Source: Candidatus Collierbacteria bacterium | GTDB taxonomy: Bacteria; Patescibacteriota; Microgenomatia; UBA1400; JACPES01 | Direction of reading: 5' to 3' | DNA length: 64,000 bases | Assembly: GCA_016183365.1 (NCBI GenBank) | Contig: JACPES010000003.1 | Coordinates: forward strand, 169,467 to 233,466 | Part shown: positions 1 to 64,000 of the stretch, in pieces | How positions within the stretch are numbered: position 1 is the stretch's first letter | Layout of the letters: every line of letters begins with the position of its first letter | Translations under genes and position numbers: made by a program | The notes under the pieces: generated by a model | What the model was told of the DNA's origin: nothing | Database searches by the model: none | Seen by the model: the letters and a program-made list of their open reading frames with translations, nothing else

Positions 1-283
1 AATGAAAGGAAATCAGCGCAAATAATATTAAGGTTTAGGTAACCGTTGAACCGTTGTTTGAGGAGAGAATAAAGAGCGGGATCGCGTCCTATAGCGATAA
101 CTGTTTTTGCCGATTGAAGAAGAATTTCCGTGATAATTCCTTTGCCGGGACCGATTTCAATAACAGTGTCATTTTTACCAATAGAAGATTTGCCGATTAG
201 CCGTTTAACGAGCTCCGGAGAATGAAGAAAAACTTGCGATAGATGCTCCCGCCGTAATTTGTACACGGCGGAACCTCATGAAC
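1..283 (-). CDS. rsmA: Partial 16S rRNA adenine dimethyltransferase (KsgA/RsmA-like). The C-terminus runs off the window start.
   Basis: The minus-strand translation from the ATG at 283-281 reads MFMRFRRVYKLRREHLSQVFLHSPELVKRLIGKSSIGKNDTVIEIGPGKGIITEILL. This contains the KsgA/Erm FL-x-D and VxEIGPGxG SAM-binding motifs. Confidence 0.5.
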
Positions 284-360
284 ATGATCATATGTGTATT
301 TTCTATAAATCCTTACGCCTATATTATATCAAAAACAATTAAGCTCAGGTCGTATCGGTT

Positions 361-392
361 GAAGCTCAGGGGTTAATTATGGTACAATCACG
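361..392 (+). promoter_or_regulatory. Sigma70-like promoter: TTGAAG, 17 nt spacer, then (G)TACAAT, upstream of rplC.
   Basis: The sequence ttgaagctcaggggttaattatggtacaat is read directly from the window. Confidence 0.4.
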
Positions 393-450
393 TTCAATGT
401 TGGCTTCAAGAATTATTTGAAGCTTGAGTAGCTACCAGCAACGCGGGGAA

Positions 451-480
451 AAAGCCGCCTCTGGCGGCTTTCTTATTGGA
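451..480 (+). terminator. Hairpin followed by a T-tract in the rplC leader. It looks like an intrinsic terminator or attenuator.
   Basis: The sequence aaagccgcctctggcggctttcttatt forms a 7 bp GC stem with a 3 nt loop followed by a T-rich run. It lies about 10 nt before the L3 ATG. Confidence 0.45.
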
Positions 481-484
481 AAAA

Positions 485-1141
485 ATGATAAAAACTTTAA
501 TCGGGATTAAATCAGGAATGACGCATGTTTATGACGAGACCGGGAAATGGTTAACGGTAACCCGGTTGGCGCTTGGTCCCTGTACTGTTTTACAAACCAG
601 AAGCGTGGAAAAAGACGGTTATCGGGCGGTTCAACTTAGTTTTGGAACTAAACGCAATATTACCAAGCCAATGGCAGGTCATTTAAAAAAGAGCGGCACA
701 GACAGAATGCCGCTTTTTATTTCTGAAGTTACCACAGAAGAAACTTTAAACGCCGGAAGCAAAATAACCGCTTCCGACGTTTTTTTTACCGGAGATTTGG
801 TTAATGTAGCCGGTTTGACCAGAGGCCGGGGATTTACCGGCGTGGTCAAGCGGTGGGGATTTCACGGCGGACCGAAAACTCATGGGCAGTCGGATCGGCA
901 CCGGGCGCCGGGTTCTATCGGTCAGGGCACGACTCCGGGGCGGGTATATAAGGGCAAGAAAATGGCCGGAAGATCCGGAACAGCCAGACAAACCATTAAA
1001 AATTTAAGGGTGGTTAAAATATTGCCGGATCAAAATGAAATTTGGGTTACCGGAGCGGTGCCGGGCGCCCGCGGAGGCTTTATCGAAGCTACGGTAATTA
1101 AATCTGTACCCAGAGATAAACAGGAAGAGGTTAAACAATGA
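485..1141 (+). CDS. rplC: 50S ribosomal protein L3
   Basis: MIKTLIGIKSGMTHVYDE followed by the ...GKKMAGRSG motif; it sits in the first position of the S10-operon gene order. The ORF track starts at an upstream TTG at 476. Confidence 0.9.
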   Translation: MIKTLIGIKSGMTHVYDETGKWLTVTRLALGPCTVLQTRSVEKDGYRAVQLSFGTKRNITKPMAGHLKKSGTDRMPLFISEVTTEETLNAGSKITASDVFFTGDLVNVAGLTRGRGFTGVVKRWGFHGGPKTHGQSDRHRAPGSIGQGTTPGRVYKGKKMAGRSGTARQTIKNLRVVKILPDQNEIWVTGAVPGARGGFIEATVIKSVPRDKQEEVKQ

Positions 1142-1776
1142 AGATGGCAGTGCTGGATATCAATGGTAAAAAAGCTGGAGTCATCGAAGCGTCAGACGCG
1201 GTGTTTTCAGTCCCGATGAATTCTCCGTTGCTGGCCCAGGCAGTTTATGTGGCTAAGGCTAATTTAAGACAAGGTTCGGCCGCGGCCCTAACCCGCGGAG
1301 AAACCTACGGAAGCCGGCGTAAACTTTGGAAACAAAAAGGTACCGGTAATGCCAGACACGGAGATAAGTTTGCCCCACAATTTGTGGGCGGCGGAGTTTC
1401 CCATGGACCACTGACGGAAAAAAATTATCGCAAGAGCATCACTTTAAAAATGAAAAGAAAAGCTTTTTGTTGTGTTTTGTCGCAAAAAGTCAGAGCTAAT
1501 AATCTGATTGTAGTTGAAGATTTGGATAAGAAAAAGAAAACCGGTGAAATGGCCAAAATGATGGCCAAAATATCCGCCGGGGCCAAGTCTTTGTTTTTGG
1601 CTGATGAAAAACACGTCTGGGCGTTGAGATTTTTAAAGAACCTATCGGAAGTAACGGCCGGCAGAGCCATGAATATGGATATTTTGTCTTTAATGGCGGC
1701 GAATAAAATTATGCTGACCCGCGGCGGGGTGGCCGAATTGGAGCTTAGGCTTAAAGGCGTTAGGGGGAATAAATAA
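1138..1776 (+). CDS. rplD: 50S ribosomal protein L4
   Basis: YGSRRKLWKQKGTGNARHGD motif; its ATGA start overlaps the L3 stop. Confidence 0.9.
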   Translation: MKMAVLDINGKKAGVIEASDAVFSVPMNSPLLAQAVYVAKANLRQGSAAALTRGETYGSRRKLWKQKGTGNARHGDKFAPQFVGGGVSHGPLTEKNYRKSITLKMKRKAFCCVLSQKVRANNLIVVEDLDKKKKTGEMAKMMAKISAGAKSLFLADEKHVWALRFLKNLSEVTAGRAMNMDILSLMAANKIMLTRGGVAELELRLKGVRGNK

Positions 1777-2082
1777 ATGAAAACCTGGGAAGTCATTAAA
1801 AAACCAATAGTTACCGAAAAGGCTTTGGCAAAAGGGAAAAATACCCATAAGTTTACTTTTGAAGTCGATAGAAACGCGACCAAAACTCAAATTAAAGAAG
1901 CAATTTTTGACCAGTTTGGGGTAAACCCAAAAAGAATAAATACTGCCGTAAGGAAAGGAAAATCGAAAAGAATCAGAGGCGGAAAAGGTAAAAGAATGAT
2001 AGCTTCGGTAAAACACGCGATGATATTTTTATCAGCCGACCAGAAAATTCCGGAAACTTTATCAGGGAGAACCGAAAAATGA
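1777..2082 (+). CDS. rplW: 50S ribosomal protein L23
   Basis: Its size and its position between L4 and L2 match L23, and it has a KFTFEVD motif. Confidence 0.85.
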   Translation: MKTWEVIKKPIVTEKALAKGKNTHKFTFEVDRNATKTQIKEAIFDQFGVNPKRINTAVRKGKSKRIRGGKGKRMIASVKHAMIFLSADQKIPETLSGRTEK

Positions 2083-2894
2083 AACCAACTACGCCCGGTA
2101 GACGCCATTTATCTCTGGTAGAAGTTAAATTTAAAGGTCGGCCGGAAAAATCTTTAATTGCCGGAATTTCTCATCGGCCGGCTGGCCGGAATTTCTCCGG
2201 TCGGGTGACTATCCGTCACCGCGGCGGGGGCGAAAAAAGATTTTTGCGGATTATCGACTGGAAACGGGACATTGAAGGCATACCCGGAAAAGTCGTCCGG
2301 ATTGAATATGATCCCAACCGTTCGGCCTGGATTGGTTTAATTGTTTATGCTAACGGAGCCAAGCGTTATATGTTAGCCCCGGAAGGTTTAATTGTTGGAC
2401 AAACGATTATGGCCGGAGTTCAAGCTCCGATCGAAATAGGAAATTCATTGCCTTTGTCGGAAATACCGGTGGGAATGGCGATACATAACTTGGAACTTCG
2501 TCCCGGTAAGGGAGCCCAAATGGTGAGAAGCGCCGGACAGGCGGCCTTAATCCAAGCCAAAGATGAAAAAGGGGTTAATGTTAAACTACCATCCGGAGAG
2601 TTAAGGCATTTCCCTCTTAACGTTAAAGCCACCATAGGCCAAGTCAGCAACGTGACGCATAAAAACGAAAAGCTGGGCAAGGCCGGCAGAAGACGCCACA
2701 TGGGTTGGCGGCCGGCAGTCAGAGGAGTAGCCATGAATCCGCGGCGGCATCCTCACGGCGGAGGCGAGGGGCGAAGCGGCATTGGTTTGAAGAGCCCGAA
2801 ATCATTATGGGGAAAACGAACAATGGGGAAGAAGACCAGGAGAAATAAATACAGCGATAAATTGATTTTGAGAGATAGGAGAGTGAAGGAATAA
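2079..2894 (+). CDS. rplB: 50S ribosomal protein L2
   Basis: GRNxxGRxTxRHRGGG and the C-terminal [13 protein letters not shown] motifs. Confidence 0.95.
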
Positions 2895-2896
2895 AT

Positions 2897-3181
2897 ATGT
2901 CCAGATCATCTAAAAAAGGTCCGTATATTGACGAAAAACTGACGATAAAAGTCACAAAGCAAAAGGCGTCCGGAGAGAAAACCCCGATCAAAACCTGGGC
3001 CCGGGATTCACAAATTCCGCCGGATTTTGTCGGGCATACTTTTTCTGTTCATAACGGCAAAATCTTTAAAGACGTATTTATCACCGAATCTATGGTGGGA
3101 TACAGGTTGGGAGAATTTTCCCCGACCAGAACATTCAGGGGTCATGGCAGAATGGTTAAAAGATTGATGACTAAGACTTAA
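2897..3181 (+). CDS. rpsS: 30S ribosomal protein S19
   Basis: [10 protein letters not shown] ... HNGK ... GHTFSVHNG motif. Confidence 0.9.
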
Positions 3182-3195
3182 AAAGAAAGGAAGAA

Positions 3196-3597
3196 ATGAA
3201 CAATAAACAGGAAACAAGAAACAGGAATCAAGAAACAATGATAGTCAGGGCGGAATCGTCCGTTATCAGACAATCGGTCAGAAAAATGCAGTTGGTGACC
3301 AGAGCCATATCCGGAATGACCCCGGCTACGGCAGTAGAAGTTTTACAGTTTATGGATAAAAAAGCGGCTGAACCGATTGGAAAAACTATCCAACAAGCTA
3401 TAGCCAACGCGACTAATAATTTGAAAATCGCCGAAAGTTCTTTTGGCCGATTGTTGGTTGAACTGCAAGAGGGGCCGACGATGAAACGGTGGCGGATGGG
3501 AAGCCGGGGCCGGACCAAGCCGATTTTGAAAAGGACGGGGAAAATAGTGGTAAAGCTGTTTGTAAAAATCAATGAACAAAAAACAAAAAACAAATAA
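3196..3597 (+). CDS. rplV: 50S ribosomal protein L22. The alternative start at 3238 removes an A/C-repeat-encoded N-terminal extension.
   Basis: MIVRAESSVIRQSVRKMQLVTRAISGM... is L22-like. The N- and C-terminal extensions are encoded by the ACAAAGAACAAA repeat. Confidence 0.85.
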   Translation: MNNKQETRNRNQETMIVRAESSVIRQSVRKMQLVTRAISGMTPATAVEVLQFMDKKAAEPIGKTIQQAIANATNNLKIAESSFGRLLVELQEGPTMKRWRMGSRGRTKPILKRTGKIVVKLFVKINEQKTKNK

Positions 3598-3653
3598 CAA
3601 TAAACAAAGAACAAAGAAACAAAAACGCTCTTTGCTTTTTGATTTTTAATTTT

Positions 3654-4307
3654 ATGGGACAAAAGGTACATCCAACCGGTTTCAGGCTAGGGCCTCTTTA
3701 TACTTGGGCTTCGCAATGGTATGCCGAGAAAAAAAATTATCGGGATCAGGTATCCGGAGACCAGAATATTAGGATTTTTTTAACGAGACGCTTGAGTATG
3801 GCCGGGATTACCAATATTGAAATAAAGCGTTCGATTAATGCCGTCAATATTGTTTTGCACGTAGCCAGACCGGGAGTGGTAATCGGCCGGGGCGGAGCGA
3901 CCTTAAAGGCTTTGCAAGAGGATCTGGAAACAATGGTCGTAGATAATATGGGTGGAAGCAAAGGGAAAAGAGTCGGATTGGATGTAATTGAAGTTGAGAA
4001 TCCGGAACAAGAAGCAGTGATTGTAGCTCAAAGAATAGCCGATCAATTGGTCAAACGGTATCCTTCGCGCCGGGCGGTGTCTCAAGCTTTGGATAAAGTT
4101 CGCCAGGCCGGAGCAATGGGCATTAAAATTCAACTTTCCGGCCGGATTAACGGCGCGGAAATCAGCCGGCGGGAGAAATATTTTAGCGGAACGGTTCCGA
4201 CTCAAACTTTAAGAAATGATATTAGCTACGCCGAAGTGCCGGCTCTGACCAGGTCCGGATACGTTGGGGTAAAAGTTTGGATAAACAGGGGGGAAAAGAA
4301 ATTATAA
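3654..4307 (+). CDS. rpsC: 30S ribosomal protein S3
   Basis: Canonical MGQKVHPTGFRLG N-terminus and a KH domain. Confidence 0.9.
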   Translation: MGQKVHPTGFRLGPLYTWASQWYAEKKNYRDQVSGDQNIRIFLTRRLSMAGITNIEIKRSINAVNIVLHVARPGVVIGRGGATLKALQEDLETMVVDNMGGSKGKRVGLDVIEVENPEQEAVIVAQRIADQLVKRYPSRRAVSQALDKVRQAGAMGIKIQLSGRINGAEISRREKYFSGTVPTQTLRNDISYAEVPALTRSGYVGVKVWINRGEKKL

Positions 4308-4310
4308 AAT

Positions 4311-4727
4311 ATGTTACAGCCAAAAAGACGGAAATATCGGAAAGAATTTAGGGGAAAAATGAAAGGTAACGCCACCAGCGGTTTTGAGGTGGATTTTGGC
4401 GAATATGGTTTAAAGGCTATGGGTAGGGGTTGGATGACTGCCAGGCAATTGGAAGCTGCCAGAAAAACTATTGCCCACTGTACTAAAAGACAAGGAAAGA
4501 TTTGGATTAGGCTATTTCCCAACAAACCGATTACCACCAAGGGTTTGGGAGTCGGGATGGGGTCGGGGAAGGGCGATATAAAAGAATACGTGGCGCCGGT
4601 AATTCCGGGGAAAATATTATTCGAAATCTCAGGAGTGACTCGGGAAATTGCCGCTGAATCGATGCGTTTAGCTGGACATAAATTGCCGTTTGTTACAGCT
4701 TTGGTCCAAAGAGGGGAAATATTATGA
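4311..4727 (+). CDS. rplP: 50S ribosomal protein L16
   Basis: MLQPKRRKYRK... and its position after S3. Confidence 0.9.
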   Translation: MLQPKRRKYRKEFRGKMKGNATSGFEVDFGEYGLKAMGRGWMTARQLEAARKTIAHCTKRQGKIWIRLFPNKPITTKGLGVGMGSGKGDIKEYVAPVIPGKILFEISGVTREIAAESMRLAGHKLPFVTALVQRGEIL

Positions 4728-4930
4728 GTCGGAAAAAAATGATTTTGCCAAAAGACCTGACGGAGCTAAAAGCTTTGTTGAGCGAATGGAGCCAAAAAAG
4801 GCAAAAACTGGAACTTGAGTCTGCAACCGGAAAATTAAAGAAAATATCAGATTTGGCAGACGCCAGAAAAAAGATGGCTCAAATACTGACTAAAATCAAC
4901 GAGCAAAAGAATAGTATAAAAACGATATGA
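4724..4930 (+). CDS. rpmC: 50S ribosomal protein L29
   Basis: A 68 aa helical protein between L16 and S17, with an LKALLSEW...KLELESATGKL signature. Confidence 0.8.
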   Translation: MSRKKMILPKDLTELKALLSEWSQKRQKLELESATGKLKKISDLADARKKMAQILTKINEQKNSIKTI

Positions 4931-5196
4931 AAATACTTACCGGAGTGGTTATCAGCCCCAAAATGGAAAAATCAGCCACAGTCAGGGTGGATAGAATGTG
5001 GCGTCACCCAATTTATAAGAAGATGATGAAAAGATCTAAAAAGTTTTTGGTCCACGCGGAAAGTCCGGTTAAAGCCGGTGAAATTGTCAAAATAGCCGAG
5101 ATTAAGCCTATGAGTAAGTTAAAGAGGTGGAGGATAATAGAAGAAGCAAAAAACAAAGAACAAAAAACAAAGAACAAAAAACAAGAGAGAAAATGA
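4927..5196 (+). CDS. rpsQ: 30S ribosomal protein S17, with a Lys-rich C-terminal tail encoded by the A/C repeat.
   Basis: LTGVVISPKMEKSATVRVDRMWRHPIYKK is S17-like. The tail EAKNKEQKTKNKKQERK comes from the repeat. Confidence 0.85.
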   Translation: MKILTGVVISPKMEKSATVRVDRMWRHPIYKKMMKRSKKFLVHAESPVKAGEIVKIAEIKPMSKLKRWRIIEEAKNKEQKTKNKKQERK

Positions 5197-5567
5197 TTCA
5201 ATTAAGGACAGTTTTAACCGTAGCAGATAATACCGGAGCCAGAAAATTGCGGGTTTATATGATTCATGGAGGATCTAAGCGCAAATTTGGCAATATTGGA
5301 GATTTTGTGGGAGCCTCGGTTATCGAGGCGATTCCGGAATCGCAATTTCCGGCCGGAACTAAAGTTAAGGCAGTCATAGTCAGAACCAGACATCCATTGC
5401 GCCGCCGAGATGGATCAAGAATTCGTTTTGACGATAACGCCGGGATTATTTTGGAAAGTTCCGAAAGCAAAAATCCGGCCGGGAGCAGGGTTTTCGGGCC
5501 CATTGCCCGGGAAGTGAAAGAGGCGGGATTCACAAAAATCGCGTCCCTGGCGGAAGAGGTGGTATAG
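5193..5567 (+). CDS. rplN: 50S ribosomal protein L14
   Basis: MIQLRTVLTVADNTGARKLRVYMIHGG. Its ATGA start overlaps the S17 stop. Confidence 0.9.
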   Translation: MIQLRTVLTVADNTGARKLRVYMIHGGSKRKFGNIGDFVGASVIEAIPESQFPAGTKVKAVIVRTRHPLRRRDGSRIRFDDNAGIILESSESKNPAGSRVFGPIAREVKEAGFTKIASLAEEVV

Positions 5568-5611
5568 GAGTAGAGAGTAAGGAGTAAGGAGTAGGGAGTA
5601 GGGAGTAGGGA
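5568..5611. repeat. Six tandem heptamers GAGTARG (an array of Shine-Dalgarno-like AGGAG motifs) between rplN and rplX.
   Basis: The sequence gagtagagagtaaggagtaaggagtagggagtagggagtagggag is read directly from the window. Confidence 0.8.
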
Positions 5612-5621
5612 GCAAAAAATT

Positions 5622-5933
5622 ATGAAATTAAGAAAAGGAGATACCGTTTTGATAACTGCCGGAAAGGATAGTGGCCGGGCAGGGAAAATAGCGGCCGTGC
5701 TGCCGAAAGAATCAAAAATAATAGTTGAAGGGGTTAATAAATATAAAAAACATATTAAGCCGCGCGGAAAAGGGCAGGCCGGCAGCATCCAGGACAGAGA
5801 GAGACCAATTCAAGTTGCCAATGTTGCCCTTATGTGTCCTAAATGCAAGCATGCGACCAGACTGGGATATAAGGTTACCAGAGAAGGTAAGAAGGTTAGA
5901 ATTTGCCGAAAATGCGAGGAGGAAATATTATGA
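5622..5933 (+). CDS. rplX: 50S ribosomal protein L24, with a C-terminal CxxC-x18-CxxC zinc-ribbon.
   Basis: MKLRKGDTVLITAGKDSGRAGKI KOW motif; the C-terminus reads CPKCKHATRLGYKVTREGKKVRICRKCEEE. Confidence 0.9.
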   Translation: MKLRKGDTVLITAGKDSGRAGKIAAVLPKESKIIVEGVNKYKKHIKPRGKGQAGSIQDRERPIQVANVALMCPKCKHATRLGYKVTREGKKVRICRKCEEEIL

Positions 5934-6484
5934 ACAGATTAAAACAAAAATATCAAACCACAATTGTGCCGGAGCTCGCCAAAGAATTAAACCTGGATAA
6001 TCTATTGGCTGTCCCGAGTTTAAATAAGGTGGTGGTATCAACCGCCTTTAAAGAAGATCAGCATCAGGATCAGGCCATAGACTTGGCCAAGAAATGGCTG
6101 GCGGTAATGACCGGCCAGATGCCAAAAACTACTGTCGCCAAGAAGTCTGTGGCCAGTTTTAATATCAGGGAGGGTGATATTTTAGGTTTACAAGTGACGC
6201 TAAGGCGCGACAGAATGTGGGGGTTTGTCGATAAACTCATTTCTATTGCTTTGCCCAGGTTGAGAGATTTTCAGGGGATTAGCCTCAATGGTTTTGACGG
6301 ACACGGAAACTACACCCTGGGGTTAACGGAACAAATAATCTTTCCGGAAGTTGACTATGACACTATTGGTAAAGTCAGGGGTTTGCAGATAACATTCGTC
6401 ACCACTGCCGACAATGATAAAATAGCCCGAAGGTTACTCGAAAGTATCGGGATGCCGTTTGAGAAAGAGGAGATCCGTGGCTAA
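5930..6484 (+). CDS. rplE: 50S ribosomal protein L5
   Basis: [24 protein letters not shown]. Its ATGA start overlaps the L24 stop. Confidence 0.9.
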
Positions 6485-6662
6485 AAGAAGTAAAATTGTC
6501 AAAGCCGAAAGGTTAAAAGATCACCCGACTAAGGCCCGGAACAGATGCCGGCGTTGCGGCAGGCCAAGGGGATATATCAGGATTTTTGGCATTTGCCGAC
6601 TATGTTTCAGAGAATCAGCTCATAAGGGGGAATTGCCGGGAATCGTTAAGGCATCGTGGTAA
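6478..6662 (+). CDS. rpsN: 30S ribosomal protein S14, zinc-binding type Z. It probably starts at a GTG.
   Basis: [23 protein letters not shown]...KASW matches the 61 aa Zn-ribbon form of S14. Confidence 0.85.
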
Positions 6663-6666
6663 AAAT

Positions 6667-7065
6667 ATGGATACTATTGGAAATCTGATTACTATTATTA
6701 GAAACGGATATATGGCTCATCGGTTGGAAGTGACCATCCCATACGCCAGACAATCCGAAAGCGTTTGCCGATTGTTGACGGAAACCGGTTATTTGGCCGG
6801 AGTCAGCCTTGGTAAAAAATCGTCTAAAAAAAGTGAATTTAAGATATTGAAATTGGAGCTTAAATACCAGAATGGTCAGCCGATATTAACCAATATTACC
6901 AGGATTAGCAAGCCCGGCCGGAGATTGCATTCGTCTTATAAAAAACTCCCCAAACCCCTAGGCGGATATGGTTTGGTTATTTTGACTACCAATAAAGGAC
7001 TTATGATAGATAAAAACGCCCGTAAGGAAAAAATCGGAGGGGAGCCGCTTCTATCGGTTTGGTAA
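6667..7065 (+). CDS. rpsH: 30S ribosomal protein S8
   Basis: MDTIGNLITIIRNGYMA and the C-terminal GGEPLLSVW. Confidence 0.9.
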   Translation: MDTIGNLITIIRNGYMAHRLEVTIPYARQSESVCRLLTETGYLAGVSLGKKSSKKSEFKILKLELKYQNGQPILTNITRISKPGRRLHSSYKKLPKPLGGYGLVILTTNKGLMIDKNARKEKIGGEPLLSVW

Positions 7066-7072
7066 TTAAATT

Positions 7073-7633
7073 ATGTCCAGAATCGGTAAAAAACCAGTCT
7101 TATTGGGAGAAGGAGTAACGGCGGTTATAGTCGATAACCTGATAACTCTGAAGGGACCGAAAGGCGAATTGTCGCTCAACATACATCCTTTAGCGTCGGC
7201 CGAAGTATCAGAAGGACAGGTCATTATCTCTCCAAAAAATGATATAAAGCTGGCCAGGGCCGTTCACGGCCTGACCAGGTCGTTGATCGCCAATATGGCT
7301 AACGGAGTAAAAAACGGTTACGAAAAAAAACTGGAAATGGTGGGTACCGGTTACAGAGTGATTAAAAAGGGTCAAGGGTTACAGCTGTCTTTAGGGTTTT
7401 CTCACCAGATCGATTTTCCGGCCACCGAGGGCATTAATTTAGAAGTGGAAGGGAATACGGTAATTATTGTCAAAGGCATTGACAAACAATTGGTCGGGCA
7501 AGTAGCCGCCGATATCCGAGCCCTGCGGCCGCCGGAACCATATAAAGGCAAAGGGGTTAGATATTCAGGTGAACATGTTAGGAGAAAAGCCGGCAAGCAA
7601 ACCAAGGCCAGCGCGACCGGAGCAGGAAAATAA
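7073..7633 (+). CDS. rplF: 50S ribosomal protein L6
   Basis: [33 protein letters not shown]. Confidence 0.9.
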
Positions 7634-7634
7634 T

Positions 7635-7988
7635 ATGATAAACAAATATAAAACTCTTAATGCCAGGCGGAAAGCCGCAGCCCGAAAAAAACTTTTAGGG
7701 GTGGGGAATAGGTCCAGATTGACGGTTTTCAGGTCTTCCCAACATATTTATGCCCAAGTTATCGACGTTTCGGATGGTAAAATTCTGGCGGCGGCTTCAG
7801 ATTTGAGCCTTAAAAGTTCGCAGAAATTGTCAAAAACCGCCAAGTCAATTGCCGTCGGTGAGGCCTTGGCCCAAAAGGCCAAAAAATCCGGAGTGATCAA
7901 AGTGATGTTTGATCGCGGAGCTTATAAATACCACGGTCGGGTTAAGGCATTGGCTGAAGCGGCAAGGAAAGGGGGGCTGGAATTTTGA
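7635..7988 (+). CDS. rplR: 50S ribosomal protein L18
   Basis: [28 protein letters not shown] motif. Confidence 0.85.
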
Positions 7989-8446
7989 GAGAACAAAGCG
8001 AGTTTGCAGAAAAAATTATTAAGATAAACAGGGTATCCAAGAAGACCAAGGGCGGAAATAAAATGAGTTTTTCCGTTTTAATGGTGGTGGGCGATAAACG
8101 GGGACGGGTAGGGATCGGTTTAGGGAAAGCTCCTGACGTATTATCCGGGATTAAAAAGGCTTCCCGCCGAGCCAAGGATAAGATGATTAATGTCCCGATT
8201 ACGGAGACTACTATTCCTTTTCCGATGTCGGTGAAGTTAGGAGCGGTAAAGTTGATCTTGCGTTCGGCACCTGCCGGAACCGGAATTATTGCCGGCGGAG
8301 CTATCAGGGCTATTTTAGATGTAGCCGGTTTTAGAAATGTGGTTTGTAAGATTTTGGGAACCAGCAACCCGGCGTCCAATGCTTACGCCATTTTTGAAAC
8401 ATTAGAAAAAATGAGCGTTATAGCTAAAAAGAAAGGCATTATATGA
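7985..8446 (+). CDS. rpsE: 30S ribosomal protein S5
   Basis: [37 protein letters not shown]. Confidence 0.9.
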
Positions 8447-9111
8447 ACGAAATCGGACAGATAAATTTACATTCATTGCCTAAGATAGCTTTCAGAGGAA
8501 AAAAGCGCGTTGGTCGGGGATACGGATCAGGCAAAGGCGGTCATACTTCCGGCCGCGGCCAGAAAGGTCAACGCAGCCGCCGAACCATTCCATGGTCATT
8601 TGAAGGCGGAGCTTTGTCTTTATCGCAGAGACTGCCATTTTGGCGGGGAAAAGGTCGCTTGAATCCTTTGAGCGATAATCCGGTGGCTATTAATTTAAGC
8701 CAATTGGATAAATTGACTGCCGGAACAACTGTTGATGCCGAGTTTTTGGTCAAGCGAGGTTTGGTTAAGAATAAAGAAGTTGCCTCCAGAGGAATTAAAA
8801 TTTTAGGCGGCGGCCAATTGACCAAAAAATTGACGATCGTGGGCTTGAAAATTTCGGCTGCAGCGAAAGCCGTGGTGGAAAAGGTTGGGGGGAAAGTGGA
8901 AGGACCCCAAAGTATGCTTGCCACGAGCCACCCGCCCAAAGCTACGCAGTTGCTGGCGGGGCGCTCTCGTGGAGCGCAACTTCGGGGTTCGGATGTACCA
9001 GCAGATTTTTCCAAGAAGAAAAATCTGGGTTCATCCGAAAAAAAGATTATTAAAAAAACTGCCCAAAAGAAGGTTGTCGCTAAAATTAAAAAGGCCGTTA
9101 AAAAAGTTTAA
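8443..9111 (+). CDS. rplO: 50S ribosomal protein L15, with a long Lys-rich C-terminal extension. No L30 gene lies between S5 and L15.
   Basis: LPKIAFRGKKRVGRGYGSGKGGHTSGRGQKGQRSR. The protein is 222 aa, against about 145 aa for typical L15. Confidence 0.85.
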   Translation: MNEIGQINLHSLPKIAFRGKKRVGRGYGSGKGGHTSGRGQKGQRSRRTIPWSFEGGALSLSQRLPFWRGKGRLNPLSDNPVAINLSQLDKLTAGTTVDAEFLVKRGLVKNKEVASRGIKILGGGQLTKKLTIVGLKISAAAKAVVEKVGGKVEGPQSMLATSHPPKATQLLAGRSRGAQLRGSDVPADFSKKKNLGSSEKKIIKKTAQKKVVAKIKKAVKKV

Positions 9112-9156
9112 TTTCCCCTCTTGACACTTCGGGTATTTTATTGGTAAAAATAATTC

Positions 9157-9420
9157 ATGTCGGTTTTAATTCATGAGCCGGTGGCAGTGGTAGCGGTATT
9201 TAAGAATGGCCGGGTGAAGCCCGTAGTGTTTCGATGGAAGGACAAGAAAATTTCCATCGAGAGCGTTTCTTTTATGTGGCAAACAACGCAGGGAAAAGAA
9301 CATTTTCTTCACTTCACTGTTATTGCTTCTCAAACATTATACGAATTGCTGTTTAATATTTCATCAATGGTATGGAATCTGGAACGGGTTGAGACAAACA
9401 TCGGAATTTCTACTATATAA
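9157..9420 (+). CDS. Hypothetical 87 aa protein.
   Basis: An ORF preceded by TTGACA-N18-TAAAAAT. I recognise no family. Its position between rplO and dinB is unexpected. Confidence 0.35.
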   Translation: MSVLIHEPVAVVAVFKNGRVKPVVFRWKDKKISIESVSFMWQTTQGKEHFLHFTVIASQTLYELLFNISSMVWNLERVETNIGISTI

Positions 9421-9450
9421 AATGTTATATAACATTTTATATAAAGTAGC
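9408..9450. repeat. Near-perfect palindrome of about 40 bp centred on AAAATGTTATATAACATTTT (copy 1).
   Basis: The sequence ctactatataaaatgttatataacattttatataaagtag is read directly. A second copy lies at 48601-48640. Confidence 0.8.
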
Positions 9451-9480
9451 GATGAACGCAGTGAACTAATCCTAACGCCT

Positions 9481-9516
9481 ATTGTCTTAACTAATAACCA
9501 ATAACCAACAACCAAT
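9481..9516. repeat. A/C-rich AACCAATAAC repeat (copy 1, intergenic).
   Basis: The sequence ctaataaccaataaccaacaaccaataactt is read directly. A related copy sits in-frame in mltG at 57950-57995. Confidence 0.7.
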
Positions 9517-9521
9517 AACTT

Positions 9522-10766
9522 ATGCAAACGACTATTATTCACGTCGATTTCAATTCGTATTTTGCCAGCGTGGAACAGCAGAAAAATCCATTTCTGCGGG
9601 GCAAGCCGGTGGGAGTGATAAAAGCAGATGGCCGGACGGTAATTATCGCCGCTTCATACGAGGCTAAACGGCGTGGAGTTAAAACCGGCAGCAGCGTTTT
9701 TCAGGCCAAGCAACTTTGCCCGGATATTTTATTGGTTCCGGCTGATTTTGACAGTTACGATTATATTACCCGTAAATTTTATGCAATTTGCCATAGATAT
9801 AGTGATTTGGTGGAGTTATTTTCTCTGGATGAAGTTTTTTTGGACGTTTCCCGGACGGCTTTGTTATTTGGCGGAGCCGGAGAAATCGCCCTGTTATTGA
9901 AAAAAGATATTCGAAAAGAACTGGGAGAATGGTTGCCGGTCAGCGTCGGCATCGCCAAAAATAAGTTGTTAGCTAAGTTGGCTTCGGACTTGGAAAAACC
10001 AAACGGATTAGTGGAAATTACCGATAAAAACCGCGACGAGTGTTTGGGCCGGGCGGAATTTGAACAAATTTGCGGCATTGGCCGCCGGTTGGAACAAAGG
10101 CTGAAAGATATGGGGGTTACTCAATTACTACAGATTAGATTCATCTCCGAGAAGTATTTGGCGGCAAGCTTTGGCCCCTATTGGTCGAAGCAATTAAGGA
10201 AAATGACTTGGGGAGAAGATAATTCTCCGATAGTTCCCTCATATCAGTTGCCTTTGCCTAAATCCGTTTCCCGGACGCATACTTTATTTAAAGATATTTT
10301 CGAGCAGGAAGAAATTTTAGCCGTCGTTAGAAATTTAGTTGAAGAGGCCGCCGAAAAACTAAGGCTGGCTAAAATGTCCGGACGGCAGTTTGGCCTAATA
10401 GTCAGAAACGGAGAAAAAAGCGAGGTAAAATTTGTCACCCGGAAATACTGTACCAGTGATTCGTTAAATATTTTCCAAGAATTAAAAAGTTTGTTTCTAT
10501 CTATAAAATGGCGTGAAGGGGTCAGATTTTTAGGCGTCTGGGTCAGTTTACTGGCGGAAGAAAATAATTTGCCCCAATCGCTTTTGCCGGAAGTTAACCG
10601 CCGACTATCGATTTTATCCGTCCAGGACCGGATTAATTTAAAATTCGGCCATTACACCCTGTTTCCGGCGAATTTACTGCAGGCTTCAATCATTCATCCG
10701 GAAGTCAATGGGTTTTTGGGAGACGAGAGAATAAAAAATAGGATAGGGTCTTTATCCATCGTTTAA
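9522..10766 (+). CDS. dinB: Y-family DNA polymerase IV (DinB/ImpB type).
   Basis: MQTTIIHVDFNSYFASVEQQKNPFLRGKPVGV ... SVGIAKNKLLAKLAS matches the UmuC/DinB palm and finger motifs. Confidence 0.85.
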   Translation: MQTTIIHVDFNSYFASVEQQKNPFLRGKPVGVIKADGRTVIIAASYEAKRRGVKTGSSVFQAKQLCPDILLVPADFDSYDYITRKFYAICHRYSDLVELFSLDEVFLDVSRTALLFGGAGEIALLLKKDIRKELGEWLPVSVGIAKNKLLAKLASDLEKPNGLVEITDKNRDECLGRAEFEQICGIGRRLEQRLKDMGVTQLLQIRFISEKYLAASFGPYWSKQLRKMTWGEDNSPIVPSYQLPLPKSVSRTHTLFKDIFEQEEILAVVRNLVEEAAEKLRLAKMSGRQFGLIVRNGEKSEVKFVTRKYCTSDSLNIFQELKSLFLSIKWREGVRFLGVWVSLLAEENNLPQSLLPEVNRRLSILSVQDRINLKFGHYTLFPANLLQASIIHPEVNGFLGDERIKNRIGSLSIV

Positions 10767-10846
10767 ACCCATCAAACTAACTCAAAAAGGCCTGGCCTCC
10801 GGATATTTATTCGGGTTTTATTTATATTTAGTGATATAATAAACCC

Positions 10847-11872
10847 GTGAAGTTTTTCAAGAAGTATTGGTATATCGTTATCTTATTGTTAATATCAGCC
10901 GGCGGGATCGGCTGGAAATTAAAGTCCAAACCGGCGGCATATCGCGAATTTACGGTTGAGAAAGGCCCGCTTCAAGTTATGTTGTCGGCGTCAGGGACGG
11001 TCAGAGCCGAAAATCAAGCAGATTTGGCATTTCAAACCGGCGGCCGTTTGAGTTGGGTCGGGGTCAAAAAAGGCGATCGGGTAAAAAAATGGCAGGGAAT
11101 TGCCAGCTTAGACCAAAGAACGGTCCAAAACAATCTGGAAAAGGAATTAAACGATTACTTAAAAACCAGATGGGATTTTCAGGGCAACCGGGAAACTTAC
11201 AATGTAACGACTGACAATTTGGACCGTTATACTTTGACTCCGGCAGTCCGGAGGCTTTTGGAAAAATCCCAATTTGATTTAAATAACTCCGTTTTAGACG
11301 TCGAACTACAATCGGTCGTCAAGGAATTTTCATTGATTGTATCCCCATTTTCAGGCTTGATTACCAATGTTTCTACTCCCAATCCCGGCGTTAATGTCTC
11401 GGCCGGATCAGCCATTGCCACCGTCATCGACCCTGATTCAATGTATTTCGAAGCTCGAATCGATGAAGTTGATATCGCTAAAATTAAAATAGACGCGCCG
11501 GTTCAATTGATTTTGGACGCTTACCCGGAAGAAATTATTGAAGCTAGGATCGTAGATATCGATTTCTCGCCGATATCTCTGTCCGGGGGCGGGACCGGCT
11601 ACGCGGTTAAAATTTCTCTTCCCCCTCAAACCAATGATCTTAAATTCAAACTTGGCCTAAACGGCAATGCCGATATCATCATGGCTAAGTTAGACGAAGC
11701 ATTGATTTTATCGCCGGTTGCAGTTATCCAAAAAGACGGCCGGTGGGTGGTAAAAGTCAAGCGTGGGAAAGAAATTGTTGAACAAGAGGTTAATATTGGA
11801 TGGGAGACGGAGAACAAAATTGAGATTAAATCAGGGTTAGCAATTGGTGATCAGGTCTATGTCAATAAATAG
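10847..11872 (+). CDS. HlyD/MacA-family periplasmic adaptor (membrane-fusion protein).
   Basis: An N-terminal TM segment, a biotinyl/lipoyl-like beta hairpin (VRAENQADLAFQTGGRLSWVGVKKGDRV) and coiled-coil segments. Confidence 0.7.
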   Translation: MKFFKKYWYIVILLLISAGGIGWKLKSKPAAYREFTVEKGPLQVMLSASGTVRAENQADLAFQTGGRLSWVGVKKGDRVKKWQGIASLDQRTVQNNLEKELNDYLKTRWDFQGNRETYNVTTDNLDRYTLTPAVRRLLEKSQFDLNNSVLDVELQSVVKEFSLIVSPFSGLITNVSTPNPGVNVSAGSAIATVIDPDSMYFEARIDEVDIAKIKIDAPVQLILDAYPEEIIEARIVDIDFSPISLSGGGTGYAVKISLPPQTNDLKFKLGLNGNADIIMAKLDEALILSPVAVIQKDGRWVVKVKRGKEIVEQEVNIGWETENKIEIKSGLAIGDQVYVNK

Positions 11873-12551
11873 ACAGCCTGTGTTGCGGTTTGTTGACGTA
11901 ACGAAAGGATATTCTCTGGGCGGGGCGGAATTTAAAGCGGTTAAACCAACCAATTTAGCGGTTTTTTCCGGAGACTATATTTCAATCAAAGGTCCCAGCG
12001 GCTCCGGTAAATCAACTTTAATACATTTAATGGGGTTGCTGGATACCCCGACAACCGGAAAAATTTATCTGGAGGGACAAGACGTTTCCGGTCTTTCGGA
12101 AACCAAACTTGCCAAGATCAGAAACCGCAAAATCGGATTTGTGTTTCAACAGTTTAATTTATTGTCCAGAACCACGGCCTGGGAAAATGTAGCCTTGCCG
12201 CTGGTCTATGCCGGAATTCCGTCAGCGTCAAGAAAAATATTGAGCCTCAAGGCTTTAGCAGCAGTAGGTTTGGCGGAAAAATACGGTAATAATCCTAACC
12301 AGTTATCCGGCGGACAGCAACAGCGGGTGGCGATTGCCCGAGCGATAGTTACAGACCCGATGATTATTTTAGCCGATGAACCCACCGGAAATCTCGATAC
12401 GTTTTCCGGCCGGGCCATTATGGATTTGTTTGATAAATTCAACCGTCAGGGAAAAATCATTATTTTAGTTACTCACGAAGAGTCAGTTGCCAAACATGCT
12501 TCGCGGAAGATTACAATCGTGGATGGAGTTGTTCGGGAAACTAATAAATAA
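11844..12551 (+). CDS. ABC transporter ATP-binding protein (MacB/LolD-like).
   Basis: Walker [10 protein letters not shown], signature [14 protein letters not shown], and Walker [12 protein letters not shown]. Confidence 0.9.
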
Positions 12552-12552
12552 A

Positions 12553-13773
12553 ATGGATTTACCAAATATATTTATTACCGCGTTTCAGTCTCTGGCCCGG
12601 AATAAAACTCGGACACTTTTGACTATTTTGGGAATTGTTATTGGCGTCGGGTCGGTGATTATGCTGATGTCCATCGGAGATGGATTGAAAAAGTATGTTT
12701 CAGGCCAGTTTGAAGCTCTCGGGTCAAACATTATTATAGTATTTCCGGTTAATTTGGTTGACGAACAAGGTAGGCCGGCTGCTTTTCGGGGAGGAGGCCC
12801 GCCGGTTGGGGGGAAAACTTTTTCTGAAAAAGACGTCCGCGACATTAAAAAACTCCATCCGGGCATTGTCAAGGTTAATCCTCAAGTCCAAAAATTAATC
12901 AGGGCCAAATCTGTCAGTAAGCAAAAACAATTGAATGTAGTTGGCGCTACCTACGAGTATAAAGAGATCAGATCAATAACCATGGCCGGCGGCCGGTTTT
13001 ACAATGAATCAGAGGTTAACCGGTCTAAAAAAGTGGCGGTTCTGGGGCCGACGGCGGCCCGGGATTTATTTCCGGACGGAAATTCTTTGGGAAAATCCAT
13101 ATATATTTCGTCTGTCGCGTTTGAAATTATCGGCATAACCGATCCCCGCGGCGGCGGCGGGGGCTTAGGCGGCAATGATTTGGATGACCAAATTTATGTT
13201 CCGATTTCCAGTCTGCAAAAACTGGTGGATTCGCCCGGAGTGGATTTTATTGTTGTTAAAGCATCCGGCGCCGACCAAATAGACGGGGTAATCGCGGCTA
13301 TCAAAACTCATCTTTTAAAAAGCCGAAAAGCCGATACTTTCAGCGTGGTTGATCAACGGCAATTGTTGGGGACGGTGCAATCGGTAATCGGGACTTTGAC
13401 TATCGGACTTTCCGGAATCGCGACAATTAGTTTGGTGGTTGGCGGGATCGGAGTTATGAATATGATGTTGGTGACAGTGACCGAACGGACGCGGGAGATT
13501 GGTTTGCGCAAAGCCCTGGGCGCTACCCCCGGAGTGATAATGCTGCAATTTTTGATTGAAGCGATTTTGCTGTCTTTAACCGGTGGTTTAACCGGAATTA
13601 TCATCGGCGCCGGCGGAAGTTTAATCGTTAACCGGTTTTTCCCGACCCAAGTTTCAGTTTTGGCAGTGCTGCTGGCGTTCGGGGTTTCGACTTTAGTCGG
13701 AGTAGTTTTTGGAATTCTGCCGGCCCGCAAAGCGGCCAAATTATCCCCTATCGCAGCGCTCCGATATGAGTAG
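12553..13773 (+). CDS. ABC transporter permease with a MacB periplasmic domain and an FtsX-like four-helix permease domain.
   Basis: N-terminal TM, large periplasmic domain, and a C-terminal FtsX-like domain with a TERTREIGLRKALGA motif. Confidence 0.8.
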   Translation: MDLPNIFITAFQSLARNKTRTLLTILGIVIGVGSVIMLMSIGDGLKKYVSGQFEALGSNIIIVFPVNLVDEQGRPAAFRGGGPPVGGKTFSEKDVRDIKKLHPGIVKVNPQVQKLIRAKSVSKQKQLNVVGATYEYKEIRSITMAGGRFYNESEVNRSKKVAVLGPTAARDLFPDGNSLGKSIYISSVAFEIIGITDPRGGGGGLGGNDLDDQIYVPISSLQKLVDSPGVDFIVVKASGADQIDGVIAAIKTHLLKSRKADTFSVVDQRQLLGTVQSVIGTLTIGLSGIATISLVVGGIGVMNMMLVTVTERTREIGLRKALGATPGVIMLQFLIEAILLSLTGGLTGIIIGAGGSLIVNRFFPTQVSVLAVLLAFGVSTLVGVVFGILPARKAAKLSPIAALRYE

Positions 13774-13810
13774 CTGGGATATGAAACGAAGGTGGTTTTA
13801 AAAACAAGTC

Positions 13811-13838
13811 TTGACAAGCCGGTTATTGTGTGTACAAT
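13811..13838 (+). promoter_or_regulatory. Strong sigma70-type promoter: TTGACA, 16 nt spacer, then TACAAT.
   Basis: The sequence ttgacaagccggttattgtgtgtacaat lies just upstream of the antitoxin ATG at 13846. Confidence 0.6.
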
Positions 13839-13845
13839 TGGACAC

Positions 13846-14151
13846 ATGAATATTCAAACTCAATTGGAGGACTACCATAATTTGACTACATGGCTTTATT
13901 CTTGGGGAAAGGAGCCACAGAAATCGCGTCGGGTTCAATTGAAAATGCCGGCGGCAATAGTGGAGATGTTGGATAAAAAGTTCCCTAAAATTAATAGGAG
14001 CAGGCTGTTGACTCAAGCTGTTGTAGAATTGTTAATCAGGAAAACCAGGGCGGACAGACCGGATTTGGAACAATGGCTGGCAGCGGAGCAAGATGACTTA
14101 GACGAAATGTGGAGTTATCTTAAATTCCGTGATAAAAAACAGAAAATATAA
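13846..14151 (+). CDS. Ribbon-helix-helix (CopG-like) antitoxin.
   Basis: VQLKMPAAIVEMLDKKFPKINRSRLLTQAVVELL shows a beta-alpha-alpha RHH pattern. It overlaps the downstream toxin gene. Confidence 0.55.
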   Translation: MNIQTQLEDYHNLTTWLYSWGKEPQKSRRVQLKMPAAIVEMLDKKFPKINRSRLLTQAVVELLIRKTRADRPDLEQWLAAEQDDLDEMWSYLKFRDKKQKI

Positions 14152-14476
14152 GATTGGGGAGATTTATTTGGTTCGTTTCCATCCTGCCGCTGGCGCGGAA
14201 TTAAAACGTTATCGGCCTGCGGCAATTATTTCCGGGAAAATAAATGGTGCCGATCCCCGATTTTCATTGATTGCTCCGTTAACTACAGGCGGAATGATTA
14301 ACAGGAACTACGAAATGATGATAAAGCGTCGAAATGATTTAGCTAAAGATTCGACGCTATTGGTTTGGTATTTAAGAACGGTTGATATCAGGAGAATTGG
14401 GGAGAGAATTGCTGAACTAAATCAGTCTGAAGTTAAAGTTATGAAACGGAAGCTTAAAAATTTGCTGGATTTCTAG
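14129..14476 (+). CDS. MazF/PemK-family mRNA interferase toxin.
   Basis: GEIYLVRFHPAAGAELKRYRPAAIIS ... LIAPLTTG matches the MazF GDIxxVDFDPxxGxExxxxRPAVVxS ... CxPxTT signature. Confidence 0.75.
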   Translation: MIKNRKYKIGEIYLVRFHPAAGAELKRYRPAAIISGKINGADPRFSLIAPLTTGGMINRNYEMMIKRRNDLAKDSTLLVWYLRTVDIRRIGERIAELNQSEVKVMKRKLKNLLDF

Positions 14477-14488
14477 AGATAAAAATTT

Positions 14489-16392
14489 TCAACCGGTGAG
14501 GAGGTGAGACAGGATTTCGGAAGGGAGACGGACGCGGCCGAATTGAGCCAGGCGTTTTTTGCCCTTTTTTTGTTTTTTTAATAATTTATCTTTCCGGGTT
14601 TGGTCTCCGCCGTAAAGCTTGGCGGTAACGTCTTTTCTCAACGCCGGTTTGGTTTCGCGGGCAATTATCTCTGCACCAATAGCGGCTTGGATGGGGACGG
14701 CGAATTGTTGGGAAGGCATCAACTCCTTTAGTTTTTCCACCATTTGTTTGCCGATTTGGGTGGTTTTGGACTTAACGATTATCCGGGACAAAGATTCGGC
14801 CGGTTCGTGGTTTAATAATATTGTCAGTTTGACTGCTTCAACCGGTTCAAGACCAATAATATCGTAGTCCATGGTGGCAAATCCCCGGGAAGCCGATTTA
14901 ACTTCATCAAACATGCCGCTGACCAATTCAGCCAGAGGAATAATGTAGGTCAGTTGGGCCCGGTTGCCGACAAAATTGGTATTGAGATATTTTCCGCGCC
15001 GGCTTTCGGCGATTTGCATGAGAGACCCTAGATATTCCTGAGGCGTAAAAATCATAGTCTTGGTCATTGGTTCTTTTACCTGGACAATCCTTGACGGATC
15101 GGGAAAATCGTTGGCGTTTTTAATAGTTAATGTCTGGCCGTCGGTGGTTTGGGCTGAATATTCGACGGTCGGCAAGGTCATAATAGTCGGCAAGCCAAAT
15201 TCTTTTTCCAGTCTTTCTCTAGTGATCTCAAGATGAAACAAGCCCAGGAAACCGCATTGCAGGCCGGGGCCTAAAACTTGAGAGAATATTTGTCGTGACG
15301 ATAGGCTGGCATCGGATAGTTTCAATTTTTCAAATCCTTCCAAAAACCTTTTAAAATCTTCCCCTTCGTCCGGATATAAATCAGCATATAAACTGGGTTT
15401 GGGCTCTCGATAGCCCGACAGTGGAACTAAAGAATTGAGAATAGGAAAGACGGTAATGGTGTCCCCGGCTTTGACCTTGCGGATATCTTTAAGGCCGGTA
15501 GCGATATAACCGACTTGGCCTGTCTCTAATCTATCTATTTGAGTTCTCTTTGGCGTAAAAATACCGATTTCTTTAGGCAGAAAATTCTGACGGAAGGCCA
15601 TTAGCGATAGTTTCTCACTGGCTGCAAGTTCCCCGTCGACAATTCTGACGAAGGCTATAACCCCCAAATGTTGGTCGTAAGTCGAATTAAAAATTAATCC
15701 CCGCAGGGGTAAATTTTGATTCCCTTTTGGGGCAGGTAATTCGGTTATTATCCGTTGGATTAAGTTTTCTACGCCCTGGCCGGTTTTAGCGGAAATCAGC
15801 GAGACCTCATTTTCTTTAAATCCAAACGCATTGTTTAGTTCAGTTAGTACTTCCGGGACATTGGCATTGGAAAGGTCGATTTTATTAATTACCGGAATTA
15901 AATACAGTTTTTGGGCCAGTGCCCGTTGAGCGTGAGCCAAAGTTTGGGCCTGAATTCCTTGAGTGGCATCTATTAATAGTATGGCGCCTTCGCAAGCCGC
16001 CAGACTCCTGTCGACTTCGTAGGCAAAATCGACGTGGCCGGGAGTGTCGATGAGATTCAGAATAAAATATGACGATAGATGGTTGAAGGTAGAAGATGGT
16101 GGTTGAGGATGGAGGATAGATGGTAGACGGTTTTCTATTTTCGATTTTCTATCTTCTACCACTATATTCAATCTTCTATCTTCTATCGTCTTGTTTTTCC
16201 ATTTCATCGTCACCGGCGCCAAACTGATAGTCACTCCGCGTTCGCGTTCGATGGGATTGGAGTCCAAAATTTGTTCCCGCATCTGCCTTTTTTCGACCGT
16301 GCCGGTAAATTCCATCAGCCTGTCTGATAATGTCGACTTTCCGTGGTCAACATGAGCAATTATTGCGAAATTTCTGATATTTATTGAAGTCA
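14489..16392 (-). CDS. lepA: Elongation factor 4 (LepA), with an in-frame insertion of about 35 aa in the G domain. The start is probably a GTG near 16392.
   Basis: NFAIIAHVDHGKSTLSDRL, DTPGHVDFAYEV, and the C-terminal LepA domain. The ORF track extends upstream to 16501. Confidence 0.85.
16081..16200. repeat. Inverted-repeat-bounded low-complexity element of about 120 bp, in-frame inside lepA.
   Basis: The termini are gacgatagatgg... and ...ttctatcttctatcgtc, with internal gatagaagat/atcttctatc repeats. It encodes IVVEDRKSKIENRLPSILHPQPPSSTFNHLSSY, which is absent from canonical LepA. Confidence 0.6.
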
Positions 16393-16416
16393 CGAAGATA
16401 TTATATGTTACGCGAG

Positions 16417-16680
16417 TTATTTTCGGTATAACTGACTGTGGGTGCCGAGGACTTCGAAATAAGCAATTCCTGACGAAATTTCTCGAAAAATTGCCCGCCA
16501 ATCACCGCTGATATTAATACTTCTGCAGCCAAAATATTTTCCGATAAGAGCATGATTATTAAGAAGAGGGTGGAATTGATTTCTCAAAAATTGTTCTAGA
16601 CGCTTGTTGAATGCCGATTTTATTTTAGAAGGCGCTTTAGCATATTGTTTACCGAAAGTCCGGCTGAACTTTGCTTTCAT
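16417..16680 (-). CDS. RelE/ParE (YafQ-like) toxin.
   Basis: MKAKFSRTFGKQYAKAPSKIKSAFNKRLEQFLRNQFHPLLNNHALIGKYFGCRSINISGDWRAIF matches the RelE family pattern. Confidence 0.65.
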   Translation of the reverse strand: MKAKFSRTFGKQYAKAPSKIKSAFNKRLEQFLRNQFHPLLNNHALIGKYFGCRSINISGDWRAIFREISSGIAYFEVLGTHSQLYRK

Positions 16681-16685
16681 AATTA

Positions 16686-16970
16686 TTATTCCGTCTGTTT
16701 TTCCAGCCAAGCAATAGCATCAGCGGCGTTACTGAAAGCCGGAGATGTTCGTCCGGTTTTTCTATCGATCTCGGATTCTTTTAAAGCCTTGATCAAATAT
16801 TCGCTAGGTTCTTCCGGGACCGCGCTGAAAAATACAGATTTAGTCCGCGCTAATTGTTTGAGGTAAGCATTAACTAAAGAGCTTAAGCTAAAGCCCAAAT
16901 CAGCCGCAATTTTTTGGACCTGAGCTTTAAGGTCGGGATCGGTCTTGATAGTCATAACAGCGGTATTCAT
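16686..16970 (-). CDS. RelB/DinJ-family antitoxin.
   Basis: MTIKTDPDLKAQVQKIAADLGFSLSSLVNAYLKQLARTKSV is DinJ-like. It lies directly upstream of the RelE toxin. Confidence 0.65.
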   Translation of the reverse strand: MNTAVMTIKTDPDLKAQVQKIAADLGFSLSSLVNAYLKQLARTKSVFFSAVPEEPSEYLIKALKESEIDRKTGRTSPAFSNAADAIAWLEKQTE

Positions 16971-16989
16971 AATATAAATAGTATATACA

Positions 16990-17025
16990 AAGATAGTATT
17001 TTGTCAATACAATAGAAATCAGCAG
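16990..17025 (-). promoter_or_regulatory. Promoter on the minus strand (TTGACA, 16 nt spacer, TATACT) for the RelB-RelE operon.
   Basis: The minus strand reads ttgacaaaatactatctttgtatatact. Confidence 0.5.
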
Positions 17026-17045
17026 CAACTTCTCTATTGGCCATC

Positions 17046-17105
17046 TTATGATTTCAATTATTTTCAAGCAAAGCTTGAACCTTCTCTGCAGGAAAATAAT
17101 TGAAG
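17046..17105. repeat. Hairpin repeat with 13 bp arms TTCAATTATTTTC / GAAAATAATTGAA around a 28 nt loop (copy 1).
   Basis: Read directly. Related copies lie at 17466-17495 (arms only) and 48665-48719 (similar loop). Confidence 0.75.
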
Positions 17106-17194
17106 TAGATATAATGTTTGACATAAATTGAGCGTGCCAGATTAATTGATGACTTACAGAATATTCTCAAGACTTAACATTTCTTATTAAGGTG

Positions 17195-17218
17195 AAATGA
17201 TTCGAATCATTTAACCCA
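17195..17218. repeat. Palindrome AAATGATTCGAATCATTT (family copy 1).
   Basis: Read directly. Related copies lie at 36256-36279 and 43578-43603. Confidence 0.75.
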
Positions 17219-17274
17219 TCTTATTCATTTTCTTTTGACGTTAATTTAACTTCAATAAAATATAAAGCCGCGAA

Positions 17275-17335
17275 ATTTCTGATATTTGTTGAAGTCACGA
17301 AGATATTATATGTTACGCGATTTATTTTCTAAACT
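17275..17335. repeat. Duplicate of about 58 bp of the lepA promoter plus its first codons.
   Basis: gcgaaatttctgatatttgttgaagtcacgaagatattatatgttacgcgatttattttc matches 16364-16420 at all but two positions. Confidence 0.8.
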
Positions 17336-17465
17336 CTGGACAATTTAATGAGTCCTAAAATATCCAGATGATCTGATTCGCGTTGCCACATAAGCATTGT
17401 TTTTGTTCCTATAAAGATTATTGTCTCACATAAAAGATTAAAAGATCTATACTATTGCGAATTAA

Positions 17466-17495
17466 TTACTTCAATTATTTAAATAATTGAAGTGG
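17466..17495. repeat. Hairpin repeat, arms-only copy: cttcaattatttaaataattgaag.
   Basis: Read directly. Confidence 0.7.
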
Positions 17496-17622
17496 ATATT
17501 TTTATACGGATCGAGTGCATCGGTTTGAGTGGTGGCTCGCAAGATATTCTTTAAAAAAAATCAGCCGGAAGAACTTCATGAAGTTATCTTAACATTGTGC
17601 CGACTTTGAGCATGGTCAGCAA

Positions 17623-18042
17623 TTAATTCGAAAACACCACTAACTGCAATAATTTATCGAAACTAACAGAAAACTGCTCGAAGATATCGAGCCGACCCAA
17701 TAATAGTATCGAATCTTGAGAATGGACGAAATAACTTCTGACTTCAATCTCACGATTGTCGATCATTAACTTTATTTTTCCGGGCGAAGCCAGCAGGGCT
17801 TGTTGGCCAATTCCATAGAGTTTGGTTTTGATATTAGATTCATATTTAATTCCCAGTCTATTAGCTAAAGAAATCGGCAACATGGTGACATCGGCGCCAC
17901 TGTCGATTAAAAACCATAAGTGTTGCCAGCCCCACGAGGCTCTAACTGGAATTAATGCCAGGGGATTAAATATCCGACCTAAATCAATCTGTTTGTATTG
18001 ATAGGGAAAAGTAGGCACTGACTTGGCCATATTTTTCGACAA
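17623..18042 (-). CDS. Retropepsin-like (clan AA) aspartic protease, single domain.
   Basis: LIDSGADVTML shows the D-S/T-G-A active-site motif; the 139 aa size fits a homodimeric retropepsin fold. Confidence 0.7.
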   Translation of the reverse strand: MSKNMAKSVPTFPYQYKQIDLGRIFNPLALIPVRASWGWQHLWFLIDSGADVTMLPISLANRLGIKYESNIKTKLYGIGQQALLASPGKIKLMIDNREIEVRSYFVHSQDSILLLGRLDIFEQFSVSFDKLLQLVVFSN

Positions 18043-18205
18043 ATCCGATAGCTGTTTTTTGAGGCGGAACGGCTTTTCTTTTCAAATCTTTAAACAGCAA
18101 ATCAATGTTTTTAGCCTGAGAATAAACTTTGCGTCCGGTCTTGCTGGTTGCCACCCACTTGCCGCCGAATTTTTTCTGAAGCTTAAGATAAATGTCTGTT
18201 TTCAT
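17984..18205 (-). CDS. Small 74 aa protein with a GKWVA motif (DUF5678-like). It overlaps the protease gene.
   Basis: MKTDIYLKLQKKFGGKWVATSKTGRKVY... The ORF track's upstream extension (to 18280) lacks coding character. Confidence 0.4.
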   Translation of the reverse strand: MKTDIYLKLQKKFGGKWVATSKTGRKVYSQAKNIDLLFKDLKRKAVPPQKTAIGFVEKYGQVSAYFSLSIQTD

Positions 18206-18303
18206 GATTTGAGTATAAGCTTTGGCTTTAACGAAAGTCAATGGTTGGCAACTAACTCGTTTGGGAAAGGCACTTCGCATAGATTATAAACAGGAGCCCT
18301 GGC

Positions 18304-19962
18304 TCACACCTCCCTCGTCGTCGATTCGAGGACTTCTTCAGATTCCGAAAGCACCTGTTTCCAGTTGCCGATTTTTTGGGTTATTTCCAAAACGGCCGAG
18401 AGCTGTTCTATTTTTAAAAGTTTGGCCAAAATTAAATAAACCACTAACCCGATGACCGACACGCTGGTAGATAGACCAATTAAGGCTAAGGTTTTAGTGG
18501 TATCAAAAACAAATTGATCCAACAATCTTAATGGCACCCATAGGCATAAGCCGGTAGCGACGGAAGCGATCGCGATTTTAGTAGCAGGTTTTGCCATTCT
18601 CTTTATCAGCCCCGGAACTATCAACATATTTAAGACAACGGTCAGAATGATGACATTAAAAAAATCCAAAATTACGATCGAGGTGACTATGCCTAAAATA
18701 CCTAAGCCTAATTTTATGGAAAAAAAAGGCGCCAAAAAGATAACCGGCAGAGTTGAAATAGCCGCGCTGATTAAAGGAATTTTGGTATTTTGAGCGGCAT
18801 AAAAAGAGCGGGTTAGCAATTGATTTATGGCTTGGGCCGGAACTGACAAAGAGAATATAGCCACGGCTTTTCCGGTTAAAAGCGTGGCTTCCCAAGGAAA
18901 CGCTTTTGATCCGAAAGCTAATCTGACTGCCGGAATTCTTAAGACCAGCAATAAGGCAGCTGCCGGCAAAACAAAAAATAACAGTTGTAATATAGTGGCG
19001 GCAATAGTTTCGCCGAATTTATCCTGGCCTTCTTCTCTGGCATGGACTAAAGTCGGGAAAGAAGCCTGGCCAATGGTGGCTCCTAAAATCCCGATTGGGA
19101 GAATATACAGCTGCCTGGCAAAATTAAATAAAGTTATGGTACCGGCAGCCAGGCTGCTGGAGACGGCAACGGCAATGACTCTCTCCAATTGGCCTAAGCC
19201 CAATGTAAAAGCCCTGGCCGGCATCAGCCGGAGCATTTTTTTGACGTAAGGATTTTTCCAATCGGTGGATAGTCTCGGTCTAAATCCAACTTTTATTACT
19301 GCCGGAAGCTGAATTAAAAAATGGAGAAATGAGCCTAAAACCACCCCGACAGCCGGACCGAAAATCCCGATAGAGGGAGACAGGAATATGGTTCCGATGA
19401 TGATTCCCAGGTTATAGAATAAAGGCGCCAATGCCGACAGAATAAACAAATGGTGAGACTGCAAAATTCCGGTCATAAATGAACTTAAGGCAAAGAAGAA
19501 TTGAGCTGCCAGCATTACCCGGATTAATTCAGCGGTAATTTGAGTTAATTCAGGGGTAAAGCTGGGAGCTAAAATTTTACTGGCGGGATAAGCAAAAATA
19601 AATAATCCGGCCGATAACACCAAGAATAAAAACAAAATGCCGCTGGCGGCGGAATTGGCGATATGCCAGGCTTCCTTTTTATCGCGTCTTAGGGCTTCGG
19701 TGAAAACCGGAATGAACGCGGCCGATAGAGCTCCCAGAATTAATAATTGAAAGATCGTGTCCGGTAAGACAAAGGCCGCGAAATAAGCATCCAGCAGTGA
19801 CTTGTGATTAACAAAGAATAGTTGGGCTAAAAGCCGATTCCGGACTAACCCTAATAAACTCGACAGCCCATAGGCGATCATGATAACAGTGGCGGCGGAT
19901 AAAATACTGCTTTGCTTACGCAAAATAATATTGCTACCGTTTTTTATAAAAGTTGAAACCAT
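18304..19962 (-). CDS. murJ: Lipid II flippase MurJ/MviN.
   Basis: A 552 aa polytopic protein whose N-terminal region LLGLVRNRLLAQLFF... is typical of MurJ. Confidence 0.8.
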   Translation of the reverse strand: MVSTFIKNGSNIILRKQSSILSAATVIMIAYGLSSLLGLVRNRLLAQLFFVNHKSLLDAYFAAFVLPDTIFQLLILGALSAAFIPVFTEALRRDKKEAWHIANSAASGILFLFLVLSAGLFIFAYPASKILAPSFTPELTQITAELIRVMLAAQFFFALSSFMTGILQSHHLFILSALAPLFYNLGIIIGTIFLSPSIGIFGPAVGVVLGSFLHFLIQLPAVIKVGFRPRLSTDWKNPYVKKMLRLMPARAFTLGLGQLERVIAVAVSSSLAAGTITLFNFARQLYILPIGILGATIGQASFPTLVHAREEGQDKFGETIAATILQLLFFVLPAAALLLVLRIPAVRLAFGSKAFPWEATLLTGKAVAIFSLSVPAQAINQLLTRSFYAAQNTKIPLISAAISTLPVIFLAPFFSIKLGLGILGIVTSIVILDFFNVIILTVVLNMLIVPGLIKRMAKPATKIAIASVATGLCLWVPLRLLDQFVFDTTKTLALIGLSTSVSVIGLVVYLILAKLLKIEQLSAVLEITQKIGNWKQVLSESEEVLESTTREV

Positions 19963-20025
19963 AGGCTCAAGCCCAAGTATAAAGGTAAAGACGGGTTTTG
20001 AAAAGATGCTACAATACTATTTAAG

Positions 20026-20259
20026 ATGCCAATCACGACTTCGGCTTTAAAAAAATTAAGGCAGGACAAACGCCGAAACTTGGCAAATAATAAAATCAGG
20101 TCAAGTTTAAGGGCGGCCATTAAGGCAGTCCGTCAAAAGGAAGATCTGCCGCTATTGGGAAAAGCTTTTTCAGCCCTGGATAAAGCTGTTAAAAGTCATA
20201 TTATTCACCAGAATAAAGCTGCCAGGCTTAAAAGTAAGCTTGCCCGTTGGTTGCGGTAG
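20026..20259 (+). CDS. rpsT: 30S ribosomal protein S20.
   Basis: TSALKKLRQDKRRNLANNKIRSSLRAAIKA. Confidence 0.85.
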   Translation: MPITTSALKKLRQDKRRNLANNKIRSSLRAAIKAVRQKEDLPLLGKAFSALDKAVKSHIIHQNKAARLKSKLARWLR

Positions 20260-20287
20260 AGCTATACTTCTTTCATACAAGGAAAAT

Positions 20288-20839
20288 ATGCCTGCCCAAA
20301 TTAGTTCCAGAGTTAACTTTTTACCTTCCGATAGATTTGAATTTTCAAAAACCGGCAAATTTTTAAATTGGGCCCTGACTACAGGTCGGTATTTGGTGAT
20401 AATGACGGAGTTGGTTGTCACCCTGGCCTTTTTATCCAGATTTTGGTTCGATAGAGTTTTAACCGATCTCAAGGAATCTCGTTTTCAGAAAGAGGTAACG
20501 GTCGATAGTTTTAAAAATTTCGAGCGAACATTTTTATCCACCCAATCCAGGTTAAATTTTGTTAAACAAACTGTTGATTCATCTTTAAGAGCGGATGAGG
20601 AATTGACAGTGATCAACGAGTTAAGCCCAAAAGGGATAGATTATAACCAAATCCAAATTGAGCCGGACAGAACTGTTTTGTCCGGATTTGCCGCCAGCGC
20701 TTCAGACTTTTCATCTTTACTTTCCAGCTTGGAATCCAGAGAGAGATTTTCGGAAATATCGGTGAAAATATTAAAACTGTCTTTGGCTAGAAAACCCGGG
20801 TTTGATTTCGAAATTGACGCTATAAGGACCCCAAAATGA
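20288..20839 (+). CDS. Type IV pilus assembly PilN-like protein.
   Basis: A VNFLPSD motif (compare PilN INLLPWR), a single TM segment, and a periplasmic domain. Confidence 0.45.
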   Translation: MPAQISSRVNFLPSDRFEFSKTGKFLNWALTTGRYLVIMTELVVTLAFLSRFWFDRVLTDLKESRFQKEVTVDSFKNFERTFLSTQSRLNFVKQTVDSSLRADEELTVINELSPKGIDYNQIQIEPDRTVLSGFAASASDFSSLLSSLESRERFSEISVKILKLSLARKPGFDFEIDAIRTPK

Positions 20840-21525
20840 CTTTTGATTATCGGAAACAATACCAGCAATATCGCCAATATATAGATAGTATAGTGGAAAA
20901 AACCAGAACCCCGGCCACCAGGGTATCTTTGACAGTGGTCGGAACTATAGCCTTTACCGGATTTTTGGCAGTGTTTGCGCTTAGGCCGACTTTAATCACC
21001 GTGGCCGGTTTATGGAAAGAAATAAATACGGAAAAAGAAATCATTATTGGCTTGGACAGGAAATTGAAATTGTTGCAAGCGGCTAATAAAAATTATGATC
21101 AGGCTGGTTCCAGGCTTTACTTTTTGGATAGAGCAATACCCGTAACTATAGAGGTTGAGAATATGGCTAAAGATCTGGAATTACTAGCTTCAGAAAATGG
21201 TTTAAATACTTTAGAATTTAAAGAAGAAAATTTTTGGCTGTTGTCACCGCAGCTGGCTGACAATTCTTCAGTCAGTATATCCGGAGTAGATATAAGAATG
21301 TCGATAGGCGGCCAAGAGCCGCAGATCAGGAATTTTATTGGTAATTTAGAAAAGTTGGGCCGAATGGTAAAAATAAAATCAATAACAATCAGGTCGGTCC
21401 CGGAAACGGAAAGGACGGAAAGGCCGTTTCCGGTTTACGCAATGCTTGGAATAACCATGTTTACCAGCCAACCGGGGGTATTGGAAGCGCCTCCGATCGA
21501 AAGCCCGGGAAAGGATCAATTATGA
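20836..21525 (+). CDS. Type IV pilus assembly PilO-like protein.
   Basis: N-terminal TM and coiled-coil, in the position downstream of the PilN-like gene. Confidence 0.4.
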   Translation: MTFDYRKQYQQYRQYIDSIVEKTRTPATRVSLTVVGTIAFTGFLAVFALRPTLITVAGLWKEINTEKEIIIGLDRKLKLLQAANKNYDQAGSRLYFLDRAIPVTIEVENMAKDLELLASENGLNTLEFKEENFWLLSPQLADNSSVSISGVDIRMSIGGQEPQIRNFIGNLEKLGRMVKIKSITIRSVPETERTERPFPVYAMLGITMFTSQPGVLEAPPIESPGKDQL

Positions 21526-21800
21526 GCGTAGTTGTCAAAAGTGAGAAAATATTTATTGCTAAAGAATGGTTGGTGGTGGCGGTAATGACCTTTATGATGG
21601 TAGTCGCCTGGATTAGCGTCAGCGTTTATCAGGTATTGTCCAAGTCGGGTATTGCCCCGGCCCAAGCCGAGAGATTAAAAGGATTCTCGCCGGTATTGGA
21701 CGAGGTGGCCCTGCAGGATTTAGGAAGCAGGAAACAGTTGCTAGATTTGTCGTCAGTTGCAGCGCCAAAACCGACCGAACCTGCGGAGAAGGTTCAATAA
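21522..21800 (+). CDS. Small membrane protein, hypothetical.
   Basis: One TM helix; translationally coupled to the PilO-like gene. Confidence 0.3.
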   Translation: MSVVVKSEKIFIAKEWLVVAVMTFMMVVAWISVSVYQVLSKSGIAPAQAERLKGFSPVLDEVALQDLGSRKQLLDLSSVAAPKPTEPAEKVQ

Positions 21801-21801
21801 A

Positions 21802-23169
21802 ATGCAGAGGGTAGTTAAAATTCCGACACTATTGGGATTAATAGTATTAGTGGCAGGACTGATCGGTGGCATAATAATGATTAATAGCCGTCAGCAAGTA
21901 GTGACTAAAGTTGCGGCTTCGCCGACGCCTCAAGGGGTGGCTTTGTCAAATATTACTGATAGGTCGTTTACGGTTAGTTGGACAACTGCGTTTCCGGCCA
22001 CCGGTTTTATCAAATTAATGCCGCAAGGCAAGCTATCAGAGAAAATTATTCTGGACGACCGGGATAGGGATAAGGGCTCTCAAAATAAGCGGACTGTCCA
22101 TTATGTAACTGTTGACTCTTTGACGCCTTCAGAAACGTATAAATTTGTGATTGGCGGAGACAATAGTCAATTTGACCAGAACGGTTCGCCGTTTTCCGTC
22201 CGGATAGCTCAAACTTTGTCTTCGGCGCCGCAGTCTGACATCGCCAGCGGAGTAATTTTATCCGAAAATGGCCAGGCAGCGGAAGGCATAATCGTTTATA
22301 TCCAGATACCCGGCGGCCAATTGGCTTCAGCTTTAAGCGGCAGCGACGGGAGATGGGCGGCACCTCTATCGGTCGTCAGGACAGAAAACGGAGATTCCTG
22401 GTTGAATTACGATTTAAGCGCCACCATTTATGCCGTTAAAGCCGACGGCGGACCGGAGGGGATAGCGGATGCAATTTTAACTACAGCTATAGATAAACCG
22501 GTTCCTCCTCTAAAACTCGGAAATTCTTATGATTTCCGCCAGAGCAAAGAATCGGTATTAAGTGAAGGAAACAAACAAAATCCTTCTTCCGAAAAGCCTT
22601 TTTCCGATGAAACTGAAATAAACTCATTATTTGATTTTTCTTCTTTGGGACCGGTAACTCCTTTAAACGAAGGGTTGACTTTAGATAATCCCAAAAAGGA
22701 AGGCGAGGTTATTTATACCGATAAACCGGAATTCTTTGGGTCAGGTTCGGCCGGATCCTCGGTTGAGGTAGTGATTGAATCTGCAAACACTATTACCGGC
22801 GAAATAAAAGTAGACGGTAGCGGCAAATGGTCGTTTCCGGCCACGGCTAATCTTGAGGATGGCAACCATACTATTACATTGAAATGGACCGATGCTAATG
22901 GGATTGTTCAGGTATTGAAGAGGTCATTTGTGGTAAACGCCGCTTCCGGCCGTCCGGCATATGTTTCTACTCCTTCGGCTACACCGACTTCAAAATCTAA
23001 AACCCCCACTCCAACTATCCCGCCCAATAAATCAGTTCCGTCGACTTCGTCCGGAATACCTAAATCCGGCGGCTTGACTCAAACTGTCATCATATTTATG
23101 ATAGGATTAACTTTGGTGGTAACAGGTCTATTTTCTACGGTTAAACCCAATAAAAATTTAATTAAATGA
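21802..23169 (+). CDS. Secreted, anchored surface protein with an FN3 / purple-acid-phosphatase-N-like domain and a C-terminal TM anchor.
   Basis: TDRSFTVSWTT...VHYVTVDSLTPSETYKF is FN3-like. The C-terminus has an IPKSGG motif, a hydrophobic segment and KPNKNLIK. Confidence 0.45.
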   Translation: MQRVVKIPTLLGLIVLVAGLIGGIIMINSRQQVVTKVAASPTPQGVALSNITDRSFTVSWTTAFPATGFIKLMPQGKLSEKIILDDRDRDKGSQNKRTVHYVTVDSLTPSETYKFVIGGDNSQFDQNGSPFSVRIAQTLSSAPQSDIASGVILSENGQAAEGIIVYIQIPGGQLASALSGSDGRWAAPLSVVRTENGDSWLNYDLSATIYAVKADGGPEGIADAILTTAIDKPVPPLKLGNSYDFRQSKESVLSEGNKQNPSSEKPFSDETEINSLFDFSSLGPVTPLNEGLTLDNPKKEGEVIYTDKPEFFGSGSAGSSVEVVIESANTITGEIKVDGSGKWSFPATANLEDGNHTITLKWTDANGIVQVLKRSFVVNAASGRPAYVSTPSATPTSKSKTPTPTIPPNKSVPSTSSGIPKSGGLTQTVIIFMIGLTLVVTGLFSTVKPNKNLIK

Positions 23170-24521
23170 CCGATAAACTATCCAATAATACTCCAGTCCC
23201 TTTCATTCCAACGGTTGACCCTTCGGTTTTACCGGATTCTCCGCCCCCGCAGGAAGTAGCGGCGGATCCGATTACGCCGTTACCATCTATGTCACCTTTG
23301 GCTGCTAACCCGACCACAGAATTTGGCGTTCCGGAACTTAAAGCTGAAACCATGATTGAGCCTGATCCACCTAAAGCCGTGGCGGAAAATCCGATAACCC
23401 CATCTGCTTCGCCTGTTCCGGAAGAAAACCCGGCTATCCGTCCGCCGGGGGCTTCATCAGCGGTTGGAAATAAATCCGGGGATCCATATATTAAACAACA
23501 TCATGGTTTACCAAAGGCAATAATAGCCGGCATTGCCTCATTGGTGTTTTTGATTGGGGGTTTGGGCGCCGGCGTCTATCTCTCCCGCCAAAAACAAAGT
23601 TCCAAGATTGAGGCCTCGGTATGTTCTCCAAATGGAGTAACGGAGAGATATTGCAACTCAAGTGTCTCTCCGGAAGCTAATAAATGCCATTCCTGTCAAA
23701 ATAACGAGTGGCAAGAAGACAGCGATTGCGCCGGATTAACTTGTAATGCTTGCGGCGATACAAATAATCCCAACGATAACACCACTTGTCAAGCGGGCGG
23801 AGGTGGCGGAGGTGGCGGAGGTGGCGGACAAGCAGGAACATGTACAGATACGTCATGCTCTGCGGATACTAATCAGTTTGTGCGGCACTTTGTGTGCGAC
23901 AGTGCCCTCATTGGCGGAAAGTGCGAACCAGGCACTCATGGAGGAGAAGTTGTTTATGATTCAGGAGACAACAGAAATAATAAATATGCTTCGTTTCGTG
24001 GGGACTCATGTACGTCGGAACAAATCGATCTGTTTAATAATGTGGGAGACCCTTATACGGAGGGATTTGTGCAGTTTATCGCCCGTAATAACGACTTTAG
24101 CAATTGTGGAGCCCCCACAAGCACCCCAAGGCCGACCCCCACTCCCACGTCGAGGCCGACACCAACGCCAACACCGACACCGAGGCCACCATCAGCGACT
24201 CCGACGCCGGTGACGATTTCCGCCAACTGTGAAAGTTTGGTGGGTCAAGTATCGAATGGTGCCGGCGGGTGGACCAGTAAAACCGACAGCGAGTTTGTGG
24301 CCGCGGTCCGACCCGGAGATAGAGTCCGATTTGTTTGCACCGGCCACAAGACGCAGGGTTCCTTCACCAAATCGGCGTTTTTCATTAACAGCATATTGCA
24401 TGTGGACGATGTAGTGAAATTGAACGAGACCCAGTTTGCGGTGGAATACACCATCTCGGCGGCAGGCCAATTGGAAGTAGAATCGGTGCTTTTGCACGAC
24501 ACGAAAGGATGGGTGGATTAA
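23166..24521 (+). CDS. Cys-rich surface protein with a poly-Gly run and Pro-Thr linker repeats.
   Basis: A TM segment, a Cys-rich module (CHSCQN...CNACGD), an 11-residue Gly run and a PTPTPT linker. I recognise no family. Confidence 0.45.
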   Translation: MTDKLSNNTPVPFIPTVDPSVLPDSPPPQEVAADPITPLPSMSPLAANPTTEFGVPELKAETMIEPDPPKAVAENPITPSASPVPEENPAIRPPGASSAVGNKSGDPYIKQHHGLPKAIIAGIASLVFLIGGLGAGVYLSRQKQSSKIEASVCSPNGVTERYCNSSVSPEANKCHSCQNNEWQEDSDCAGLTCNACGDTNNPNDNTTCQAGGGGGGGGGGGQAGTCTDTSCSADTNQFVRHFVCDSALIGGKCEPGTHGGEVVYDSGDNRNNKYASFRGDSCTSEQIDLFNNVGDPYTEGFVQFIARNNDFSNCGAPTSTPRPTPTPTSRPTPTPTPTPRPPSATPTPVTISANCESLVGQVSNGAGGWTSKTDSEFVAAVRPGDRVRFVCTGHKTQGSFTKSAFFINSILHVDDVVKLNETQFAVEYTISAAGQLEVESVLLHDTKGWVD

Positions 24522-25051
24522 TGATAATTACTCAAAAACAGAAAAGATTGATGACCATAGGCGGAGTATTGTTGGTGTTGGCGCTGTTGATTATCGCGGT
24601 AATGACGGCTTTGAGGCTGCAGCAGATCGGGACCGAACCGGTGGTCCCCAGCGTCCCCAAAAGCCAACCTCGGGCCCAGGCTGCCATTCCGACTCCGGGA
24701 GCAGACAGCGCCTGCCGCAAAACTTGGACCATTGCGCTAGCGCCGACACTGACGCCCACTCCGACGTCTACTCCGACTCCAACCGGAACCTTAACTCCGA
24801 CTCCAATCGGCACTCTGACACCGACGCCGACTTCTACCCCGACTTTGACTCCCACCGGGACCCTGCAACCAACTTCTACCGGTACCATCATTCCGACTAA
24901 CACTTCTGCCCCTTTGGTTCAGGGACCAACTGCCATTCCTACCGTGGCCCAACAACAGGCCTTGCCTCAAGCCGGGGGCATCGGCCAAACATTAGGTGTC
25001 ATTGTCGCCGGTTTAGGGGCGGTAATCTTGGGAATACTTCTTATCCTGTAA
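24509..25051 (+). CDS. PT-repeat surface protein with an LPQAG-type sortase-like C-terminal signal.
   Basis: Tandem TLTPTPxGT repeats; the C-terminus has LPQAGG followed by a hydrophobic segment. Confidence 0.45.
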   Translation: MGGLMIITQKQKRLMTIGGVLLVLALLIIAVMTALRLQQIGTEPVVPSVPKSQPRAQAAIPTPGADSACRKTWTIALAPTLTPTPTSTPTPTGTLTPTPIGTLTPTPTSTPTLTPTGTLQPTSTGTIIPTNTSAPLVQGPTAIPTVAQQQALPQAGGIGQTLGVIVAGLGAVILGILLIL

Positions 25052-25060
25052 AATCATCTG

Positions 25061-26266
25061 GTGAAGATTGCAATTGTGGGGGCGGGATTTGCCGGTTTGG
25101 CGGCGGGACTGGAACTAGCAAAAGGTGGAGTTGAGGTCAAGATCTTTGAATCCCAAGATAAAATCGGCGGTCTGGCGGTTGGATTTAAGGAGCCAAATTG
25201 GGATTGGTCGGCGGAAAAGTTTTATCATCACATCTTTACCAACGACTTAGATATTATCCGTTTATCAAAAGAAGTCGGGATAAGCCCCATATTCTTGAGA
25301 CCCAAAACTTGTGTTTATTGGCACCGGAAAATTTACCCTTTTGATTCTCCGATTGATCTAATGAAGTTTTCGGGATTAAGTTGGATCGATAAATTTAGGA
25401 TGGGAATAGTTTTGGCTTTGTTCAAGCTATTACCTAACGGAAAATTTTTGGAAAAATGGACTGCCGAAAAAGGGCTTAAATTTTTGATGGGCGAGAACGG
25501 GTATAAGACAATATGGGAACCATTGTTAACTGGTAAATTTTCTGAATTTGCAGGTCTTGTTAACCTGGCCTGGTTTTGGGCCAGGATAAAAAAACGAACC
25601 CCAGAATTGGGGACATTTCCCGGCGGCTTTCAGGCTTTGGCCGATAGAATTGCCCAAAAGATAATAGAGTCAGGCGGAAAAATCCACCTAAATAGCCGGG
25701 CAGATGTTAATATTCTTCAAAATACATTTGACGCCGTCTTGACCACTACTATTTTTTCTCCCACTCCTCACTCCTTACCACCCACTCTTTATCTCAATGC
25801 CCACGTTCTATTTCTGGAATTAAACCGGCCATTTTTACCCCCGAATATTTATTGGCTGAACATTTTGAATAGGGAATTTCCCTTTTTGGTTGTCTGCGAG
25901 CATACCAACTTTGTCGGAACAGAACGCTTTGGCGATAAACATTTACTATATTTGGGGAATTATCTTCCTGAAGATCATAGGCTATTTACCTTAACCTCGG
26001 AAAAGATCCTTCAGGAGTTTTTACCATGGCTATCTAAGATTAATCCGAATTTTTCAAGAAAACAGATCAGCAAATTTTTTGTTTTCCGCGGCCCTAAAGC
26101 CCAGTCGGTGATGACTCTCAATTATTCCCGCCGAATTCCGCCTATCAAAGTCAATGAAAAATTATATTCCATTAATCAGGCTATGATTTATCCTTGGGAT
26201 AGAGGTACAAACTACGCGGTGGAATTAGGACAGAAGGCGGCGAGAGAGATAATTAATGATTTATGA
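25061..26266 (+). CDS. FAD/NAD(P)-dependent oxidoreductase (amine-oxidase / phytoene-desaturase-like). GTG start.
   Basis: MKIAIVGAGFAGLAAGLELAKGG ... FESQDKIGG shows a Rossmann dinucleotide-binding motif. Confidence 0.65.
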   Translation: MKIAIVGAGFAGLAAGLELAKGGVEVKIFESQDKIGGLAVGFKEPNWDWSAEKFYHHIFTNDLDIIRLSKEVGISPIFLRPKTCVYWHRKIYPFDSPIDLMKFSGLSWIDKFRMGIVLALFKLLPNGKFLEKWTAEKGLKFLMGENGYKTIWEPLLTGKFSEFAGLVNLAWFWARIKKRTPELGTFPGGFQALADRIAQKIIESGGKIHLNSRADVNILQNTFDAVLTTTIFSPTPHSLPPTLYLNAHVLFLELNRPFLPPNIYWLNILNREFPFLVVCEHTNFVGTERFGDKHLLYLGNYLPEDHRLFTLTSEKILQEFLPWLSKINPNFSRKQISKFFVFRGPKAQSVMTLNYSRRIPPIKVNEKLYSINQAMIYPWDRGTNYAVELGQKAAREIINDL

Positions 26267-26355
26267 AGTATGAATTATGATTTATGAATTAGGCAAACAT
26301 AAACAAAAGTATTTGCAATTTATTCATAATTCGTAAATCGTAAATCGTAATTCAG

Positions 26356-36367: not shown

Positions 36368-36410
36368 CCTGCAAACAGCTTGCGCTCTCGCAGGGGGGTT
36401 TAGTAACTCT
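36368..36410 (+). terminator. Hairpin cccctgc...gcagggg with a flanking T-rich run. It may be a terminator for the glycosylation cluster.
   Basis: A 7 bp GC stem with a 17 nt loop; T-runs on both sides. Confidence 0.3.
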
Positions 36411-36607
36411 TTATTCTATAGAGCATTTGTATAAAAGTCAAATACAGAGACGGTTGGATAAACCAGTACCAGATGGTACGTTCTTCTGAAGGGCGCGGAA
36501 TCTATAGATTCCAGCTCGAGGTTGGAATGACATCGAGATGGAGTTATTTAGCGCTTTTAAGTTATGGTTGGCATAGTCGGATTGCCAATGCTACAATAAA
36601 TACTCTT

Positions 36608-37897
36608 ATGACCAGAAAAATTTTGCGTTATATTTTTAGATTGTGGAGCAATAAAGAGTTGAGGAAAAAGATTCTTTTTACCGCCGGGATGATTTTTGTT
36701 TTCCGGTTCGTGGCCCATATTCCTTCTCCCGGGGTTGATCAAACCAAGTTGAAAGAACTATTTGCCTCGTCCCAGCTTTTAGGCTTATTGGACGTTTTTT
36801 CCGGCGGAACACTGTCTAATTTTTCGGTTATGGCTTTGGGAGTCAATCCTTACATTAACGCTTCAATTATCCTGCAGATGTTGACCATCGTGATTCCGCC
36901 TTTGGAGGCTTTGTCGAAAGAAGGCGAGTACGGCCGGGAAAAAATTAACCAATACACCCGGCTTTTGACACTTCCACTGGCGGTAGTTCAGGCGATTGGG
37001 ATTTTAGTGTTTTTACGCTCTAAAGAAATTTTGGCAGTTTCCAATCCGGCGGCGGTTTTATCCATGGTTTTGACAATGACCGCCGGAACCATGCTTTTAC
37101 TATGGCTAGGCGAACTGATTACCGAATACGGGCTGGGAAACGGGGTATCGTTGATAATTTTTGCCGGTATTGTCGGCAGATTGCCGGTGTCGCTCATTCA
37201 AACTTTTTCCATAGCCGATACGGTTAGTCTGCAAAATATTTTTATTTTTACAGGTTTGGCTTTGGGCGTGATTGCCGGAGTGGTCATGATTAATGAGGCG
37301 GTCAGAAAAGTAACCGTTAATTATGCTCGCCGGGCCCGGGGAAGCTCTTTGGTTGGCGGCCAATCGACTCATTTGCCTTTAAAAGTTAATCAGGCCGGAG
37401 TAATTCCGATAATTTTTGCGGTTTCCATCGTGCTTGTGCCGAGTATGGCCGGTAATTTATTGGCAGCCGTCCCCAATCCGATCGTGTCTCAAGTTGCCCG
37501 GAACCTATCAGCGGCGTTTGTGCCGGAGTCTTTAGCTTATACCCTGACATATTTCTTTTTAGTCTTGGGATTTACGTATTTTTATACGGCAGTTATTTTT
37601 GATCCCGTTAAAATCGCCGATGAGGTCAAAAAACACGGCGGGTTTGTTCCCGGCATTCGTCCCGGAAAATCAACTGCGGATTATTTATCATACATAATCA
37701 CTAGGATTACATTGGCAGGAGCGTTGTTTTTAGGTATAATCGCCATTTTGCCGAATCTGGCTCAGAAATTATCAGGGGTGGCAACGCTGTCCATCGGCGG
37801 CACCGGAATATTGATTGTAGTTTCGGTAATTTTAGAAACAGTTAACCAGATTGAGGCGATGATGGTAACCAGGAGTTATGACAAGTTTTTGGAGTAG
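36608..37897 (+). CDS. secY: Preprotein translocase SecY.
   Basis: [44 protein letters not shown], polytopic. The ORF track extends upstream to 36473. Confidence 0.9.
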
Positions 37898-37909
37898 ATT
37901 AAAAAATAT

Positions 37910-38485
37910 ATGAATGTTTTATTGTACGGAATTCAAGGTTCGGGAAAATCAACCCAGGGTAAATTATTGGCCCGGCATTTGCATTTGCCATATTTATCTA
38001 CCGGCCACATTTTTAGGGATATGGCTAAAGAGGGGAGCCGTGAGGGAAGATATATTAAAGAAACTTTGGCCGCGGGGCTATTGGTTCCGGATGAAATCAC
38101 CATTCCGATTGTCGAAAAATACTTAAGCAGAATTGAATATAAAAAGGGTTGGATTTTAGACGGTTTTCCACGGACTATATCTCAAGCGGAAAAATTTAAA
38201 ACTAAAATTGACGTGGCTTTTTATTTATTGGTGTCCGATAAAGAAGCCTTGTGGCGGTTATCTTTCCGGATGGGACCCAAGGGGGAAATCCGCGAAGACG
38301 AAACTTTAATGGCTATCAGAAAAAGGATAGATTTATTTCATAAAGTTACAGAGCCAGTGCTGGAATATTACCGCAAGCGCGACCTATTGGTTGAAATCAG
38401 CGGCGAAAAGAAGATAGAAGAAATCTGCGAAGATCTTATAGGTAAAATCAGATGGTACCAAAAAGGCAATGGAAATAAGGGATGA
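37910..38485 (+). CDS. adk: Adenylate kinase (short form).
   Basis: GIQGSGKSTQGKLLA P-loop and the domain order of adenylate kinase. Confidence 0.85.
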   Translation: MNVLLYGIQGSGKSTQGKLLARHLHLPYLSTGHIFRDMAKEGSREGRYIKETLAAGLLVPDEITIPIVEKYLSRIEYKKGWILDGFPRTISQAEKFKTKIDVAFYLLVSDKEALWRLSFRMGPKGEIREDETLMAIRKRIDLFHKVTEPVLEYYRKRDLLVEISGEKKIEEICEDLIGKIRWYQKGNGNKG

Positions 38486-39191
38486 TTCCTTTTATAAAGG
38501 CGGAGGTATTTTAGGGAATATCAGGCGACAATTAATCGGAATGGTGAAACCCGGTTTGGACCTGTTCGAAATTGAGACTTCGGCCAGAAAACTAATCGCA
38601 TCTGCCGGGGCAATTCCTAATTTTGCCTTTGTGGACAAGTACGGATTTGCTACATGTTTGATGGTGAATGATGAAGTAGTCCATTGCCGCCCGCGGCACT
38701 ATCGGATAGCCGAGGGAGATTTGGTGACTGTGGACGTCGGACTGGAATGGCATGGTTGGCAATTAGATACAGCTGATTCTATCCTCGCCGGCCGGCCGGA
38801 TGACAAATTTATCCTCGCCGGCCGGCAGGCTTTAAAAAAGGCGATTATGGCCGCCAAATCAGGGAACAGGATAGGCCATATATCTCGGATTATCCAGGAA
38901 ATTCTAAAAAAAAACGGTTTCTCTCCGGTCAGACAGTATTGCGGTCATGGTATCGGGAGGCAAATTCACGAAGATCCGCAAATTCCCTGTTTTTTGGGAG
39001 ATCCTATCGCTAAAACGCCCTTGATTAAAGCCGGAATGGCGTTGGCGGTGGAAGTGATGATGAATGAGGGCGGCTATAAAGTGGTTTTGGATAAAGACGG
39101 ATGGAGGGCTAGAACTGCCGACGGCTCCCGTTCGGCCCAGTTTGAACATTCGATATTAGTCACAGATAGGGGCCCAAAAATTTTGACATAG
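38469..39191 (+). CDS. map: Methionine aminopeptidase type I.
   Basis: The C-terminal FEHSILVTDRGPKILT shows the pita-bread fold metal-ligand pattern. Confidence 0.8.
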   Translation: MEIRDDSFYKGGGILGNIRRQLIGMVKPGLDLFEIETSARKLIASAGAIPNFAFVDKYGFATCLMVNDEVVHCRPRHYRIAEGDLVTVDVGLEWHGWQLDTADSILAGRPDDKFILAGRQALKKAIMAAKSGNRIGHISRIIQEILKKNGFSPVRQYCGHGIGRQIHEDPQIPCFLGDPIAKTPLIKAGMALAVEVMMNEGGYKVVLDKDGWRARTADGSRSAQFEHSILVTDRGPKILT

Positions 39192-39251
39192 CCACCCAAC
39201 AATTTTTCAGGTTGTGTCTGGCGGATGGTTCTGGTAAAATACTCCTCGTTC

Positions 39252-39491
39252 ATGCCTGGTCAGAATTTAATCATAGGCGAAGGGGAAATCATTGAATCTT
39301 TACCGAATACTCTTTTCCGCGTTAAGATCGACGATAATGTTGTGGAGGAGATAAGAGGAAAGACAATCCTGTGCACCCTTTCAGGTAAAATGCGGATGTA
39401 TCGGATTTCGGTTATGCCGGGCGACCGGGTAAGAATCGAAGTCAGCCCGTATGACTTGAACAGAGGCAGAATTACATATAGACAGAAGTGA
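39252..39491 (+). CDS. infA: Translation initiation factor IF-1.
   Basis: [19 protein letters not shown]...[33 protein letters not shown]. Confidence 0.85.
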
Positions 39492-39609
39492 AAAATGAGA
39501 AGCTGGATTATAAAGTGCGATATGCGAAGTGAGATTCAAATATTCACACTTCACATCTTAATATCCAGCCTCCCACTTTGCGCTTCCCATATCTAGATTT
39601 AGGATTATC

Positions 39610-39726
39610 ATGAAAGTACAATCGTCTATTAAAAAACGCTGTGATAACTGTATAACCGTCCGCCGCCGCGGCGTGCTTTACATTATTTGTAAATCTAATC
39701 CGCGCCATAAGCAAAGACAAGGATAG
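39610..39726 (+). CDS. rpmJ: 50S ribosomal protein L36.
   Basis: [38 protein letters not shown]. Confidence 0.85.
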
Positions 39727-39734
39727 GAGGAAAA

Positions 39735-39832
39735 ATACTAAAATACTGAATACTAAATTCTGAATGATAACAATAATCCACGCACTGCGCGTGGCATTCA
39801 GTATTCGGCATTCAGAATTAGGTATTGCATTT
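39735..39832 (+). promoter_or_regulatory. Structured leader upstream of rpsM: paired CTGAAT / ATTCAG repeats flanking a ccacgc-actgc-gcgtgg hairpin.
   Basis: Read directly. The arrangement could support nested or pseudoknot pairing. Confidence 0.4.
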
Positions 39833-39833
39833 C

Positions 39834-40247
39834 ATGCCAAGAATTTCAGGAGTCGATATTCCGGAAAATAAACGAGTCGAAGCCGGTCTAAGATATCTTT
39901 ATGGCATAGGTCAATATAATTCAACTGAAGTTTTACACAAAGCTGAAGTTAATCCTGATAAAAGGGCCAAAGACTTGACAGCAGATGAGATTTCCAGAAT
40001 CGCTAAAGGTTTAGAAGGAATATTGGTTGAAGGGGAATTAAGAAAACAAATCCGAGATAATGTTGAAAGATTAAAAAGGATTGGTTCCTATCGTGGACAT
40101 CGTCATGCTGTTGGATTACCCGTCAGGGGCCAGCGAACCAGGACCAACGCCAGGACTAAAAGAGGCAAGAGAATGACTGTCGGAGCTTTGAAGAAAGAAG
40201 AAGCGGCTAAACAGGAACAAAAGCCTCAAGAGCCGGAAAAGAAATAA
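39834..40247 (+). CDS. rpsM: 30S ribosomal protein S13.
   Basis: MPRISGVDIPENKRVEAGLRYLYGIG. Confidence 0.9.
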   Translation: MPRISGVDIPENKRVEAGLRYLYGIGQYNSTEVLHKAEVNPDKRAKDLTADEISRIAKGLEGILVEGELRKQIRDNVERLKRIGSYRGHRHAVGLPVRGQRTRTNARTKRGKRMTVGALKKEEAAKQEQKPQEPEKK

Positions 40248-40253
40248 TTTATT

Positions 40254-40655
40254 ATGCCGAAAAAGCAAATTAAAAAAACCAATCCAAGGCCAGCCTCTAA
40301 AGTTGCAGCTAGCGGCAAGGGACGAGTATATATTACGGCAACTCTCAACAATACTCTAGTCACGGTTACCAATGAAGACGGTAACACTTTGTGTTGGAGT
40401 TCGACCGGAACTGTTGGTTTTAAGGGTAGCCGTAAATCTACTCCATATGCCAGTACTATGGCGCTGGAGGCGGTTTTTAAAAAAGCCCAAACATTAGGAA
40501 TCAGGCAGGTTGAGGTATTTTTGAAAGGCCCGGGATCAGGCAGAGATGCAGCCCTAAGGGCGTTTCGGGCCTCTCCGTTTAAAGTTATTCAGATTGCCGA
40601 CGTCACGCCGCTGCCGCATAACGGCACCAGAAAACCTAAAGTGAGGAGAGGCTAA
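40254..40655 (+). CDS. rpsK: 30S ribosomal protein S11.
   Basis: GRVYITATLNNTLVTVTNEDGNTLCWSSTG. Confidence 0.9.
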   Translation: MPKKQIKKTNPRPASKVAASGKGRVYITATLNNTLVTVTNEDGNTLCWSSTGTVGFKGSRKSTPYASTMALEAVFKKAQTLGIRQVEVFLKGPGSGRDAALRAFRASPFKVIQIADVTPLPHNGTRKPKVRRG

Positions 40656-40660
40656 GAGAT

Positions 40661-41269
40661 ATGTCAAGATATATCGGACCAAAACTAAGATTGGCCAGAC
40701 GTTTGGGACAGGACTTGGGTCATAAGCAGAATATTCAAAAAGTGGCCAAACGATTGTCTGTCTTACCCGGTCAGCATGGCCGGCATGGGGCTAAACGCCT
40801 GTCGGAATACGGCGTTCAGTTGAAGGAAAAACAAAAAGTCAGATTCAGTTACTTCGTTACGGAAAAACAACTTAAGAAATATTTTGTAGAGGCTCTTAGC
40901 AATAAAAGCGCGACAGGAGAGGAATTATTGCGTCTGTTGGAGCGACGTTTAGATAATGTCGTATATAGATTGGGTTTGGCCCCGACCAGGCCTTTTGCCA
41001 GACAATTGGTAACTCATGGTCACATTAAGGTCAGCGGAAAAAAAATTGATATTCCATCGTATCGCATAAACCTTGAAGATGTGGTATCATTATCGGATAA
41101 AGCGGTCAATATCCCTGATATCAAAGCTAAAATTGCCGATAAGAGCTATATATCTCCGCCATGGATGCAAAAAACCGCCGCAGTTGGTAAAATAAAAAGC
41201 TTGCCGGAAAGGTCCGAGATTGATATGGCTGTGGACGAACAGCTGATAGTTGAATTTTATTCGCGATAA
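40661..41269 (+). CDS. rpsD: 30S ribosomal protein S4.
   Basis: MSRYIGPKLRLARRLG and an S4 RNA-binding domain. Confidence 0.9.
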   Translation: MSRYIGPKLRLARRLGQDLGHKQNIQKVAKRLSVLPGQHGRHGAKRLSEYGVQLKEKQKVRFSYFVTEKQLKKYFVEALSNKSATGEELLRLLERRLDNVVYRLGLAPTRPFARQLVTHGHIKVSGKKIDIPSYRINLEDVVSLSDKAVNIPDIKAKIADKSYISPPWMQKTAAVGKIKSLPERSEIDMAVDEQLIVEFYSR

Positions 41270-41281
41270 TAATTAAATAAG

Positions 41282-42196
41282 ATGTCAGATCAACCTTTTC
41301 ATATTACAGTTAAAGAGGGTGTTCATCCCAATGAGAACCTAATCACTTTTGAGCCTTTGCGCCAGGGATTTGGGCATACTTTAGGGGTGGCTTTGCGCCG
41401 GGTGATGTTGTCGGGATTGGCCGGGGCGGCGGTAACTAAGGTAAAGATAAAAGGGGCTACCCATCAATTTACCACTCTTAAAGGGATGAACGAAGATATA
41501 GTCGAGCTGATTTTGAATATCAAACAACTGAAACTGGCTTATACCGGAGACAAACCGGAGGTATTGCATCTTCAAATTAGCGGCGACAAAGAGATTAAAG
41601 CCGGTGATTTAGAGTATCCGGCGACAATAAAGATTGCTAACCCGGGTTTAATTTTGGCCAGTTTGACTGATAAAAAATCCAAGTTGTCGGCGGAATTAAC
41701 CGTCGAAACCGGCACCGGTTATTTGTCAGCGGAAGAACAGGGCAAACAAAAATTAGGAGTAATTCCGGTTGACGCCAGTTTTTCGCCGGTGTCTAATGTT
41801 TTCTACAAAATCGAATCTACCCGGGTTGGCCGCCGGACCGACTATGATAAATTAATTATGACAGTCAAAACCGACGGGACGATTTCACCGAAAGAAGCCG
41901 TGGTTAAAGCCGCTAAAATTTTGGTTGAAAATTTTCAGCAAGTAGTTTCTCCTATTGTTGATGGAGAAACCGCCGAATCCGGCAATGCCATTGGTTCAAG
42001 TACTATTTTAAAGCTTACCGTAGAAGAATTGGGATTGCCGACCAGAATCGCCAACGCTTTGTTGAAAGCCGGATACAAAACCATCGGTGATATCGTGAGC
42101 GCCGATAAAGAAGTCATCGCTAAAGTAAAGAATATCGGGGCCAAATCCGTATCCAACATTTACGTTAAGATAAGGGAGAAGGGGGTCCCGGTATAA
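41282..42196 (+). CDS. rpoA: DNA-directed RNA polymerase alpha subunit.
   Basis: An N-terminal dimerisation domain and a C-terminal HhH (TVEELGLPTRIANALLKAGYKTIGDI). Confidence 0.85.
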   Translation: MSDQPFHITVKEGVHPNENLITFEPLRQGFGHTLGVALRRVMLSGLAGAAVTKVKIKGATHQFTTLKGMNEDIVELILNIKQLKLAYTGDKPEVLHLQISGDKEIKAGDLEYPATIKIANPGLILASLTDKKSKLSAELTVETGTGYLSAEEQGKQKLGVIPVDASFSPVSNVFYKIESTRVGRRTDYDKLIMTVKTDGTISPKEAVVKAAKILVENFQQVVSPIVDGETAESGNAIGSSTILKLTVEELGLPTRIANALLKAGYKTIGDIVSADKEVIAKVKNIGAKSVSNIYVKIREKGVPV

Positions 42197-42208
42197 ACGT
42201 GATGAAGT

Positions 42209-42580
42209 ATGCGGCATCGAGTCTTTGGTCGGAAATTGAATCGGGATGTTAATCAACGAAAAGCTCTGCTAAGATCGCTTTTAAGCTCTTTTATTGCCCA
42301 TGGCAAGATTTCTACAACCAAGGCTAAAGCTAAGTTTTTCCAACCGGTGGTGGAAAAATTAATTGCCGGTTTGATTAAGAAAAACGATTTAAGCGCCATA
42401 AAACGGGCGCAGTCTCAACTGCAAAATCCGATATTAGTCAAGAAGTTGGGCGATAAGGCCAAAGAATTTTCAGACAGGGACGGGGGTTATACGTCTATAA
42501 AAGATATCGATATTCGCCGGGGTGATAAGGCTAGAATGGTTCAGATCGCGTGGACAACCAATGAAAAGAACGGAAACTAA
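42209..42580 (+). CDS. rplQ: 50S ribosomal protein L17.
   Basis: MRHRVFGRKLNRDVNQRKALLRSL. Confidence 0.85.
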   Translation: MRHRVFGRKLNRDVNQRKALLRSLLSSFIAHGKISTTKAKAKFFQPVVEKLIAGLIKKNDLSAIKRAQSQLQNPILVKKLGDKAKEFSDRDGGYTSIKDIDIRRGDKARMVQIAWTTNEKNGN

Positions 42581-42986
42581 ACAACTACCAATATTGGAAA
42601 AGGACAGAAAATGGCATTTGATCGATCTGTCAGGTCAAATTTTGGGCCGGGCGGTGACAGGGATAGCAGGTTTATTAATCGGTAAGACTAAAATAGTATA
42701 TGCTCCGCATACAGACTGCGGCGATTACGTAGTAGCTATAAATGCCGGTAAAATCAAAGTAACCGGGCAGAAATTGCAGAATAAAAAGTTTTACCATCAT
42801 ACCGGTTACCCCAGCGGCTTAAGGCAAATAAACTTGGGTGAAGTAATGGAGTCTGATCCGACCAAAGTGATAAGATTGGCAGTTTTAGGGATGTTGCCTA
42901 AGGATAAGCTCCGTAATCAGAGGATAAAAAGATTAAAGGTGTTTGCCGACCAGAACCATATTTATTCAGAAAAGTTTAAATCTTAA
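42561..42986 (+). CDS. rplM: 50S ribosomal protein L13.
   Basis: WHLIDLSGQILGRAVTGIAGLL. Confidence 0.85.
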   Translation: MKRTETKQLPILEKDRKWHLIDLSGQILGRAVTGIAGLLIGKTKIVYAPHTDCGDYVVAINAGKIKVTGQKLQNKKFYHHTGYPSGLRQINLGEVMESDPTKVIRLAVLGMLPKDKLRNQRIKRLKVFADQNHIYSEKFKS

Positions 42987-42989
42987 ATT

Positions 42990-43397
42990 ATGCCAACAAA
43001 TAAATATTATTATGCTATCGGCCGGAGAAAAACCGCGACGGTGATTATTAAAATGTTTAAGGGGAAACAGGAAGAACAGCAGATAACCGTTAACGGTCTT
43101 CCGATTAATGTTTATTGGCCATCCGCAACCGCTAAAACAGTCTATCAGGAGCCCTTTAAAACGACCAATACTTTAAGTAGGTTTACCGCTACGGCTACGG
43201 CTAAGGGTTCCGGCAAAAACGGTCAATTGGGGGCTTTTGTGTTGGCGGCCGCCAGAGCCTTGGAAAAATTTGATCCCAAATTAAGATCGGTTTTGAAAAA
43301 GCGGGGACTTTTAACCCGTGATCAGCGCCAGAAGGAAAGACGGAAACCCGGCTTGGCCCACAAAGCAAGGGCTAAGAAACAATCTCCAAAGCGATAA
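42990..43397 (+). CDS. rpsI: 30S ribosomal protein S9.
   Basis: YYAIGRRKTATVII...; the C-terminus ends GLAHKARAKKQSPKR. Confidence 0.9.
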   Translation: MPTNKYYYAIGRRKTATVIIKMFKGKQEEQQITVNGLPINVYWPSATAKTVYQEPFKTTNTLSRFTATATAKGSGKNGQLGAFVLAAARALEKFDPKLRSVLKKRGLLTRDQRQKERRKPGLAHKARAKKQSPKR

Positions 43398-43530
43398 AGA
43401 AATCCTTAAGTACTTTGGTAGCGTGAATTTGAATTTACGTCTGTCGCCGCCCCGTAGTTGCGCTTTTGGTTTGCGTGCACGTAGAGCACGAAACCAAATA
43501 AGCGTACTACGGGGCGAGGGCTAAGAAACA
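43398..43530. repeat. Hairpin-containing element flanked by imperfect direct repeats of about 30 nt that copy the rpsI 3' end.
   Basis: The left repeat is agggctaagaaacaatctccaaagcgataa and the right is agggctaagaaacagtccccgaaacgttaa. Between them lies the near-perfect hairpin ccccgtagttgcgcttttggtttgcgtgcacgtagagcacgaaaccaaataagcgtactacgggg. Confidence 0.6.
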
Positions 43531-43577
43531 GTCCCCGAAACGTTAAGGTAATCAGTTTTGCCGTCAAAAATAATTTG

Positions 43578-43603
43578 TAAAATGATTTAAATCATTTTAC
43601 AGT
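43578..43603. repeat. Perfect palindrome GTAAAATGATTTAAATCATTTTAC (family copy 3), between the converging rpsI and gltX.
   Basis: Read directly. Confidence 0.75.
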
Positions 43604-44893
43604 TCCAGCCGCAAGTTTTAACCTCTCAATAGTTTCATCTTTACCCAAAACCGCCATCATCTCAAATAGCGGCGGAGTGGCGGTTTTTCCGGAGAGGGCA
43701 ACGCGGATGGTCATAAATAATTCCCTGGGAGTCCAGCCGGTGATTTCCAGCAAATAGTGGCCCGTTGCTTCCAATTCTGCCACCGCCCAAGTACTGCTAT
43801 TTTCATAGGCTTTGATCGTTTGGATTAACGCTTGTTTAATTTCAGAGGGGCTATATTTTGTTTGATTGGTAAGGAGTGACAACTTAATTTCCGGCGTCTT
43901 GAGAAAGAAATCCACCGATCCTTTAAATTCCGATAGCTTTCGCAACCGTTCTTTGACTAAAGGAATAAATTTCCCGACTAATTCTTTGGGGATTTCCGGT
44001 GCAAACTCTTGGCTGATAATATCGGTAAGTTCCTGATTGTCTTTATTCTTGATATATTGGCCATTTAACCAATCCAGCTTTTTAAAATCAAATACCGGGG
44101 CCGAGGTTTTAATTCTTTCTAAACTGATTAATTTGGCGAACTCATCAGCCAGAAAAATATCCTTTTCTTCCGGGTGAGACCATCCCTGCAGGGCTAAAAA
44201 GTTAAGCAAAGCCTCCGGCAAATATCCTTCTTCCCTAAACCATTGCAACGATACCGGATCGCGGCGCTTGCTAAGTTTTTTGTGATCCGCGGCCCGTAAC
44301 ACCGGTAAATGAGCGAAGACGGGCGGTTTTTGGCCTAGGGCTTGGTAAGCAGATAATTGCAGAGGGGTATTACTGATATGCTCTTCGCCGCGGATGACGT
44401 GTGAAATTTTCATATCCAAATCGTCGATGACATTGGCAAAATTATAAGTCGGGTTGGAGTCTGATTTAAGAATGACCCAATCTTTTAACTGGTTGGAATC
44501 AAAACTGATTTTTCCTCTGACCGCGTCTTCCCACTTAAAAACAATATTCGGAAGCATCTTCAGCCATATTGCCCCGTCTTTGGAATAGGCTGTCCCGGAC
44601 TTTACCAATTTATCGGCGGCTTCTTGGTATCTTAACAACCTTTCCGATTGACGGTAAGGGCCAAATGATCCGCCTTTAACCGGGCTTTCATCCGGAGTTA
44701 TATTCAGCCATTTGAGGGCGGAATAAATCGCCTCTTCGGCTTCCAGGACGTGGCGTTTTTGATCGGTGTCTTCCAGCCTTAGAATAAAAACCCCTTGATT
44801 TTTTTTAGCAAAGGCCCAATTAAACAGCGCCATATAGGCAGTTCCGACATGGGCCAAGCCGGTGGGAGAAGGGGCGATCCTGACTCTTACCAT
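43592..44893 (-). CDS. gltX: Glutamyl-tRNA synthetase (short form).
   Basis: MVRVRIAPSPTGLAHVGTAYMALFNWAFAKK (HIGH-region class I motif) and a KLSKR KMSKS-type motif. Confidence 0.85.
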   Translation of the reverse strand: MVRVRIAPSPTGLAHVGTAYMALFNWAFAKKNQGVFILRLEDTDQKRHVLEAEEAIYSALKWLNITPDESPVKGGSFGPYRQSERLLRYQEAADKLVKSGTAYSKDGAIWLKMLPNIVFKWEDAVRGKISFDSNQLKDWVILKSDSNPTYNFANVIDDLDMKISHVIRGEEHISNTPLQLSAYQALGQKPPVFAHLPVLRAADHKKLSKRRDPVSLQWFREEGYLPEALLNFLALQGWSHPEEKDIFLADEFAKLISLERIKTSAPVFDFKKLDWLNGQYIKNKDNQELTDIISQEFAPEIPKELVGKFIPLVKERLRKLSEFKGSVDFFLKTPEIKLSLLTNQTKYSPSEIKQALIQTIKAYENSSTWAVAELEATGHYLLEITGWTPRELFMTIRVALSGKTATPPLFEMMAVLGKDETIERLKLAAGTVK

Positions 44894-44932
44894 GAATTGA
44901 TTGTATCAAGAAAACTCGGTTATACTAGACTA

Positions 44933-45979
44933 ATGGCCAGCTTAACTGAAACTGCTCACTATGCCCGGAAAGCAATCGCGTTTTCGGGTATCGGATTAAT
45001 CTCGATAATCATTTTGCGATTTTCGTGGGGAATACTTTTCCGCTGGTGGATAGCGGCAAATCCGCCCCCGCCCCCGACCCCGACAGTAGCCTTTGGAGTG
45101 CTGTTGGCTCCGGTATTTCCATCTCCGGCCAAGAATTCGATTTCCGCCTATAGGTTAGAAACAGTCAGCGGCGTAACCCCGGATTTTGGGACGCAAGCTA
45201 AAGTGTTTTTCATGCCGTCGTTCAGGGCCAATGTTTTAGGGGCGGAATTGGCGACTAAAATGGCCGGTTCGATGGGGTTTTCCCAGCCTCCGGAAACTAC
45301 CGATGAACAAATTTATGTTTGGAGCCGGGGCGGGACGTTGCCCGGAGAATTGAAAATAAATTTGATTACCGGATTTTTCTCCCTGAATACCGTTTGGCAT
45401 CAAGACGCGGAATTAGTCAAAAGCCGGGCTCCATCTGAACAAGATGCGGTCCGTTTTGCCAAGGAGTTTTTAACCCGATTAAGTTTGTTGCCGCTGGATT
45501 TAGCGGCAGGAAAAACCAGGGTAGAATATTTAAAGGCCGGAGCTGGAATTTTGTTGCCGGCGGTTAGCCAATCGGAAGCCAATTTTGCCCGGGTTCATAT
45601 ATTCAGAGCAGACGTCAATTCGCTGCCGGTGGCGACGGAAAGGCAGGATGAGGCTTTGGCCCAAGTGATAGTTTCCGGCGCTTCCTCGGCCAAGCAGATT
45701 ATCGGGGTGGAATATAAATATTCTCCAATTGCCATAGATAAAAGCGCCACATATCCATTGCGGTCATCTCAAACCGCTTGGCAACAATTACAATCGGGAG
45801 AGGGTGTAATTATCCAGGTAGTGGGAGGAACGGCAGAAGCGGTAGTCCGCAACGTCGAAATGGCTTATTATGATTCCTTCACCCCCCAGGAATTTTTTCA
45901 GCCGGTGTATGTTTTTAAAGGCGATAATGGATTTAAGGCCTACGTGCCGGCTATCGACCCCAAATGGTTGAGTAAGTAG
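44933..45979 (+). CDS. Hypothetical membrane-anchored or secreted protein.
   Basis: An N-terminal TM segment followed by a poly-Pro stretch. I recognise no family. Confidence 0.35.
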   Translation: MASLTETAHYARKAIAFSGIGLISIIILRFSWGILFRWWIAANPPPPPTPTVAFGVLLAPVFPSPAKNSISAYRLETVSGVTPDFGTQAKVFFMPSFRANVLGAELATKMAGSMGFSQPPETTDEQIYVWSRGGTLPGELKINLITGFFSLNTVWHQDAELVKSRAPSEQDAVRFAKEFLTRLSLLPLDLAAGKTRVEYLKAGAGILLPAVSQSEANFARVHIFRADVNSLPVATERQDEALAQVIVSGASSAKQIIGVEYKYSPIAIDKSATYPLRSSQTAWQQLQSGEGVIIQVVGGTAEAVVRNVEMAYYDSFTPQEFFQPVYVFKGDNGFKAYVPAIDPKWLSK

Positions 45980-46005
45980 AATGATTTACGATTAGCGTTT
46001 AGCGG

Positions 46006-46968
46006 TTAACGATTATCGATAGGTGATTTCCAGTCGTGACTTGAAAAAATCCAATCGATAAGTTTTTTGGTTTCTCCAAATCTGTCCTGGCTTCCGAATA
46101 AGCCGATAATCACCTGATGCCCGTTTCTGTCAACCAGAGTTATTAAATTTTCTCCGGCTAAATCAGTCAGCCCGGTTTTTATGCCTTTAACCCCATCAAC
46201 AGTTCCCAATAATTCATTGGTATTTTTTAACCGATGAATAATATTGCCGTCCACAGTCTTAATTTCTTTTTGTTTGGTGTTGACAATATCTGCGAATAGC
46301 GGATTTTTAATGGCTTCGGAGGCCAAAATCGTCATATCCCGGGCGGTAGTCTCATGCTGGTACTGGTCAATACCGGAAACGTTTTTAAAAATGGTATTTT
46401 CCAGTCCCAATTTTTTAGCTTTCAGGTTCATAGCTTTAACCATTTCGGCATAGCCACCGGAGTAATTTTCCGCCAGGGCGAAAGCTACATCGTTGCCGGA
46501 TTCCAACAAAAGAGCGTAAAGCATATCGTCAAATCCGATGTGTTCGCCGGATTTTAATTTGATCGTTTTGCCGATGGCTTCGGTGGTTTTGGAAGAAGTT
46601 ACGATTGTATCTGATTTTAAAGATTCCATCGCCACCAGCGCGGTCATAATTTTTGTAGTCGAGGCAGGGCGTATTTTTTGATCGGGATTTTTTATGTATA
46701 CTACTGCCATAGATTGGACATCGAGCGCGTAAACAAATTTGGCCGAAATATATGGGGCTTGAATTCCGGAATTAATTGGATACGGCGACAGACTGAAAGA
46801 AGAAACGGAAACAGGCCTTAAAACAGGTTCCGGCCTGACCGGCGGGATGGACAGACTCGGATTAATTAAAAATGCGATTAATCCGGCAAATATCAGGCTA
46901 GCCGGTTTTTGTTTTAGGCCGGTGGCGTATTGAAATGCCAAGCTCGGCCAGTTGTTTTTCATTGGCAA
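46006..46968 (-). CDS. D-alanyl-D-alanine carboxypeptidase (PBP5/6, S11 family).
   Basis: SxxK (ASTTKIMTA), SGN (LLESGNDVA) and KTG (IKTGLTDLAG) motifs. Confidence 0.8.
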   Translation of the reverse strand: MPMKNNWPSLAFQYATGLKQKPASLIFAGLIAFLINPSLSIPPVRPEPVLRPVSVSSFSLSPYPINSGIQAPYISAKFVYALDVQSMAVVYIKNPDQKIRPASTTKIMTALVAMESLKSDTIVTSSKTTEAIGKTIKLKSGEHIGFDDMLYALLLESGNDVAFALAENYSGGYAEMVKAMNLKAKKLGLENTIFKNVSGIDQYQHETTARDMTILASEAIKNPLFADIVNTKQKEIKTVDGNIIHRLKNTNELLGTVDGVKGIKTGLTDLAGENLITLVDRNGHQVIIGLFGSQDRFGETKKLIDWIFSSHDWKSPIDNR

Positions 46969-48343
46969 AAGAAGGAGCGTCCACGACCGCGGTACTGCCG
47001 TGAGCGTTAGCCGGAAATGCCATGACTTCCCGGATAGTCGGCTCGCCTCTAACTGCCATCATGAACCGGTCGATTCCCGGGGCAATTCCTCCGTGGGGCG
47101 GGACGCCGTAAGTGAACGCGGTCAGCATATGTTCAAATTGGGTTTTTTGTTCGGCGGTAAATCCGATCAGATCAAAGATTTTTTCCTGAACATTTTTTTG
47201 GTGAATTCTGATACTGCCTCCGCCGACTTCGAAACCGTTCAATATCAGGTCGTACTGTAGGCCTCTGACTTTTGTCGGATCAGTATCTAGCAAGGGGATA
47301 TCATCCGGATGCGGGGCCGTGAACATATGATGCGACGGAGCAAATTTTGCTTTTCCGGATCCGTAGAAAAAATCCTCTTTTGTTTGCCCGGTGAAAAGCG
47401 GGAAATCGATTGTCCATCCAAAAGCCAATTCATTCGGATCATTTTTATCTTTTCTTAAATCCGGTTTGTCAACGCCGTATTTTTGAATGGCTTCTTTGTG
47501 GGGAATTCTTGGCCAAGGCGATTGAGAAATGTGTTTTTCCGGGAAAATTTCTTTAACAATTTTGGTAAATAAATCTTCAATCAGTTCCAAAATATCGTTT
47601 TGGGTGACAAAGGATATCTCAAGGTCAAGTTGGGTAAATTCGCCATAGGCGCGGTCCGCCCGTTGGGATTCATCGCGGAAACAGCGGACTATTTGAAAAT
47701 ACCGTTCCAAGCCTGCAACCATCAGAAGTTGTTTATATTGTTGTGGCGATTGCGGAAGTGCATAAAATTTCCCCGGATGTAAGCGAGCCGGAACCAGGAA
47801 ATCACGGGCGCCTTCAGGAGTGGTTTTGGTCAGCATCGGAGTTTCAATTTCGGCAAAATCCCGATCTGTAAGGTAATTCCTAATAAACGTGGTTACCTTG
47901 GACCGTAACCGCAGATTTTGGGCCATTCTTGGGCGGCGGATATCAAGATAGCGATATTTTAATCGGACGTCTTCATCAATGTTATATCCGTCGGTATCAA
48001 TCGGAAACGGCAATTCTTTAGAAGAAGACATAACAGTCATTTTTTCGATCTGTATTTCCACGGTTCCGGTCGGAAGTCTTGGATTGATTAATTTTTCCGG
48101 CCGCTTCGCTACTGTTCCGACAATTTCGACCACGCTTTCAGCAGTCACTTTTGGCAAATCTTTACCAACGCATTGGATTTTTCCCGATCTGTCCCGTAAG
48201 TCTAAAAATGTGATTTTACCGTGATCCCTAATAGAATCCACCCAACCATTGAGGTTGACGTTCTGACCGATTTTAGTAAGTGTTTCTTTAACTAAAGTCC
48301 GCATACTGAAGTTTATTCTACTTTTATGAAGCCTCTTTAGCAA
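46898..48343 (-). CDS. aspS: Class IIb aspartyl-tRNA synthetase, short archaeal/eukaryal type of about 480 aa. It may be non-discriminating.
   Basis: An N-terminal OB fold, motif 2 FRDESQRADRAYGEFTQLDLE, and motif 3 GGGSIRIH. It lacks the bacterial insertion domain. Confidence 0.75.
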   Translation of the reverse strand: MLKRLHKSRINFSMRTLVKETLTKIGQNVNLNGWVDSIRDHGKITFLDLRDRSGKIQCVGKDLPKVTAESVVEIVGTVAKRPEKLINPRLPTGTVEIQIEKMTVMSSSKELPFPIDTDGYNIDEDVRLKYRYLDIRRPRMAQNLRLRSKVTTFIRNYLTDRDFAEIETPMLTKTTPEGARDFLVPARLHPGKFYALPQSPQQYKQLLMVAGLERYFQIVRCFRDESQRADRAYGEFTQLDLEISFVTQNDILELIEDLFTKIVKEIFPEKHISQSPWPRIPHKEAIQKYGVDKPDLRKDKNDPNELAFGWTIDFPLFTGQTKEDFFYGSGKAKFAPSHHMFTAPHPDDIPLLDTDPTKVRGLQYDLILNGFEVGGGSIRIHQKNVQEKIFDLIGFTAEQKTQFEHMLTAFTYGVPPHGGIAPGIDRFMMAVRGEPTIREVMAFPANAHGSTAVVDAPSFANEKQLAELGISIRHRPKTKTG

Positions 48344-48351
48344 GGCAAAGA

Positions 48352-48591
48352 TTATATTTTCTTAAATCTGTCTATATTATTGCCATTGATAACCACTTTT
48401 CCCAAAAACATTTTTTTCGGCCGGATCCAGATTGGATTTTTGCCAAATTTTTTATCATCATATAGTAGCCCTTGATAAATCACTAATTCTTCGTCCGGAT
48501 TTTCACTGTTTCTTCCAACTGCTAAAACCACATATTCGTTTCCCTTGTAGTGTCTGTATCGTCCCCCAACAATAATTTCATTTTTCTTCAT
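48352..48591 (-). CDS. DUF1653-family small protein.
   Basis: YRHYKGNEYVVLAV...ELVIYQ...IWIRPKKMFL matches the DUF1653 pattern. Confidence 0.55.
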   Translation of the reverse strand: MKKNEIIVGGRYRHYKGNEYVVLAVGRNSENPDEELVIYQGLLYDDKKFGKNPIWIRPKKMFLGKVVINGNNIDRFKKI

Positions 48592-48600
48592 TTTAATTGA

Positions 48601-48640
48601 AAATATAAAATGTTATATAACATTTTATATCAAGAGTTAA
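48601..48640. repeat. Palindrome AAAATGTTATATAACATTTTATAT (copy 2), directly upstream of the DUF1653 gene.
   Basis: A 24 nt segment identical to the copy at 9419-9446. Confidence 0.8.
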
Positions 48641-48664
48641 ATATTTATAAATGTTGTCTTAGAT

Positions 48665-48719
48665 AACTTCAATTATTTTCTTGCGGAGCAGGATCAGGCT
48701 CTGCCTGAAAATAATTGAA
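48665..48719. repeat. Hairpin repeat TTCAATTATTTTC ... GAAAATAATTGAA (copy 3).
   Basis: Same arms as the copy at 17046-17105, and the loops share ...tctgc.gg. Confidence 0.75.
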
Positions 48720-48781
48720 GTATATTCAAGATTCTTATTTCAGACTGCCGATCGGCAGTCGCTAATAAAAGTATTTGGTTT

Positions 48782-50434
48782 TTATTCTTTTATATCCTTC
48801 AGTTTAAGTTCGATTTGGGTATTGCCGTTCCAGGAATTGATTTCCGGGGTAAAAGCGATAGAAATCCAATCTCCGCTTTTAACATTTTTGGCTTTAGGCC
48901 CCAGATTAAAACCGATAGCGGAAAAAACCTCCCCGTCTTTTTCCAACGATAGTTTTAAGTGCTGTTTGTCTTTTCCCACCGCCTTCAGTTGGCGAATTTT
49001 AACTTTTTCGCTGGCAAAAACCGCAGACGGATTTCCGACCCCCAATGGATGCAATTGTTCAAGTGCCACCAGTAATTCGTGGGTTATATCGGAGAATAGA
49101 ACTTGGGCGTCAATTTTTAAATTCCGGTTTAGAATTTCCGGATTTAGTTTTCCGGCGGCGAATTGATTGAAGGTTTTAGCAAATTCCGGAATATTTTTGG
49201 TTTTAATCGTAAATCCGGCGGCCATCGGATGTCCGCCCACGCCTTCCAATAAATTTTCGGTTTGGCGCAGGGTTTCAATCAGATTAAATCCGGGGATTGA
49301 CCGACCGGAGCCTTTAGAAATTTCTTTTTGGCGGTTAAGGATTATTGACGGCCGCCAAAATTGCTGGACCATTTTTCCGGCGATCAGGCCGATTATGCCC
49401 TCATGGAAATTCTCGTCGGCCAAAATAATGGCGGAAGGCAAGTCTTTGTCATTGATTAAACTTTTGGCTTTTTCAGTTGATTGAATGGTTAGATCCTGCC
49501 TTTTTGAATTAGCTCCTGATAAGATTTTGGTTAATTCTTCAGCCCGTTGAATATTGTTGGTGCATAGGAGTCTAAGAGAATCGATAGCCTCTTCCAGCCG
49601 GCCTTTGGCGTTTAATCTTGGGGCCAGATGATATCCGATATTGTAAGTAGATAAACTCGATTGGTCCAAGCCGGCAGCGACAGAAAGCGACAGAATCCCC
49701 GGTCTTTTTGATTTCCGTAAAGCCTCGATTCCGTATTTGACAATGGAGCGGTTTGGCCCGATTAAGGGAACTTGATCGGCCACAGTTCCGATGGCTGCCA
49801 ATTCTAAGAGAGGTAAGGCAATTCTCGGTTTGCCGATTTTATAAGAGAGATAATCGGAGAACATCCACGATAGTCCGGCAGCAGCTAATTGAGTGGTATG
49901 GATTAAAGCGTCAGCCGGATGGGTTTTTTTTGTCAATTCATGATGGTCAATAATTATGATTTTTATGCCTTGCTGGTGGGCCCAAGCGGTTTCTTTAATA
50001 GCGGTTATTCCGTTATCAACGGCAATAATTAATTTTGGATTGTATGTCTTGATAACTTCTTTTAATCCGGCAATGGATAAACCGTATCCGTGTTTAGCCC
50101 GAGAGGGAATAAACGGCATACTTTTTATACCGGCTGCGGTTAAGGTCTCCCAAATAATCGCGGTAGAAGTAATTCCGTCGGCGTCATAGTCGCCGAAGAT
50201 AACTATTGGTAAATCCGCATTTTTATACTTATTGATTAAACCTATAGCCTTTTTTGCTTCCCTAATTTTAACACCGGCATTTCTTAAGCCGATTTGATGC
50301 GGATGGGGAGGATTAATAAAATTTTCCCATTGAGATTGGTTAATCCCCCGATTCTTGACAATATTGTCGATAATTTCCCGACGGCGATCTTTTAGAGCGG
50401 ATTTTTTAAGAACAGACGCGATTTTCCAATTCAT
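48782..50434 (-). CDS. recJ: Single-stranded-DNA-specific exonuclease RecJ.
   Basis: DHH family motifs: VIFGDYDADGITS and IIIDHHE. Confidence 0.8.
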   Translation of the reverse strand: MNWKIASVLKKSALKDRRREIIDNIVKNRGINQSQWENFINPPHPHQIGLRNAGVKIREAKKAIGLINKYKNADLPIVIFGDYDADGITSTAIIWETLTAAGIKSMPFIPSRAKHGYGLSIAGLKEVIKTYNPKLIIAVDNGITAIKETAWAHQQGIKIIIIDHHELTKKTHPADALIHTTQLAAAGLSWMFSDYLSYKIGKPRIALPLLELAAIGTVADQVPLIGPNRSIVKYGIEALRKSKRPGILSLSVAAGLDQSSLSTYNIGYHLAPRLNAKGRLEEAIDSLRLLCTNNIQRAEELTKILSGANSKRQDLTIQSTEKAKSLINDKDLPSAIILADENFHEGIIGLIAGKMVQQFWRPSIILNRQKEISKGSGRSIPGFNLIETLRQTENLLEGVGGHPMAAGFTIKTKNIPEFAKTFNQFAAGKLNPEILNRNLKIDAQVLFSDITHELLVALEQLHPLGVGNPSAVFASEKVKIRQLKAVGKDKQHLKLSLEKDGEVFSAIGFNLGPKAKNVKSGDWISIAFTPEINSWNGNTQIELKLKDIKE

Positions 50435-50457
50435 AAAATGTTAAGATTCATCTTATC

Positions 50458-51843
50458 ATGACATTTCAGTTGCCGAGTGAAGTAATCAACATTCTGCAGG
50501 GGTTAAAAAAATCAGGATTTGATGGTTTTGTGGTGGGTGGAGCGGTGCGGGATTTATTGACTAAGCGTCAAGTTGATGATTGGGATTTTACCACCAACGC
50601 AACTCCTGTCGAGATTCAAAAAGTGTTTCCCGGAAGTTTTTATGACAATCAATTCGGGACAGTGGGAATCCCCCGGGATGGCAATATTTTTGAAATCACG
50701 ACTTTCAGGACGGAACATGGATATTCTGACAAAAGACGGCCGGATAAGGTGGAGTGGGGAAAAAGTTTGGAAGAAGATTTAAGCCGGCGGGATTTTACGA
50801 TTAACGCCATGGCGCTACAAACAAAAAACAAGAAACAAAGAACAAAGAACGATGAATTAGAGGTAGAAATAATTGATCCATTTGGGGGACAAAAAGATTT
50901 GGAGAAGAAAATTATTAAGGCGGTAGGGGATCCAAACCAAAGATTCGGCGAGGACGCTTTGAGAATGATGCGGGCTATTCGCTTGGGAGCCGAATTGGGA
51001 TTTGGAATTGAAGGTCAAACTTTAGAAGCCATTAAGAAAAATAAAGATTTAATCAGGGAGATATCTGGGGAAAGAATTAGGGATGAATTTTTAAAGATTG
51101 TCGGCAGTCCTTATCCGGCCGATGGAGTTAAACTGTTATATAGCACCGGGTTGTTAGAAATTATCTTACCGGAATTGGTTAAGGGGGCAGGAGTGCCTCA
51201 AGGCGGCCATCATATTAATGACGTTTTTACCCACTGTATCGAAAGTTTAAGATTTTGTCCCAGTCAAGACGCGTGGGTGAGGTTGGCGACTTTGCTTCAT
51301 GATGTTGGTAAACCGGACACGATGATGATGCGTGATGGTAAACCGACATTTTATAACCATGAAGTGGTTGGAGCCAGGTTAGTTAAAGTAATTTCCGATA
51401 GGCTACGTTTACCGCGGGAAAAAAAAGACTTCTTATGGAAAATGGTTCGTTGGCATATGTTCGCTTACAACCCGGAAATGACAGATTCCGCCATTCGCCG
51501 GTTTATGCGCCGGGTGGGAAAAGACGATATTCCGAAGATGATCGAACTGCGGGTTGGCGACAGAAAAGGCGGCGGCAGCAGGGAAACCAGTTGGAGGCTG
51601 GAAGAATTGAAACGCCGGATTGCCGGGTTAATGAACGATCCGTTAACCGTGGCCGATCTTAAGATTGACGGATTTGATGTAATGAAAACACTTAATATTA
51701 AACCCGGGCCGGTAATCGGCAAAGTCTTAAATTTTCTATTCGAGGAAGTTTTGGAAGATCCTAACAAAAATACCTCGGAATATTTACTGTCTAGAATTGC
51801 GGTGGCGGTACAATCTAAAGATAACCAGCAAAGCCCCGATTGA
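50458..51843 (+). CDS. cca: CCA-adding tRNA nucleotidyltransferase with an HD domain.
   Basis: GGAVRDLL, an HD motif (LLHDVGK). It contains the in-frame A/C repeat QTKNKKQRTKND. Confidence 0.8.
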   Translation: MTFQLPSEVINILQGLKKSGFDGFVVGGAVRDLLTKRQVDDWDFTTNATPVEIQKVFPGSFYDNQFGTVGIPRDGNIFEITTFRTEHGYSDKRRPDKVEWGKSLEEDLSRRDFTINAMALQTKNKKQRTKNDELEVEIIDPFGGQKDLEKKIIKAVGDPNQRFGEDALRMMRAIRLGAELGFGIEGQTLEAIKKNKDLIREISGERIRDEFLKIVGSPYPADGVKLLYSTGLLEIILPELVKGAGVPQGGHHINDVFTHCIESLRFCPSQDAWVRLATLLHDVGKPDTMMMRDGKPTFYNHEVVGARLVKVISDRLRLPREKKDFLWKMVRWHMFAYNPEMTDSAIRRFMRRVGKDDIPKMIELRVGDRKGGGSRETSWRLEELKRRIAGLMNDPLTVADLKIDGFDVMKTLNIKPGPVIGKVLNFLFEEVLEDPNKNTSEYLLSRIAVAVQSKDNQQSPD

Positions 51844-52194
51844 ATCAAACCCAACGTCGTAAATTTTGGCATGGCGGTTGGGGACAAACGACTGATGAAT
51901 TTCATCGAAGATGGCGTATATTAGAACGAAAATAAATGGTCCGAAGTAATTGAACCCCATATGACGCTTATTTGCTTCCCCCGATTTAATCGGGACGTCG
52001 CAAGAGCGGGCAAAATTCACCGCCCTGGATGTTAGCCAATAAAGAACGGCGTATTCAAAGATATGGGCGGATTTTTTTAAAACGAAATTTAAAATTGTAT
52101 CTGGCGGTGAAGGAGGGGTTTGTAAAGAAGAAAAGAAAAAAATCAATCCGGCCCAAGCCATGACCGGATAATAGCGGTTGATAAAATTTTTCAT
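51784..52194 (-). CDS. VanZ-like membrane protein.
   Basis: KKSAHIFEYAVLYWL motif and 4 TM helices. Confidence 0.45.
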   Translation of the reverse strand: MKNFINRYYPVMAWAGLIFFFSSLQTPPSPPDTILNFVLKKSAHIFEYAVLYWLTSRAVNFARSCDVPIKSGEANKRHMGFNYFGPFIFVLIYAIFDEIHQSFVPNRHAKIYDVGFDSIGALLVIFRLYRHRNSRQ

Positions 52195-52289
52195 TTGCCA
52201 ATTATGCCATAAAAGAATGAATGAAAATATTATGGCGGAGTTGCAATATATCGATATTTTAAAATATCGATATATTTATATAGCGAGAG

Positions 52290-53294
52290 TTATTTCTTGA
52301 CTTGATGAGCTTTAACTTCTTGATAGGCCAGAAGAACTCCGCCGGCAAACGTTAGCAGAGTTCCGGCGATAATTAAAATAAGCGGTAAACTTGGTTTTGA
52401 GGTTTTAGCTGAATTGGCTCCGAGCACTTCTGGTTCATTTGTGGGAGTTGTTTCCATAGCATTATTTATGGATAAATCAATTTCGGGCTGATTTTCATTG
52501 TCAGAAATAGAATTTTCTGAAACAGAATCTGCCAAAATGATTGACGGTTTGACAGTCGGAATGGAACTGGGGATAGCGGTTGGAGGAATCGAAGTCGGCG
52601 TCGGAGTTGATGTTGGAGAAGACGTTGAAGCCGGAGCAGGGGTCGCAGGTGGCACCGGAGCTGGTGTCGGAGTAACCGATTCAAATAATAGATCGTCAAA
52701 AATCGCCGGACTAACAGGATTGGCTTTATTTAGATATATATAAGTTTGTATATCAGCAAATTGTGCCGTCGACGGTGAAAGAGTCGACTCTGTTTCCATG
52801 AACTGAAAATCTGATCCTTTAACCGCTAATTCTTTTTCTGTCGGATTACTGGAAATTTTTGACTGAGAGGCATCAAGCCAATAGAATCGAAGCTTGATAT
52901 TGGTTATGGAAGCATCGTTTAAGAATCCCCAGCCGGAAAATTTGTAATATTTATCTGGCTCCACGGTGATTTTTTGAGAAAGGTAAGCCCAACTAGAAGA
53001 GGAAAGTTTGGTTAAAAGCCCCCCAAGCGAGCCTGAATGTTTTGTGGAGGCGGTAGCACTGGCCGTGGCCGTGGCCGGGGAAACGGTCCAACTGTTTAGT
53101 CCTTCTTCGAATCCAGAATTTTGAAGCAAATTGCCGGCAAATGCAGGATCAGTTGTTTGCCAGAGGAAGAAAACAATAAACAAGAACGCAAATGTTAATA
53201 CTTTTATACGATCGTAAGACTTTATTAACAATTCAGATATAGTTGACATGAAGATAATATGTAGATAATCCATCTCCTTGATCAACCTTAACAT
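52290..53294 (-). CDS. Secreted surface protein with a CBM_4_9-like carbohydrate-binding module, a PT linker and a C-terminal TM anchor.
   Basis: Signal peptide; LLQNSGFEEGLNSWTV (CBM4/9-type start); PTPAPVPPATPAPAST linker. Confidence 0.45.
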   Translation of the reverse strand: MLRLIKEMDYLHIIFMSTISELLIKSYDRIKVLTFAFLFIVFFLWQTTDPAFAGNLLQNSGFEEGLNSWTVSPATATASATASTKHSGSLGGLLTKLSSSSWAYLSQKITVEPDKYYKFSGWGFLNDASITNIKLRFYWLDASQSKISSNPTEKELAVKGSDFQFMETESTLSPSTAQFADIQTYIYLNKANPVSPAIFDDLLFESVTPTPAPVPPATPAPASTSSPTSTPTPTSIPPTAIPSSIPTVKPSIILADSVSENSISDNENQPEIDLSINNAMETTPTNEPEVLGANSAKTSKPSLPLILIIAGTLLTFAGGVLLAYQEVKAHQVKK

Positions 53295-54411
53295 ATCTTA
53301 AATTTCCGCCGCCGCAGGCTATGGATCCGCGGTATAAAGTCCCGGCAGACACGGCAAAAACCGGAGATCCCGATTCACCGCTTCTTTTCATATCAATACC
53401 GGTGTGGAAATCATAATTAAGGTATTTGGTCCAAAACGTAGCTCCATATATTTGGGTGATAACGATAGGTTCGTCCAACGGCCAACGCCAGCCGCCTGAA
53501 GGCGAGACAGTTTCCGGGACCTTGGAAGTATCATAGTCATAAGATAAATTTGCCGATTTGAGGTAATTAGCCGGATTTTGATTGGCGCCATTTTTTGCGA
53601 CTTCAAAATGCAAGTGGCCTCCGGTTGAACATGGTGAAGCCGTCGGGATAATCGAAGCGATTTTATTTCCCTCTGATACCGAGCCGACTTTTGTTTCTTC
53701 TCCTTTGCCGGCGACGATATTTTGGATAGCGTTTAGTTCTTCTCTGGCTTGGGATAACAAATCCTGATATTTCTTTTCATCATTTTTAGTCAGCTCCAAT
53801 AGTCTTTGCTTTTCCAATTGCCTGGTAGCCAGCGCTGATTTTTGTTTGTTTAATTTCAATTTCAGGCTTTCTACTTCTGCCTGTTTGTCCTCCTTAACAT
53901 TTTTTTGGGTATCGTAATTCAATTTTATTTGTTCCATAGCCACAAAAACATTTTTATCGTGGTTTTGGACTGACCGGACGTATTTAACCCGGTTAATAAA
54001 ATCCGGAAATCCATTGGAGGAGAAGAGAAGGTAAACCGGTTCCAGATACGATTGTTTGTATGTTTCTCTGACTCTGACCACCATCACTTCCGATAAATGC
54101 TCCAACGACTGATCAATCTGGCCGATTTTTAAACTCAAAGCGTTGATATCGTCAGCCAGAATCCCCAACTCTTTTTCGGTTTTGGAAATTTGGACTTGAG
54201 TTAGACTAATTTGGGTATTCAAAGTGCCCAGAGTAGTGGTCAAGGTTTGTTTCTGTCCGGCCAGGTCTTTGAGTTTTTGTCCGTATTCCTGAATTTGCCG
54301 ATTAAGTTCATCCAACTTATCGTTGTTCGACTGGGCATAAACGTAGGGATAAGGGAAAAAGGAAAAAGGGAAAAGAATAACAATCAGCAAACAGAGAATT
54401 AGCAGGCGCAT
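53233..54411 (-). CDS. M23/LytM peptidase with an N-terminal coiled coil (EnvC-like murein hydrolase activator).
   Basis: Long coiled-coil segments and a C-terminal M23 domain with GGHLHFEV. It lies next to ftsEX. Confidence 0.7.
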   Translation of the reverse strand: MRLLILCLLIVILFPFSFFPYPYVYAQSNNDKLDELNRQIQEYGQKLKDLAGQKQTLTTTLGTLNTQISLTQVQISKTEKELGILADDINALSLKIGQIDQSLEHLSEVMVVRVRETYKQSYLEPVYLLFSSNGFPDFINRVKYVRSVQNHDKNVFVAMEQIKLNYDTQKNVKEDKQAEVESLKLKLNKQKSALATRQLEKQRLLELTKNDEKKYQDLLSQAREELNAIQNIVAGKGEETKVGSVSEGNKIASIIPTASPCSTGGHLHFEVAKNGANQNPANYLKSANLSYDYDTSKVPETVSPSGGWRWPLDEPIVITQIYGATFWTKYLNYDFHTGIDMKRSGESGSPVFAVSAGTLYRGSIACGGGNLRYVKVDQGDGLSTYYLHVNYI

Positions 54412-54434
54412 ATCTCTAGTCTAGCAAACTATGC

Positions 54435-55304
54435 TTAACGCAGGAATCTTTTGGCGGCCAGAGCGCTTGCGAAAAATCCGATAATTATTCCGGTTATGAT
54501 TTGACCTCCCAAAAGAGCCAGTAAAAACCAAGTCGGAGCCGGCAAAACCGGGATCGAACCAAAGAAATCCAGAATTGCCGGAGTGGCGTAAAGCAGCGTC
54601 AGCCAAGACAATAACCATCCGATTATTCCGCCGATTATTCCATAGATGATACCTTCGTAAACGAATGAGGAAACCACTTGCCATCCCGAGCCGCCTAGAA
54701 GTCTAATAATTTCAATTTCGGCTTTTCGGTTAGCAATTTTCATCCCGATAACAATGAATACCATGCACAGTGAAGAGATAATCAGGGAACTGACTAAACC
54801 GATGCCGGAGAGCTTAATCGCCCGAGACCATTTATTCAGGTTATCGACAATATCTTTATGGAAAGAGACCTCTTCAACTATGTCCTGGGTTTTCAGGATT
54901 TCGGCTACCTGCGGCAGGACTTCCGGATCGGTGGAGCGGATTTCCAGGCTGGCCGGCAAAATATCCGAAGTGACCATTTCCAGTAATAGCGGATCGTTTT
55001 CATTTTGTTGGCGGTATTTGGCTAGAGCTTCGTCTTTGGAAGTAAAAACGACGGCGGATATTCCGGATAGTTTTTGAATGCTGTTCTTAAGTTCATTAAT
55101 TTTAGTTTCATCGGCAGAATCCTTTAGAAAAGCGATCACTTGCGGCCGGGTGGAAAAATATCGGGCCACTGAATAGCTGCCGGCCAAAATCGTAATAAAT
55201 GCTGAAGACAGAAAAAAGGTCAGACTCAAAACCAGAATAGCCGCCAAGGATTGGAAAGGGGATCTCAATATATGTTTGGAAGTAGCTTTCAATTGGCGTT
55301 TCAT
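54435..55304 (-). CDS. ftsX: Cell division ABC permease FtsX.
   Basis: Four TM helices with a large extracellular loop, downstream of ftsE. Confidence 0.8.
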   Translation of the reverse strand: MKRQLKATSKHILRSPFQSLAAILVLSLTFFLSSAFITILAGSYSVARYFSTRPQVIAFLKDSADETKINELKNSIQKLSGISAVVFTSKDEALAKYRQQNENDPLLLEMVTSDILPASLEIRSTDPEVLPQVAEILKTQDIVEEVSFHKDIVDNLNKWSRAIKLSGIGLVSSLIISSLCMVFIVIGMKIANRKAEIEIIRLLGGSGWQVVSSFVYEGIIYGIIGGIIGWLLSWLTLLYATPAILDFFGSIPVLPAPTWFLLALLGGQIITGIIIGFFASALAAKRFLR

Positions 55305-55966
55305 AAAATTAATTCTCCGGCTTCTAATTGTAATATCCGGGGTTTAATAAAGTCCAGGACGCCTTTATCGTGAGTCGCGATAATAACGGTAGTTCCCCGG
55401 CCATTGATTTCTTTTAAAATCTTAGAAATTTGTTTGGCAGTGACGGAATCCAGATTTCCGGTAGGTTCGTCGGCAAACAAGATCTTTGGACTCATAGCCA
55501 TGGCCCGAGCGATAGCCACTCTTTGCAATTCGCCTCCGGAGAGTTGGGCCGGAAACAAATCTTCGGTTTTTGATAACCCCACCATCTCCAGGGCATTAGT
55601 CACTTTTTCCGCGATTTCTTTGTCGGGCAGATCTAATATTTCCAAGATAAGGCCGACATTTTCGGCTACCGTTCTGTCGGTTAAGATTTTATAATCCTGG
55701 AAAACGCTGCCGATGGTTCGGCGCAATTGAGGTAATTTTTTGCGGTTTAATTTATGAACCTGAAAATCATCAACGCTTATTTCTCCTTCAGTCGGAATAA
55801 TCTCGTTTATCAATAGCCGCAGGATGGTGGTTTTCCCGGAACCGGAAGGGCCGATAATTCCCACCATCTCGCCATCGGCGATTTCAAAAGAGATTTGTTT
55901 TAATGCCGTTTTACCGTTTGGAAATGTTTTGGTGACGCTGGCAAAACGGATCATGGTGGCAGGCAA
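55301..55966 (-). CDS. ftsE: Cell division ATP-binding protein FtsE.
   Basis: [23 protein letters not shown] and [10 protein letters not shown] motifs. Confidence 0.85.
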
Positions 55967-55971
55967 TATGA

Positions 55972-56496
55972 TTAATTTTCTTCAAACGGAATACTTTCAT
56001 TCGGCGGTTTAACGTTTAATTCCATAATTTGGACCCGGCCGACGTCCATTAACCACCCGGCTTTTTGGGCGGAAAAAGTTTCTCCCCAAACAGTTACTTT
56101 ATGACCGACGAATAAGCTCAAATCTACAATTGAACTGGTCAGATAGACATTTTGGCTCGCACCGCCCGGCCTAACCAGATGATAGCTGCCTTCGCCTTCA
56201 AATCCGCCTTCAGCTAAGACGCCGTCGGCTTTATCCCGGAAAGATTTTTCATCGGGAACCCCGACGATTTCCCCGATTTTAAGATTAGAGGCTGAAATGG
56301 ATTCCGGCGAAATCAGCTGGCTGGATGCGACAGTGGATGAACCTGATATTCGCGATATTCCCCATCCGGAAGCTATGCCAAGCAGAATTATGACTGTAGG
56401 AATTATCAGTTTTTTGGATCTAGCGGATTTGAGTTTAACCAATTCAAGCGGTTTTACCAGCCCCGGGCTTGAATCTAGCGGTTGAGCATCCATCAT
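55972..56496 (-). CDS. Hypothetical membrane-anchored protein upstream of ftsE.
   Basis: An N-terminal TM segment; no family recognised. Confidence 0.3.
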   Translation of the reverse strand: MMDAQPLDSSPGLVKPLELVKLKSARSKKLIIPTVIILLGIASGWGISRISGSSTVASSQLISPESISASNLKIGEIVGVPDEKSFRDKADGVLAEGGFEGEGSYHLVRPGGASQNVYLTSSIVDLSLFVGHKVTVWGETFSAQKAGWLMDVGRVQIMELNVKPPNESIPFEEN

Positions 56497-56522
56497 TTGA
56501 TACTATCATTACTGCCAAATGA

Positions 56523-64000: not shown

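Follow-up and report, generated by a model that had tools for sequence, protein, structure and literature searches.

The stretch of DNA analysed here (the window, 64,000 nt) belongs to a member of Candidatus Collierbacteria (CPR, Microgenomates) and contains five A/C-rich runs, two in the gene for ribosomal protein L22 and one each in the genes for S17, a DUF2298 ('YYY') membrane protein, and the CCA-adding enzyme. An earlier sequence-only reading had reported these runs, and both its coordinates and the peptides it quoted are correct by translation; the tandem structure escaped it: at every one of the five sites, a 7-nt unit, (AACAAAR)n, is repeated head to tail. Tandem arrays were called by TRF and, separately, by our own period scan against 20 dinucleotide shuffles; the survey of this genome and its kin comprises the 64-kb window and ~200 kb of relatives' DNA, and L0xx names denote the contigs or loci compared with the window (related loci, some from other samples).

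In the ribosomal operon, the arrays lie on the + strand. The L22 N-terminal extension MNNKQETRNRNQET is encoded by (AACARRA) x5.7 at 3199..3238 (TRF unit AACAAGA), as TRF, translation, and DNA alignment agree; judged from these alignments the array is old and degenerate, and the extension is kept as MNKKQET.NK in orthologs down to ~50% identity. The L22 C-terminal tail is encoded by (AACAAAR) x8.7 at 3564..3625, which furnishes the L22 stop codon in a variant unit (AAATAAC), continues into the L22-S3 spacer, and is followed directly upstream of the S3 start codon by an inverted degenerate copy, TTTGCTT TTTGATT TTTAATT (3631..3653); as a terminator-like hairpin, array and inverted copy together fold no better than shuffles (z = -0.85). 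Most relatives lack the C-terminal array, and their L22 ends FVKKGEK: there is none in L017, L019, L020, and L021, other units occupy the site in L018, L016, and L038, and in L039 the array departs from that of the window by just one 7-nt unit, a change that alters the frame of the tail (a 148-aa variant) in relatives that are 95% identical. The S17 C-terminal extension EAKNKEQKTKNKKQERK is encoded by (AAAGAACAAAAAAC) x3 at 5141..5191 (TRF: 5141-5184, x5.4, with a 14-nt super-unit x3.1), a clean 51-nt in-frame insertion that is missing in all six relatives covering the site (L016-L020, L038) and leaves the ATGA stop/start overlap with L14 intact. Assemblies from two other samples break within the S17 array, at position 5176. 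Finally, TRF finds (GGAGTAR) x6.6 in the L14-L24 spacer (5567..5612), every unit of which holds a stop triplet and a Shine-Dalgarno-like GGAG; this 51-nt array is missing in five relatives with ~90% identical flanks (L016-L020), where the spacer is 3 nt, while L038 carries the window's array minus 28 nt (4 units) between identical flanks and L037 has a GAGTAAW array. The claim that the A/C-rich runs are insertions into genes therefore holds for S17 and, given its absence from most relatives, for the L22 C-terminal array, and fails for the old N-terminal segment of L22.

Arrays occur in other genes, too. In lepA (- strand, 16064..16197), a sense GATAGAA-type heptamer array is followed by a TCTAYCH-type one; as the arms of a quasi-palindrome (inverted repeat I1, 64 nt per arm, 72% complementary), they encode a ~41-aa insert in the G domain, residues 105-145, relative to Aquifex LepA 2ywe. 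The DUF2298 gene contains a perfect (AAAACAA) x4.7 array (35599..35631, +) encoding EQNKKQKTKNKKRT, a loop between transmembrane segments, and the CCA-adding enzyme gene contains (ACAAARA) x4.6 (50819..50850, +) encoding QTKNKKQRTKND, a head-domain loop with ~11 aa extra relative to 1miv. Orthologous DUF2298 arrays align without gaps and are equal in length and register, but differ in unit (AAACTCA in L035, AAAGTTA in L036); the CCA site, ACAAARA in the window, holds AACTCAA, GACAAGG, AAATCCG, or no insert among relatives. Because relatives already carry arrays of other units there, the aligned sequences identify the CCA and DUF2298 sites as rewritten hot spots rather than new insertions, contrary to the insertion claim. 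Two further coding arrays lie on the - strand: a CCTTTTT (sense) array at 54351..54375, whose product LFPFSFFPY is part of the hydrophobic N-terminal stretch of an M23 peptidase, and a (TAACTAA/CAACCAA) x5.3 sense array at 57946..57982, encoding ITNNQQPITNNQF in a loop of YceG/MltG, where T-to-C changes occur exactly where TAA would fall in frame; the same loop is built of AGGAAAC in L013 and TTCAAAG in L014 in place of the window's TAACYAA. Relative to solved structures, array inserts fall in loops.

Spacers carry arrays as well. The (TAACYAA) x4.6 array at 9488..9519 (+) stops 2 nt short of the ATG at which a gene for a DinB-like Y-family polymerase begins (9522-10766); an array of this unit class lies directly upstream of the IMS gene at the corresponding position of L037, and also at the corresponding position, judged by distance from S3, of L017 and L020. 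Folding gave no structure for this array or for GGAGTAR (5567..5612). Between amine-oxidase-like and PMT_2-like genes (26251..26353, +), (AATTATG)n and an inverted (ATTCRTA)n form a long hairpin (-29.8 kcal/mol, z = -4.9 vs shuffles), and between rpmJ (L36, ORF 39610-39726) and rpsM (S13) an (AATACTR)n array, a GC-rich hairpin, and an inverted array follow one another (39734..39819, +; -26.9 kcal/mol, z = -4.6 vs shuffles); L035 has the first pair at the orthologous site and the second pair too. That the AATTATG and AATACTG hairpin arrays have each kept their unit in two genomes suggests that some arrays may be functional rather than neutral. A (CGATTAG)-type x4.6 array, with no strand assigned (45989..46020), lies between convergent genes, reaches into the final codons of a gene for a D-Ala-D-Ala carboxypeptidase, and is identical in L031 and L032, assemblies from two other samples. 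An Rfam scan of the window gave zero matches at gathering score, so the arrays belong to no known structured-RNA family, and a tRNA scan of the window found nothing.

Array and inverted array thus recur as a unit, at least four times in the window (3564-3653, 16064-16197, 26251-26353, 39734-39819) and again in relatives (L018 6925-6988, L037 13147-13224, L035 20312-20396, L038 2122-2219). Together with identical units at unlinked loci and fresh insertions at operon junctions, this would suit a small non-autonomous MITE- or REP-like mobile element, a preformed palindrome of ~80-130 nt with heptamer arrays as its arms, which would insert at gene junctions and loops and leave direct-only arrays as decayed halves. 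We consider such an element improbable: i) the S17 and L14/L24 boundaries, among few clean empty-site comparisons, show neither target-site duplication nor a conserved terminus; ii) length varies in 7-nt steps; iii) many unit families exist side by side; iv) the S17, CCA, and DUF2298 arrays have no inverted partner; and v) no transposase was found among the ~30 window ORFs covered by a Pfam domain scan.

The 7-nt period is specific. In the period scan of the window, five strong arrays were found at period 7, 0-1 at the other periods from 2 to 15, and none in shuffles; TRF returned 15 period-7 rows, including one perfect x4.7 array. Overall, period-7 arrays occupy ~14 loci of the window, ~8 of them in or overlapping ORFs, and comprise ~9 distinct units, other short periods not being enriched; at least nine of these loci lie beyond the five A/C-rich sites and use other units, the repertoire including AACAAAR, GGAGTAR, TAACYAA, AATTATG, AATACTG, GATAGAA, and CGATTAG. 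For the A/C-rich motif itself, the 18-mer ACAAAGAACAAAAAACAA has 18 matches in the window with <=3 mismatches, where shuffles expect 0.26 and give at most 2. The sequence-only reading had allowed that this motif might simply be the background A-rich word of the genome. Heptamer ranking outside arrays rejects the proposal that it is merely the commonest such heptamer: among 2333 classes, AAAAAAC comes 37th, behind its own reverse complement (7th), AAAGAAC comes 349th, and even the rare GGAGTAG (1819th) builds arrays.

These data also bear on whether the segments could be independent Lys-rich low-complexity stretches, produced by A-rich drift and selection for basic tails with no repeat process at all. 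The peptides are indeed basic, three of the five sites lie in (RNA-binding) ribosomal proteins, the N-terminal extension of L22 is conserved as protein, and heptamers of class AAAAAAC are fairly frequent outside the arrays; but the strict periodicity at the DNA level, which includes a perfect array, the presence of period-7 arrays in noncoding spacers and membrane proteins, the clean insertions relative to close relatives, the empty shuffles of the period scan, and the recruitment of rare units all speak against drift, and we regard it as barely tenable, being already contradicted by the period scan and ortholog alignments. The sequence-only reading was right to set compositional drift aside. 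Selection for heptads at the protein level is rejected separately, since noncoding spacers hold arrays of period 7 too.

The arrays are a property of the lineage. Array density is 0.9-1.7 per 10 kb in related Collier-, Beckwith-, and Woesebacteria loci vs ~0.08 in other bacteria; a best-row census of arrays assigns period 7 to 11 of the 37 found in the window, to 25 of the 99 found in related loci (160 kb), and to only 2 in 266 kb from other bacteria. GTDB representative genomes, scanned with S3, yielded only relatives of <=52% identity, none of them with period-7 arrays, and serve as a negative background. Units also recur at unlinked loci within one genome: AACAAA[AG] x3 occurs at 4 window loci (4-5 in a second count) and at none in ~200 kb of relatives, AACTCAA x3 occurs, within the DNA compared, at the CCA and DUF2298 loci of GCA_016219325 only, and TAACCAA is present at 2 window loci. 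In an incomplete literature search, we found no description of such repeats in CPR, Patescibacteria, or Microgenomates.

The 7-nt and 28-nt differences between near relatives make slippage by single units directly visible, and raise the question of phase-variable contingency loci, in which frequent copy-number change would toggle expression or protein tails within a population. The one-unit frame shift of the L22 tail in 95%-identical relatives and the arrays just upstream of start codons (9488-9519, 5567-5612) are what such loci might look like; however, ten contigs from independent samples match the window over the arrays with 100% identity at consensus level and show no copy-number variation, the genes with internal arrays are single-copy and essential, so that a change of 7 nt there would be lethal, and the genes concerned are housekeeping genes, not surface antigens. 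Phase variation is accordingly very improbable, and the absence of polymorphism in the ten same-population contigs implies slow array turnover on that time scale.

The sequence-only reading had also stressed a strict bias of the A/C-rich motif toward the coding strand. Sixteen of the 18 matches to ACAAAGAACAAAAAACAA are indeed on the + strand, within four of the five A/C-rich loci, and one partial copy, at 3631-3653 in the L22-S3 spacer, is oriented antisense. A filter at the level of translation is the best explanation of the bias, because AACAAAR is free of stops and reads N/K/Q/T/E in all three frames, while its complement reads F/L/C/V; only 120 of 2340 heptamer classes, AACAAAR among them, are both stop-free and purely hydrophilic. 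Arrays that are T/C-rich on the sense strand do exist, but in signal-peptide or membrane segments, and sense-strand composition follows the protein context. A mutational bias of the replication strand is rejected as the cause of the strand rule, since arrays in minus-strand genes are A-rich in sense as well, and the T/C-rich sense arrays of hydrophobic segments also contradict it.

AACAAAR is one of many heptamer units, not a discrete A/C-rich element. The suggestion that the motif is a spreading sequence or the product of templated slippage survives in part, in that a genome-specific unit occupies unlinked loci and 7-nt slippage is visible. We think it likely that the arrays are heptanucleotide microsatellites resembling STRRs, which arise by slippage, are probably copied from one array to another, and are sifted by selection. 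Arrays grow and shrink by 7 nt, the signature of replication slippage in a 7-nt register, and homogenization of units within an array keeps orthologous arrays perfect in each genome yet different between genomes. Units may then be copied between unlinked arrays, or existing arrays may seed new ones, with ectopic template switching or gene conversion as candidate routes; copying or seeding of this kind would account for the dominance, in each genome, of its own unit at several loci, and a strand switch in the same process would yield the frequent hairpins of array and inverted array. We infer this second step from comparisons of two genomes and a few loci. Selection, to judge from the pattern, decides which arrays survive: a unit persists within an ORF only if it is free of stops and tolerably oriented, loops and tails having A-rich, hydrophilic units and membrane or signal segments T/C-rich ones, with surviving inserts summing to a multiple of 3 nt, and with protein termini, surface loops, and the gene junctions of tight operons as permissive sites. 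The outcome is repeat hairpins in spacers and, in essential proteins (L22, S17, LepA, the CCA enzyme, YceG), Lys/Asn/Gln/Thr-rich inserts with a period of 7 residues that are probably disordered.

Genome-specific units common to unlinked loci, arrays of equal length and register in which every unit is altered alike between genomes, and the confinement of the process to one clade could also be the work of a dedicated templated repeat writer, for example a reverse transcriptase or primase-polymerase that applies a short genome-specific template to many loci. We find this quite unlikely: one genome holds several unrelated unit families, conserved arrays retain their unit between genomes while others change, the Pfam scan of ~30 window ORFs revealed no candidate enzyme or such domain, and ordinary slippage gives the 7-nt and 28-nt indels. 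Slippage alone nevertheless leaves unexplained the birth of arrays without an obvious seed in relatives, most clearly at the S17/L14 junction, and the presence of one derived unit on two unlinked arrays. We raise, as a tentative proposal with the odds against it, that Microgenomates (Collier-, Beckwith-, and Woesebacteria) possess a process beyond slippage that works in a heptamer register and copies genome-specific units between unlinked arrays, whether by ectopic templated synthesis or by conversion, sometimes with a strand switch that would generate hairpins; 7-residue-periodic disordered inserts would then be continually created and rewritten in essential proteins and at operon junctions. 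If true, a mutational engine that has gone unrecognized would be driving the evolution of proteins and operons in CPR bacteria, and the unsolved question of how STRR-type repeats arise would gain a tractable model.

Heptanucleotide repeats of cyanobacteria, Xanthomonas, and Beggiatoaceae have been known for decades, and we know of no explanation for either their origin or their 7-nt register. The cyanobacterial STRRs (Calothrix, Anabaena, Nostoc) consist of head-to-tail 7-nt units in a few families, each dispersed genome-wide, with a lineage-specific repertoire and often in intergenic positions; to our knowledge, neither their origin nor their function has been established. The window arrays resemble them in all of these respects, head-to-tail 7-nt units, dispersed families, lineage-specific repertoire, and frequently intergenic location, but differ in that i) the host phylum is CPR Microgenomates, and no cyanobacterial consensus unit was noticed among those of the arrays; ii) ORFs, some of them essential genes, contain roughly half of the arrays, which are translated, whereas STRRs are predominantly intergenic; and iii) co-variation of units across loci between genomes is documented here. 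The arrays are thus heptanucleotide long simple sequence repeats in the broad sense, with tandem 7-nt units in at least three copies, an excess of period 7 over other periods and shuffles, whole-unit copy-number change between related genomes, and one unit dispersed over several loci of one genome, but they are not cyanobacterial STRRs in the strict sense, given their Collierbacteria host, their own units, and a location that is not predominantly intergenic. CPR genomes were not yet available when Mrazek et al. surveyed long simple sequence repeats in 2007. As that survey is described in two later papers (PMC4679880, PMC4692102), it covered units of 5-11 nt, found heptanucleotides to be the most abundant and over-represented in bacteria, proposed polymerase slippage with a footprint of ~7 nt as the cause, and reported units of lengths divisible by three in coding regions, whereas in the window the 7-nt unit is common in ORFs.

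Single systems offer further parallels. Calothrix PCC 7601 has three tandem heptanucleotides (PMC4692102). In marine Beggiatoaceae, some cyanobacteria, and Bacteroidetes, TAACTGA direct repeats of 2-6 or more copies immediately precede start codons; read forward, they contain stop codons, which restricts their overlap with genes, and read in reverse they can be translated; in Beggiatoaceae genomes one heptamer dominates and related heptamers rarely form repeats (PMC4679880). The TAACTAA/TAACCAA array of the window differs from TAACTGA by one base and is similarly placed, ending 2 nt before a start codon; in contrast to Beggiatoaceae, many units coexist in the window, and TAACYAA also occurs in YceG, its frame kept open by T-to-C changes. 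The GGGAATC / GGGGAYT repeats of Xanthomonas and Nostoc are strongly over-represented heptameric simple sequence repeats with extensive length and sequence variation at one intergenic site among close relatives, and some form inverted pairs (PMC4692102). The window arrays share the heptamer excess, the same-site variation in length and sequence, and the occasional inverted pairs, but are A- or T-rich, without G-quadruplexes, and frequently coding, whereas GGGAATC / GGGGAYT repeats are G-rich, G-quadruplex-capable, and intergenic. With the tandem repeats of Borgs, which are fast-evolving, genome-specific, A-biased, of independent origins, and lengthen proteins by stretches of low complexity that are probably disordered (PMC9879509), the window arrays share fast evolution, genome specificity, A bias, independent origins, and probably disordered additions; but all Borg units in ORFs have lengths divisible by three and sequences virtually unique to each locus (PMC9879509), whereas here the unit is 7 nt (a peptide period of 7 residues per 3 units) and units are common to several loci.

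The Microgenomates lineage is thus a second, very distant clade of high array density, one in which dense metagenomic sampling provides one and the same site in empty, filled, and rewritten states, so that array birth, unit turnover, and slippage can be read from alignments, and in which the co-variation of units across unlinked loci points to copying between arrays. Repeats that are not a multiple of three routinely fit inside essential genes (L22, S17, LepA, the CCA enzyme, YceG), which bears on how small-genome bacteria gain disordered protein segments. Array inserts also distort protein alignments, affecting both annotation and phylogenomics of CPR bacteria. In our own analysis, an automatic ORF picker wrongly tagged several of the ribosomal-operon arrays as antisense ORFs, and manual gene context was used in its place.

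All five A/C-rich runs noticed in the sequence-only reading are present in the window at the sites it named, the peptides it quoted match the translation, and each run is (AACAAAR)n, with 7-nt units (R = A/G) joined head-to-tail. Tandem Repeats Finder resolves i) 5.7 copies at the N-terminus of L22 (3199-3238); ii) 8.7 at its C-terminus (3564-3625); iii) 5.4 in S17 (5141-5184), or 3.1 of a 14-nt super-unit; iv) 4.7 perfect copies in the DUF2298 protein (35599-35631); and v) 4.6 in the CCA-adding enzyme (50819-50850). An 18-mer search allowing at most 3 mismatches returned 18 matches, where shuffles predict 0.26. Ten additional period-7 arrays have other units: TTTGATT (3631), GGAGTAG (5567), TAACCAA (9488), TTCTATC (16133), AATTATG (26251), ATTCGTA (26322), AATACTG (39742), CGATTAG (45989), GGAAAAA (54354), and ATTGGTT (57946). 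Our own period scan found five strong arrays of period 7 and 0 or 1 for each remaining period from 2 to 15, and no strong period-7 array across 20 dinucleotide-preserving shuffles. The units might simply be the commonest heptamers of an A-rich background, as the sequence-only reading had itself allowed; in counts that exclude the arrays, the AAAAAAC class comes 37th of 2333 heptamer classes (its complement 7th), AAAGAAC 349th, and GGAGTAG 1819th, and we reject this explanation. Thus the original observation stands and extends to more units and loci, its interpretation only in part.

Other repeats are of different character. A perfect 9-nt repeat (GGCGGAGGT, 3.7 copies, 23796-23828) and 6-, 12-, 21-, and 24-nt C/A-rich repeats (CCGACA, ACTCCG; 24156-24852) lie inside ORFs 23166-24521 and 24509-25051; they are of the ordinary triplet-compatible kind and probably encode Pro/Thr-rich linkers. 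A 12-nt repeat, TATATAAAATGT, is tandem at two intergenic sites (9414-9445 and 48603-48630), and intergenic hairpins at 17053-17104 and 48666-48721 have common arms TTCAATTATTTTC / GAAAATAATTGAA; both are candidates for promoter or operator elements.

The window's CCA-adding enzyme matches, with full identity, an NCBI protein assigned to a Candidatus Collierbacteria bacterium (CPR, Microgenomates). Taking the best Tandem Repeats Finder row per place with a score of at least 35, period 7 accounts for 11 of 37 arrays in the window (64 kb), 25 of 99 in related Collierbacteria-like loci (160 kb), 3 of 11 in a Beckwithbacteria locus (21 kb), and 2 of 11 in a Woesebacteria locus (22 kb), but only 2 of 68 in loci of other bacteria from the same S3 query (266 kb). 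Since these densities are ~12- to 23-fold above the other-bacteria background set, and a separate census of array density gave a similar picture, period-7 enrichment is a property of the Collier-, Beckwith-, and Woesebacteria clade.

We compared the window with six metagenomic contigs from relatives (S3 94-95% identical) and with loci retrieved by way of CCA enzyme, DUF2298, and L22 homologs (loci are cited by L-numbers). The claim that the runs are insertions holds for S17 and the L22 C-terminus, where the arrays are absent in all or most relatives, but not for the L22 N-terminus, where the extension MNKKQET.NK is kept in orthologs down to ~50% identity and the array is old and now degenerate. 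The S17 array is a clean in-frame 51-nt insertion, absent in all six relatives covering the site, where the stop codon of S17 overlaps the start codon of L14; the window keeps this overlap despite the array. Five relatives have a 3-nt spacer between L14 and L24, with no GGAGTAR array; L038 has the array with flanks identical to the window but is shorter by exactly 28 nt (four units), and L037 has the unit GAGTAAW. In most relatives L22 ends FVKKGEK with S3 directly after, while L016, L018, and L038 have other heptamer arrays in the L22-S3 spacer; L039 has the C-terminal array of the window minus exactly one 7-nt unit, a loss that frameshifts the tail and gives an L22 of 148 rather than 133 residues. 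Arrays are recent insertions at some sites, permissive sites are used recurrently, and gain and loss keep a 7-nt register, for which replication slippage would account; slippage was proposed for bacterial heptamer repeats in a 2007 survey, according to the summaries in PMC4692102 and PMC4679880. Some array families may plausibly have had local seeds. GGAGTAR combines a stop triplet with a Shine-Dalgarno-like GGAG, the content of a tight gene junction, and the central units of the L22 array are similar to the ancestral stop region of L22 (GAAATAAAC); comparison with relatives revealed no evident seed at the S17 site.

The natural coding end of L29 (~4890-4915) AAAATCAACGAGCAAAAGAAT, INEQKN) resembles the start of the L22 C-terminal array (3563-3590; AAAATCAATGAACAAAAAACA, INEQKT), which could reflect a seed or donor relationship, or chance in A-rich sequence; the L038 L29 tail has its own AACAAAG-type array with an inverted copy. 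Loci L017-L021 have a 27-33-nt in-frame insertion in the L22 gene at ~30-60 nt (e.g. ~6500-6560 of L017), inside the old N-terminal array and absent from the window; it is a GC-rich hairpin in L017 and L018 (CGCTTCG...CGAAGCG) and other GC-rich sequence in L019-L021, and the L22 homolog P0270 has a different 13-residue insertion nearby. These insertions recall small dispersed repeats that have been reported from within heptamer arrays of cyanobacteria.

Certain positions are hot spots. Among 33 CCA enzyme homologs, the site after FTINAMAL is empty or carries 7-residue-periodic peptides of many kinds, and a second hot spot follows GTVGIP; at the DNA level the FTINAMAL inserts are heptamer arrays with units differing between genomes (ACAAARA in the window, AACTCAA in L013, GACAAGG/GCTAAGG in L014, AAATCCG in the Beckwithbacteria locus). 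The YceG loop unit is TAACYAA, AGGAAAC, or TTCAAAG in three genomes. The DUF2298 loop arrays of three genomes align without gaps, and since length and register are equal yet every unit has changed in each genome (AAAACAA in the window, AAACTCA in L035, AAAGTTA/C in L036), the alignment bears the signature of concerted evolution; units are homogenised within arrays. Relatives have further hot spots at the C-terminus of a PMT_2 glycosyltransferase (CGATTTA x4.7, L035 8521-8553; GTTAGCG, L036 4055-4079), whose orthologous site in the window has no array, and in the middle of a GT4 glycosyltransferase (AATAATG, L035 6305-6320; TCAACCA x4.1, L036 1188-1216). Compared with L013 and L014, YceG also has ~10 extra residues (DISAKGRSASGG; residues ~180-195, 58150-58200), unrelated to its heptamer array.

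Within one genome, arrays at unlinked loci can have the same unit. Assembly GCA_016219325, the source of both L013 (CCA gene) and L035 (DUF2298 gene), has AACTCAA in both arrays where both window orthologs have AACAAAR. Requiring three tandem copies with at most 2 mismatches, in the window and ~200 kb of relatives, we found AACAAA[AG] at four window loci and nowhere in the relatives, AACTCAA at two loci of GCA_016219325 only, and TAACCAA at two window loci, one upstream of a DinB-like gene, the other within YceG. Since two loci are very unlikely to have fixed the same pair of substitutions in each unit independently, we infer from these few genomes that sequence transfer between arrays is the simplest reading; copying between arrays would yield genome-specific shared units. 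The spreading or templated process proposed earlier fits AACAAAR in being genome-specific at several unlinked loci, but AACAAAR is only one of many units.

The sense-strand bias, described as strict, is real but incomplete. AACAAAR has no stop in three frames and reads N/K/E/Q/R/T, while its complement reads F/L/C/S/V; because 7 and 3 share no common factor, three successive units run through all three frames; to survive in an ORF, a unit must lack stops and be tolerable in all three readings. A replication-strand effect could also produce a bias, but arrays in the minus-strand genes lepA and YceG are A-rich on their own sense strand, which argues against it. T/C-rich sense arrays do exist, in the hydrophobic N-terminal segment of an M23 peptidase (LFPFSFFPY) and in membrane proteins of relatives. 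In YceG, CAACCAA replaces TAACTAA exactly where TAA would be in-frame, and inserts compared with solved structures fall in loops or at termini. Arrays in ORFs pass a translation filter.

Several arrays precede inverted copies of themselves: AATTATG (26251-26291 with 26322-26353; fold z = -4.9) and AATACTG between rpmJ and rpsM (39734-39765 with 39793-39819; z = -4.6), while the copy after the L22 array (3631-3653) folds weakly (z = -0.85). Strand switching might generate such pairs. Because GCA_016219325 has the same AATTATG and AATACTG units at orthologous sites, some intergenic hairpin arrays are conserved and may be functional. Inside lepA, a quasi-palindrome with 64-nt arms (16064-16127 and 16134-16197) is translated in frame and adds ~41 residues to the G domain as compared with Aquifex LepA. 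A GC-rich hairpin, CCACGCACTGCGCGTGG (39778-39794), lies in the loop between the inverted AATACTR arrays. Perfect palindromes at 26770-26821, 27222-27259, 31696-31731, and 32205-32238 (arms 16-25 nt, gap 0-2 nt), several with an internal AAGGnnnnCCTT sub-palindrome, lie inside two PMT_2-like glycosyltransferase ORFs, at in-frame indels or divergent stretches of variable loops relative to L035 and L036; they could represent another class of small hairpin insertion.

Over the arrays they cover, ten contigs that the same study assembled from other samples match the window with 100% identity. The arrays are not artefacts, and are not polymorphic at the consensus level in the sampled population, which argues against phase variation. 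Two of the ten (L041 and L043) end at the same position inside the S17 array (5176), as expected of a repeat that confuses assemblers and consistent with array k-mers being repeated elsewhere in the genome.

The arrays belong to the general class of long simple sequence repeats and work like cyanobacterial STRR heptamers, the TAACTGA repeats of Beggiatoaceae (PMC4679880), and the GGGAATC repeats of Xanthomonas and Nostoc (PMC4692102), but are not strict STRR members because host, units, and coding location all differ. Borg repeats within ORFs, in contrast to these 7-nt units, always have lengths divisible by three (PMC9879509). In the literature, incompletely covered, we found no published description of such repeats in CPR, Patescibacteria, or Microgenomates. 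Here a non-triplet repeat is routinely embedded in essential genes, and the wealth of data from the clade makes it well suited to studying the unexplained origin of heptamer repeats. The DinB-like Y-family polymerase gene (9522-10766; IMS and IMS_C) follows the ribosomal protein operon in the usual place of secY, which lies at 36473-37897. Only 2 nt separate the end of the TAACYAA array from the start codon of the DinB-like gene, an arrangement shared with L037.

Follow-up and report, generated by a model that had tools for sequence, protein, structure and literature searches.

A heptamer-built palindromic element as the probable origin of an in-frame insert in the elongation factor 4 gene of a Candidatus Collierbacteria bacterium

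The lepA gene (elongation factor 4, EF4) of a Candidatus Collierbacteria bacterium, studied here within a stretch of 64,000 nucleotides (hereafter the window), carries a block of additional codons which probably represents one copy of a palindromic DNA element, small and non-autonomous, from a family moving between genes and between lineages of the candidate phyla radiation (CPR). According to the scenario we favor, a 122-nt hairpin element, with degenerate 7-nt repeats inside, would have landed in the codons of the β2-β3 turn of EF4. The 120 nt of inserted codons, a multiple of three lying in the sole open frame, would be translated as an excursion of 40 residues, whose charged half would come from one arm of the hairpin and whose Pro/Ser-rich half from the other, the GTPase fold being left intact. 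Unrelated hairpin elements of like architecture would have entered repeatedly the same loop of LepA in other CPR lineages, this loop possibly being one of the few sites of the conserved protein where an insertion survives. For the spread of the element, transposition in trans, copying through template switching and recombination at conserved flanking codons are the candidate routes.

The gene was delimited inside a minus-strand open reading frame (14489-16501), in which a GTG was chosen as the start from the alignment of orthologues (Table 1). The LepA protein of the window is 100% identical to the NCBI protein "elongation factor 4 [Candidatus Collierbacteria bacterium]" and matches solved LepA structures with E = 2e-72. 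Compared with the LepA from Aquifex (PDB 2ywe), it presents 41 residues in place of 4, the β2-β3 turn of chain 2ywe_A corresponding in the alignment to residues 69-72; its loop exceeds by 38 aa the 30-aa loop of the nearest orthologue without insert. The original prediction, made on the letters of the sequence, had placed the insert at 16081-16200, which is off by about 10 nt for both the inserted codons and the element; the peptide that it quoted is indeed present in LepA, and the peptides across the junctions between insert and LepA are SKIENR... and ...FNHLSSYFILNLIDTPGHVDFAYEVDR. An assembly artefact was ruled out by the finding of the lepA insert in independent assemblies from four sources (NCBI, ENA, JGI and Logan).

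Table 1. Positions in the window of lepA, of its insert and of the neighboring structural elements.
Feature	Position	Strand	Basis or remark
lepA (elongation factor 4) CDS, 634 aa	14489..16393	minus	start GTG at 16393
Palindromic mini-element "family A", 122 nt	16071..16192	minus	edges from match to L196 656-777
40 inserted codons T69-S108 (TIEDRRLNIVVEDRKSKIENRLPSILHPQPPSSTFNHLSS)	16070..16189	minus	residue coordinates
5' arm in lepA sense, T/C-rich on plus strand (degenerate TTCTATC array)	16134..16197		inverted-repeat search, TRF
3' arm in lepA sense, G/A-rich on plus strand	16064..16127		inverted-repeat search
Apical loop of hairpin	16128..16133		inverted-repeat search, folding
Codons of G-domain strand β2, residues 61-66	16196..16213	minus	AlphaFold2 secondary structure; directly upstream of insert
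Codons of strand β3 (YFILNL, 16052-16069) and G3 motif DTPGH (16034-16048)	16034..16069	minus	directly downstream of insert

On the sense strand of lepA the element reads AAGACGATAGAAG...CCATCTATCGTC, and the nhmmer profile built for family A matches the window at 16069-16193. The inverted-repeat ends announced by the original prediction are there (gacgatagatgg at 16071-16082 and ttctatcttctatcgtc at 16174-16190), but the pairing is not limited to the two ends: the block is a single hairpin covering the whole element, with two 64-nt arms, 72% Watson-Crick pairing and a 6-nt loop. No other palindrome of the 64-kb window comes near it in length, and its size and inverted-repeat ends are those of an RPE- or MITE-like element (about 100-150 bp). 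The plus-strand RNA, antisense to lepA, folds at -62.5 kcal/mol (z = -9.2) and the sense-strand RNA at -32.8 kcal/mol (z = -3.9), and no shuffled sequence equaled the folding of either strand. In the 120-nt core, 57 pairs are in register, of which 40 are Watson-Crick, 8 are transversion mismatches and 9 are A.C mismatches on the sense strand, equivalent to G.T on the antisense strand; the sense strand itself has no G.T. The block had been correctly described beforehand as being of low complexity, but its nature, a 7-nt periodicity, and hence its construction from heptamers, had been overlooked. TRF reports TTCTATC x 8.6 at 16133-16191 (period 7, 73% matches), and the fraction of period-7 matches in the insert is 0.61, with z = 9.2 versus shuffles. 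The 5' arm codes for the charged half of the insert, IEDRRLNIVVEDRKSKIEN, and the 3' arm for the Pro/Ser-rich half, LPSILHPQPPSSTFNHLSS. By six-frame translation, one frame of the element is open and the other five hold 1 to 5 stops each. Within lepA the 40 codons are free of stops, the protein remains full-length and the peptide is found again, with 60% identity, in a transketolase copy described below.

The insert lies in the turn between strands β2 (residues 61-66) and β3 (residues 109-114), just ahead of DTPGH, and the EF4 alignment confirmed this insertion point, which had been predicted. The columns of β3 and DTPGH present no variation across the alignment of 62 LepA sequences. In the AlphaFold2 model, which is confident overall (mean pLDDT of 85), residues 71-110 have mean values of 39-60 by blocks of 10 residues and residues 87-104 stay under 50; the inserted peptide is thereby predicted to be partly disordered and of low confidence. 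The model agrees with the earlier suggestion that the insert is tolerated in a surface loop, and supports the β2-β3 turn as a permissive location.

For the comparison of the site among relatives, eight Collierbacteria-type lepA genes (83-91% protein identity to that of the window) and the relative P0008/L094 were aligned. The insertion site is empty once in this set (L086, with a 30-aa loop) and occupied elsewhere by at least five unrelated inserts; in orthologues of 83-87% identity the site is either free of any insert or filled with hairpin inserts unrelated to this one. All the non-CPR LepA that we fetched have a loop of 26-31 aa. Because close orthologues present an empty site or unrelated inserts, the block is, from these alignments, an insertion and not an ancestral segment of LepA. 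A comparable non-palindromic insert shared by all orthologues, which had been named in advance as the observation contrary to a palindromic element, was not encountered. Altogether, 21 distinct inserts were found in the LepA loop, 17 of them with a period-7 signal at z ≥ 3 and 15 with significant folding on at least one strand. Throughout CPR this loop serves as an insertion hotspot, hit repeatedly and occupied by several unrelated hairpin families. All 21 inserts are in frame and devoid of stops, which argues that they are translated, as the insert of the window presumably is. A second variable site within lepA sorts incongruently with the first, and at both sites differing array alleles are present among sister lineages. 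That the loop attracts insertions recurrently in CPR had escaped the first reading of the sequence.

Evidence for a family of elements comes from other loci. With the insert peptide as query, a full HMMER scan led to P0122, a Transketolase_C protein; three other matches were repeat proteins with cumulative low-complexity similarity only, and they were rejected. When the DNA of P0122 (L196) was compared by blastn with the 64-kb window, the only shared sequence was the 122-nt element, 79.5% identical without any gap (E = 1e-24, L196 656-777). The same element, with defined common termini (GACG...CGTCTT), thus exists in two unrelated genes, and both copies have the same orientation and frame because only one frame out of six is open. 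The transketolase copy interrupts the C-terminal domain, in a different organism (L196 has a G+C content of 35%, versus 38-49%, mostly 40-47%, for the 2-kb bins of the window), and the segment is absent from 15 orthologues of P0122. The scaffold of L196 contains a 12-N gap 175 nt upstream of the element, and the element itself is in one contiguous stretch with transketolase sequence on either side. Insert-free transketolase orthologues present residues NHxSxI, similar to the 3' end of the element, which may be a remnant of the element or host sequence that the element captured. Another homologous copy is carried by the lepA of L089 and aligns with that of the window along about 120 nt in each (score z = 22), the backbone of this lepA being 50% identical to that of the window in amino acids, 55% in nucleotides and 33% at third positions. 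The known members of family A comprise the lepA copies of three Collierbacteria lineages and of L089 and, as the one copy known outside lepA, that of the transketolase gene of L196.

A search for further copies had been suggested, and several approaches were used for it. No second copy was detected in the 64-kb window, either with the terminal 19-mer allowing 3 mismatches or by a repeat search over the whole window. The family-A nhmmer profile, applied to the window as well as to every CPR locus, recovered the known copies plus one weak match (E = 0.16), which is a different hairpin element in L081. An exact-match scan of metagenomes with the central 22-mer returned two contigs, both with an L081-type lepA, and nothing outside lepA, and a scan of viral contigs with a 15-base core gave 101 matches of 17-22 nt, all due to chance. 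The proposed resemblance to RPEs and MITEs is borne out by the presence of a 122-nt copy in transketolase and by the orthologues that are free of it, but does not so far extend to the multi-copy state in a single genome by which both are defined: the element is present once in the 64-kb window, which represents 11% of the 588-kb contig. No direct repeats are seen at the two host sites as read in their occupied state (flanks AATAT / GTTTT in lepA and TTATA / ACCTA in transketolase, in the orientation of the family-A alignment).

The comparison of sequences between lineages also indicates that the history of the insert is decoupled from that of its host gene. The nucleotide identity is 93-94% in the insert versus 83% in the rest of lepA, the synonymous divergence (dS, with values given below) falls in the insert alone, and two other insert families behave likewise. 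The flanks of the insert in the lepA of the window are nearest to those of L085 (0.91-0.92), yet the insert of L085 is a different one. The incongruent second site of lepA points in the same direction. The retention of the hairpin through compensatory changes, detailed below, also speaks for the element, as does the precedent of the Rickettsia elements (PMC10969869), and the abundance of 7-nt arrays in CPR and the intergenic hairpin elements that differ between relatives speak for a class of such elements.

A wider reading of these data, possible but doubtful, is that the hairpin mini-elements of CPR form a large superfamily which has not been described until now, defined by their structure and by an internal 7-nt period, and spreading without dedicated transposase. 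Such elements would propagate via template switching and slippage at replication, pieces of the host flanks being copied into the stems, and would spread from lineage to lineage across conserved codons. In proteins that are otherwise invariant, the rare sites tolerant of insertion would be colonized again and again, among them the β2-β3 turn and domain II of EF4, the C domain of transketolase and the termini of ribosomal proteins. If this were true, the superfamily would constitute a major source of lineage-specific insertions and of new disordered segments in CPR proteomes.

The mobile element that we favor has to be weighed against an insert made in place, by 7-nt slippage and intra- or inter-strand template switching, with no mobile element involved, an explanation which we consider unlikely for the window. 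It draws on the fact that heptamer arrays characterize both this genome and its clade at large: 15 period-7 arrays are present in the window versus 2.25 expected from shuffles, and their density per 100 kb is 10.5 in CPR loci versus 0.65 in non-CPR loci (about 16 times denser). These arrays are gained, lost or changed in length between close relatives, as illustrated by two 51-nt arrays of the ribosomal protein operon (5141-5190 and 5567-5617) which are missing in L081, and intergenic hairpin elements also differ by presence or absence between the genome of the window and L081. Polymerase slippage has been proposed for the heptanucleotide repeats of prokaryotes (PMC4679880, PMC4692102), and template switching is documented as a source of stems that pair perfectly and of compensatory changes affecting several bases at once (PMC8794818). 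Moreover, several of the other lepA inserts contain pieces of their host: the repeated unit in L002 and L086 corresponds to the native Y-Q-L codons, and in L092/L093, L004, L040, L044 and L001 a perfect palindrome with arms of 12-14 nt forms the 3' junction; it is made of native (Y/F)-x-L-N-L codons and their exact reverse complement, and tracks the synonymous choices of each lineage. Summed over 19 loci, the 7-mers common to an insert and its own flanks exceed those of shuffles (z = 4.0). Since parts of the hairpins derive from host flanks in these other families, local template switching and slippage, and not transposition, contribute to them; ectopic copying of an element by these processes is also conceivable in principle. 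The insert of the window does not follow this pattern: its flank-derived 7-mers are not enriched (z = -2.0) and its junction palindrome reaches 4 nt at best, without the reverse-complement arm that template switching leaves. An origin from its own flanks, true of other families, is thus unsupported here. Finally, because the transketolase copy, ungapped and in an unrelated gene of another organism, and the copy in the distant lepA of L089 are homologous to it, independent local generation is excluded for the insert of the window.

Less probable again is that the hairpin is a nucleic-acid structure under selection (an antisense RNA, a structure for regulation or pausing on the lepA mRNA, or a DNA site) of which the peptide would be a by-product. 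The divergence data agree with this explanation as well: dS is 0.08-0.20 in the insert versus 0.83-1.09 in the rest of lepA, that is 5-10 times lower, in a trough limited to the insert, and a similar trough exists in two other insert families, where dS is reduced 2-4.5-fold relative to the remaining gene. All five family-A copies retain the hairpin (50 predicted pairs, 4 of them changed on both sides), additional compensatory changes separate L085 from L091, and unpaired positions are up to about 3 times more variable than paired ones. The antisense strand, which folds far better in the window, is also the one with the more stable fold in 15 of the 21 inserts of the LepA loop. However, the site is empty or occupied by unrelated sequence in close relatives, and the same element is found in a transketolase gene. 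A search within 500 nt of the insert detected no promoter-like site, a terminator scan gave no meaningful result, and no Rfam 15 family was reached at the gathering score: the best match, to a plant miRNA precursor model, had 26 bits versus 73, all the sub-threshold matches of the insert being generic hairpins. Among the variable paired positions in the family of the window, recent substitutions have disrupted the antisense pairing in 4 cases and preserved it in 4, which leaves strand-specific selection on the antisense hairpin unsupported in this family. Frames that are always kept and free of stops would be needless for an element acting purely as RNA or DNA. As to the strand asymmetry of the hairpin, it tracks the orientation of the gene and can be explained more simply: in the pyrimidine arm, T-to-C changes on the coding strand eliminate stops and turn Phe/Leu/Ile codons into Pro/Ser/Thr/His codons, and A.C mismatches also weaken a hairpin of the mRNA that would impede translation. 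A mutation bias linked to the replication strand was considered for the G.U asymmetry and rejected, since L089, L013, L044 and L002, in which lepA is on the G-rich strand, still fold better in the antisense, local GC skew being here a crude proxy only for the direction of replication. We infer that the coding strand has a surplus of A.C because selection acts on the mRNA or on the peptide, and not because the antisense strand has a function.

The least probable explanation, a lineage-specific adaptive extension of EF4 (e.g., for a new contact with the reduced ribosome of CPR), would agree with the unchanged length of the insert in three lineages, with its dN (0.02-0.07), which is just as low as that of LepA outside the insert, and with the retention of lepA by CPR that lost many other ribosome-biogenesis GTPases (PMC12641178), but it is disfavored by a dN/dS, derived from these dN and dS values, of 0.1-0.9 in the insert versus 0.05-0.08 in the remaining gene, by the low confidence and partial disorder predicted for the peptide, by sister lineages with no insert or with unrelated peptides, by the presence of the same peptide in transketolase and by the fact that palindromic heptamer DNA dictates the peptide sequence. 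An intein or a self-splicing intron can be discarded as well, the insert (40 codons, for a repeat-encoded peptide) being too small and having no match to an intron in Rfam.

In-frame palindromic elements have so far been regarded mostly as a peculiarity of Rickettsia, and the same behavior in CPR would make selfish or mutational DNA a more general source of segments in essential proteins. In the present case, 7-nt repeats make up the elements, and few translation GTPases are as well conserved as the host protein. With at least six alleles at one site among lineages whose LepA are 83-91% identical, gain, loss, exchange and structural tolerance become accessible to study. The lepA loop also connects phenomena that are commonly discussed separately: the overabundance of heptanucleotide repeats in prokaryotes, the creation of hairpins by template switching and the mobility of MITE-like elements. 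From a practical point of view, inserts of this kind affect the alignments of marker genes and gene calling in CPR.

Among known systems, the closest are the Rickettsia palindromic elements (RPEs), which measure about 100-150 bp and occupy many unrelated housekeeping genes without breaking the frame; they encode a conserved peptide, the host protein remains functional, and their hosts are bacteria with small genomes that depend on host cells (PMC10969869). The element described here resembles them as a 122-nt in-frame palindrome, encoding a conserved peptide in lepA and transketolase and located in a surface turn. Unlike RPEs, which are multi-copy in each genome (44 insertions in R. conorii), it has one copy in 64 kb, the others being distributed across genomes; it consists of one whole hairpin of degenerate 7-nt tandem repeats; and one site in one gene has been struck by many unrelated families across the whole radiation. 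There is no sequence relationship between the family-A element and RPEs. Bacterial MITEs (REP/BOX/ERIC/Correia-type), which occasionally give in-frame fusions (PMC10969869), share with it a small size, terminal inverted repeats, the lack of coding capacity for a transposase and presence or absence between relatives; in contrast to them, the family-A element has no visible target-site duplication at its two occupied sites and its interior is a simple-sequence repeat.

Heptanucleotide arrays are over-represented in genomes and vary in length or presence among close relatives (PMC4679880, PMC4692102) and, in the work of Mrazek and colleagues as it is quoted in these two articles, are the commonest long simple repeats of prokaryotes. 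The abundant and variable 7-nt arrays observed here recall the STRR of cyanobacteria, the TAACTGA repeats of Beggiatoaceae and the GGGNATC repeats of Xanthomonas and Nostoc. Those are mainly intergenic direct repeats with one favored unit, whereas here the unit varies by site, the arrays are often paired with an inverted complement into long hairpins, and several of them are in frame within conserved genes. Template switching, which yields reverse-complement copies of neighboring sequence and multi-base compensatory changes (PMC8794818, PMC7202029), fits the codon-copying junction palindromes of other lineages and the double changes in the stems; it is however a mutational mechanism and not a family, and alone it leaves unexplained the same 122-nt sequence in two genes and two organisms. 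Finally, the tandem repeats of Borgs are recent, fast-evolving and lineage-specific, and they add intrinsically disordered segments to proteins (PMC9879509). Unlike the hairpin elements described here, they are direct repeats of archaeal extrachromosomal elements, non-palindromic and not common to unrelated genes.

The lepA gene of the window, whose start codon (GTG at 16393) was placed by orthologue alignment, encodes a protein 100% identical to the NCBI elongation factor 4 (EF4) of Candidatus Collierbacteria bacterium (Microgenomates, candidate phyla radiation or CPR), which is encoded on a 588-kb contig. In this protein, 68 residues lead from GVTI to DTPGH, with an extra stretch between GVTISLAPVTM and LNLIDTPGH; the same span takes 30 residues in the closest insert-free orthologue and 26–31 in all the non-CPR LepA fetched, and residues 69–109 stand where the solved Aquifex LepA structure (2ywe) has four residues. 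The in-frame palindromic insert of the original prediction is confirmed, with coordinates that were about 10 nt off. The AlphaFold2 model (mean pLDDT 85) locates the insert between beta2 (61–66) and beta3 (109–114), with a weak helix at residues 70–86 and a pLDDT <50 at residues 87–104, and this predicted structure fits the tolerated surface excursion that had been proposed.

The insert DNA is one long imperfect hairpin, and no larger palindrome exists anywhere in the 64 kb; the inverted repeats described at its ends are present, but the palindromy is not confined to them and spans the whole block. It is made of degenerate 7-nt units (according to TRF, 8.6 plus-strand copies of TTCTATC), with a period-7 match fraction of 0.61 (z = 9.2). 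The plus-strand RNA, antisense to lepA, has a folding energy of -62.5 kcal/mol (z = -9.2), versus -32.8 kcal/mol (z = -3.9) for the lepA sense strand. Counted in register, the 120-nt core contains 40 Watson-Crick pairs, 8 transversion mismatches and 9 positions reading A.C in the sense and G.T in the antisense strand, with no sense-strand G.T (G.U) at all. In the consensus hairpin of the five copies of this element (family A), four of the 50 pairs show compensatory changes on both sides.

The favoured origin of the strand asymmetry in mismatches is coding-strand selection: T-to-C changes in the pyrimidine-rich arm would remove potential stops and turn Phe, Leu and Ile codons into Pro, Ser, Thr and His codons, and the A.C mismatches would destabilise an mRNA hairpin otherwise about twice as stable. 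A mutational bias of the replication strand is disfavoured because the asymmetry tracks gene orientation and not local GC skew. Recent substitutions in the window's family keep or break antisense pairing equally often. A functional antisense RNA is unsupported, since no promoter-like site was found near the insert, an Rfam scan of the insert returned no family and sister lineages have unrelated or absent inserts.

Coordinates of the lepA insert and of repeats in the window
Feature	Position	Strand	Details
lepA ORF	14489-16501	minus	ORF call
Extra codons T69-S108	16070-16189	minus	
Hairpin arms	16064-16127 and 16134-16197		64 nt each, 72% complementary, 6-nt loop; full hairpin 16064-16197
Further period-7 arrays	3199-3238, 3564-3653, 35599-35631, 50819-50850, 57946-57982, 9488-9519		
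Small palindromic intergenic repeats	9415-9442 and 48603-48630; 17053-17106 and 48666-48719; 17458-17491 and 63306-63339; 26770-26821		

A full HMMER scan of the 45-aa insert peptide against 1.84 billion representative proteins gave one genuine match, the Transketolase_C domain protein P0122 (E = 4e-5, 60% identity over 42 residues); the three remaining matches were repeat proteins and were judged spurious. The DNA encoding P0122 (locus L196) has 35% G+C, against 38–49%, mostly 40–47%, in the 2-kb bins of the window. Its positions 656–777 align without gaps to window 16192–16071 over 122 nt (79.5% identity, E = 1e-24), and this element is the sole sequence that L196 and the entire window have in common. 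The host is an unremarkable gene for the C-terminal subunit of transketolase, and the scaffold has a 12-N gap 175 nt upstream; transketolase sequence lies on both sides of the element in a single contiguous stretch, and all 15 Patescibacteria-type orthologues of P0122 examined lack the inserted segment. The lepA and transketolase copies are equal in length and in termini (GACG...CGTCTT on the window plus strand), and each lies in its host ORF in the same orientation and frame. Six-frame translation of the element found the used frame alone to be open, so the shared phase reflects a selection filter. Mismatch-tolerant word and profile searches of the 64-kb window found no second copy. The element's presence in an unrelated gene supports the reading as a MITE or Rickettsia palindromic element (RPE)-like sequence, and the window block is best read as one copy of a palindromic mini-element with discrete ends, found in unrelated genes and genomes. 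In A3, the alignment of transketolase C-domain orthologues (P0125–P0136), the insert-free orthologues closest to P0122 have 5–9 extra residues in the same loop (NHQSLIT, DHPSSI, HNLSSI and similar), where more distant ones have 3–4. These residues resemble the element's 3' end (NHLSS/NHLPS); they may be what is left of earlier insertions, or the element may have captured host sequence.

Eight Collierbacteria-type lepA genes were aligned (proteins 83–91% identical to the window's; L-numbers denote loci of other genomes). The site is empty in L086, the window's insert is common to three lineages (window, L081/L082 and L083), unrelated inserts occupy the same site in L084, L085/L091 and L001, and still another is found in P0008/L094, an additional relative. 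The empty site and the unrelated inserts identify the lepA block as an insertion and its site as a hotspot; a comparable insertion is not carried by all orthologues. Across the best 120 LepA homologues, the ERERG-DTPGH loop measures 30–80 residues, with many unrelated sequences. DNA was recovered for 21 distinct inserts of this loop, 17 of which have a period-7 signal of z >= 3; 15 have a significant fold on one or both strands, and the antisense strand gives the more stable fold in 15. A second hypervariable lepA site lies in domain II, after GDTxT, where the window has a short allele (15419–15451, residues 315–325) and, among the relatives compared (L083, L084, L091, L085, L001, L089), heptamer-array alleles of CGTTAAT or AATTCAG type occur, the insert of L089 being a hairpin of 9-nt period. 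Another widespread family of loop inserts, with peptides like KSEIRNKSQIQNSNNQNGFEFRDSNFEFADS, occurs in L092/L093, L004, L013, L040 and L044, one of them from a Sungiibacteriota genome, in host LepA proteins merely 43–49% identical; its repeat units resemble the native CTGAATC (L-N-L) codons in inverted orientation.

In the three lineages sharing the window's insert, the insert DNA is 93–94% identical versus 83% for the remaining lepA, and dS is 0.08–0.20 versus 0.83–1.09, with similar dN; the divergence trough along lepA coincides with the insert. The same holds for the insert families of L085/L091 (dS of 0.46 versus 0.99 in the rest of the gene) and L092/L093 (0.15 versus 0.66). The eight lepA backbones are at roughly equal mutual distances, the nearest relative of the window's lepA flanks is L085, which carries a different insert, and alleles at the loop and domain II sites sort incongruently among relatives. 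The inserts of the window and L089 can be aligned along some 120 nt of each (score z = 22), with lepA backbones just 50% identical in amino acids, 55% in nucleotides and 33% at third positions. These comparisons show that insert and lepA have had decoupled histories.

At six loci (L092, L093, L004, L040, L044 and L001), from lineages as distant as Microgenomates and Sungiibacteriota, a perfect palindrome forms the insert's 3' junction; of its 12–14-nt arms, one is made of the native (Y/F)-x-L-N-L codons and the other is their exact reverse complement. The arms follow each lineage's synonymous codons (Leu as CTG, TTG or CTT; position x as ACG or ATT). These palindromes bear the signature of template switching, a process known to create and repair stems (PMC8794818). 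In L002 and L086, a repeated heptamer is identical to the native Y-Q-L codons; junction and flank 7-mer tests found neither feature for the window's insert. The copying of elements to new sites might itself proceed by template switching, or it might depend on a transposase acting in trans.

Period-7 tandem arrays are frequent in the window (15 observed versus 2.25 expected from dinucleotide shuffles), and the loci fetched contain 10.5 per 100 kb when CPR or unclassified versus 0.65 when clearly non-CPR. Heptanucleotide repeat excess in prokaryotes is attributed to polymerase slippage in the work summarised in PMC4679880 and PMC4692102; our literature search found no paper on such an excess in CPR, nor on CPR LepA insertions. 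Several genes contain an array in frame: those of L22 (N terminus), S17 (C terminus), a membrane protein, a putative CCA-adding enzyme and a putative MltG-like protein (the last two judged from translated sequence and local motifs). Two 51-nt arrays of the ribosomal protein operon are cleanly absent in L081: (AAACAAR)n at 5141–5190 adds 17 C-terminal residues to S17 and leaves its TGA/ATG overlap with L14 intact, and (GGAGTAG)n at 5567–5617, between the L14 and L24 genes, repeats the Shine-Dalgarno-like GGAG. (AAACAAR)n arrays also occur at the N terminus of L22, at the L22/S3 junction, in a hairpin with a TTTGNTT array, and in frame in the 692-aa membrane protein and the putative CCA-adding enzyme; the (TAACCAA)n array at 9488 reappears inverted at 57946, in frame in the MltG-like protein. 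A different hairpin element, of about 135 nt, forms a clean filled/empty pair: it is present in L081 (13125–13228), in the spacer of ABC-transporter ATPase and MacB/FtsX permease genes, and absent from the window (junction at 12553). The intergenic palindromes include a perfect 28-nt AT-rich palindrome in two copies, TTCAATTATTT...AATAATTGAA hairpins at at least three places and a lone perfect hairpin with 25-nt arms.

Around lepA, a 60-nt direct repeat (97% identical; 16365–16424 and 17270–17329), over the lepA 5' end and the upstream region, flanks a YafQ-toxin/RelB-antitoxin pair (16417–16970). This cassette resembles an insertion that duplicated a long target, since in L081, L085 and L086 murJ adjoins lepA without it. 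Small accessory genes (17623–18280 and 13792–14476) surround lepA: upstream, a retropepsin-like aspartyl protease (Asp_protease_2) and its weak DUF5678 partner, and downstream, a PemK/MazF toxin that has a small ORF upstream of it. L196 likewise has an Asp_protease_2 gene (3991–4347) near the transketolase copy.

We do not assign the element strictly to RPEs or MITEs: the 64-kb window has one copy, no target-site duplication is visible at either host site, and a mobilising activity is presumed. Like Rickettsia palindromic elements, it combines in-frame insertion, a conserved peptide and an intact host protein (PMC10969869), and it is most aptly regarded as a heptamer-built form of the in-frame palindromic mini-elements, in a CPR bacterium and at a recurrent EF4 hotspot. 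Its behaviour is already known from Rickettsia; what is apparently undescribed is that it occurs in CPR, that it is built of 7-nt repeats and that a single loop of a universal GTPase has been colonised repeatedly.

Follow-up and report, generated by a model that had tools for sequence, protein, structure and literature searches.

Repeated palindromes of bacterial chromosomes are known from several systems. The REP and BIME elements of Enterobacteria and Pseudomonas, which are mobilised by RAYT transposases, are extragenic palindromes of 26-40 nt that form mosaic families, vary between relatives and often lie at gene ends. Operators of the TrpR family (TrpR and HisR/YerC) are palindromes of about 20-26 bp placed over the promoter of the regulator's own gene, and the family has been reported to bind 20-bp palindromes (PMC9413887). 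Of a different kind are parS/ParB, matS/MatP and NBS/Noc, with tens of near-identical palindromes that are independent of gene position, tolerated in coding sequence and conserved over distant lineages. Inverted pairs of DNA-uptake sequences serve as terminators in Neisseria and Haemophilus, and the pdif modules of Acinetobacter plasmids, in which cassettes are flanked by Xer sites, present a palindromic architecture of about 10-6-10 beside small toxin-antitoxin cassettes. The CPR bacteria, however, are uncultivated and, to our knowledge, their regulatory DNA and chromosome organisation are almost wholly undescribed; our full-text literature searches returned no account of such repeats in CPR.

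The stretch analysed here, 64,000 nt from a Candidatus Collierbacteria bacterium (the window), carries palindromes of several families, among them a multi-copy 26-bp palindrome, ACTTCAATTATTTAAATAATTGAAGT, termed family A. By analogy, A resembles REP elements in its distribution, TrpR operators by way of a candidate protein, and parS and matS in that it occurs irrespective of gene position and also inside coding sequence. The arms of REP elements are imperfect and their copies number hundreds, whereas the arms here are perfect and the copies number tens; the Pfam lists of the fetched loci contain no RAYT (Y1/HUH) gene, and a GTAG end is lacking from the repeats. Moreover, one A copy lies in coding sequence, and the gene associated with A encodes a TrpR-fold protein, not an HUH transposase; neither a RAYT, nor target-site duplications, nor a coherent regulon was found for A. 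The operator layout of the TrpR family is shared by A in two genomes, but the protein in question has 146 aa, against fewer than 100 for TrpR and HisR, and the A sites are identical rather than degenerate, lie mostly off promoters and adjoin unrelated genes. This candidate protein is likewise unrelated to ParB, MatP and Noc, and A is known here from sequence alone. The second family, B, recalls the uptake-sequence pairs in that one stem sequence recurs directly after stop codons, between A-rich and T-rich flanks; it differs in that its half-sites are never found alone and its stems are A+T-rich and weak, and no link to uptake is known. A DNA-uptake function for A was ruled out because its half-sites never occur singly. 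As in pdif modules, the palindromes here have an architecture of about 10-6-10 and lie beside small toxin-antitoxin cassettes, and some genes are bracketed by two copies, namely a radical-SAM gene by a further palindrome family, E (L009), and the TrpR-fold gene by A; the sites here are fully symmetric, however, and no recombinase is linked to them. An integron attC or Xer cassette was rejected, since such cassettes would have sites at both ends: the relBE, protease and PemK cassettes of the window and the higBA cassette of the relative R1 have a palindrome on at most one side, and no integrase was seen.

The locus and its relatives

The window was compared with the syntenic relatives R1 (loci L122-124 and L127-128; LepA 91% identical to that of the window), R2 (loci L129 and L130; S9 protein in the 89% cluster) and L125 and L126 (LepA 84-85% identical to that of the window), the taxon names of all compared genomes being used as labelled in their records. 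The S9 protein of the window is MBI2309746.1, and near-identical short contigs are present in the Logan assemblies SRR121134xx. The features discussed below, in window coordinates, are:

16365-16424, minus strand: functional lepA start, with GTG at 16393 and TATAAT 6-7 nt upstream; copy 1 of a 60-nt direct repeat
16417-16970, minus strand: relB (16686-16970) and a YafQ/RelE-type toxin gene (16417-16710), from Pfam and synteny
16980-17007, minus strand: promoter-like site of relBE, TTGACA-16-TATACT, 11 of 12 positions matching, ending 9 nt before the relB ATG
17046-17106, minus strand: family A hairpin variant, copy 1, with arms at 17053-17065 and 17092-17104; -20.1 kcal/mol, z = -4.0
17191-17216, unstranded: family B palindrome GGTGAAATGATTCGAATCATTTAACC, with 1 arm mismatch, starting 4 nt after the stop of the ORF in the lepA remnant
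17221-17333, minus strand: displaced lepA 5' remnant, with promoter-like TTTAGA-17-TATAAT at 17305-17333 and GTG at 17298
17468-17493, unstranded: canonical, perfect 26-bp family A palindrome, 129 nt downstream of the protease stop
17623-18280, minus strand: DUF5678-like small gene (17984-18280) and retropepsin-like aspartyl protease gene (17623-18042), from Pfam
36255-36280, unstranded: family B copy between a DUF2298 gene and secY, conserved in R1
43576-43601, unstranded: family B-like copy, overlapping the gltX stop codon and adjoining a duplicated rpsI 3' end
48666-48721, plus strand: family A hairpin variant, copy 2, between recJ and DUF1653; -30.8 kcal/mol, z = -8.3
48740-48763, unstranded: family F palindrome, core AGACTGCCGATCGGCAGTC, connected to the A hairpin by a linker that recurs in R2
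63306-63327, unstranded: A-type site in alaS, 21 of 22 bases matched

The island that drew attention to this region, some 650 nt long, is bounded by relB and the aspartyl protease gene, both on the minus strand, and the identities of RelB, the YafQ/RelE-type toxin, Asp_protease_2 and MurJ around it were confirmed by Pfam. It was described in the original prediction as a stretch with no convincing ORF, and indeed none longer than 65 aa lies in it. No tRNA or Rfam RNA was found, and a replication origin was ruled out, since GC skew keeps its sign at the island. Across the window as a whole, about 15 different palindromes are perfect over arms of 10 nt or more, compared with 0-1 in shuffled sequence, and the island is therefore not unusual for this genome. 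The accompanying notion that repeats of this kind are unusual in streamlined genomes is not supported, such palindromes being common in these CPR genomes.

History of the murJ-lepA spacer

In the more distant relatives L125 and L126, the stop codon of murJ and the start codon of lepA share bases (GTGA and ATGA, respectively). The two genes are separated by 296 nt in R1, where the order is murJ, a 7-codon lepA remnant, a B palindrome, some 170 nt and a new lepA start preceded by TATAAT. In the window the distance reaches 1.9 kb and comprises the DUF5678/aspartyl-protease pair, the island and relBE, with relBE sitting between B and lepA and the DUF5678-like/protease pair between murJ and the lepA remnant. 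Positions 17189-17283 of the window are homologous to the B-bearing segment of R1, and B and the split lepA are therefore older than the divergence of the window and R1. The GTG at 16393 corresponds to the start of a 634-aa LepA protein of Candidatus Collierbacteria at NCBI, with 100% identity. The displaced remnant (17221-17333) keeps 10 lepA codons inside a 25-aa ORF and has a new-type start with a -10 box, 97% identical to the working copy; the 60-nt direct repeat as a whole (16365-16424 and 17270-17329) is also 97% identical. This duplicate had been counted among three dispersed repeat families; the duplication is real, but it is a local displaced gene end and not a dispersed family.

Both cassettes of the spacer are lineage-specific. 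According to synteny, relBE is missing at this locus from 4/4 relatives, and the DUF5678/protease two-gene cassette is also missing at this locus in the relatives. The small-gene/protease pair is found again in other contexts, in one of them twice beside HicAB, and PADLOC yields weak matches only for the cassettes, to the protease. Elsewhere along the compared region, a PemK toxin pair (13792-14476) is present in the window and not in R1, and found in R1 alone are an AbiE pair, an adh_short gene, higBA (upstream of secY) and, between rpsI and gltX, a holin-like gene.

Under the history that we propose, the murJ/lepA overlap would be the ancestral state, and a first insertion would have cut lepA after about 7-10 codons, supplying the B palindrome together with a new leaderless-type promoter and start for lepA. 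The relBE and DUF5678/aspartyl-protease cassettes would have been gained afterwards in the lineage of the window, probably through recombination via the lepA 5' homology, which would have generated the 60-nt duplicate of the lepA start. On the simplest reading, entry of the protease cassette through this homology would have left two alternative murJ-lepA spacers in tandem. The island is, as the sequence comparison has it, a putative lineage-specific insertion scar, a point that the original prediction missed. It is best explained as non-coding filler without a function of its own at a lineage-specific insertion hotspot, an accessory-cassette hotspot that is ordinary in itself. The locus also illustrates how accessory genes are gained, with small toxin-antitoxin cassettes between core genes and duplicated gene ends that keep the core gene intact.

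Family A within and beyond the window

The three A repeats originally reported are present where predicted and lie far above chance. There are 7 exact copies of the 11-mer half-site in the window, all in inverted pairs, and when up to one mismatch is allowed 19 matches are found against 7.0 expected, the 19 being reached in 0/100 shuffles. Two further A-type sites can be added to the earlier list, namely the one in alaS (63306-63327) and a fifth copy that the same strain carries about 650 nt ahead of the window, bringing family A to at least 5 copies in some 65 kb. The 26-mer at 17468-17493 is found identical in other genomes. When the zero-gap A palindrome was scanned in species-representative genomes (one per species; counts are lower bounds), it was detected in at least 8 blocks of the Collierbacteria MAG JACRNH01. 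Among the matches listed there are also 4 blocks of Roizmanbacteria JACOYT01, 2 blocks each of CAYYYW01 and CAZHVF01 (both labelled Gammaproteobacteria in their records, a label that is unverified) and 1 block each of a Peregrinibacteria and a Peribacteria MAG; the remaining listed matches are each single and gapped, in A+T-rich genomes, as expected by chance. R1 and R2 have one A copy each, and the density of A is of the order of one copy per 13-20 kb. A phage origin of A or B was ruled out, the viral scans returning single gapped A matches and 2 B matches, at chance level.

With respect to genes, 13 of 23 A sites lie between co-directional genes, 6 between convergent and 4 between divergent ones, with no bias towards gene starts or gene ends; by position, therefore, A is neither a promoter element nor a terminator. 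The survey that had been called for to establish whether the motif extends beyond these few sites thus finds A in multiple copies in other genomes, placed without preference for either end of genes. The genes adjoining A are functionally unrelated and, with 6/23 sites convergent, a coherent A regulon was ruled out. Its perfect 26-mer contains a stop codon in 3/3 frames on both strands, and this suffices by itself to explain why that form is confined to intergenic DNA. In L064 and L077, A occupies 34-nt gaps between neighbouring genes. The two positions flanking the 22-mer are uniform within each genome and change symmetrically between lineages (AC/GT, GC/GC, GA/TC), and the flanks outside the 26-mer tend to prolong the palindrome (P about 0.012).

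Copies of A are frequently accompanied by other palindromes. A stands beside E in L009, L061 and L067, all three of A, E and F occur together in L028, and an A-linker-F unit is present in the window and in R2. The palindromes at corresponding intergenic positions differ between R1, R2 and the window: ahead of aspS a C-like palindrome and A are found in R1 and A and F in R2, and between recJ and DUF1653 R1 has neither the A hairpin nor F. A fixed composite promoter made of A and E was rejected because their spacing varies (11, 18 and 23 nt).

The hairpin variant

The hairpin variant is an A site with an inner stem-loop of 26-30 nt at its centre; in copy 1 the 13-nt arms have 26 nt between them, which form a G+C-richer inner stem-loop. 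It is known at 4 loci, two in the window, one in L055 and one in R2, and folds at -20 to -31 kcal/mol. The L055 hairpin, from another Collierbacteria MAG, is 98% identical to window copy 2 and lies at a non-orthologous locus, downstream of uvrC, whereas the R2 hairpin occupies the orthologous recJ-DUF1653 site and is degenerate (93% identical, with flanks at about 65-80%). No such hairpin is present between recJ and DUF1653 in R1. The two window copies are mutually inverted, being 87% identical as reverse complements and 76% in direct orientation. That the hairpin copies are homologous elements and not chance inverted repeats had been proposed from the window, and it is supported by the 98% copy at a non-orthologous locus and the degenerate copy at the orthologous site of a relative.

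The search for covariation over the 4 copies, which had been suggested as a check, gave no pair changed on both sides; 3 one-sided changes were seen and in 3/3 a G-U pair is kept on one strand, which is not significant. Searching 333 kb of related sequence with a covariance model added no members, and metagenome and viral scans returned no more A hairpins, the metagenome matches being unrelated hairpins. Rfam gave 0 matches in the window at the gathering score and only noise at permissive thresholds. The inner 16-mer of the A hairpin is shared with in-frame hairpins in glycosyltransferase genes. Target-site duplications were sought at the flanks of the 4 hairpin copies and of about 20 palindrome copies, and none was found.

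The alaS site and a candidate protein

The A-type site inside alaS is read as S-I-I-Q-I-I-E and aligns gap-free with E. coli AlaRS (isiiqiiekitg vs rtliqavakvtg). The coding sequence around it is conserved, solved AlaRS sequences show nothing inserted at this place, and its only mismatch to the A consensus converts an in-frame TAA into CAA, so that a stop is avoided. This copy is not an insertion, and it would make no plausible terminator.

In L115 (Roizmanbacteria) and L108 (CAZHVF01), a gene coding for a TrpR-fold protein of 146 aa is bracketed by A-type palindromes, one lying 8-9 nt after the stop codon and the other abutting the ATG. The two proteins are 42% identical; the match to Pfam Trp_repressor scores 32.7 bits against a cut-off of 27 (E = 8e-8), and the protein falls far under the NCBIfam cut-off for TrpR. 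A promoter scan of both loci identified the promoter-like sites TTGACA-17-AATAAT and CTGACA-17-AATAAT, the -10 hexamer AATAAT being located inside the A palindrome, 6 nt before the ATG, in these two loci only, both of them in other genomes. A palindrome over the -10 box and the start is the usual layout for an autoregulated repressor of a leaderless gene. Neither the window nor the 8 blocks fetched from the other Collierbacteria MAG yielded a homologue of the TrpR-fold protein.

The alaS copy and the bracketed TrpR-fold gene point to a protein-binding site, and A is most likely a binding site for a dimeric helix-turn-helix protein. Each palindrome would be a sequence-specific site for such a dimer, and the candidate binder would be the 146-aa TrpR-fold protein whose own gene sits between A-type palindromes; this candidate link comes from two other genomes and is indirect. 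As a promoter is not to be expected at many of the A sites, A cannot be an operator of the classical kind. Occupancy at tens of other A sites would be independent of position, in an architectural, roadblock or insulator role. The original prediction had offered protein-binding sites, small RNA genes and MITE-like elements for the repeats, and the first of these is the best supported, for A, while the other two are not. A bolder version, which we regard as speculative and rather unlikely, would make A the recognition site of an autoregulated, CPR-wide TrpR-fold protein acting at tens of 26-bp sites per genome, some of them in coding sequence, to structure the chromosome or insulate transcription in the manner of matS/MatP, parS/ParB or NBS/Noc, with site and protein co-evolving across CPR phyla. 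In any case, the recurrence of one and the same 26-mer in MAGs whose labels place them in several CPR phyla, together with a candidate binder, offers a testable protein-DNA pair.

Family B

The three B palindromes of the original prediction are likewise upheld, with 4 matches to the 18-mer at up to 3 mismatches against 0.14 expected. The window and R1 share B at two orthologous sites, one of them that of the island copy (L122 9784-9809); the B-like copy at the rpsI/gltX site is absent from R1 and R2. In 6/6 informative cases B lies 0-80 nt after a stop codon, and in 4 of these within 5 nt. A U-rich tail is found on the transcribed side in 5/6, the island copy having a poor one on the minus strand, and the stems are weak (-8 to -14 kcal/mol). 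The scan for intrinsic terminators lists no A or B site. From its placement, B is most likely a repeated A+T-rich hairpin just after stops that would end or insulate transcripts, and the island copy would end the orphan transcript from the duplicated lepA promoter before it reaches relBE. We give about even chances to the joint proposal that the island is an insertion scar, A a candidate site for a dimeric helix-turn-helix protein and B a transcript-ending or insulating hairpin.

Alternative explanations

Family A is here regarded as a dispersed predicted protein-binding palindrome, with a purely selfish nature as the main rival. According to the latter, A, B, E and F would be REP/BIME-like interspersed elements copied at the DNA level into permissive intergenic DNA, their symmetry maintained by template switching and any binding or hairpin effects incidental, an explanation that we hold to be possible but on the unlikely side. 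It draws on the mosaics of families within the same intergenic regions (L009, L061, L067, L028, the window and R2), the varying presence of palindromes among close relatives, the short-read contigs that stop exactly at A, B and E copies, and the sharing of the inner 16-mer with in-frame glycosyltransferase-gene hairpins. The turnover of A between close relatives and its filling of 34-nt gaps fit mobile insertion better than slow evolution in place, and flanks that prolong the palindrome are not needed by a protein site; both observations count against the binding-site reading. Nonetheless, in the fetched loci no copy has a RAYT or another transposase nearby, and neither a conserved end of the GTAG type nor a target-site duplication accompanies the copies. 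For 22-26 nt to be identical in MAGs that carry the labels of different CPR phyla, either horizontal spread or sequence-specific selection would be needed; the alaS copy did not arise by insertion, and the bracketing of the TrpR-fold gene is left unexplained.

That the palindromes act solely at the RNA level, as terminators or as stem-loops stabilising 3' ends, bidirectional by symmetry and with the hairpin variant as a stronger version, seems to us improbable, even though every palindrome folds well against shuffled controls (z between -2.5 and -8.3), a stop codon is 0-45 nt away from many A and most B copies, a U-rich tail is usual for B and the one-sided changes in the hairpin keep G-U pairs on one strand (3/3, not significant). 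As far as A is concerned, 4/23 sites lie in divergent promoter regions, one lies in alaS and one covers a gene's promoter and start codon, and the U-tracts vary from site to site, with that of L064 on the wrong side. F has a T-run before its stem and an A-run after it; furthermore, a role as hairpin alone would not keep 26 nt identical between genomes. For B alone, by contrast, a terminator-type reading at the RNA level is part of the preferred explanation. The proposal that the hairpin elements are small RNA genes or miniature inverted-repeat transposable elements finds some encouragement in a 54-60-nt element with terminal inverted repeats of 13-15 nt, in copies scattered over non-orthologous loci and in a promoter-like TATAAT directly downstream of hairpin copy 1. 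We judge it very unlikely, since no Rfam family rises over noise, just 4 loci are found in 333 kb of related sequence and 0 in metagenome or viral scans, no pair has changed on both sides, and the copies have neither target-site duplications nor a consistent promoter or terminator nearby. The small RNA genes of the original prediction are thus unsupported, for want of a credible Rfam match, of covariation and of further covariance-model members, and so are its MITE-like elements, taken in the strict sense, for want of target-site duplications and a transposase, one copy moreover standing in situ in conserved coding sequence.

Two minor observations concern the surroundings of the palindromes. 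There is a mild excess of DNA-repair genes beside A (recJ, uvrC, two HhH-GPD glycosylases, an SPL-like gene and mazG), which is not significant, and the two HhH-GPD glycosylases beside A sites are not orthologues. The short-read contigs that terminate exactly at copies of A, B or E are those of the Logan assemblies, and palindromes of this sort break short-read assemblies of CPR genomes.

A putative SOS operator and other palindromes

A palindrome of 28-30 nt, ATATAAAATGT-N6-ACATTTTATAT, occurs upstream of both dinB and the DUF1653 gene that adjoins recJ, and it is kept at the orthologous sites of two syntenic relatives, R1 and R2, where variation is confined to the central 6 nt. It looks like an SOS/LexA-type operator of this lineage.

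Copies of the ATATAAAATGT-N6-ACATTTTATAT palindrome:
window 9414-9443 and 48603-48630
R1: L122 17130-17159; L127 15776-15795 and 17091-17110
R2: L129 18218-18237

Another palindrome family, ATATCGATATTTTAAAATATCGATAT (family E), brackets with two copies a radical-SAM/spore-photoproduct-lyase-like gene in locus L009, and at three loci it lies 11-23 nt from a copy of the dispersed 26-bp palindrome of family A.

Family E copies:
window 52245-52276
L009 5673-5698 and 6709-6738
L061 1866-1899
L067 5319-5344

Palindromes are also found within coding sequence: two PMT_2-type glycosyltransferase genes contain perfect ones of 32-52 nt in frame, as do their orthologues in R1 and in two further relatives (L125 and L126). 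Across these orthologues both arms are altered and perfect symmetry is retained, as in CCCGG/CCGGG versus CCTGG/CCAGG.

In-frame palindromes of the PMT_2-type genes:
window 26770-26821, 26904-26935, 27222-27259, 31696-31731 and 32205-32238

Upstream of secY, a conserved ORF of 14-20 codons (MKKL.L.F.KDKLN) runs antiparallel to secY and stops 1-23 nt short of the A+T-rich palindrome of family B; the same region holds a G+C-rich stem with a T-run (window 36377-36410). The ORF region may represent either a small gene or an antisense transcript.

Copies of the MKKL.L.F.KDKLN ORF:
window 36283-36345, minus strand
L127 1075-1140

Insertions, cassettes and gene ends

A PemK/MazF toxin gene and a small upstream gene, absent from R1, are inserted directly downstream of lepA (window 13792-14476), and toxin-antitoxin cassettes therefore occupy both flanks of lepA. 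The gene itself carries in its GTPase domain a lineage-variable in-frame insertion (16060-16200), part of which is a 24-nt tandem duplication (16135-16185); the length of this region varies among relatives, LepA being 594 to 634 aa long.

At lepA, relB and the lepA remnant, a TATAAT-like -10 box ends 6-9 nt ahead of the start codon, a layout shared by the TrpR-fold genes of L115 and L108. Such spacing suggests frequent use of leaderless or near-leaderless mRNAs in these genomes.

Regions of -10 box and start codon:
window 16393-16405, lepA
window 16970-16985, relB
window 17298-17310, lepA remnant

A recurrent module pairs a small gene (73-98 aa) with an overlapping downstream gene for a retropepsin-like aspartyl protease. 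Its copies often sit on very short contigs and next to toxin-antitoxin genes, and it gives weak PADLOC matches to the candidate defence proteins PDC-M52B and PDC-M08B.

Copies of the small gene/protease module:
window 17623-18280
L185 877-2335
L186 2215-2794
L187 1291-1698

The 3' end of rpsI, comprising its last 10 codons and the stop, occurs twice (window 43365-43553) in copies that are 80% identical, with synonymous differences, and between which lies a long-hairpin element of about 110 nt that R1 and R2 lack; rpsI is a second instance of an insertion flanked by duplicated copies of a gene end. Runs of AAACAAR heptamer-like repeats, finally, occur at or near several gene ends, including those of ribosomal protein genes, and probably encode low-complexity extensions rich in Lys, Asn and Gln.

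AAACAAR heptamer-like runs:
window 3191-3241, 3567-3652, 5137-5215, 35600-35671 and 50805-50883

Follow-up and report, generated by a model that had tools for sequence, protein, structure and literature searches.

Why should a free-standing protease of the retroviral type be encoded in overlap with a second small gene, and what might the two products do together? This question is raised by a gene pair in the 64-kb stretch of DNA analyzed here, which we call the window. Both ORFs proposed in the initial annotation were recovered from the sequence on the minus strand (Table 1). The setting described for them was also found, with the pair flanked by murJ and a 650-nt non-coding stretch containing palindromes and with two toxin-antitoxin (TA) modules, YafQ-like/RelB and MazF-like, in the same region. 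The small ORF had been given as 74 aa; the ORF stands, but its product is 73 aa long, the larger number having included the stop codon. A promoter-like site, detected as a consensus match, ends 6 nt before the ATG of the small ORF. This may mean that the operon mRNA is leaderless or has a very short leader, which is only suggestive; the number of promoter-like sites in the region was no higher than in shuffled sequence. One weak palindrome near the start of the small ORF is located inside the coding region, and Rfam and tRNA scans of the 64-kb window gave no matches.

Table 1. Positions of the gene pair, its sequence features, and the neighboring genes in the window
Feature	Position	Strand	Remarks
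Small DUF5678-type ORF	17984..18205	-	Start ATG 18205; stop codon 17984-17986; 73 aa
Retropepsin-like (clan AA) aspartic protease, single domain	17623..18030	-	135 aa from ATG 18030
Alternative protease starts	GTG 18018, TTG 18042; end 17623	-	131 aa from GTG; 139 aa from TTG
Catalytic motif D-S-G-A-D	17890..17904	-	Codons GAC AGT GGC GCC GAT; read from sequence
Second retropepsin signature LLLGRLD	17686..17706	-	Equivalent to the G-R-D/N motif of retroviral proteases
Dual-coding overlap	17984..18030	-	Protease in +1 frame relative to small ORF; two-frame comparison of ten loci
Promoter-like TTGACT-18 nt-TATACT	18212..18241	-	Consensus scan, 10/12 matches
MurJ	18304-19962	-	Upstream neighbor of the gene pair
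YafQ-like/RelB pair	16417-16970	-	
MazF-like pair	13792-14476	+	
AT-rich non-coding stretch with palindromes	16971-17622		650 nt

The larger gene product was compared with protein families and known structures. As anticipated in the initial annotation, it matched Pfam Asp_protease_2 (PF13650) at 28.9 bits, above the cut-off of 24.3 bits, and RVP at 21.1 bits (cut-off 20.7); gag-asp_proteas was also matched. The only NCBIfam match was TIGR02281, below threshold, and no match was found in PHROGs. The protein contains the sequence LIDSGADVTML that had first drawn attention to it. In this motif (DSGAD, residues 47 to 51), S48, G49, A50, and D51 are invariant and D47 is nearly so, being replaced by N in only 1 of the 22 homologs; the catalytic Asp, whose absence from a proper alignment had been considered, was therefore retained. 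The second signature, LLLGRLD (residues 113 to 119), is equally well preserved among the 22 homologs, with L113, L114, L115, G116, R117, and D119 invariant and L118 nearly invariant, and distant homologs keep a DSGAD-type motif and show the second signature as PLLLGRLDIF. There are 42 homologs of 130 to 137 aa.

Structural comparisons pointed in the same direction. A profile search of the PDB returned Ddi1 (∼1e-3) and retroviral proteases, and a model of the protease (pLDDT 79.6) matched the EIAV, SIV, and HIV proteases, ApRick, and Ddi1 in Foldseek with a probability of 1.0 and target TM-scores of 0.57 to 0.69. Judged by profile and predicted fold, the protein is a retropepsin-like aspartic protease of clan AA with the fold of retroviral proteases. 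Like these proteases and the RVP domain of Ddi1, it has the D-S/T-G-A loop, the G-R-D/N motif, and one Asp per chain. It differs from them in that it is free-standing, with no polyprotein and no UBL or UBA domains, in that identity is only ∼15 to 23%, and in an extra conserved N-terminal segment, TFPYQYK.I..G. The invariant TFPYQYK lies within residues 1 to 21, which are disordered in the model. Since a chain of ∼135 aa carries a single catalytic Asp, the protease is predicted to be one that must form a homodimer for activity. No signal peptide or transmembrane segment was evident from the sequence or the model. Free-standing retropepsins had been called uncommon in bacteria, but they are not especially rare in metagenomes: at 50% identity, the protease profile matched 1706 clusters at E≤1e-3, 215 at E≤1e-10, and only 4 at E≤1e-30. 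This means that the subfamily found in the CPR is small, whereas the wider family is not rare.

Other prokaryotic single-domain proteases of clan AA are APRc/ApRick of Rickettsia, RimB of Pseudomonas, and Rlo of Pseudomonas aeruginosa; ApRick is among the best structural matches to our model. The respective titles and abstracts present APRc/ApRick (PMC4140852) and the Rlo proteases (PMC12239564) as membrane-bound or secreted enzymes and RimB as a protease acting in the RimABK complex, an example of such a protease acting on one dedicated partner system (PMC11957791). In these, none of the three is described with a DUF5678 partner or in a two-gene overlapping cassette.

The small protein (MKTDIYLKLQKKFGGKWVATSKTGRKVY...YGQVSAYFSLSIQTD) is basic and carries the motif KKFGGKWVA. 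It matched the expected Pfam family, DUF5678 (PF18929), with an E value of 1.7e-3, though its score of 18.6 bits lies under the cut-off of 23.2 bits. Several observations suggest a connection between the two. First, several close homologs of the small protein carry a precomputed PF18929 match. Second, a profile-profile comparison (hhalign) of the CPR-type small protein with canonical DUF5678 gave a probability of 75.6% and an E value of 2.4e-5 over 32 core columns, and a joint profile search recovers both kinds together. Third, canonical DUF5678 genes hold the equivalent position, directly upstream of homologous, distant proteases. On these comparisons, the small protein of the window is classed as a probable, divergent DUF5678. 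The gene has 63 homologs, mostly of exactly 73 aa, and a median dN/dS of 0.09 (codons 1 to 57, the non-overlapping part, in 81 locus pairs). In one locus pair, dN was 0 at a dS of 0.6. The low median ratio indicates a protein-coding gene under strong purifying selection, so that the suspicion that the small ORF might lack homologs and a coding signature, leaving the protease a lone gene, can be set aside.

The structure of the small protein was less informative. In its AlphaFold model (pLDDT 66), three strands and one helix are followed by a flexible linker and then by a hairpin at the C terminus that is predicted with low confidence. The C-terminal tail is conserved, as EKYGQ.SAY in the window type and as AKIP...VLVL in canonical forms. 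A fold search against the PDB gave no significant neighbor, the top match being the HicB N-terminal domain (probability 0.72, E=0.7), and searching the PDB by sequence yielded nothing beyond spurious low-complexity matches to designer PPR proteins. There was no DNA-binding family match in Pfam, NCBIfam, or PADLOC, nor a significant structural match of this kind, and no match in PHROGs.

How consistently the two genes occur together was determined from both sides. A scan with the protease profile, using one genome per GTDB species, gave 15 loci. The closer ones were in Amesbacteria, Gottesmanbacteria, Roizmanbacteria, and other Patescibacteria, and the more distant ones in Fraserbacteria, a deltaproteobacterium, a nanohaloarchaeon, three Omnitrophota, and Margulisiibacteriota. 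Together with the window, L001, and L002, these loci provided 20 protease ORFs, 19 of which were testable; the remaining one (L017) lies at the start of its contig. A DUF5678-type ORF was directly upstream in 19 out of 19, clearly in 17 and weakly in 2. All 10 close protease homologs were preceded by an overlapping gene of the 73-aa (CPR) type. All nine distant ones were preceded by a small ORF, of which seven matched DUF5678 at 41 to 60 bits, above the Pfam cut-off, one was borderline (21.9 bits), and one was weak. From the opposite side, when metagenomes were scanned with the profile of the small protein, 27 loci contained its gene at full length, and 22 of these had the protease directly downstream; the metagenomic loci are partly redundant, and these counts are approximate. 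Further intact pairs were found in the neighborhoods of other DUF5678 proteins (L020 to L023, L060/L061, L064 to L066, and L067 to L070). An apparent truncation of the protease in L064 and L066 proved to be a gene-calling difference only.

DUF5678 is therefore, across phyla, the near-obligate upstream partner of one particular clade of retropepsin-like proteases in prokaryotes, and the gene pair is, as judged from sequence, a two-gene cassette conserved across many uncultured bacteria and some archaea. The functional coupling originally proposed between the protease and the GKWVA-motif protein is supported by the family assignments, the homologs, the dN/dS values, and the adjacency. No fusion of DUF5678 to the protease was present among the 120 DUF5678 matches listed or the best 150 protease representatives, which suggests that the two proteins act as separate chains. 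That the cassette is phage borne was considered and rejected, the viral contigs having yielded one weak locus (L028, 30% identity). A search of plasmids with canonical DUF5678 gave no match.

The overlap had been put at about 59 nt and the protease at 139 aa. Both values require the TTG start, the least likely of the three. In 10 out of 10 related loci, the protease has its own start codon either at position 5 (the ATG in the window) or at position 9 (the GTG), which means that the overlap in the window is probably 47 nt or, from the GTG, 35 nt. The ATG at position 5 is made by the invariant Tyr-Gly codons (TAT GG) of the small protein. In L001, L002, and L003, for instance, the Tyr codon is TAC; the difference is silent for the small protein but abolishes the ATG. 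All three loci have a GTG at position 9, which in L002 directly follows a stop codon. The constraint also changes within the overlap, from the small frame (EKYGQ.SAY) upstream to the protease frame (TFPYQYK) downstream, and the last residues of the small protein vary in length between loci (SL, SLSI, or SLSIQTD before the stop codon). Distant relatives have a 4-nt ATGA or GTGA overlap and a frame different from that of the CPR subfamily.

The two genes are not lost equally. At least six independent events have removed the protease, and the small ORF was intact every time, whereas the converse, an intact protease of this family lacking the small gene, was not encountered among the loci examined. 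Most of the protease-less loci still hold remnants. Four of these are clear internal-deletion remnants that lack the catalytic core, reading VPT/ITFDKEKQSVIFRE-stop in L041, MDKQVSTRT/YFDYSKESTLLLGRIDIFDKFTITFDKNKKEIIFQE-stop in L043, MDKSALT-stop-ISVYFDSKNQKIIFNHF-stop in L052, and MIKFHYRKESSIISGTVLRPVADI/KITFDEKHESIIFT-stop in L018. L018 can be compared with L060, with which it shares a common neighborhood: the latter has an intact protease of 132 aa, and the former has a clean in-frame deletion of 264 nt that removes the catalytic core. About the first nine protease codons are left in L062 and L063, and L046 and L047 have no clear protease remnant. That clean deletions have repeatedly taken out the catalytic core suggests a protease that is either costly or dispensable.

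The 44 loci with a CPR-type small gene fell into 15 flank-context groups, and the context of the window was unique in this sample. The largest group, of 21 loci, lies just downstream of recJ, which means that the cassette has been stably inherited in one lineage. TA and defense genes are frequent beside the cassette. For instance, in addition to the YafQ/RelB and MazF pairs of the window, HicA lies beside two DUF5678-protease cassettes in L001, PIN/Phd was found in L020, AbiEii in L060, and NACHT in L064 to L066. Two copies of the cassette occur in L005 as well as in L001.

Of the catalogued systems, the closest is PDC-M52, a two-gene phage-defense candidate of PADLOC, and the cassette itself is absent from PADLOC. 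The PDC set consists of 145 candidates collected from genes embedded in known defense systems, a guilt-by-embedding approach (bioRxiv 10.1101/2024.01.29.577857). The protease of the window matched PDC-M52B with an E value of 2.7e-4 and the small protein matched nothing in PADLOC; the window cassette thus falls outside PDC-M52 on both proteins. Other DUF5678-linked proteases gave weak-to-moderate matches to PDC-M52B or PDC-M08B, down to E=3e-10, and their small proteins again matched nothing. A tblastn search of plasmids identified distant protease relatives (25 to 27% identity) on the cyanobacterial plasmids pP880101 of Rippkaea and pPg_02 of Pseudanabaena. Upstream of each, and overlapping it by 8 nt, lies the gene for an acidic protein of 72 aa that is not homologous to DUF5678, and the Rippkaea pair adjoins HicAB, ParA, and IS elements. 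These cyanobacterial pairs are true PDC-M52 members (E values of 2.6e-8 for component A and 2e-47 for B).

The PDC-M52 and PDC-M08 candidates resemble the window-type cassettes in that a small protein of ∼70 aa is encoded first and overlaps a single-domain retropepsin-like protease of ∼130 aa, and in that they are found among TA, defense, and mobile genes. The differences are that PDC-M52 occurs in cyanobacteria, whereas the DUF5678 cassette occurs in the CPR, Omnitrophota, and DPANN, and that PDC-M52A is an unrelated acidic protein in place of DUF5678. One class of protease thus has small partners that differ between lineages and are not homologous to each other. We take such partner swapping to be typical of TA and defense modules. 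The cassette belongs to a kind that is itself still hypothetical, a small partner with a retropepsin-like protease, and the evidence makes it a sound lead that can be checked but does not yet demonstrate a new system. Full-text literature searches for DUF5678 or PF18929 found no paper in this context or describing the pairing with a protease, searches combining retropepsin or aspartyl protease with toxin-antitoxin found nothing relevant, and searches for the PDC-M candidates by name found only unrelated papers.

What, then, might the cassette do? Our tentatively preferred reading, to which we give a little less than an even chance, is a TA-like or defense-like cassette with the dimeric protease as effector and DUF5678 as its neutralizer. 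The two genes would be co-transcribed, and translation of their common mRNA would yield the small protein first and in amounts at least equal to those of the protease. By binding, the small protein would keep the protease inactive; it could fill the substrate cleft or, through its conserved C-terminal strand region, prevent dimerization. A putatively toxic protease would be set free once the small protein was lost or titrated away. Several features led to this reading. First, the two genes overlap, with the small one in the leading position. Second, the protease is dependent on the small gene, which accompanied it in all 19 testable cases. Third, decay is one-sided, the protease being lost and the small gene kept. 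Fourth, the neighbors include TA and defense genes, and the cassette occurs in multiple copies and contexts. Finally, the partner has been swapped in the cyanobacterial PDC-M52.

The same features recall the type II TA systems HicAB, RelBE, and MazEF. These also have a small upstream neutralizer (putative here) and a downstream effector in one overlapping operon, a patchy, multi-copy, and multi-context distribution with other TA pairs adjacent, and an effector gene that decays first while the upstream gene persists. The layout of the cassette, two small co-directional overlapping genes with a patchy distribution over many contexts, is that of a type II system. However, the effectors there are RNases, kinases, or acetyltransferases, whereas the putative effector here is an aspartic protease, and we know of no aspartic-protease toxin. 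Furthermore, most type II antitoxins have a DNA-binding domain, with which operon autoregulation goes together as the mark of such an antitoxin, and this combination was not found for the small protein, whose lack of a recognizable DNA-binding domain counts against the TA-like reading. The recJ-linked lineage also looks more like a resident housekeeping pair, and PDC-M52 is itself still a candidate.

Asymmetric loss, moreover, is equally expected for an enzyme whose sole task is to process the small protein and which has no use in its absence, and this leads to the foremost alternative, a dedicated protease-substrate pair. Here the DUF5678 protein would be the working molecule or a precursor, and a non-toxic protease would mature, trim, or turn it over, as the retroviral protease does with the Gag encoded upstream of it. 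Such a pair predicts the one-sided dependence just as well and accounts for the strict co-occurrence and co-translation of the two genes. The conserved, low-confidence C-terminal tail would suit a segment that docks into the protease, the small genes that stay intact after protease loss fit an independent function of the small protein, and the stable position beside recJ in one lineage likewise fits such a pair. There is also a useful precedent: the cassette of an Xre-type regulator and a COG2856/ImmA-type metalloprotease, likewise a small protein with a small protease, was once predicted to be TA-like and is actually a protease with its dedicated substrate. That pair differs in having a zinc metalloprotease and a partner with a clear helix-turn-helix DNA-binding domain. 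We nevertheless consider a protease-substrate pair less likely for the window cassette than the TA-like or defense-like reading. The unrelated cyanobacterial partner is easier to understand as the swap of an inhibitor or antitoxin than as the swap of a substrate, the cassette is often present in more than one copy and clusters with TA and defense genes, and neither a signal peptide in the small protein nor a nearby modification enzyme or other maturation machinery is seen. Taken as a whole, the evolutionary pattern leans toward a TA-like or defense-like module over a protease with its substrate.

Distinctly less likely is an obligate hetero-complex, in which the small protein would be a structural subunit or activator that completes or stabilizes the protease dimer, for instance by contributing strands to the interface sheet formed by the N and C termini, so that the two proteins make up one enzyme with an unrelated target. 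The near-obligate pairing agrees with this, and the disordered first 21 residues of the protease and the poorly ordered tail of the small protein could fold on association. Yet a pure accessory subunit should decay alongside its enzyme, whereas the protease was repeatedly lost with the small gene intact, and the retropepsins characterized so far, to our knowledge, dimerize without helpers. Finally, a Gag-Pro-like fusion, in which programmed +1 frameshifting in the 35- to 47-nt overlap would generate a self-cleaving DUF5678-protease polyprotein, is suggested by the unusual length of the overlap, its conservation at the nucleotide level (TTTCCCTATCAATACAAA), the +1 frame of the protease, and an aromatic-Pro dipeptide in the protease N terminus (TF/PY) as at retroviral cleavage sites, but was rejected as highly improbable because every one of the ten loci has its own protease start, with the loss of the ATG synonymous in the small frame and accompanied by the GTG at position 9, because distant relatives have plain 4-nt overlaps in another frame and an F-x-Y motif instead of F-P, and because no in-frame fusion was found among the matches examined.

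If the TA-like or defense-like reading is extended to the family as a whole, DUF5678 proteins would be natural inhibitors of a retropepsin-type protease, and the two together would be the first TA or abortive-defense family with an aspartic-protease effector, widespread in the CPR, DPANN, and Omnitrophota and a sister to the PDC-M52 and PDC-M08 candidates with a swapped neutralizer. This broader proposal is somewhat unlikely as it stands. The pairing provides a first functional context for the Pfam domain DUF5678. Should the small protein indeed inhibit the protease, it would be one of the few natural proteins known to us that inhibit a retropepsin, and the cassette would represent a class of TA or defense effectors based on aspartic proteolysis. 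This would be relevant to the biology of the CPR and DPANN, whose small genomes still keep such cassettes, and to defense-system catalogues, and it could inform ways to block dimeric retropepsins.

Longer homologs of the protease, of 170 to 413 aa, were at first candidates for fusions. They carry the motifs LLDSGAVVSSLP...LLGRKGFF and hydrophobic N-terminal extensions and occur without DUF5678, and were assigned to a separate subfamily in which the N-terminal extensions are apparently membrane anchoring.

Two of the related loci carry more than a single DUF5678-protease cassette, the pairing of a small-protein gene with an overlapping retropepsin-like protease gene. At locus L001, where a HicA toxin gene and an upstream 93-aa ORF adjoin the double cassette, two divergent copies are present, and at locus L005 two cassettes are arranged in tandem, the second protease having DTGFD in place of the usual catalytic motif DSGAD. 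A second small ORF at locus L032, which has no protease adjoining it and lies 2.5 kb away from the intact cassette, gave two partial matches to the DUF5678 profile, a pattern that possibly reflects an internal duplication. In the Fraserbacteria pair (L010), the DUF5678 and protease ORFs share a frame with one stop codon between them, and the protease is without the usual 38 N-terminal residues. The copy may have decayed, or the arrangement may be one of readthrough.

Coordinates of the features described in this part
Feature	Sequence	Position	Strand	Size or arrangement
119-aa ORF	Window	13792-14151	+	119 aa
LepA homolog	Window	14489-16501	-	670 aa
Non-coding stretch	Window	16971-17622		650 nt
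Near-identical 19-mers	Window	17094 and 17481		387 nt spacing
Perfect palindrome	Window	17468-17493		13+13 nt
First divergent cassette	L001	877-1517	-	Back to back with second, ~230 nt between
Second divergent cassette	L001	1750-2335	+	Back to back with first
Fraserbacteria pair	L010	2263-2913		
Viral-contig match	L028 (IMGVR_UViG_3300005546_000016)	2646-3306		219-aa ORF
Second small ORF	L032	260-541	-	93 aa
PDC-M52 pair	L058 (NC_011721.1)	15945-16554		

The locus on plasmid pP880101 of Rippkaea orientalis PCC 8801 (L058) is a genuine pair of the PADLOC phage-defence candidate PDC-M52, annotated only as "hypothetical protein" and "aspartyl protease family protein" and bordered by HicAB, ParA, and two IS transposases. 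It would be a convenient model, in a cultured organism, for cassettes of a small partner and a retropepsin-like protease. The longer proteins among the protease-profile matches (P0238-P0326; 170 to 413 aa) form a separate retropepsin-like subfamily with the motifs LLDSGAVVSSLP and LLGRKGFF. Their N-terminal segment is hydrophobic and apparently membrane spanning, and it is often preceded by long Q/P/N-rich low-complexity regions. In the sole viral-contig match, from IMG/VR, the C-terminal half of the 219-aa ORF contains a distant retropepsin-like domain (residues 94 to 201), and no DUF5678 match was detected at that locus.

In the window itself, the AT-rich non-coding stretch that separates the RelB-like gene from the protease gene contains both the palindrome (ACTTCAATTATTT/AAATAATTGAAGT) and the recurring 19-mer, and Rfam and tRNA scans gave no match within it. 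This stretch could represent an array of operators or the decayed end of a mobile element. The 119-aa ORF, which lies upstream of the MazF-like toxin gene and overlaps it, had no match in Pfam and presumably encodes an antitoxin of the MazE type that is novel or divergent. The GTPase domain of the LepA homolog spans 216 residues compared to 188 profile positions, with an additional segment at about residues 100 to 150 (KNKTIEDRRLNIVVEDRKSKIENRLPSILHPQPPSS...) that looks like a lineage-specific insertion.
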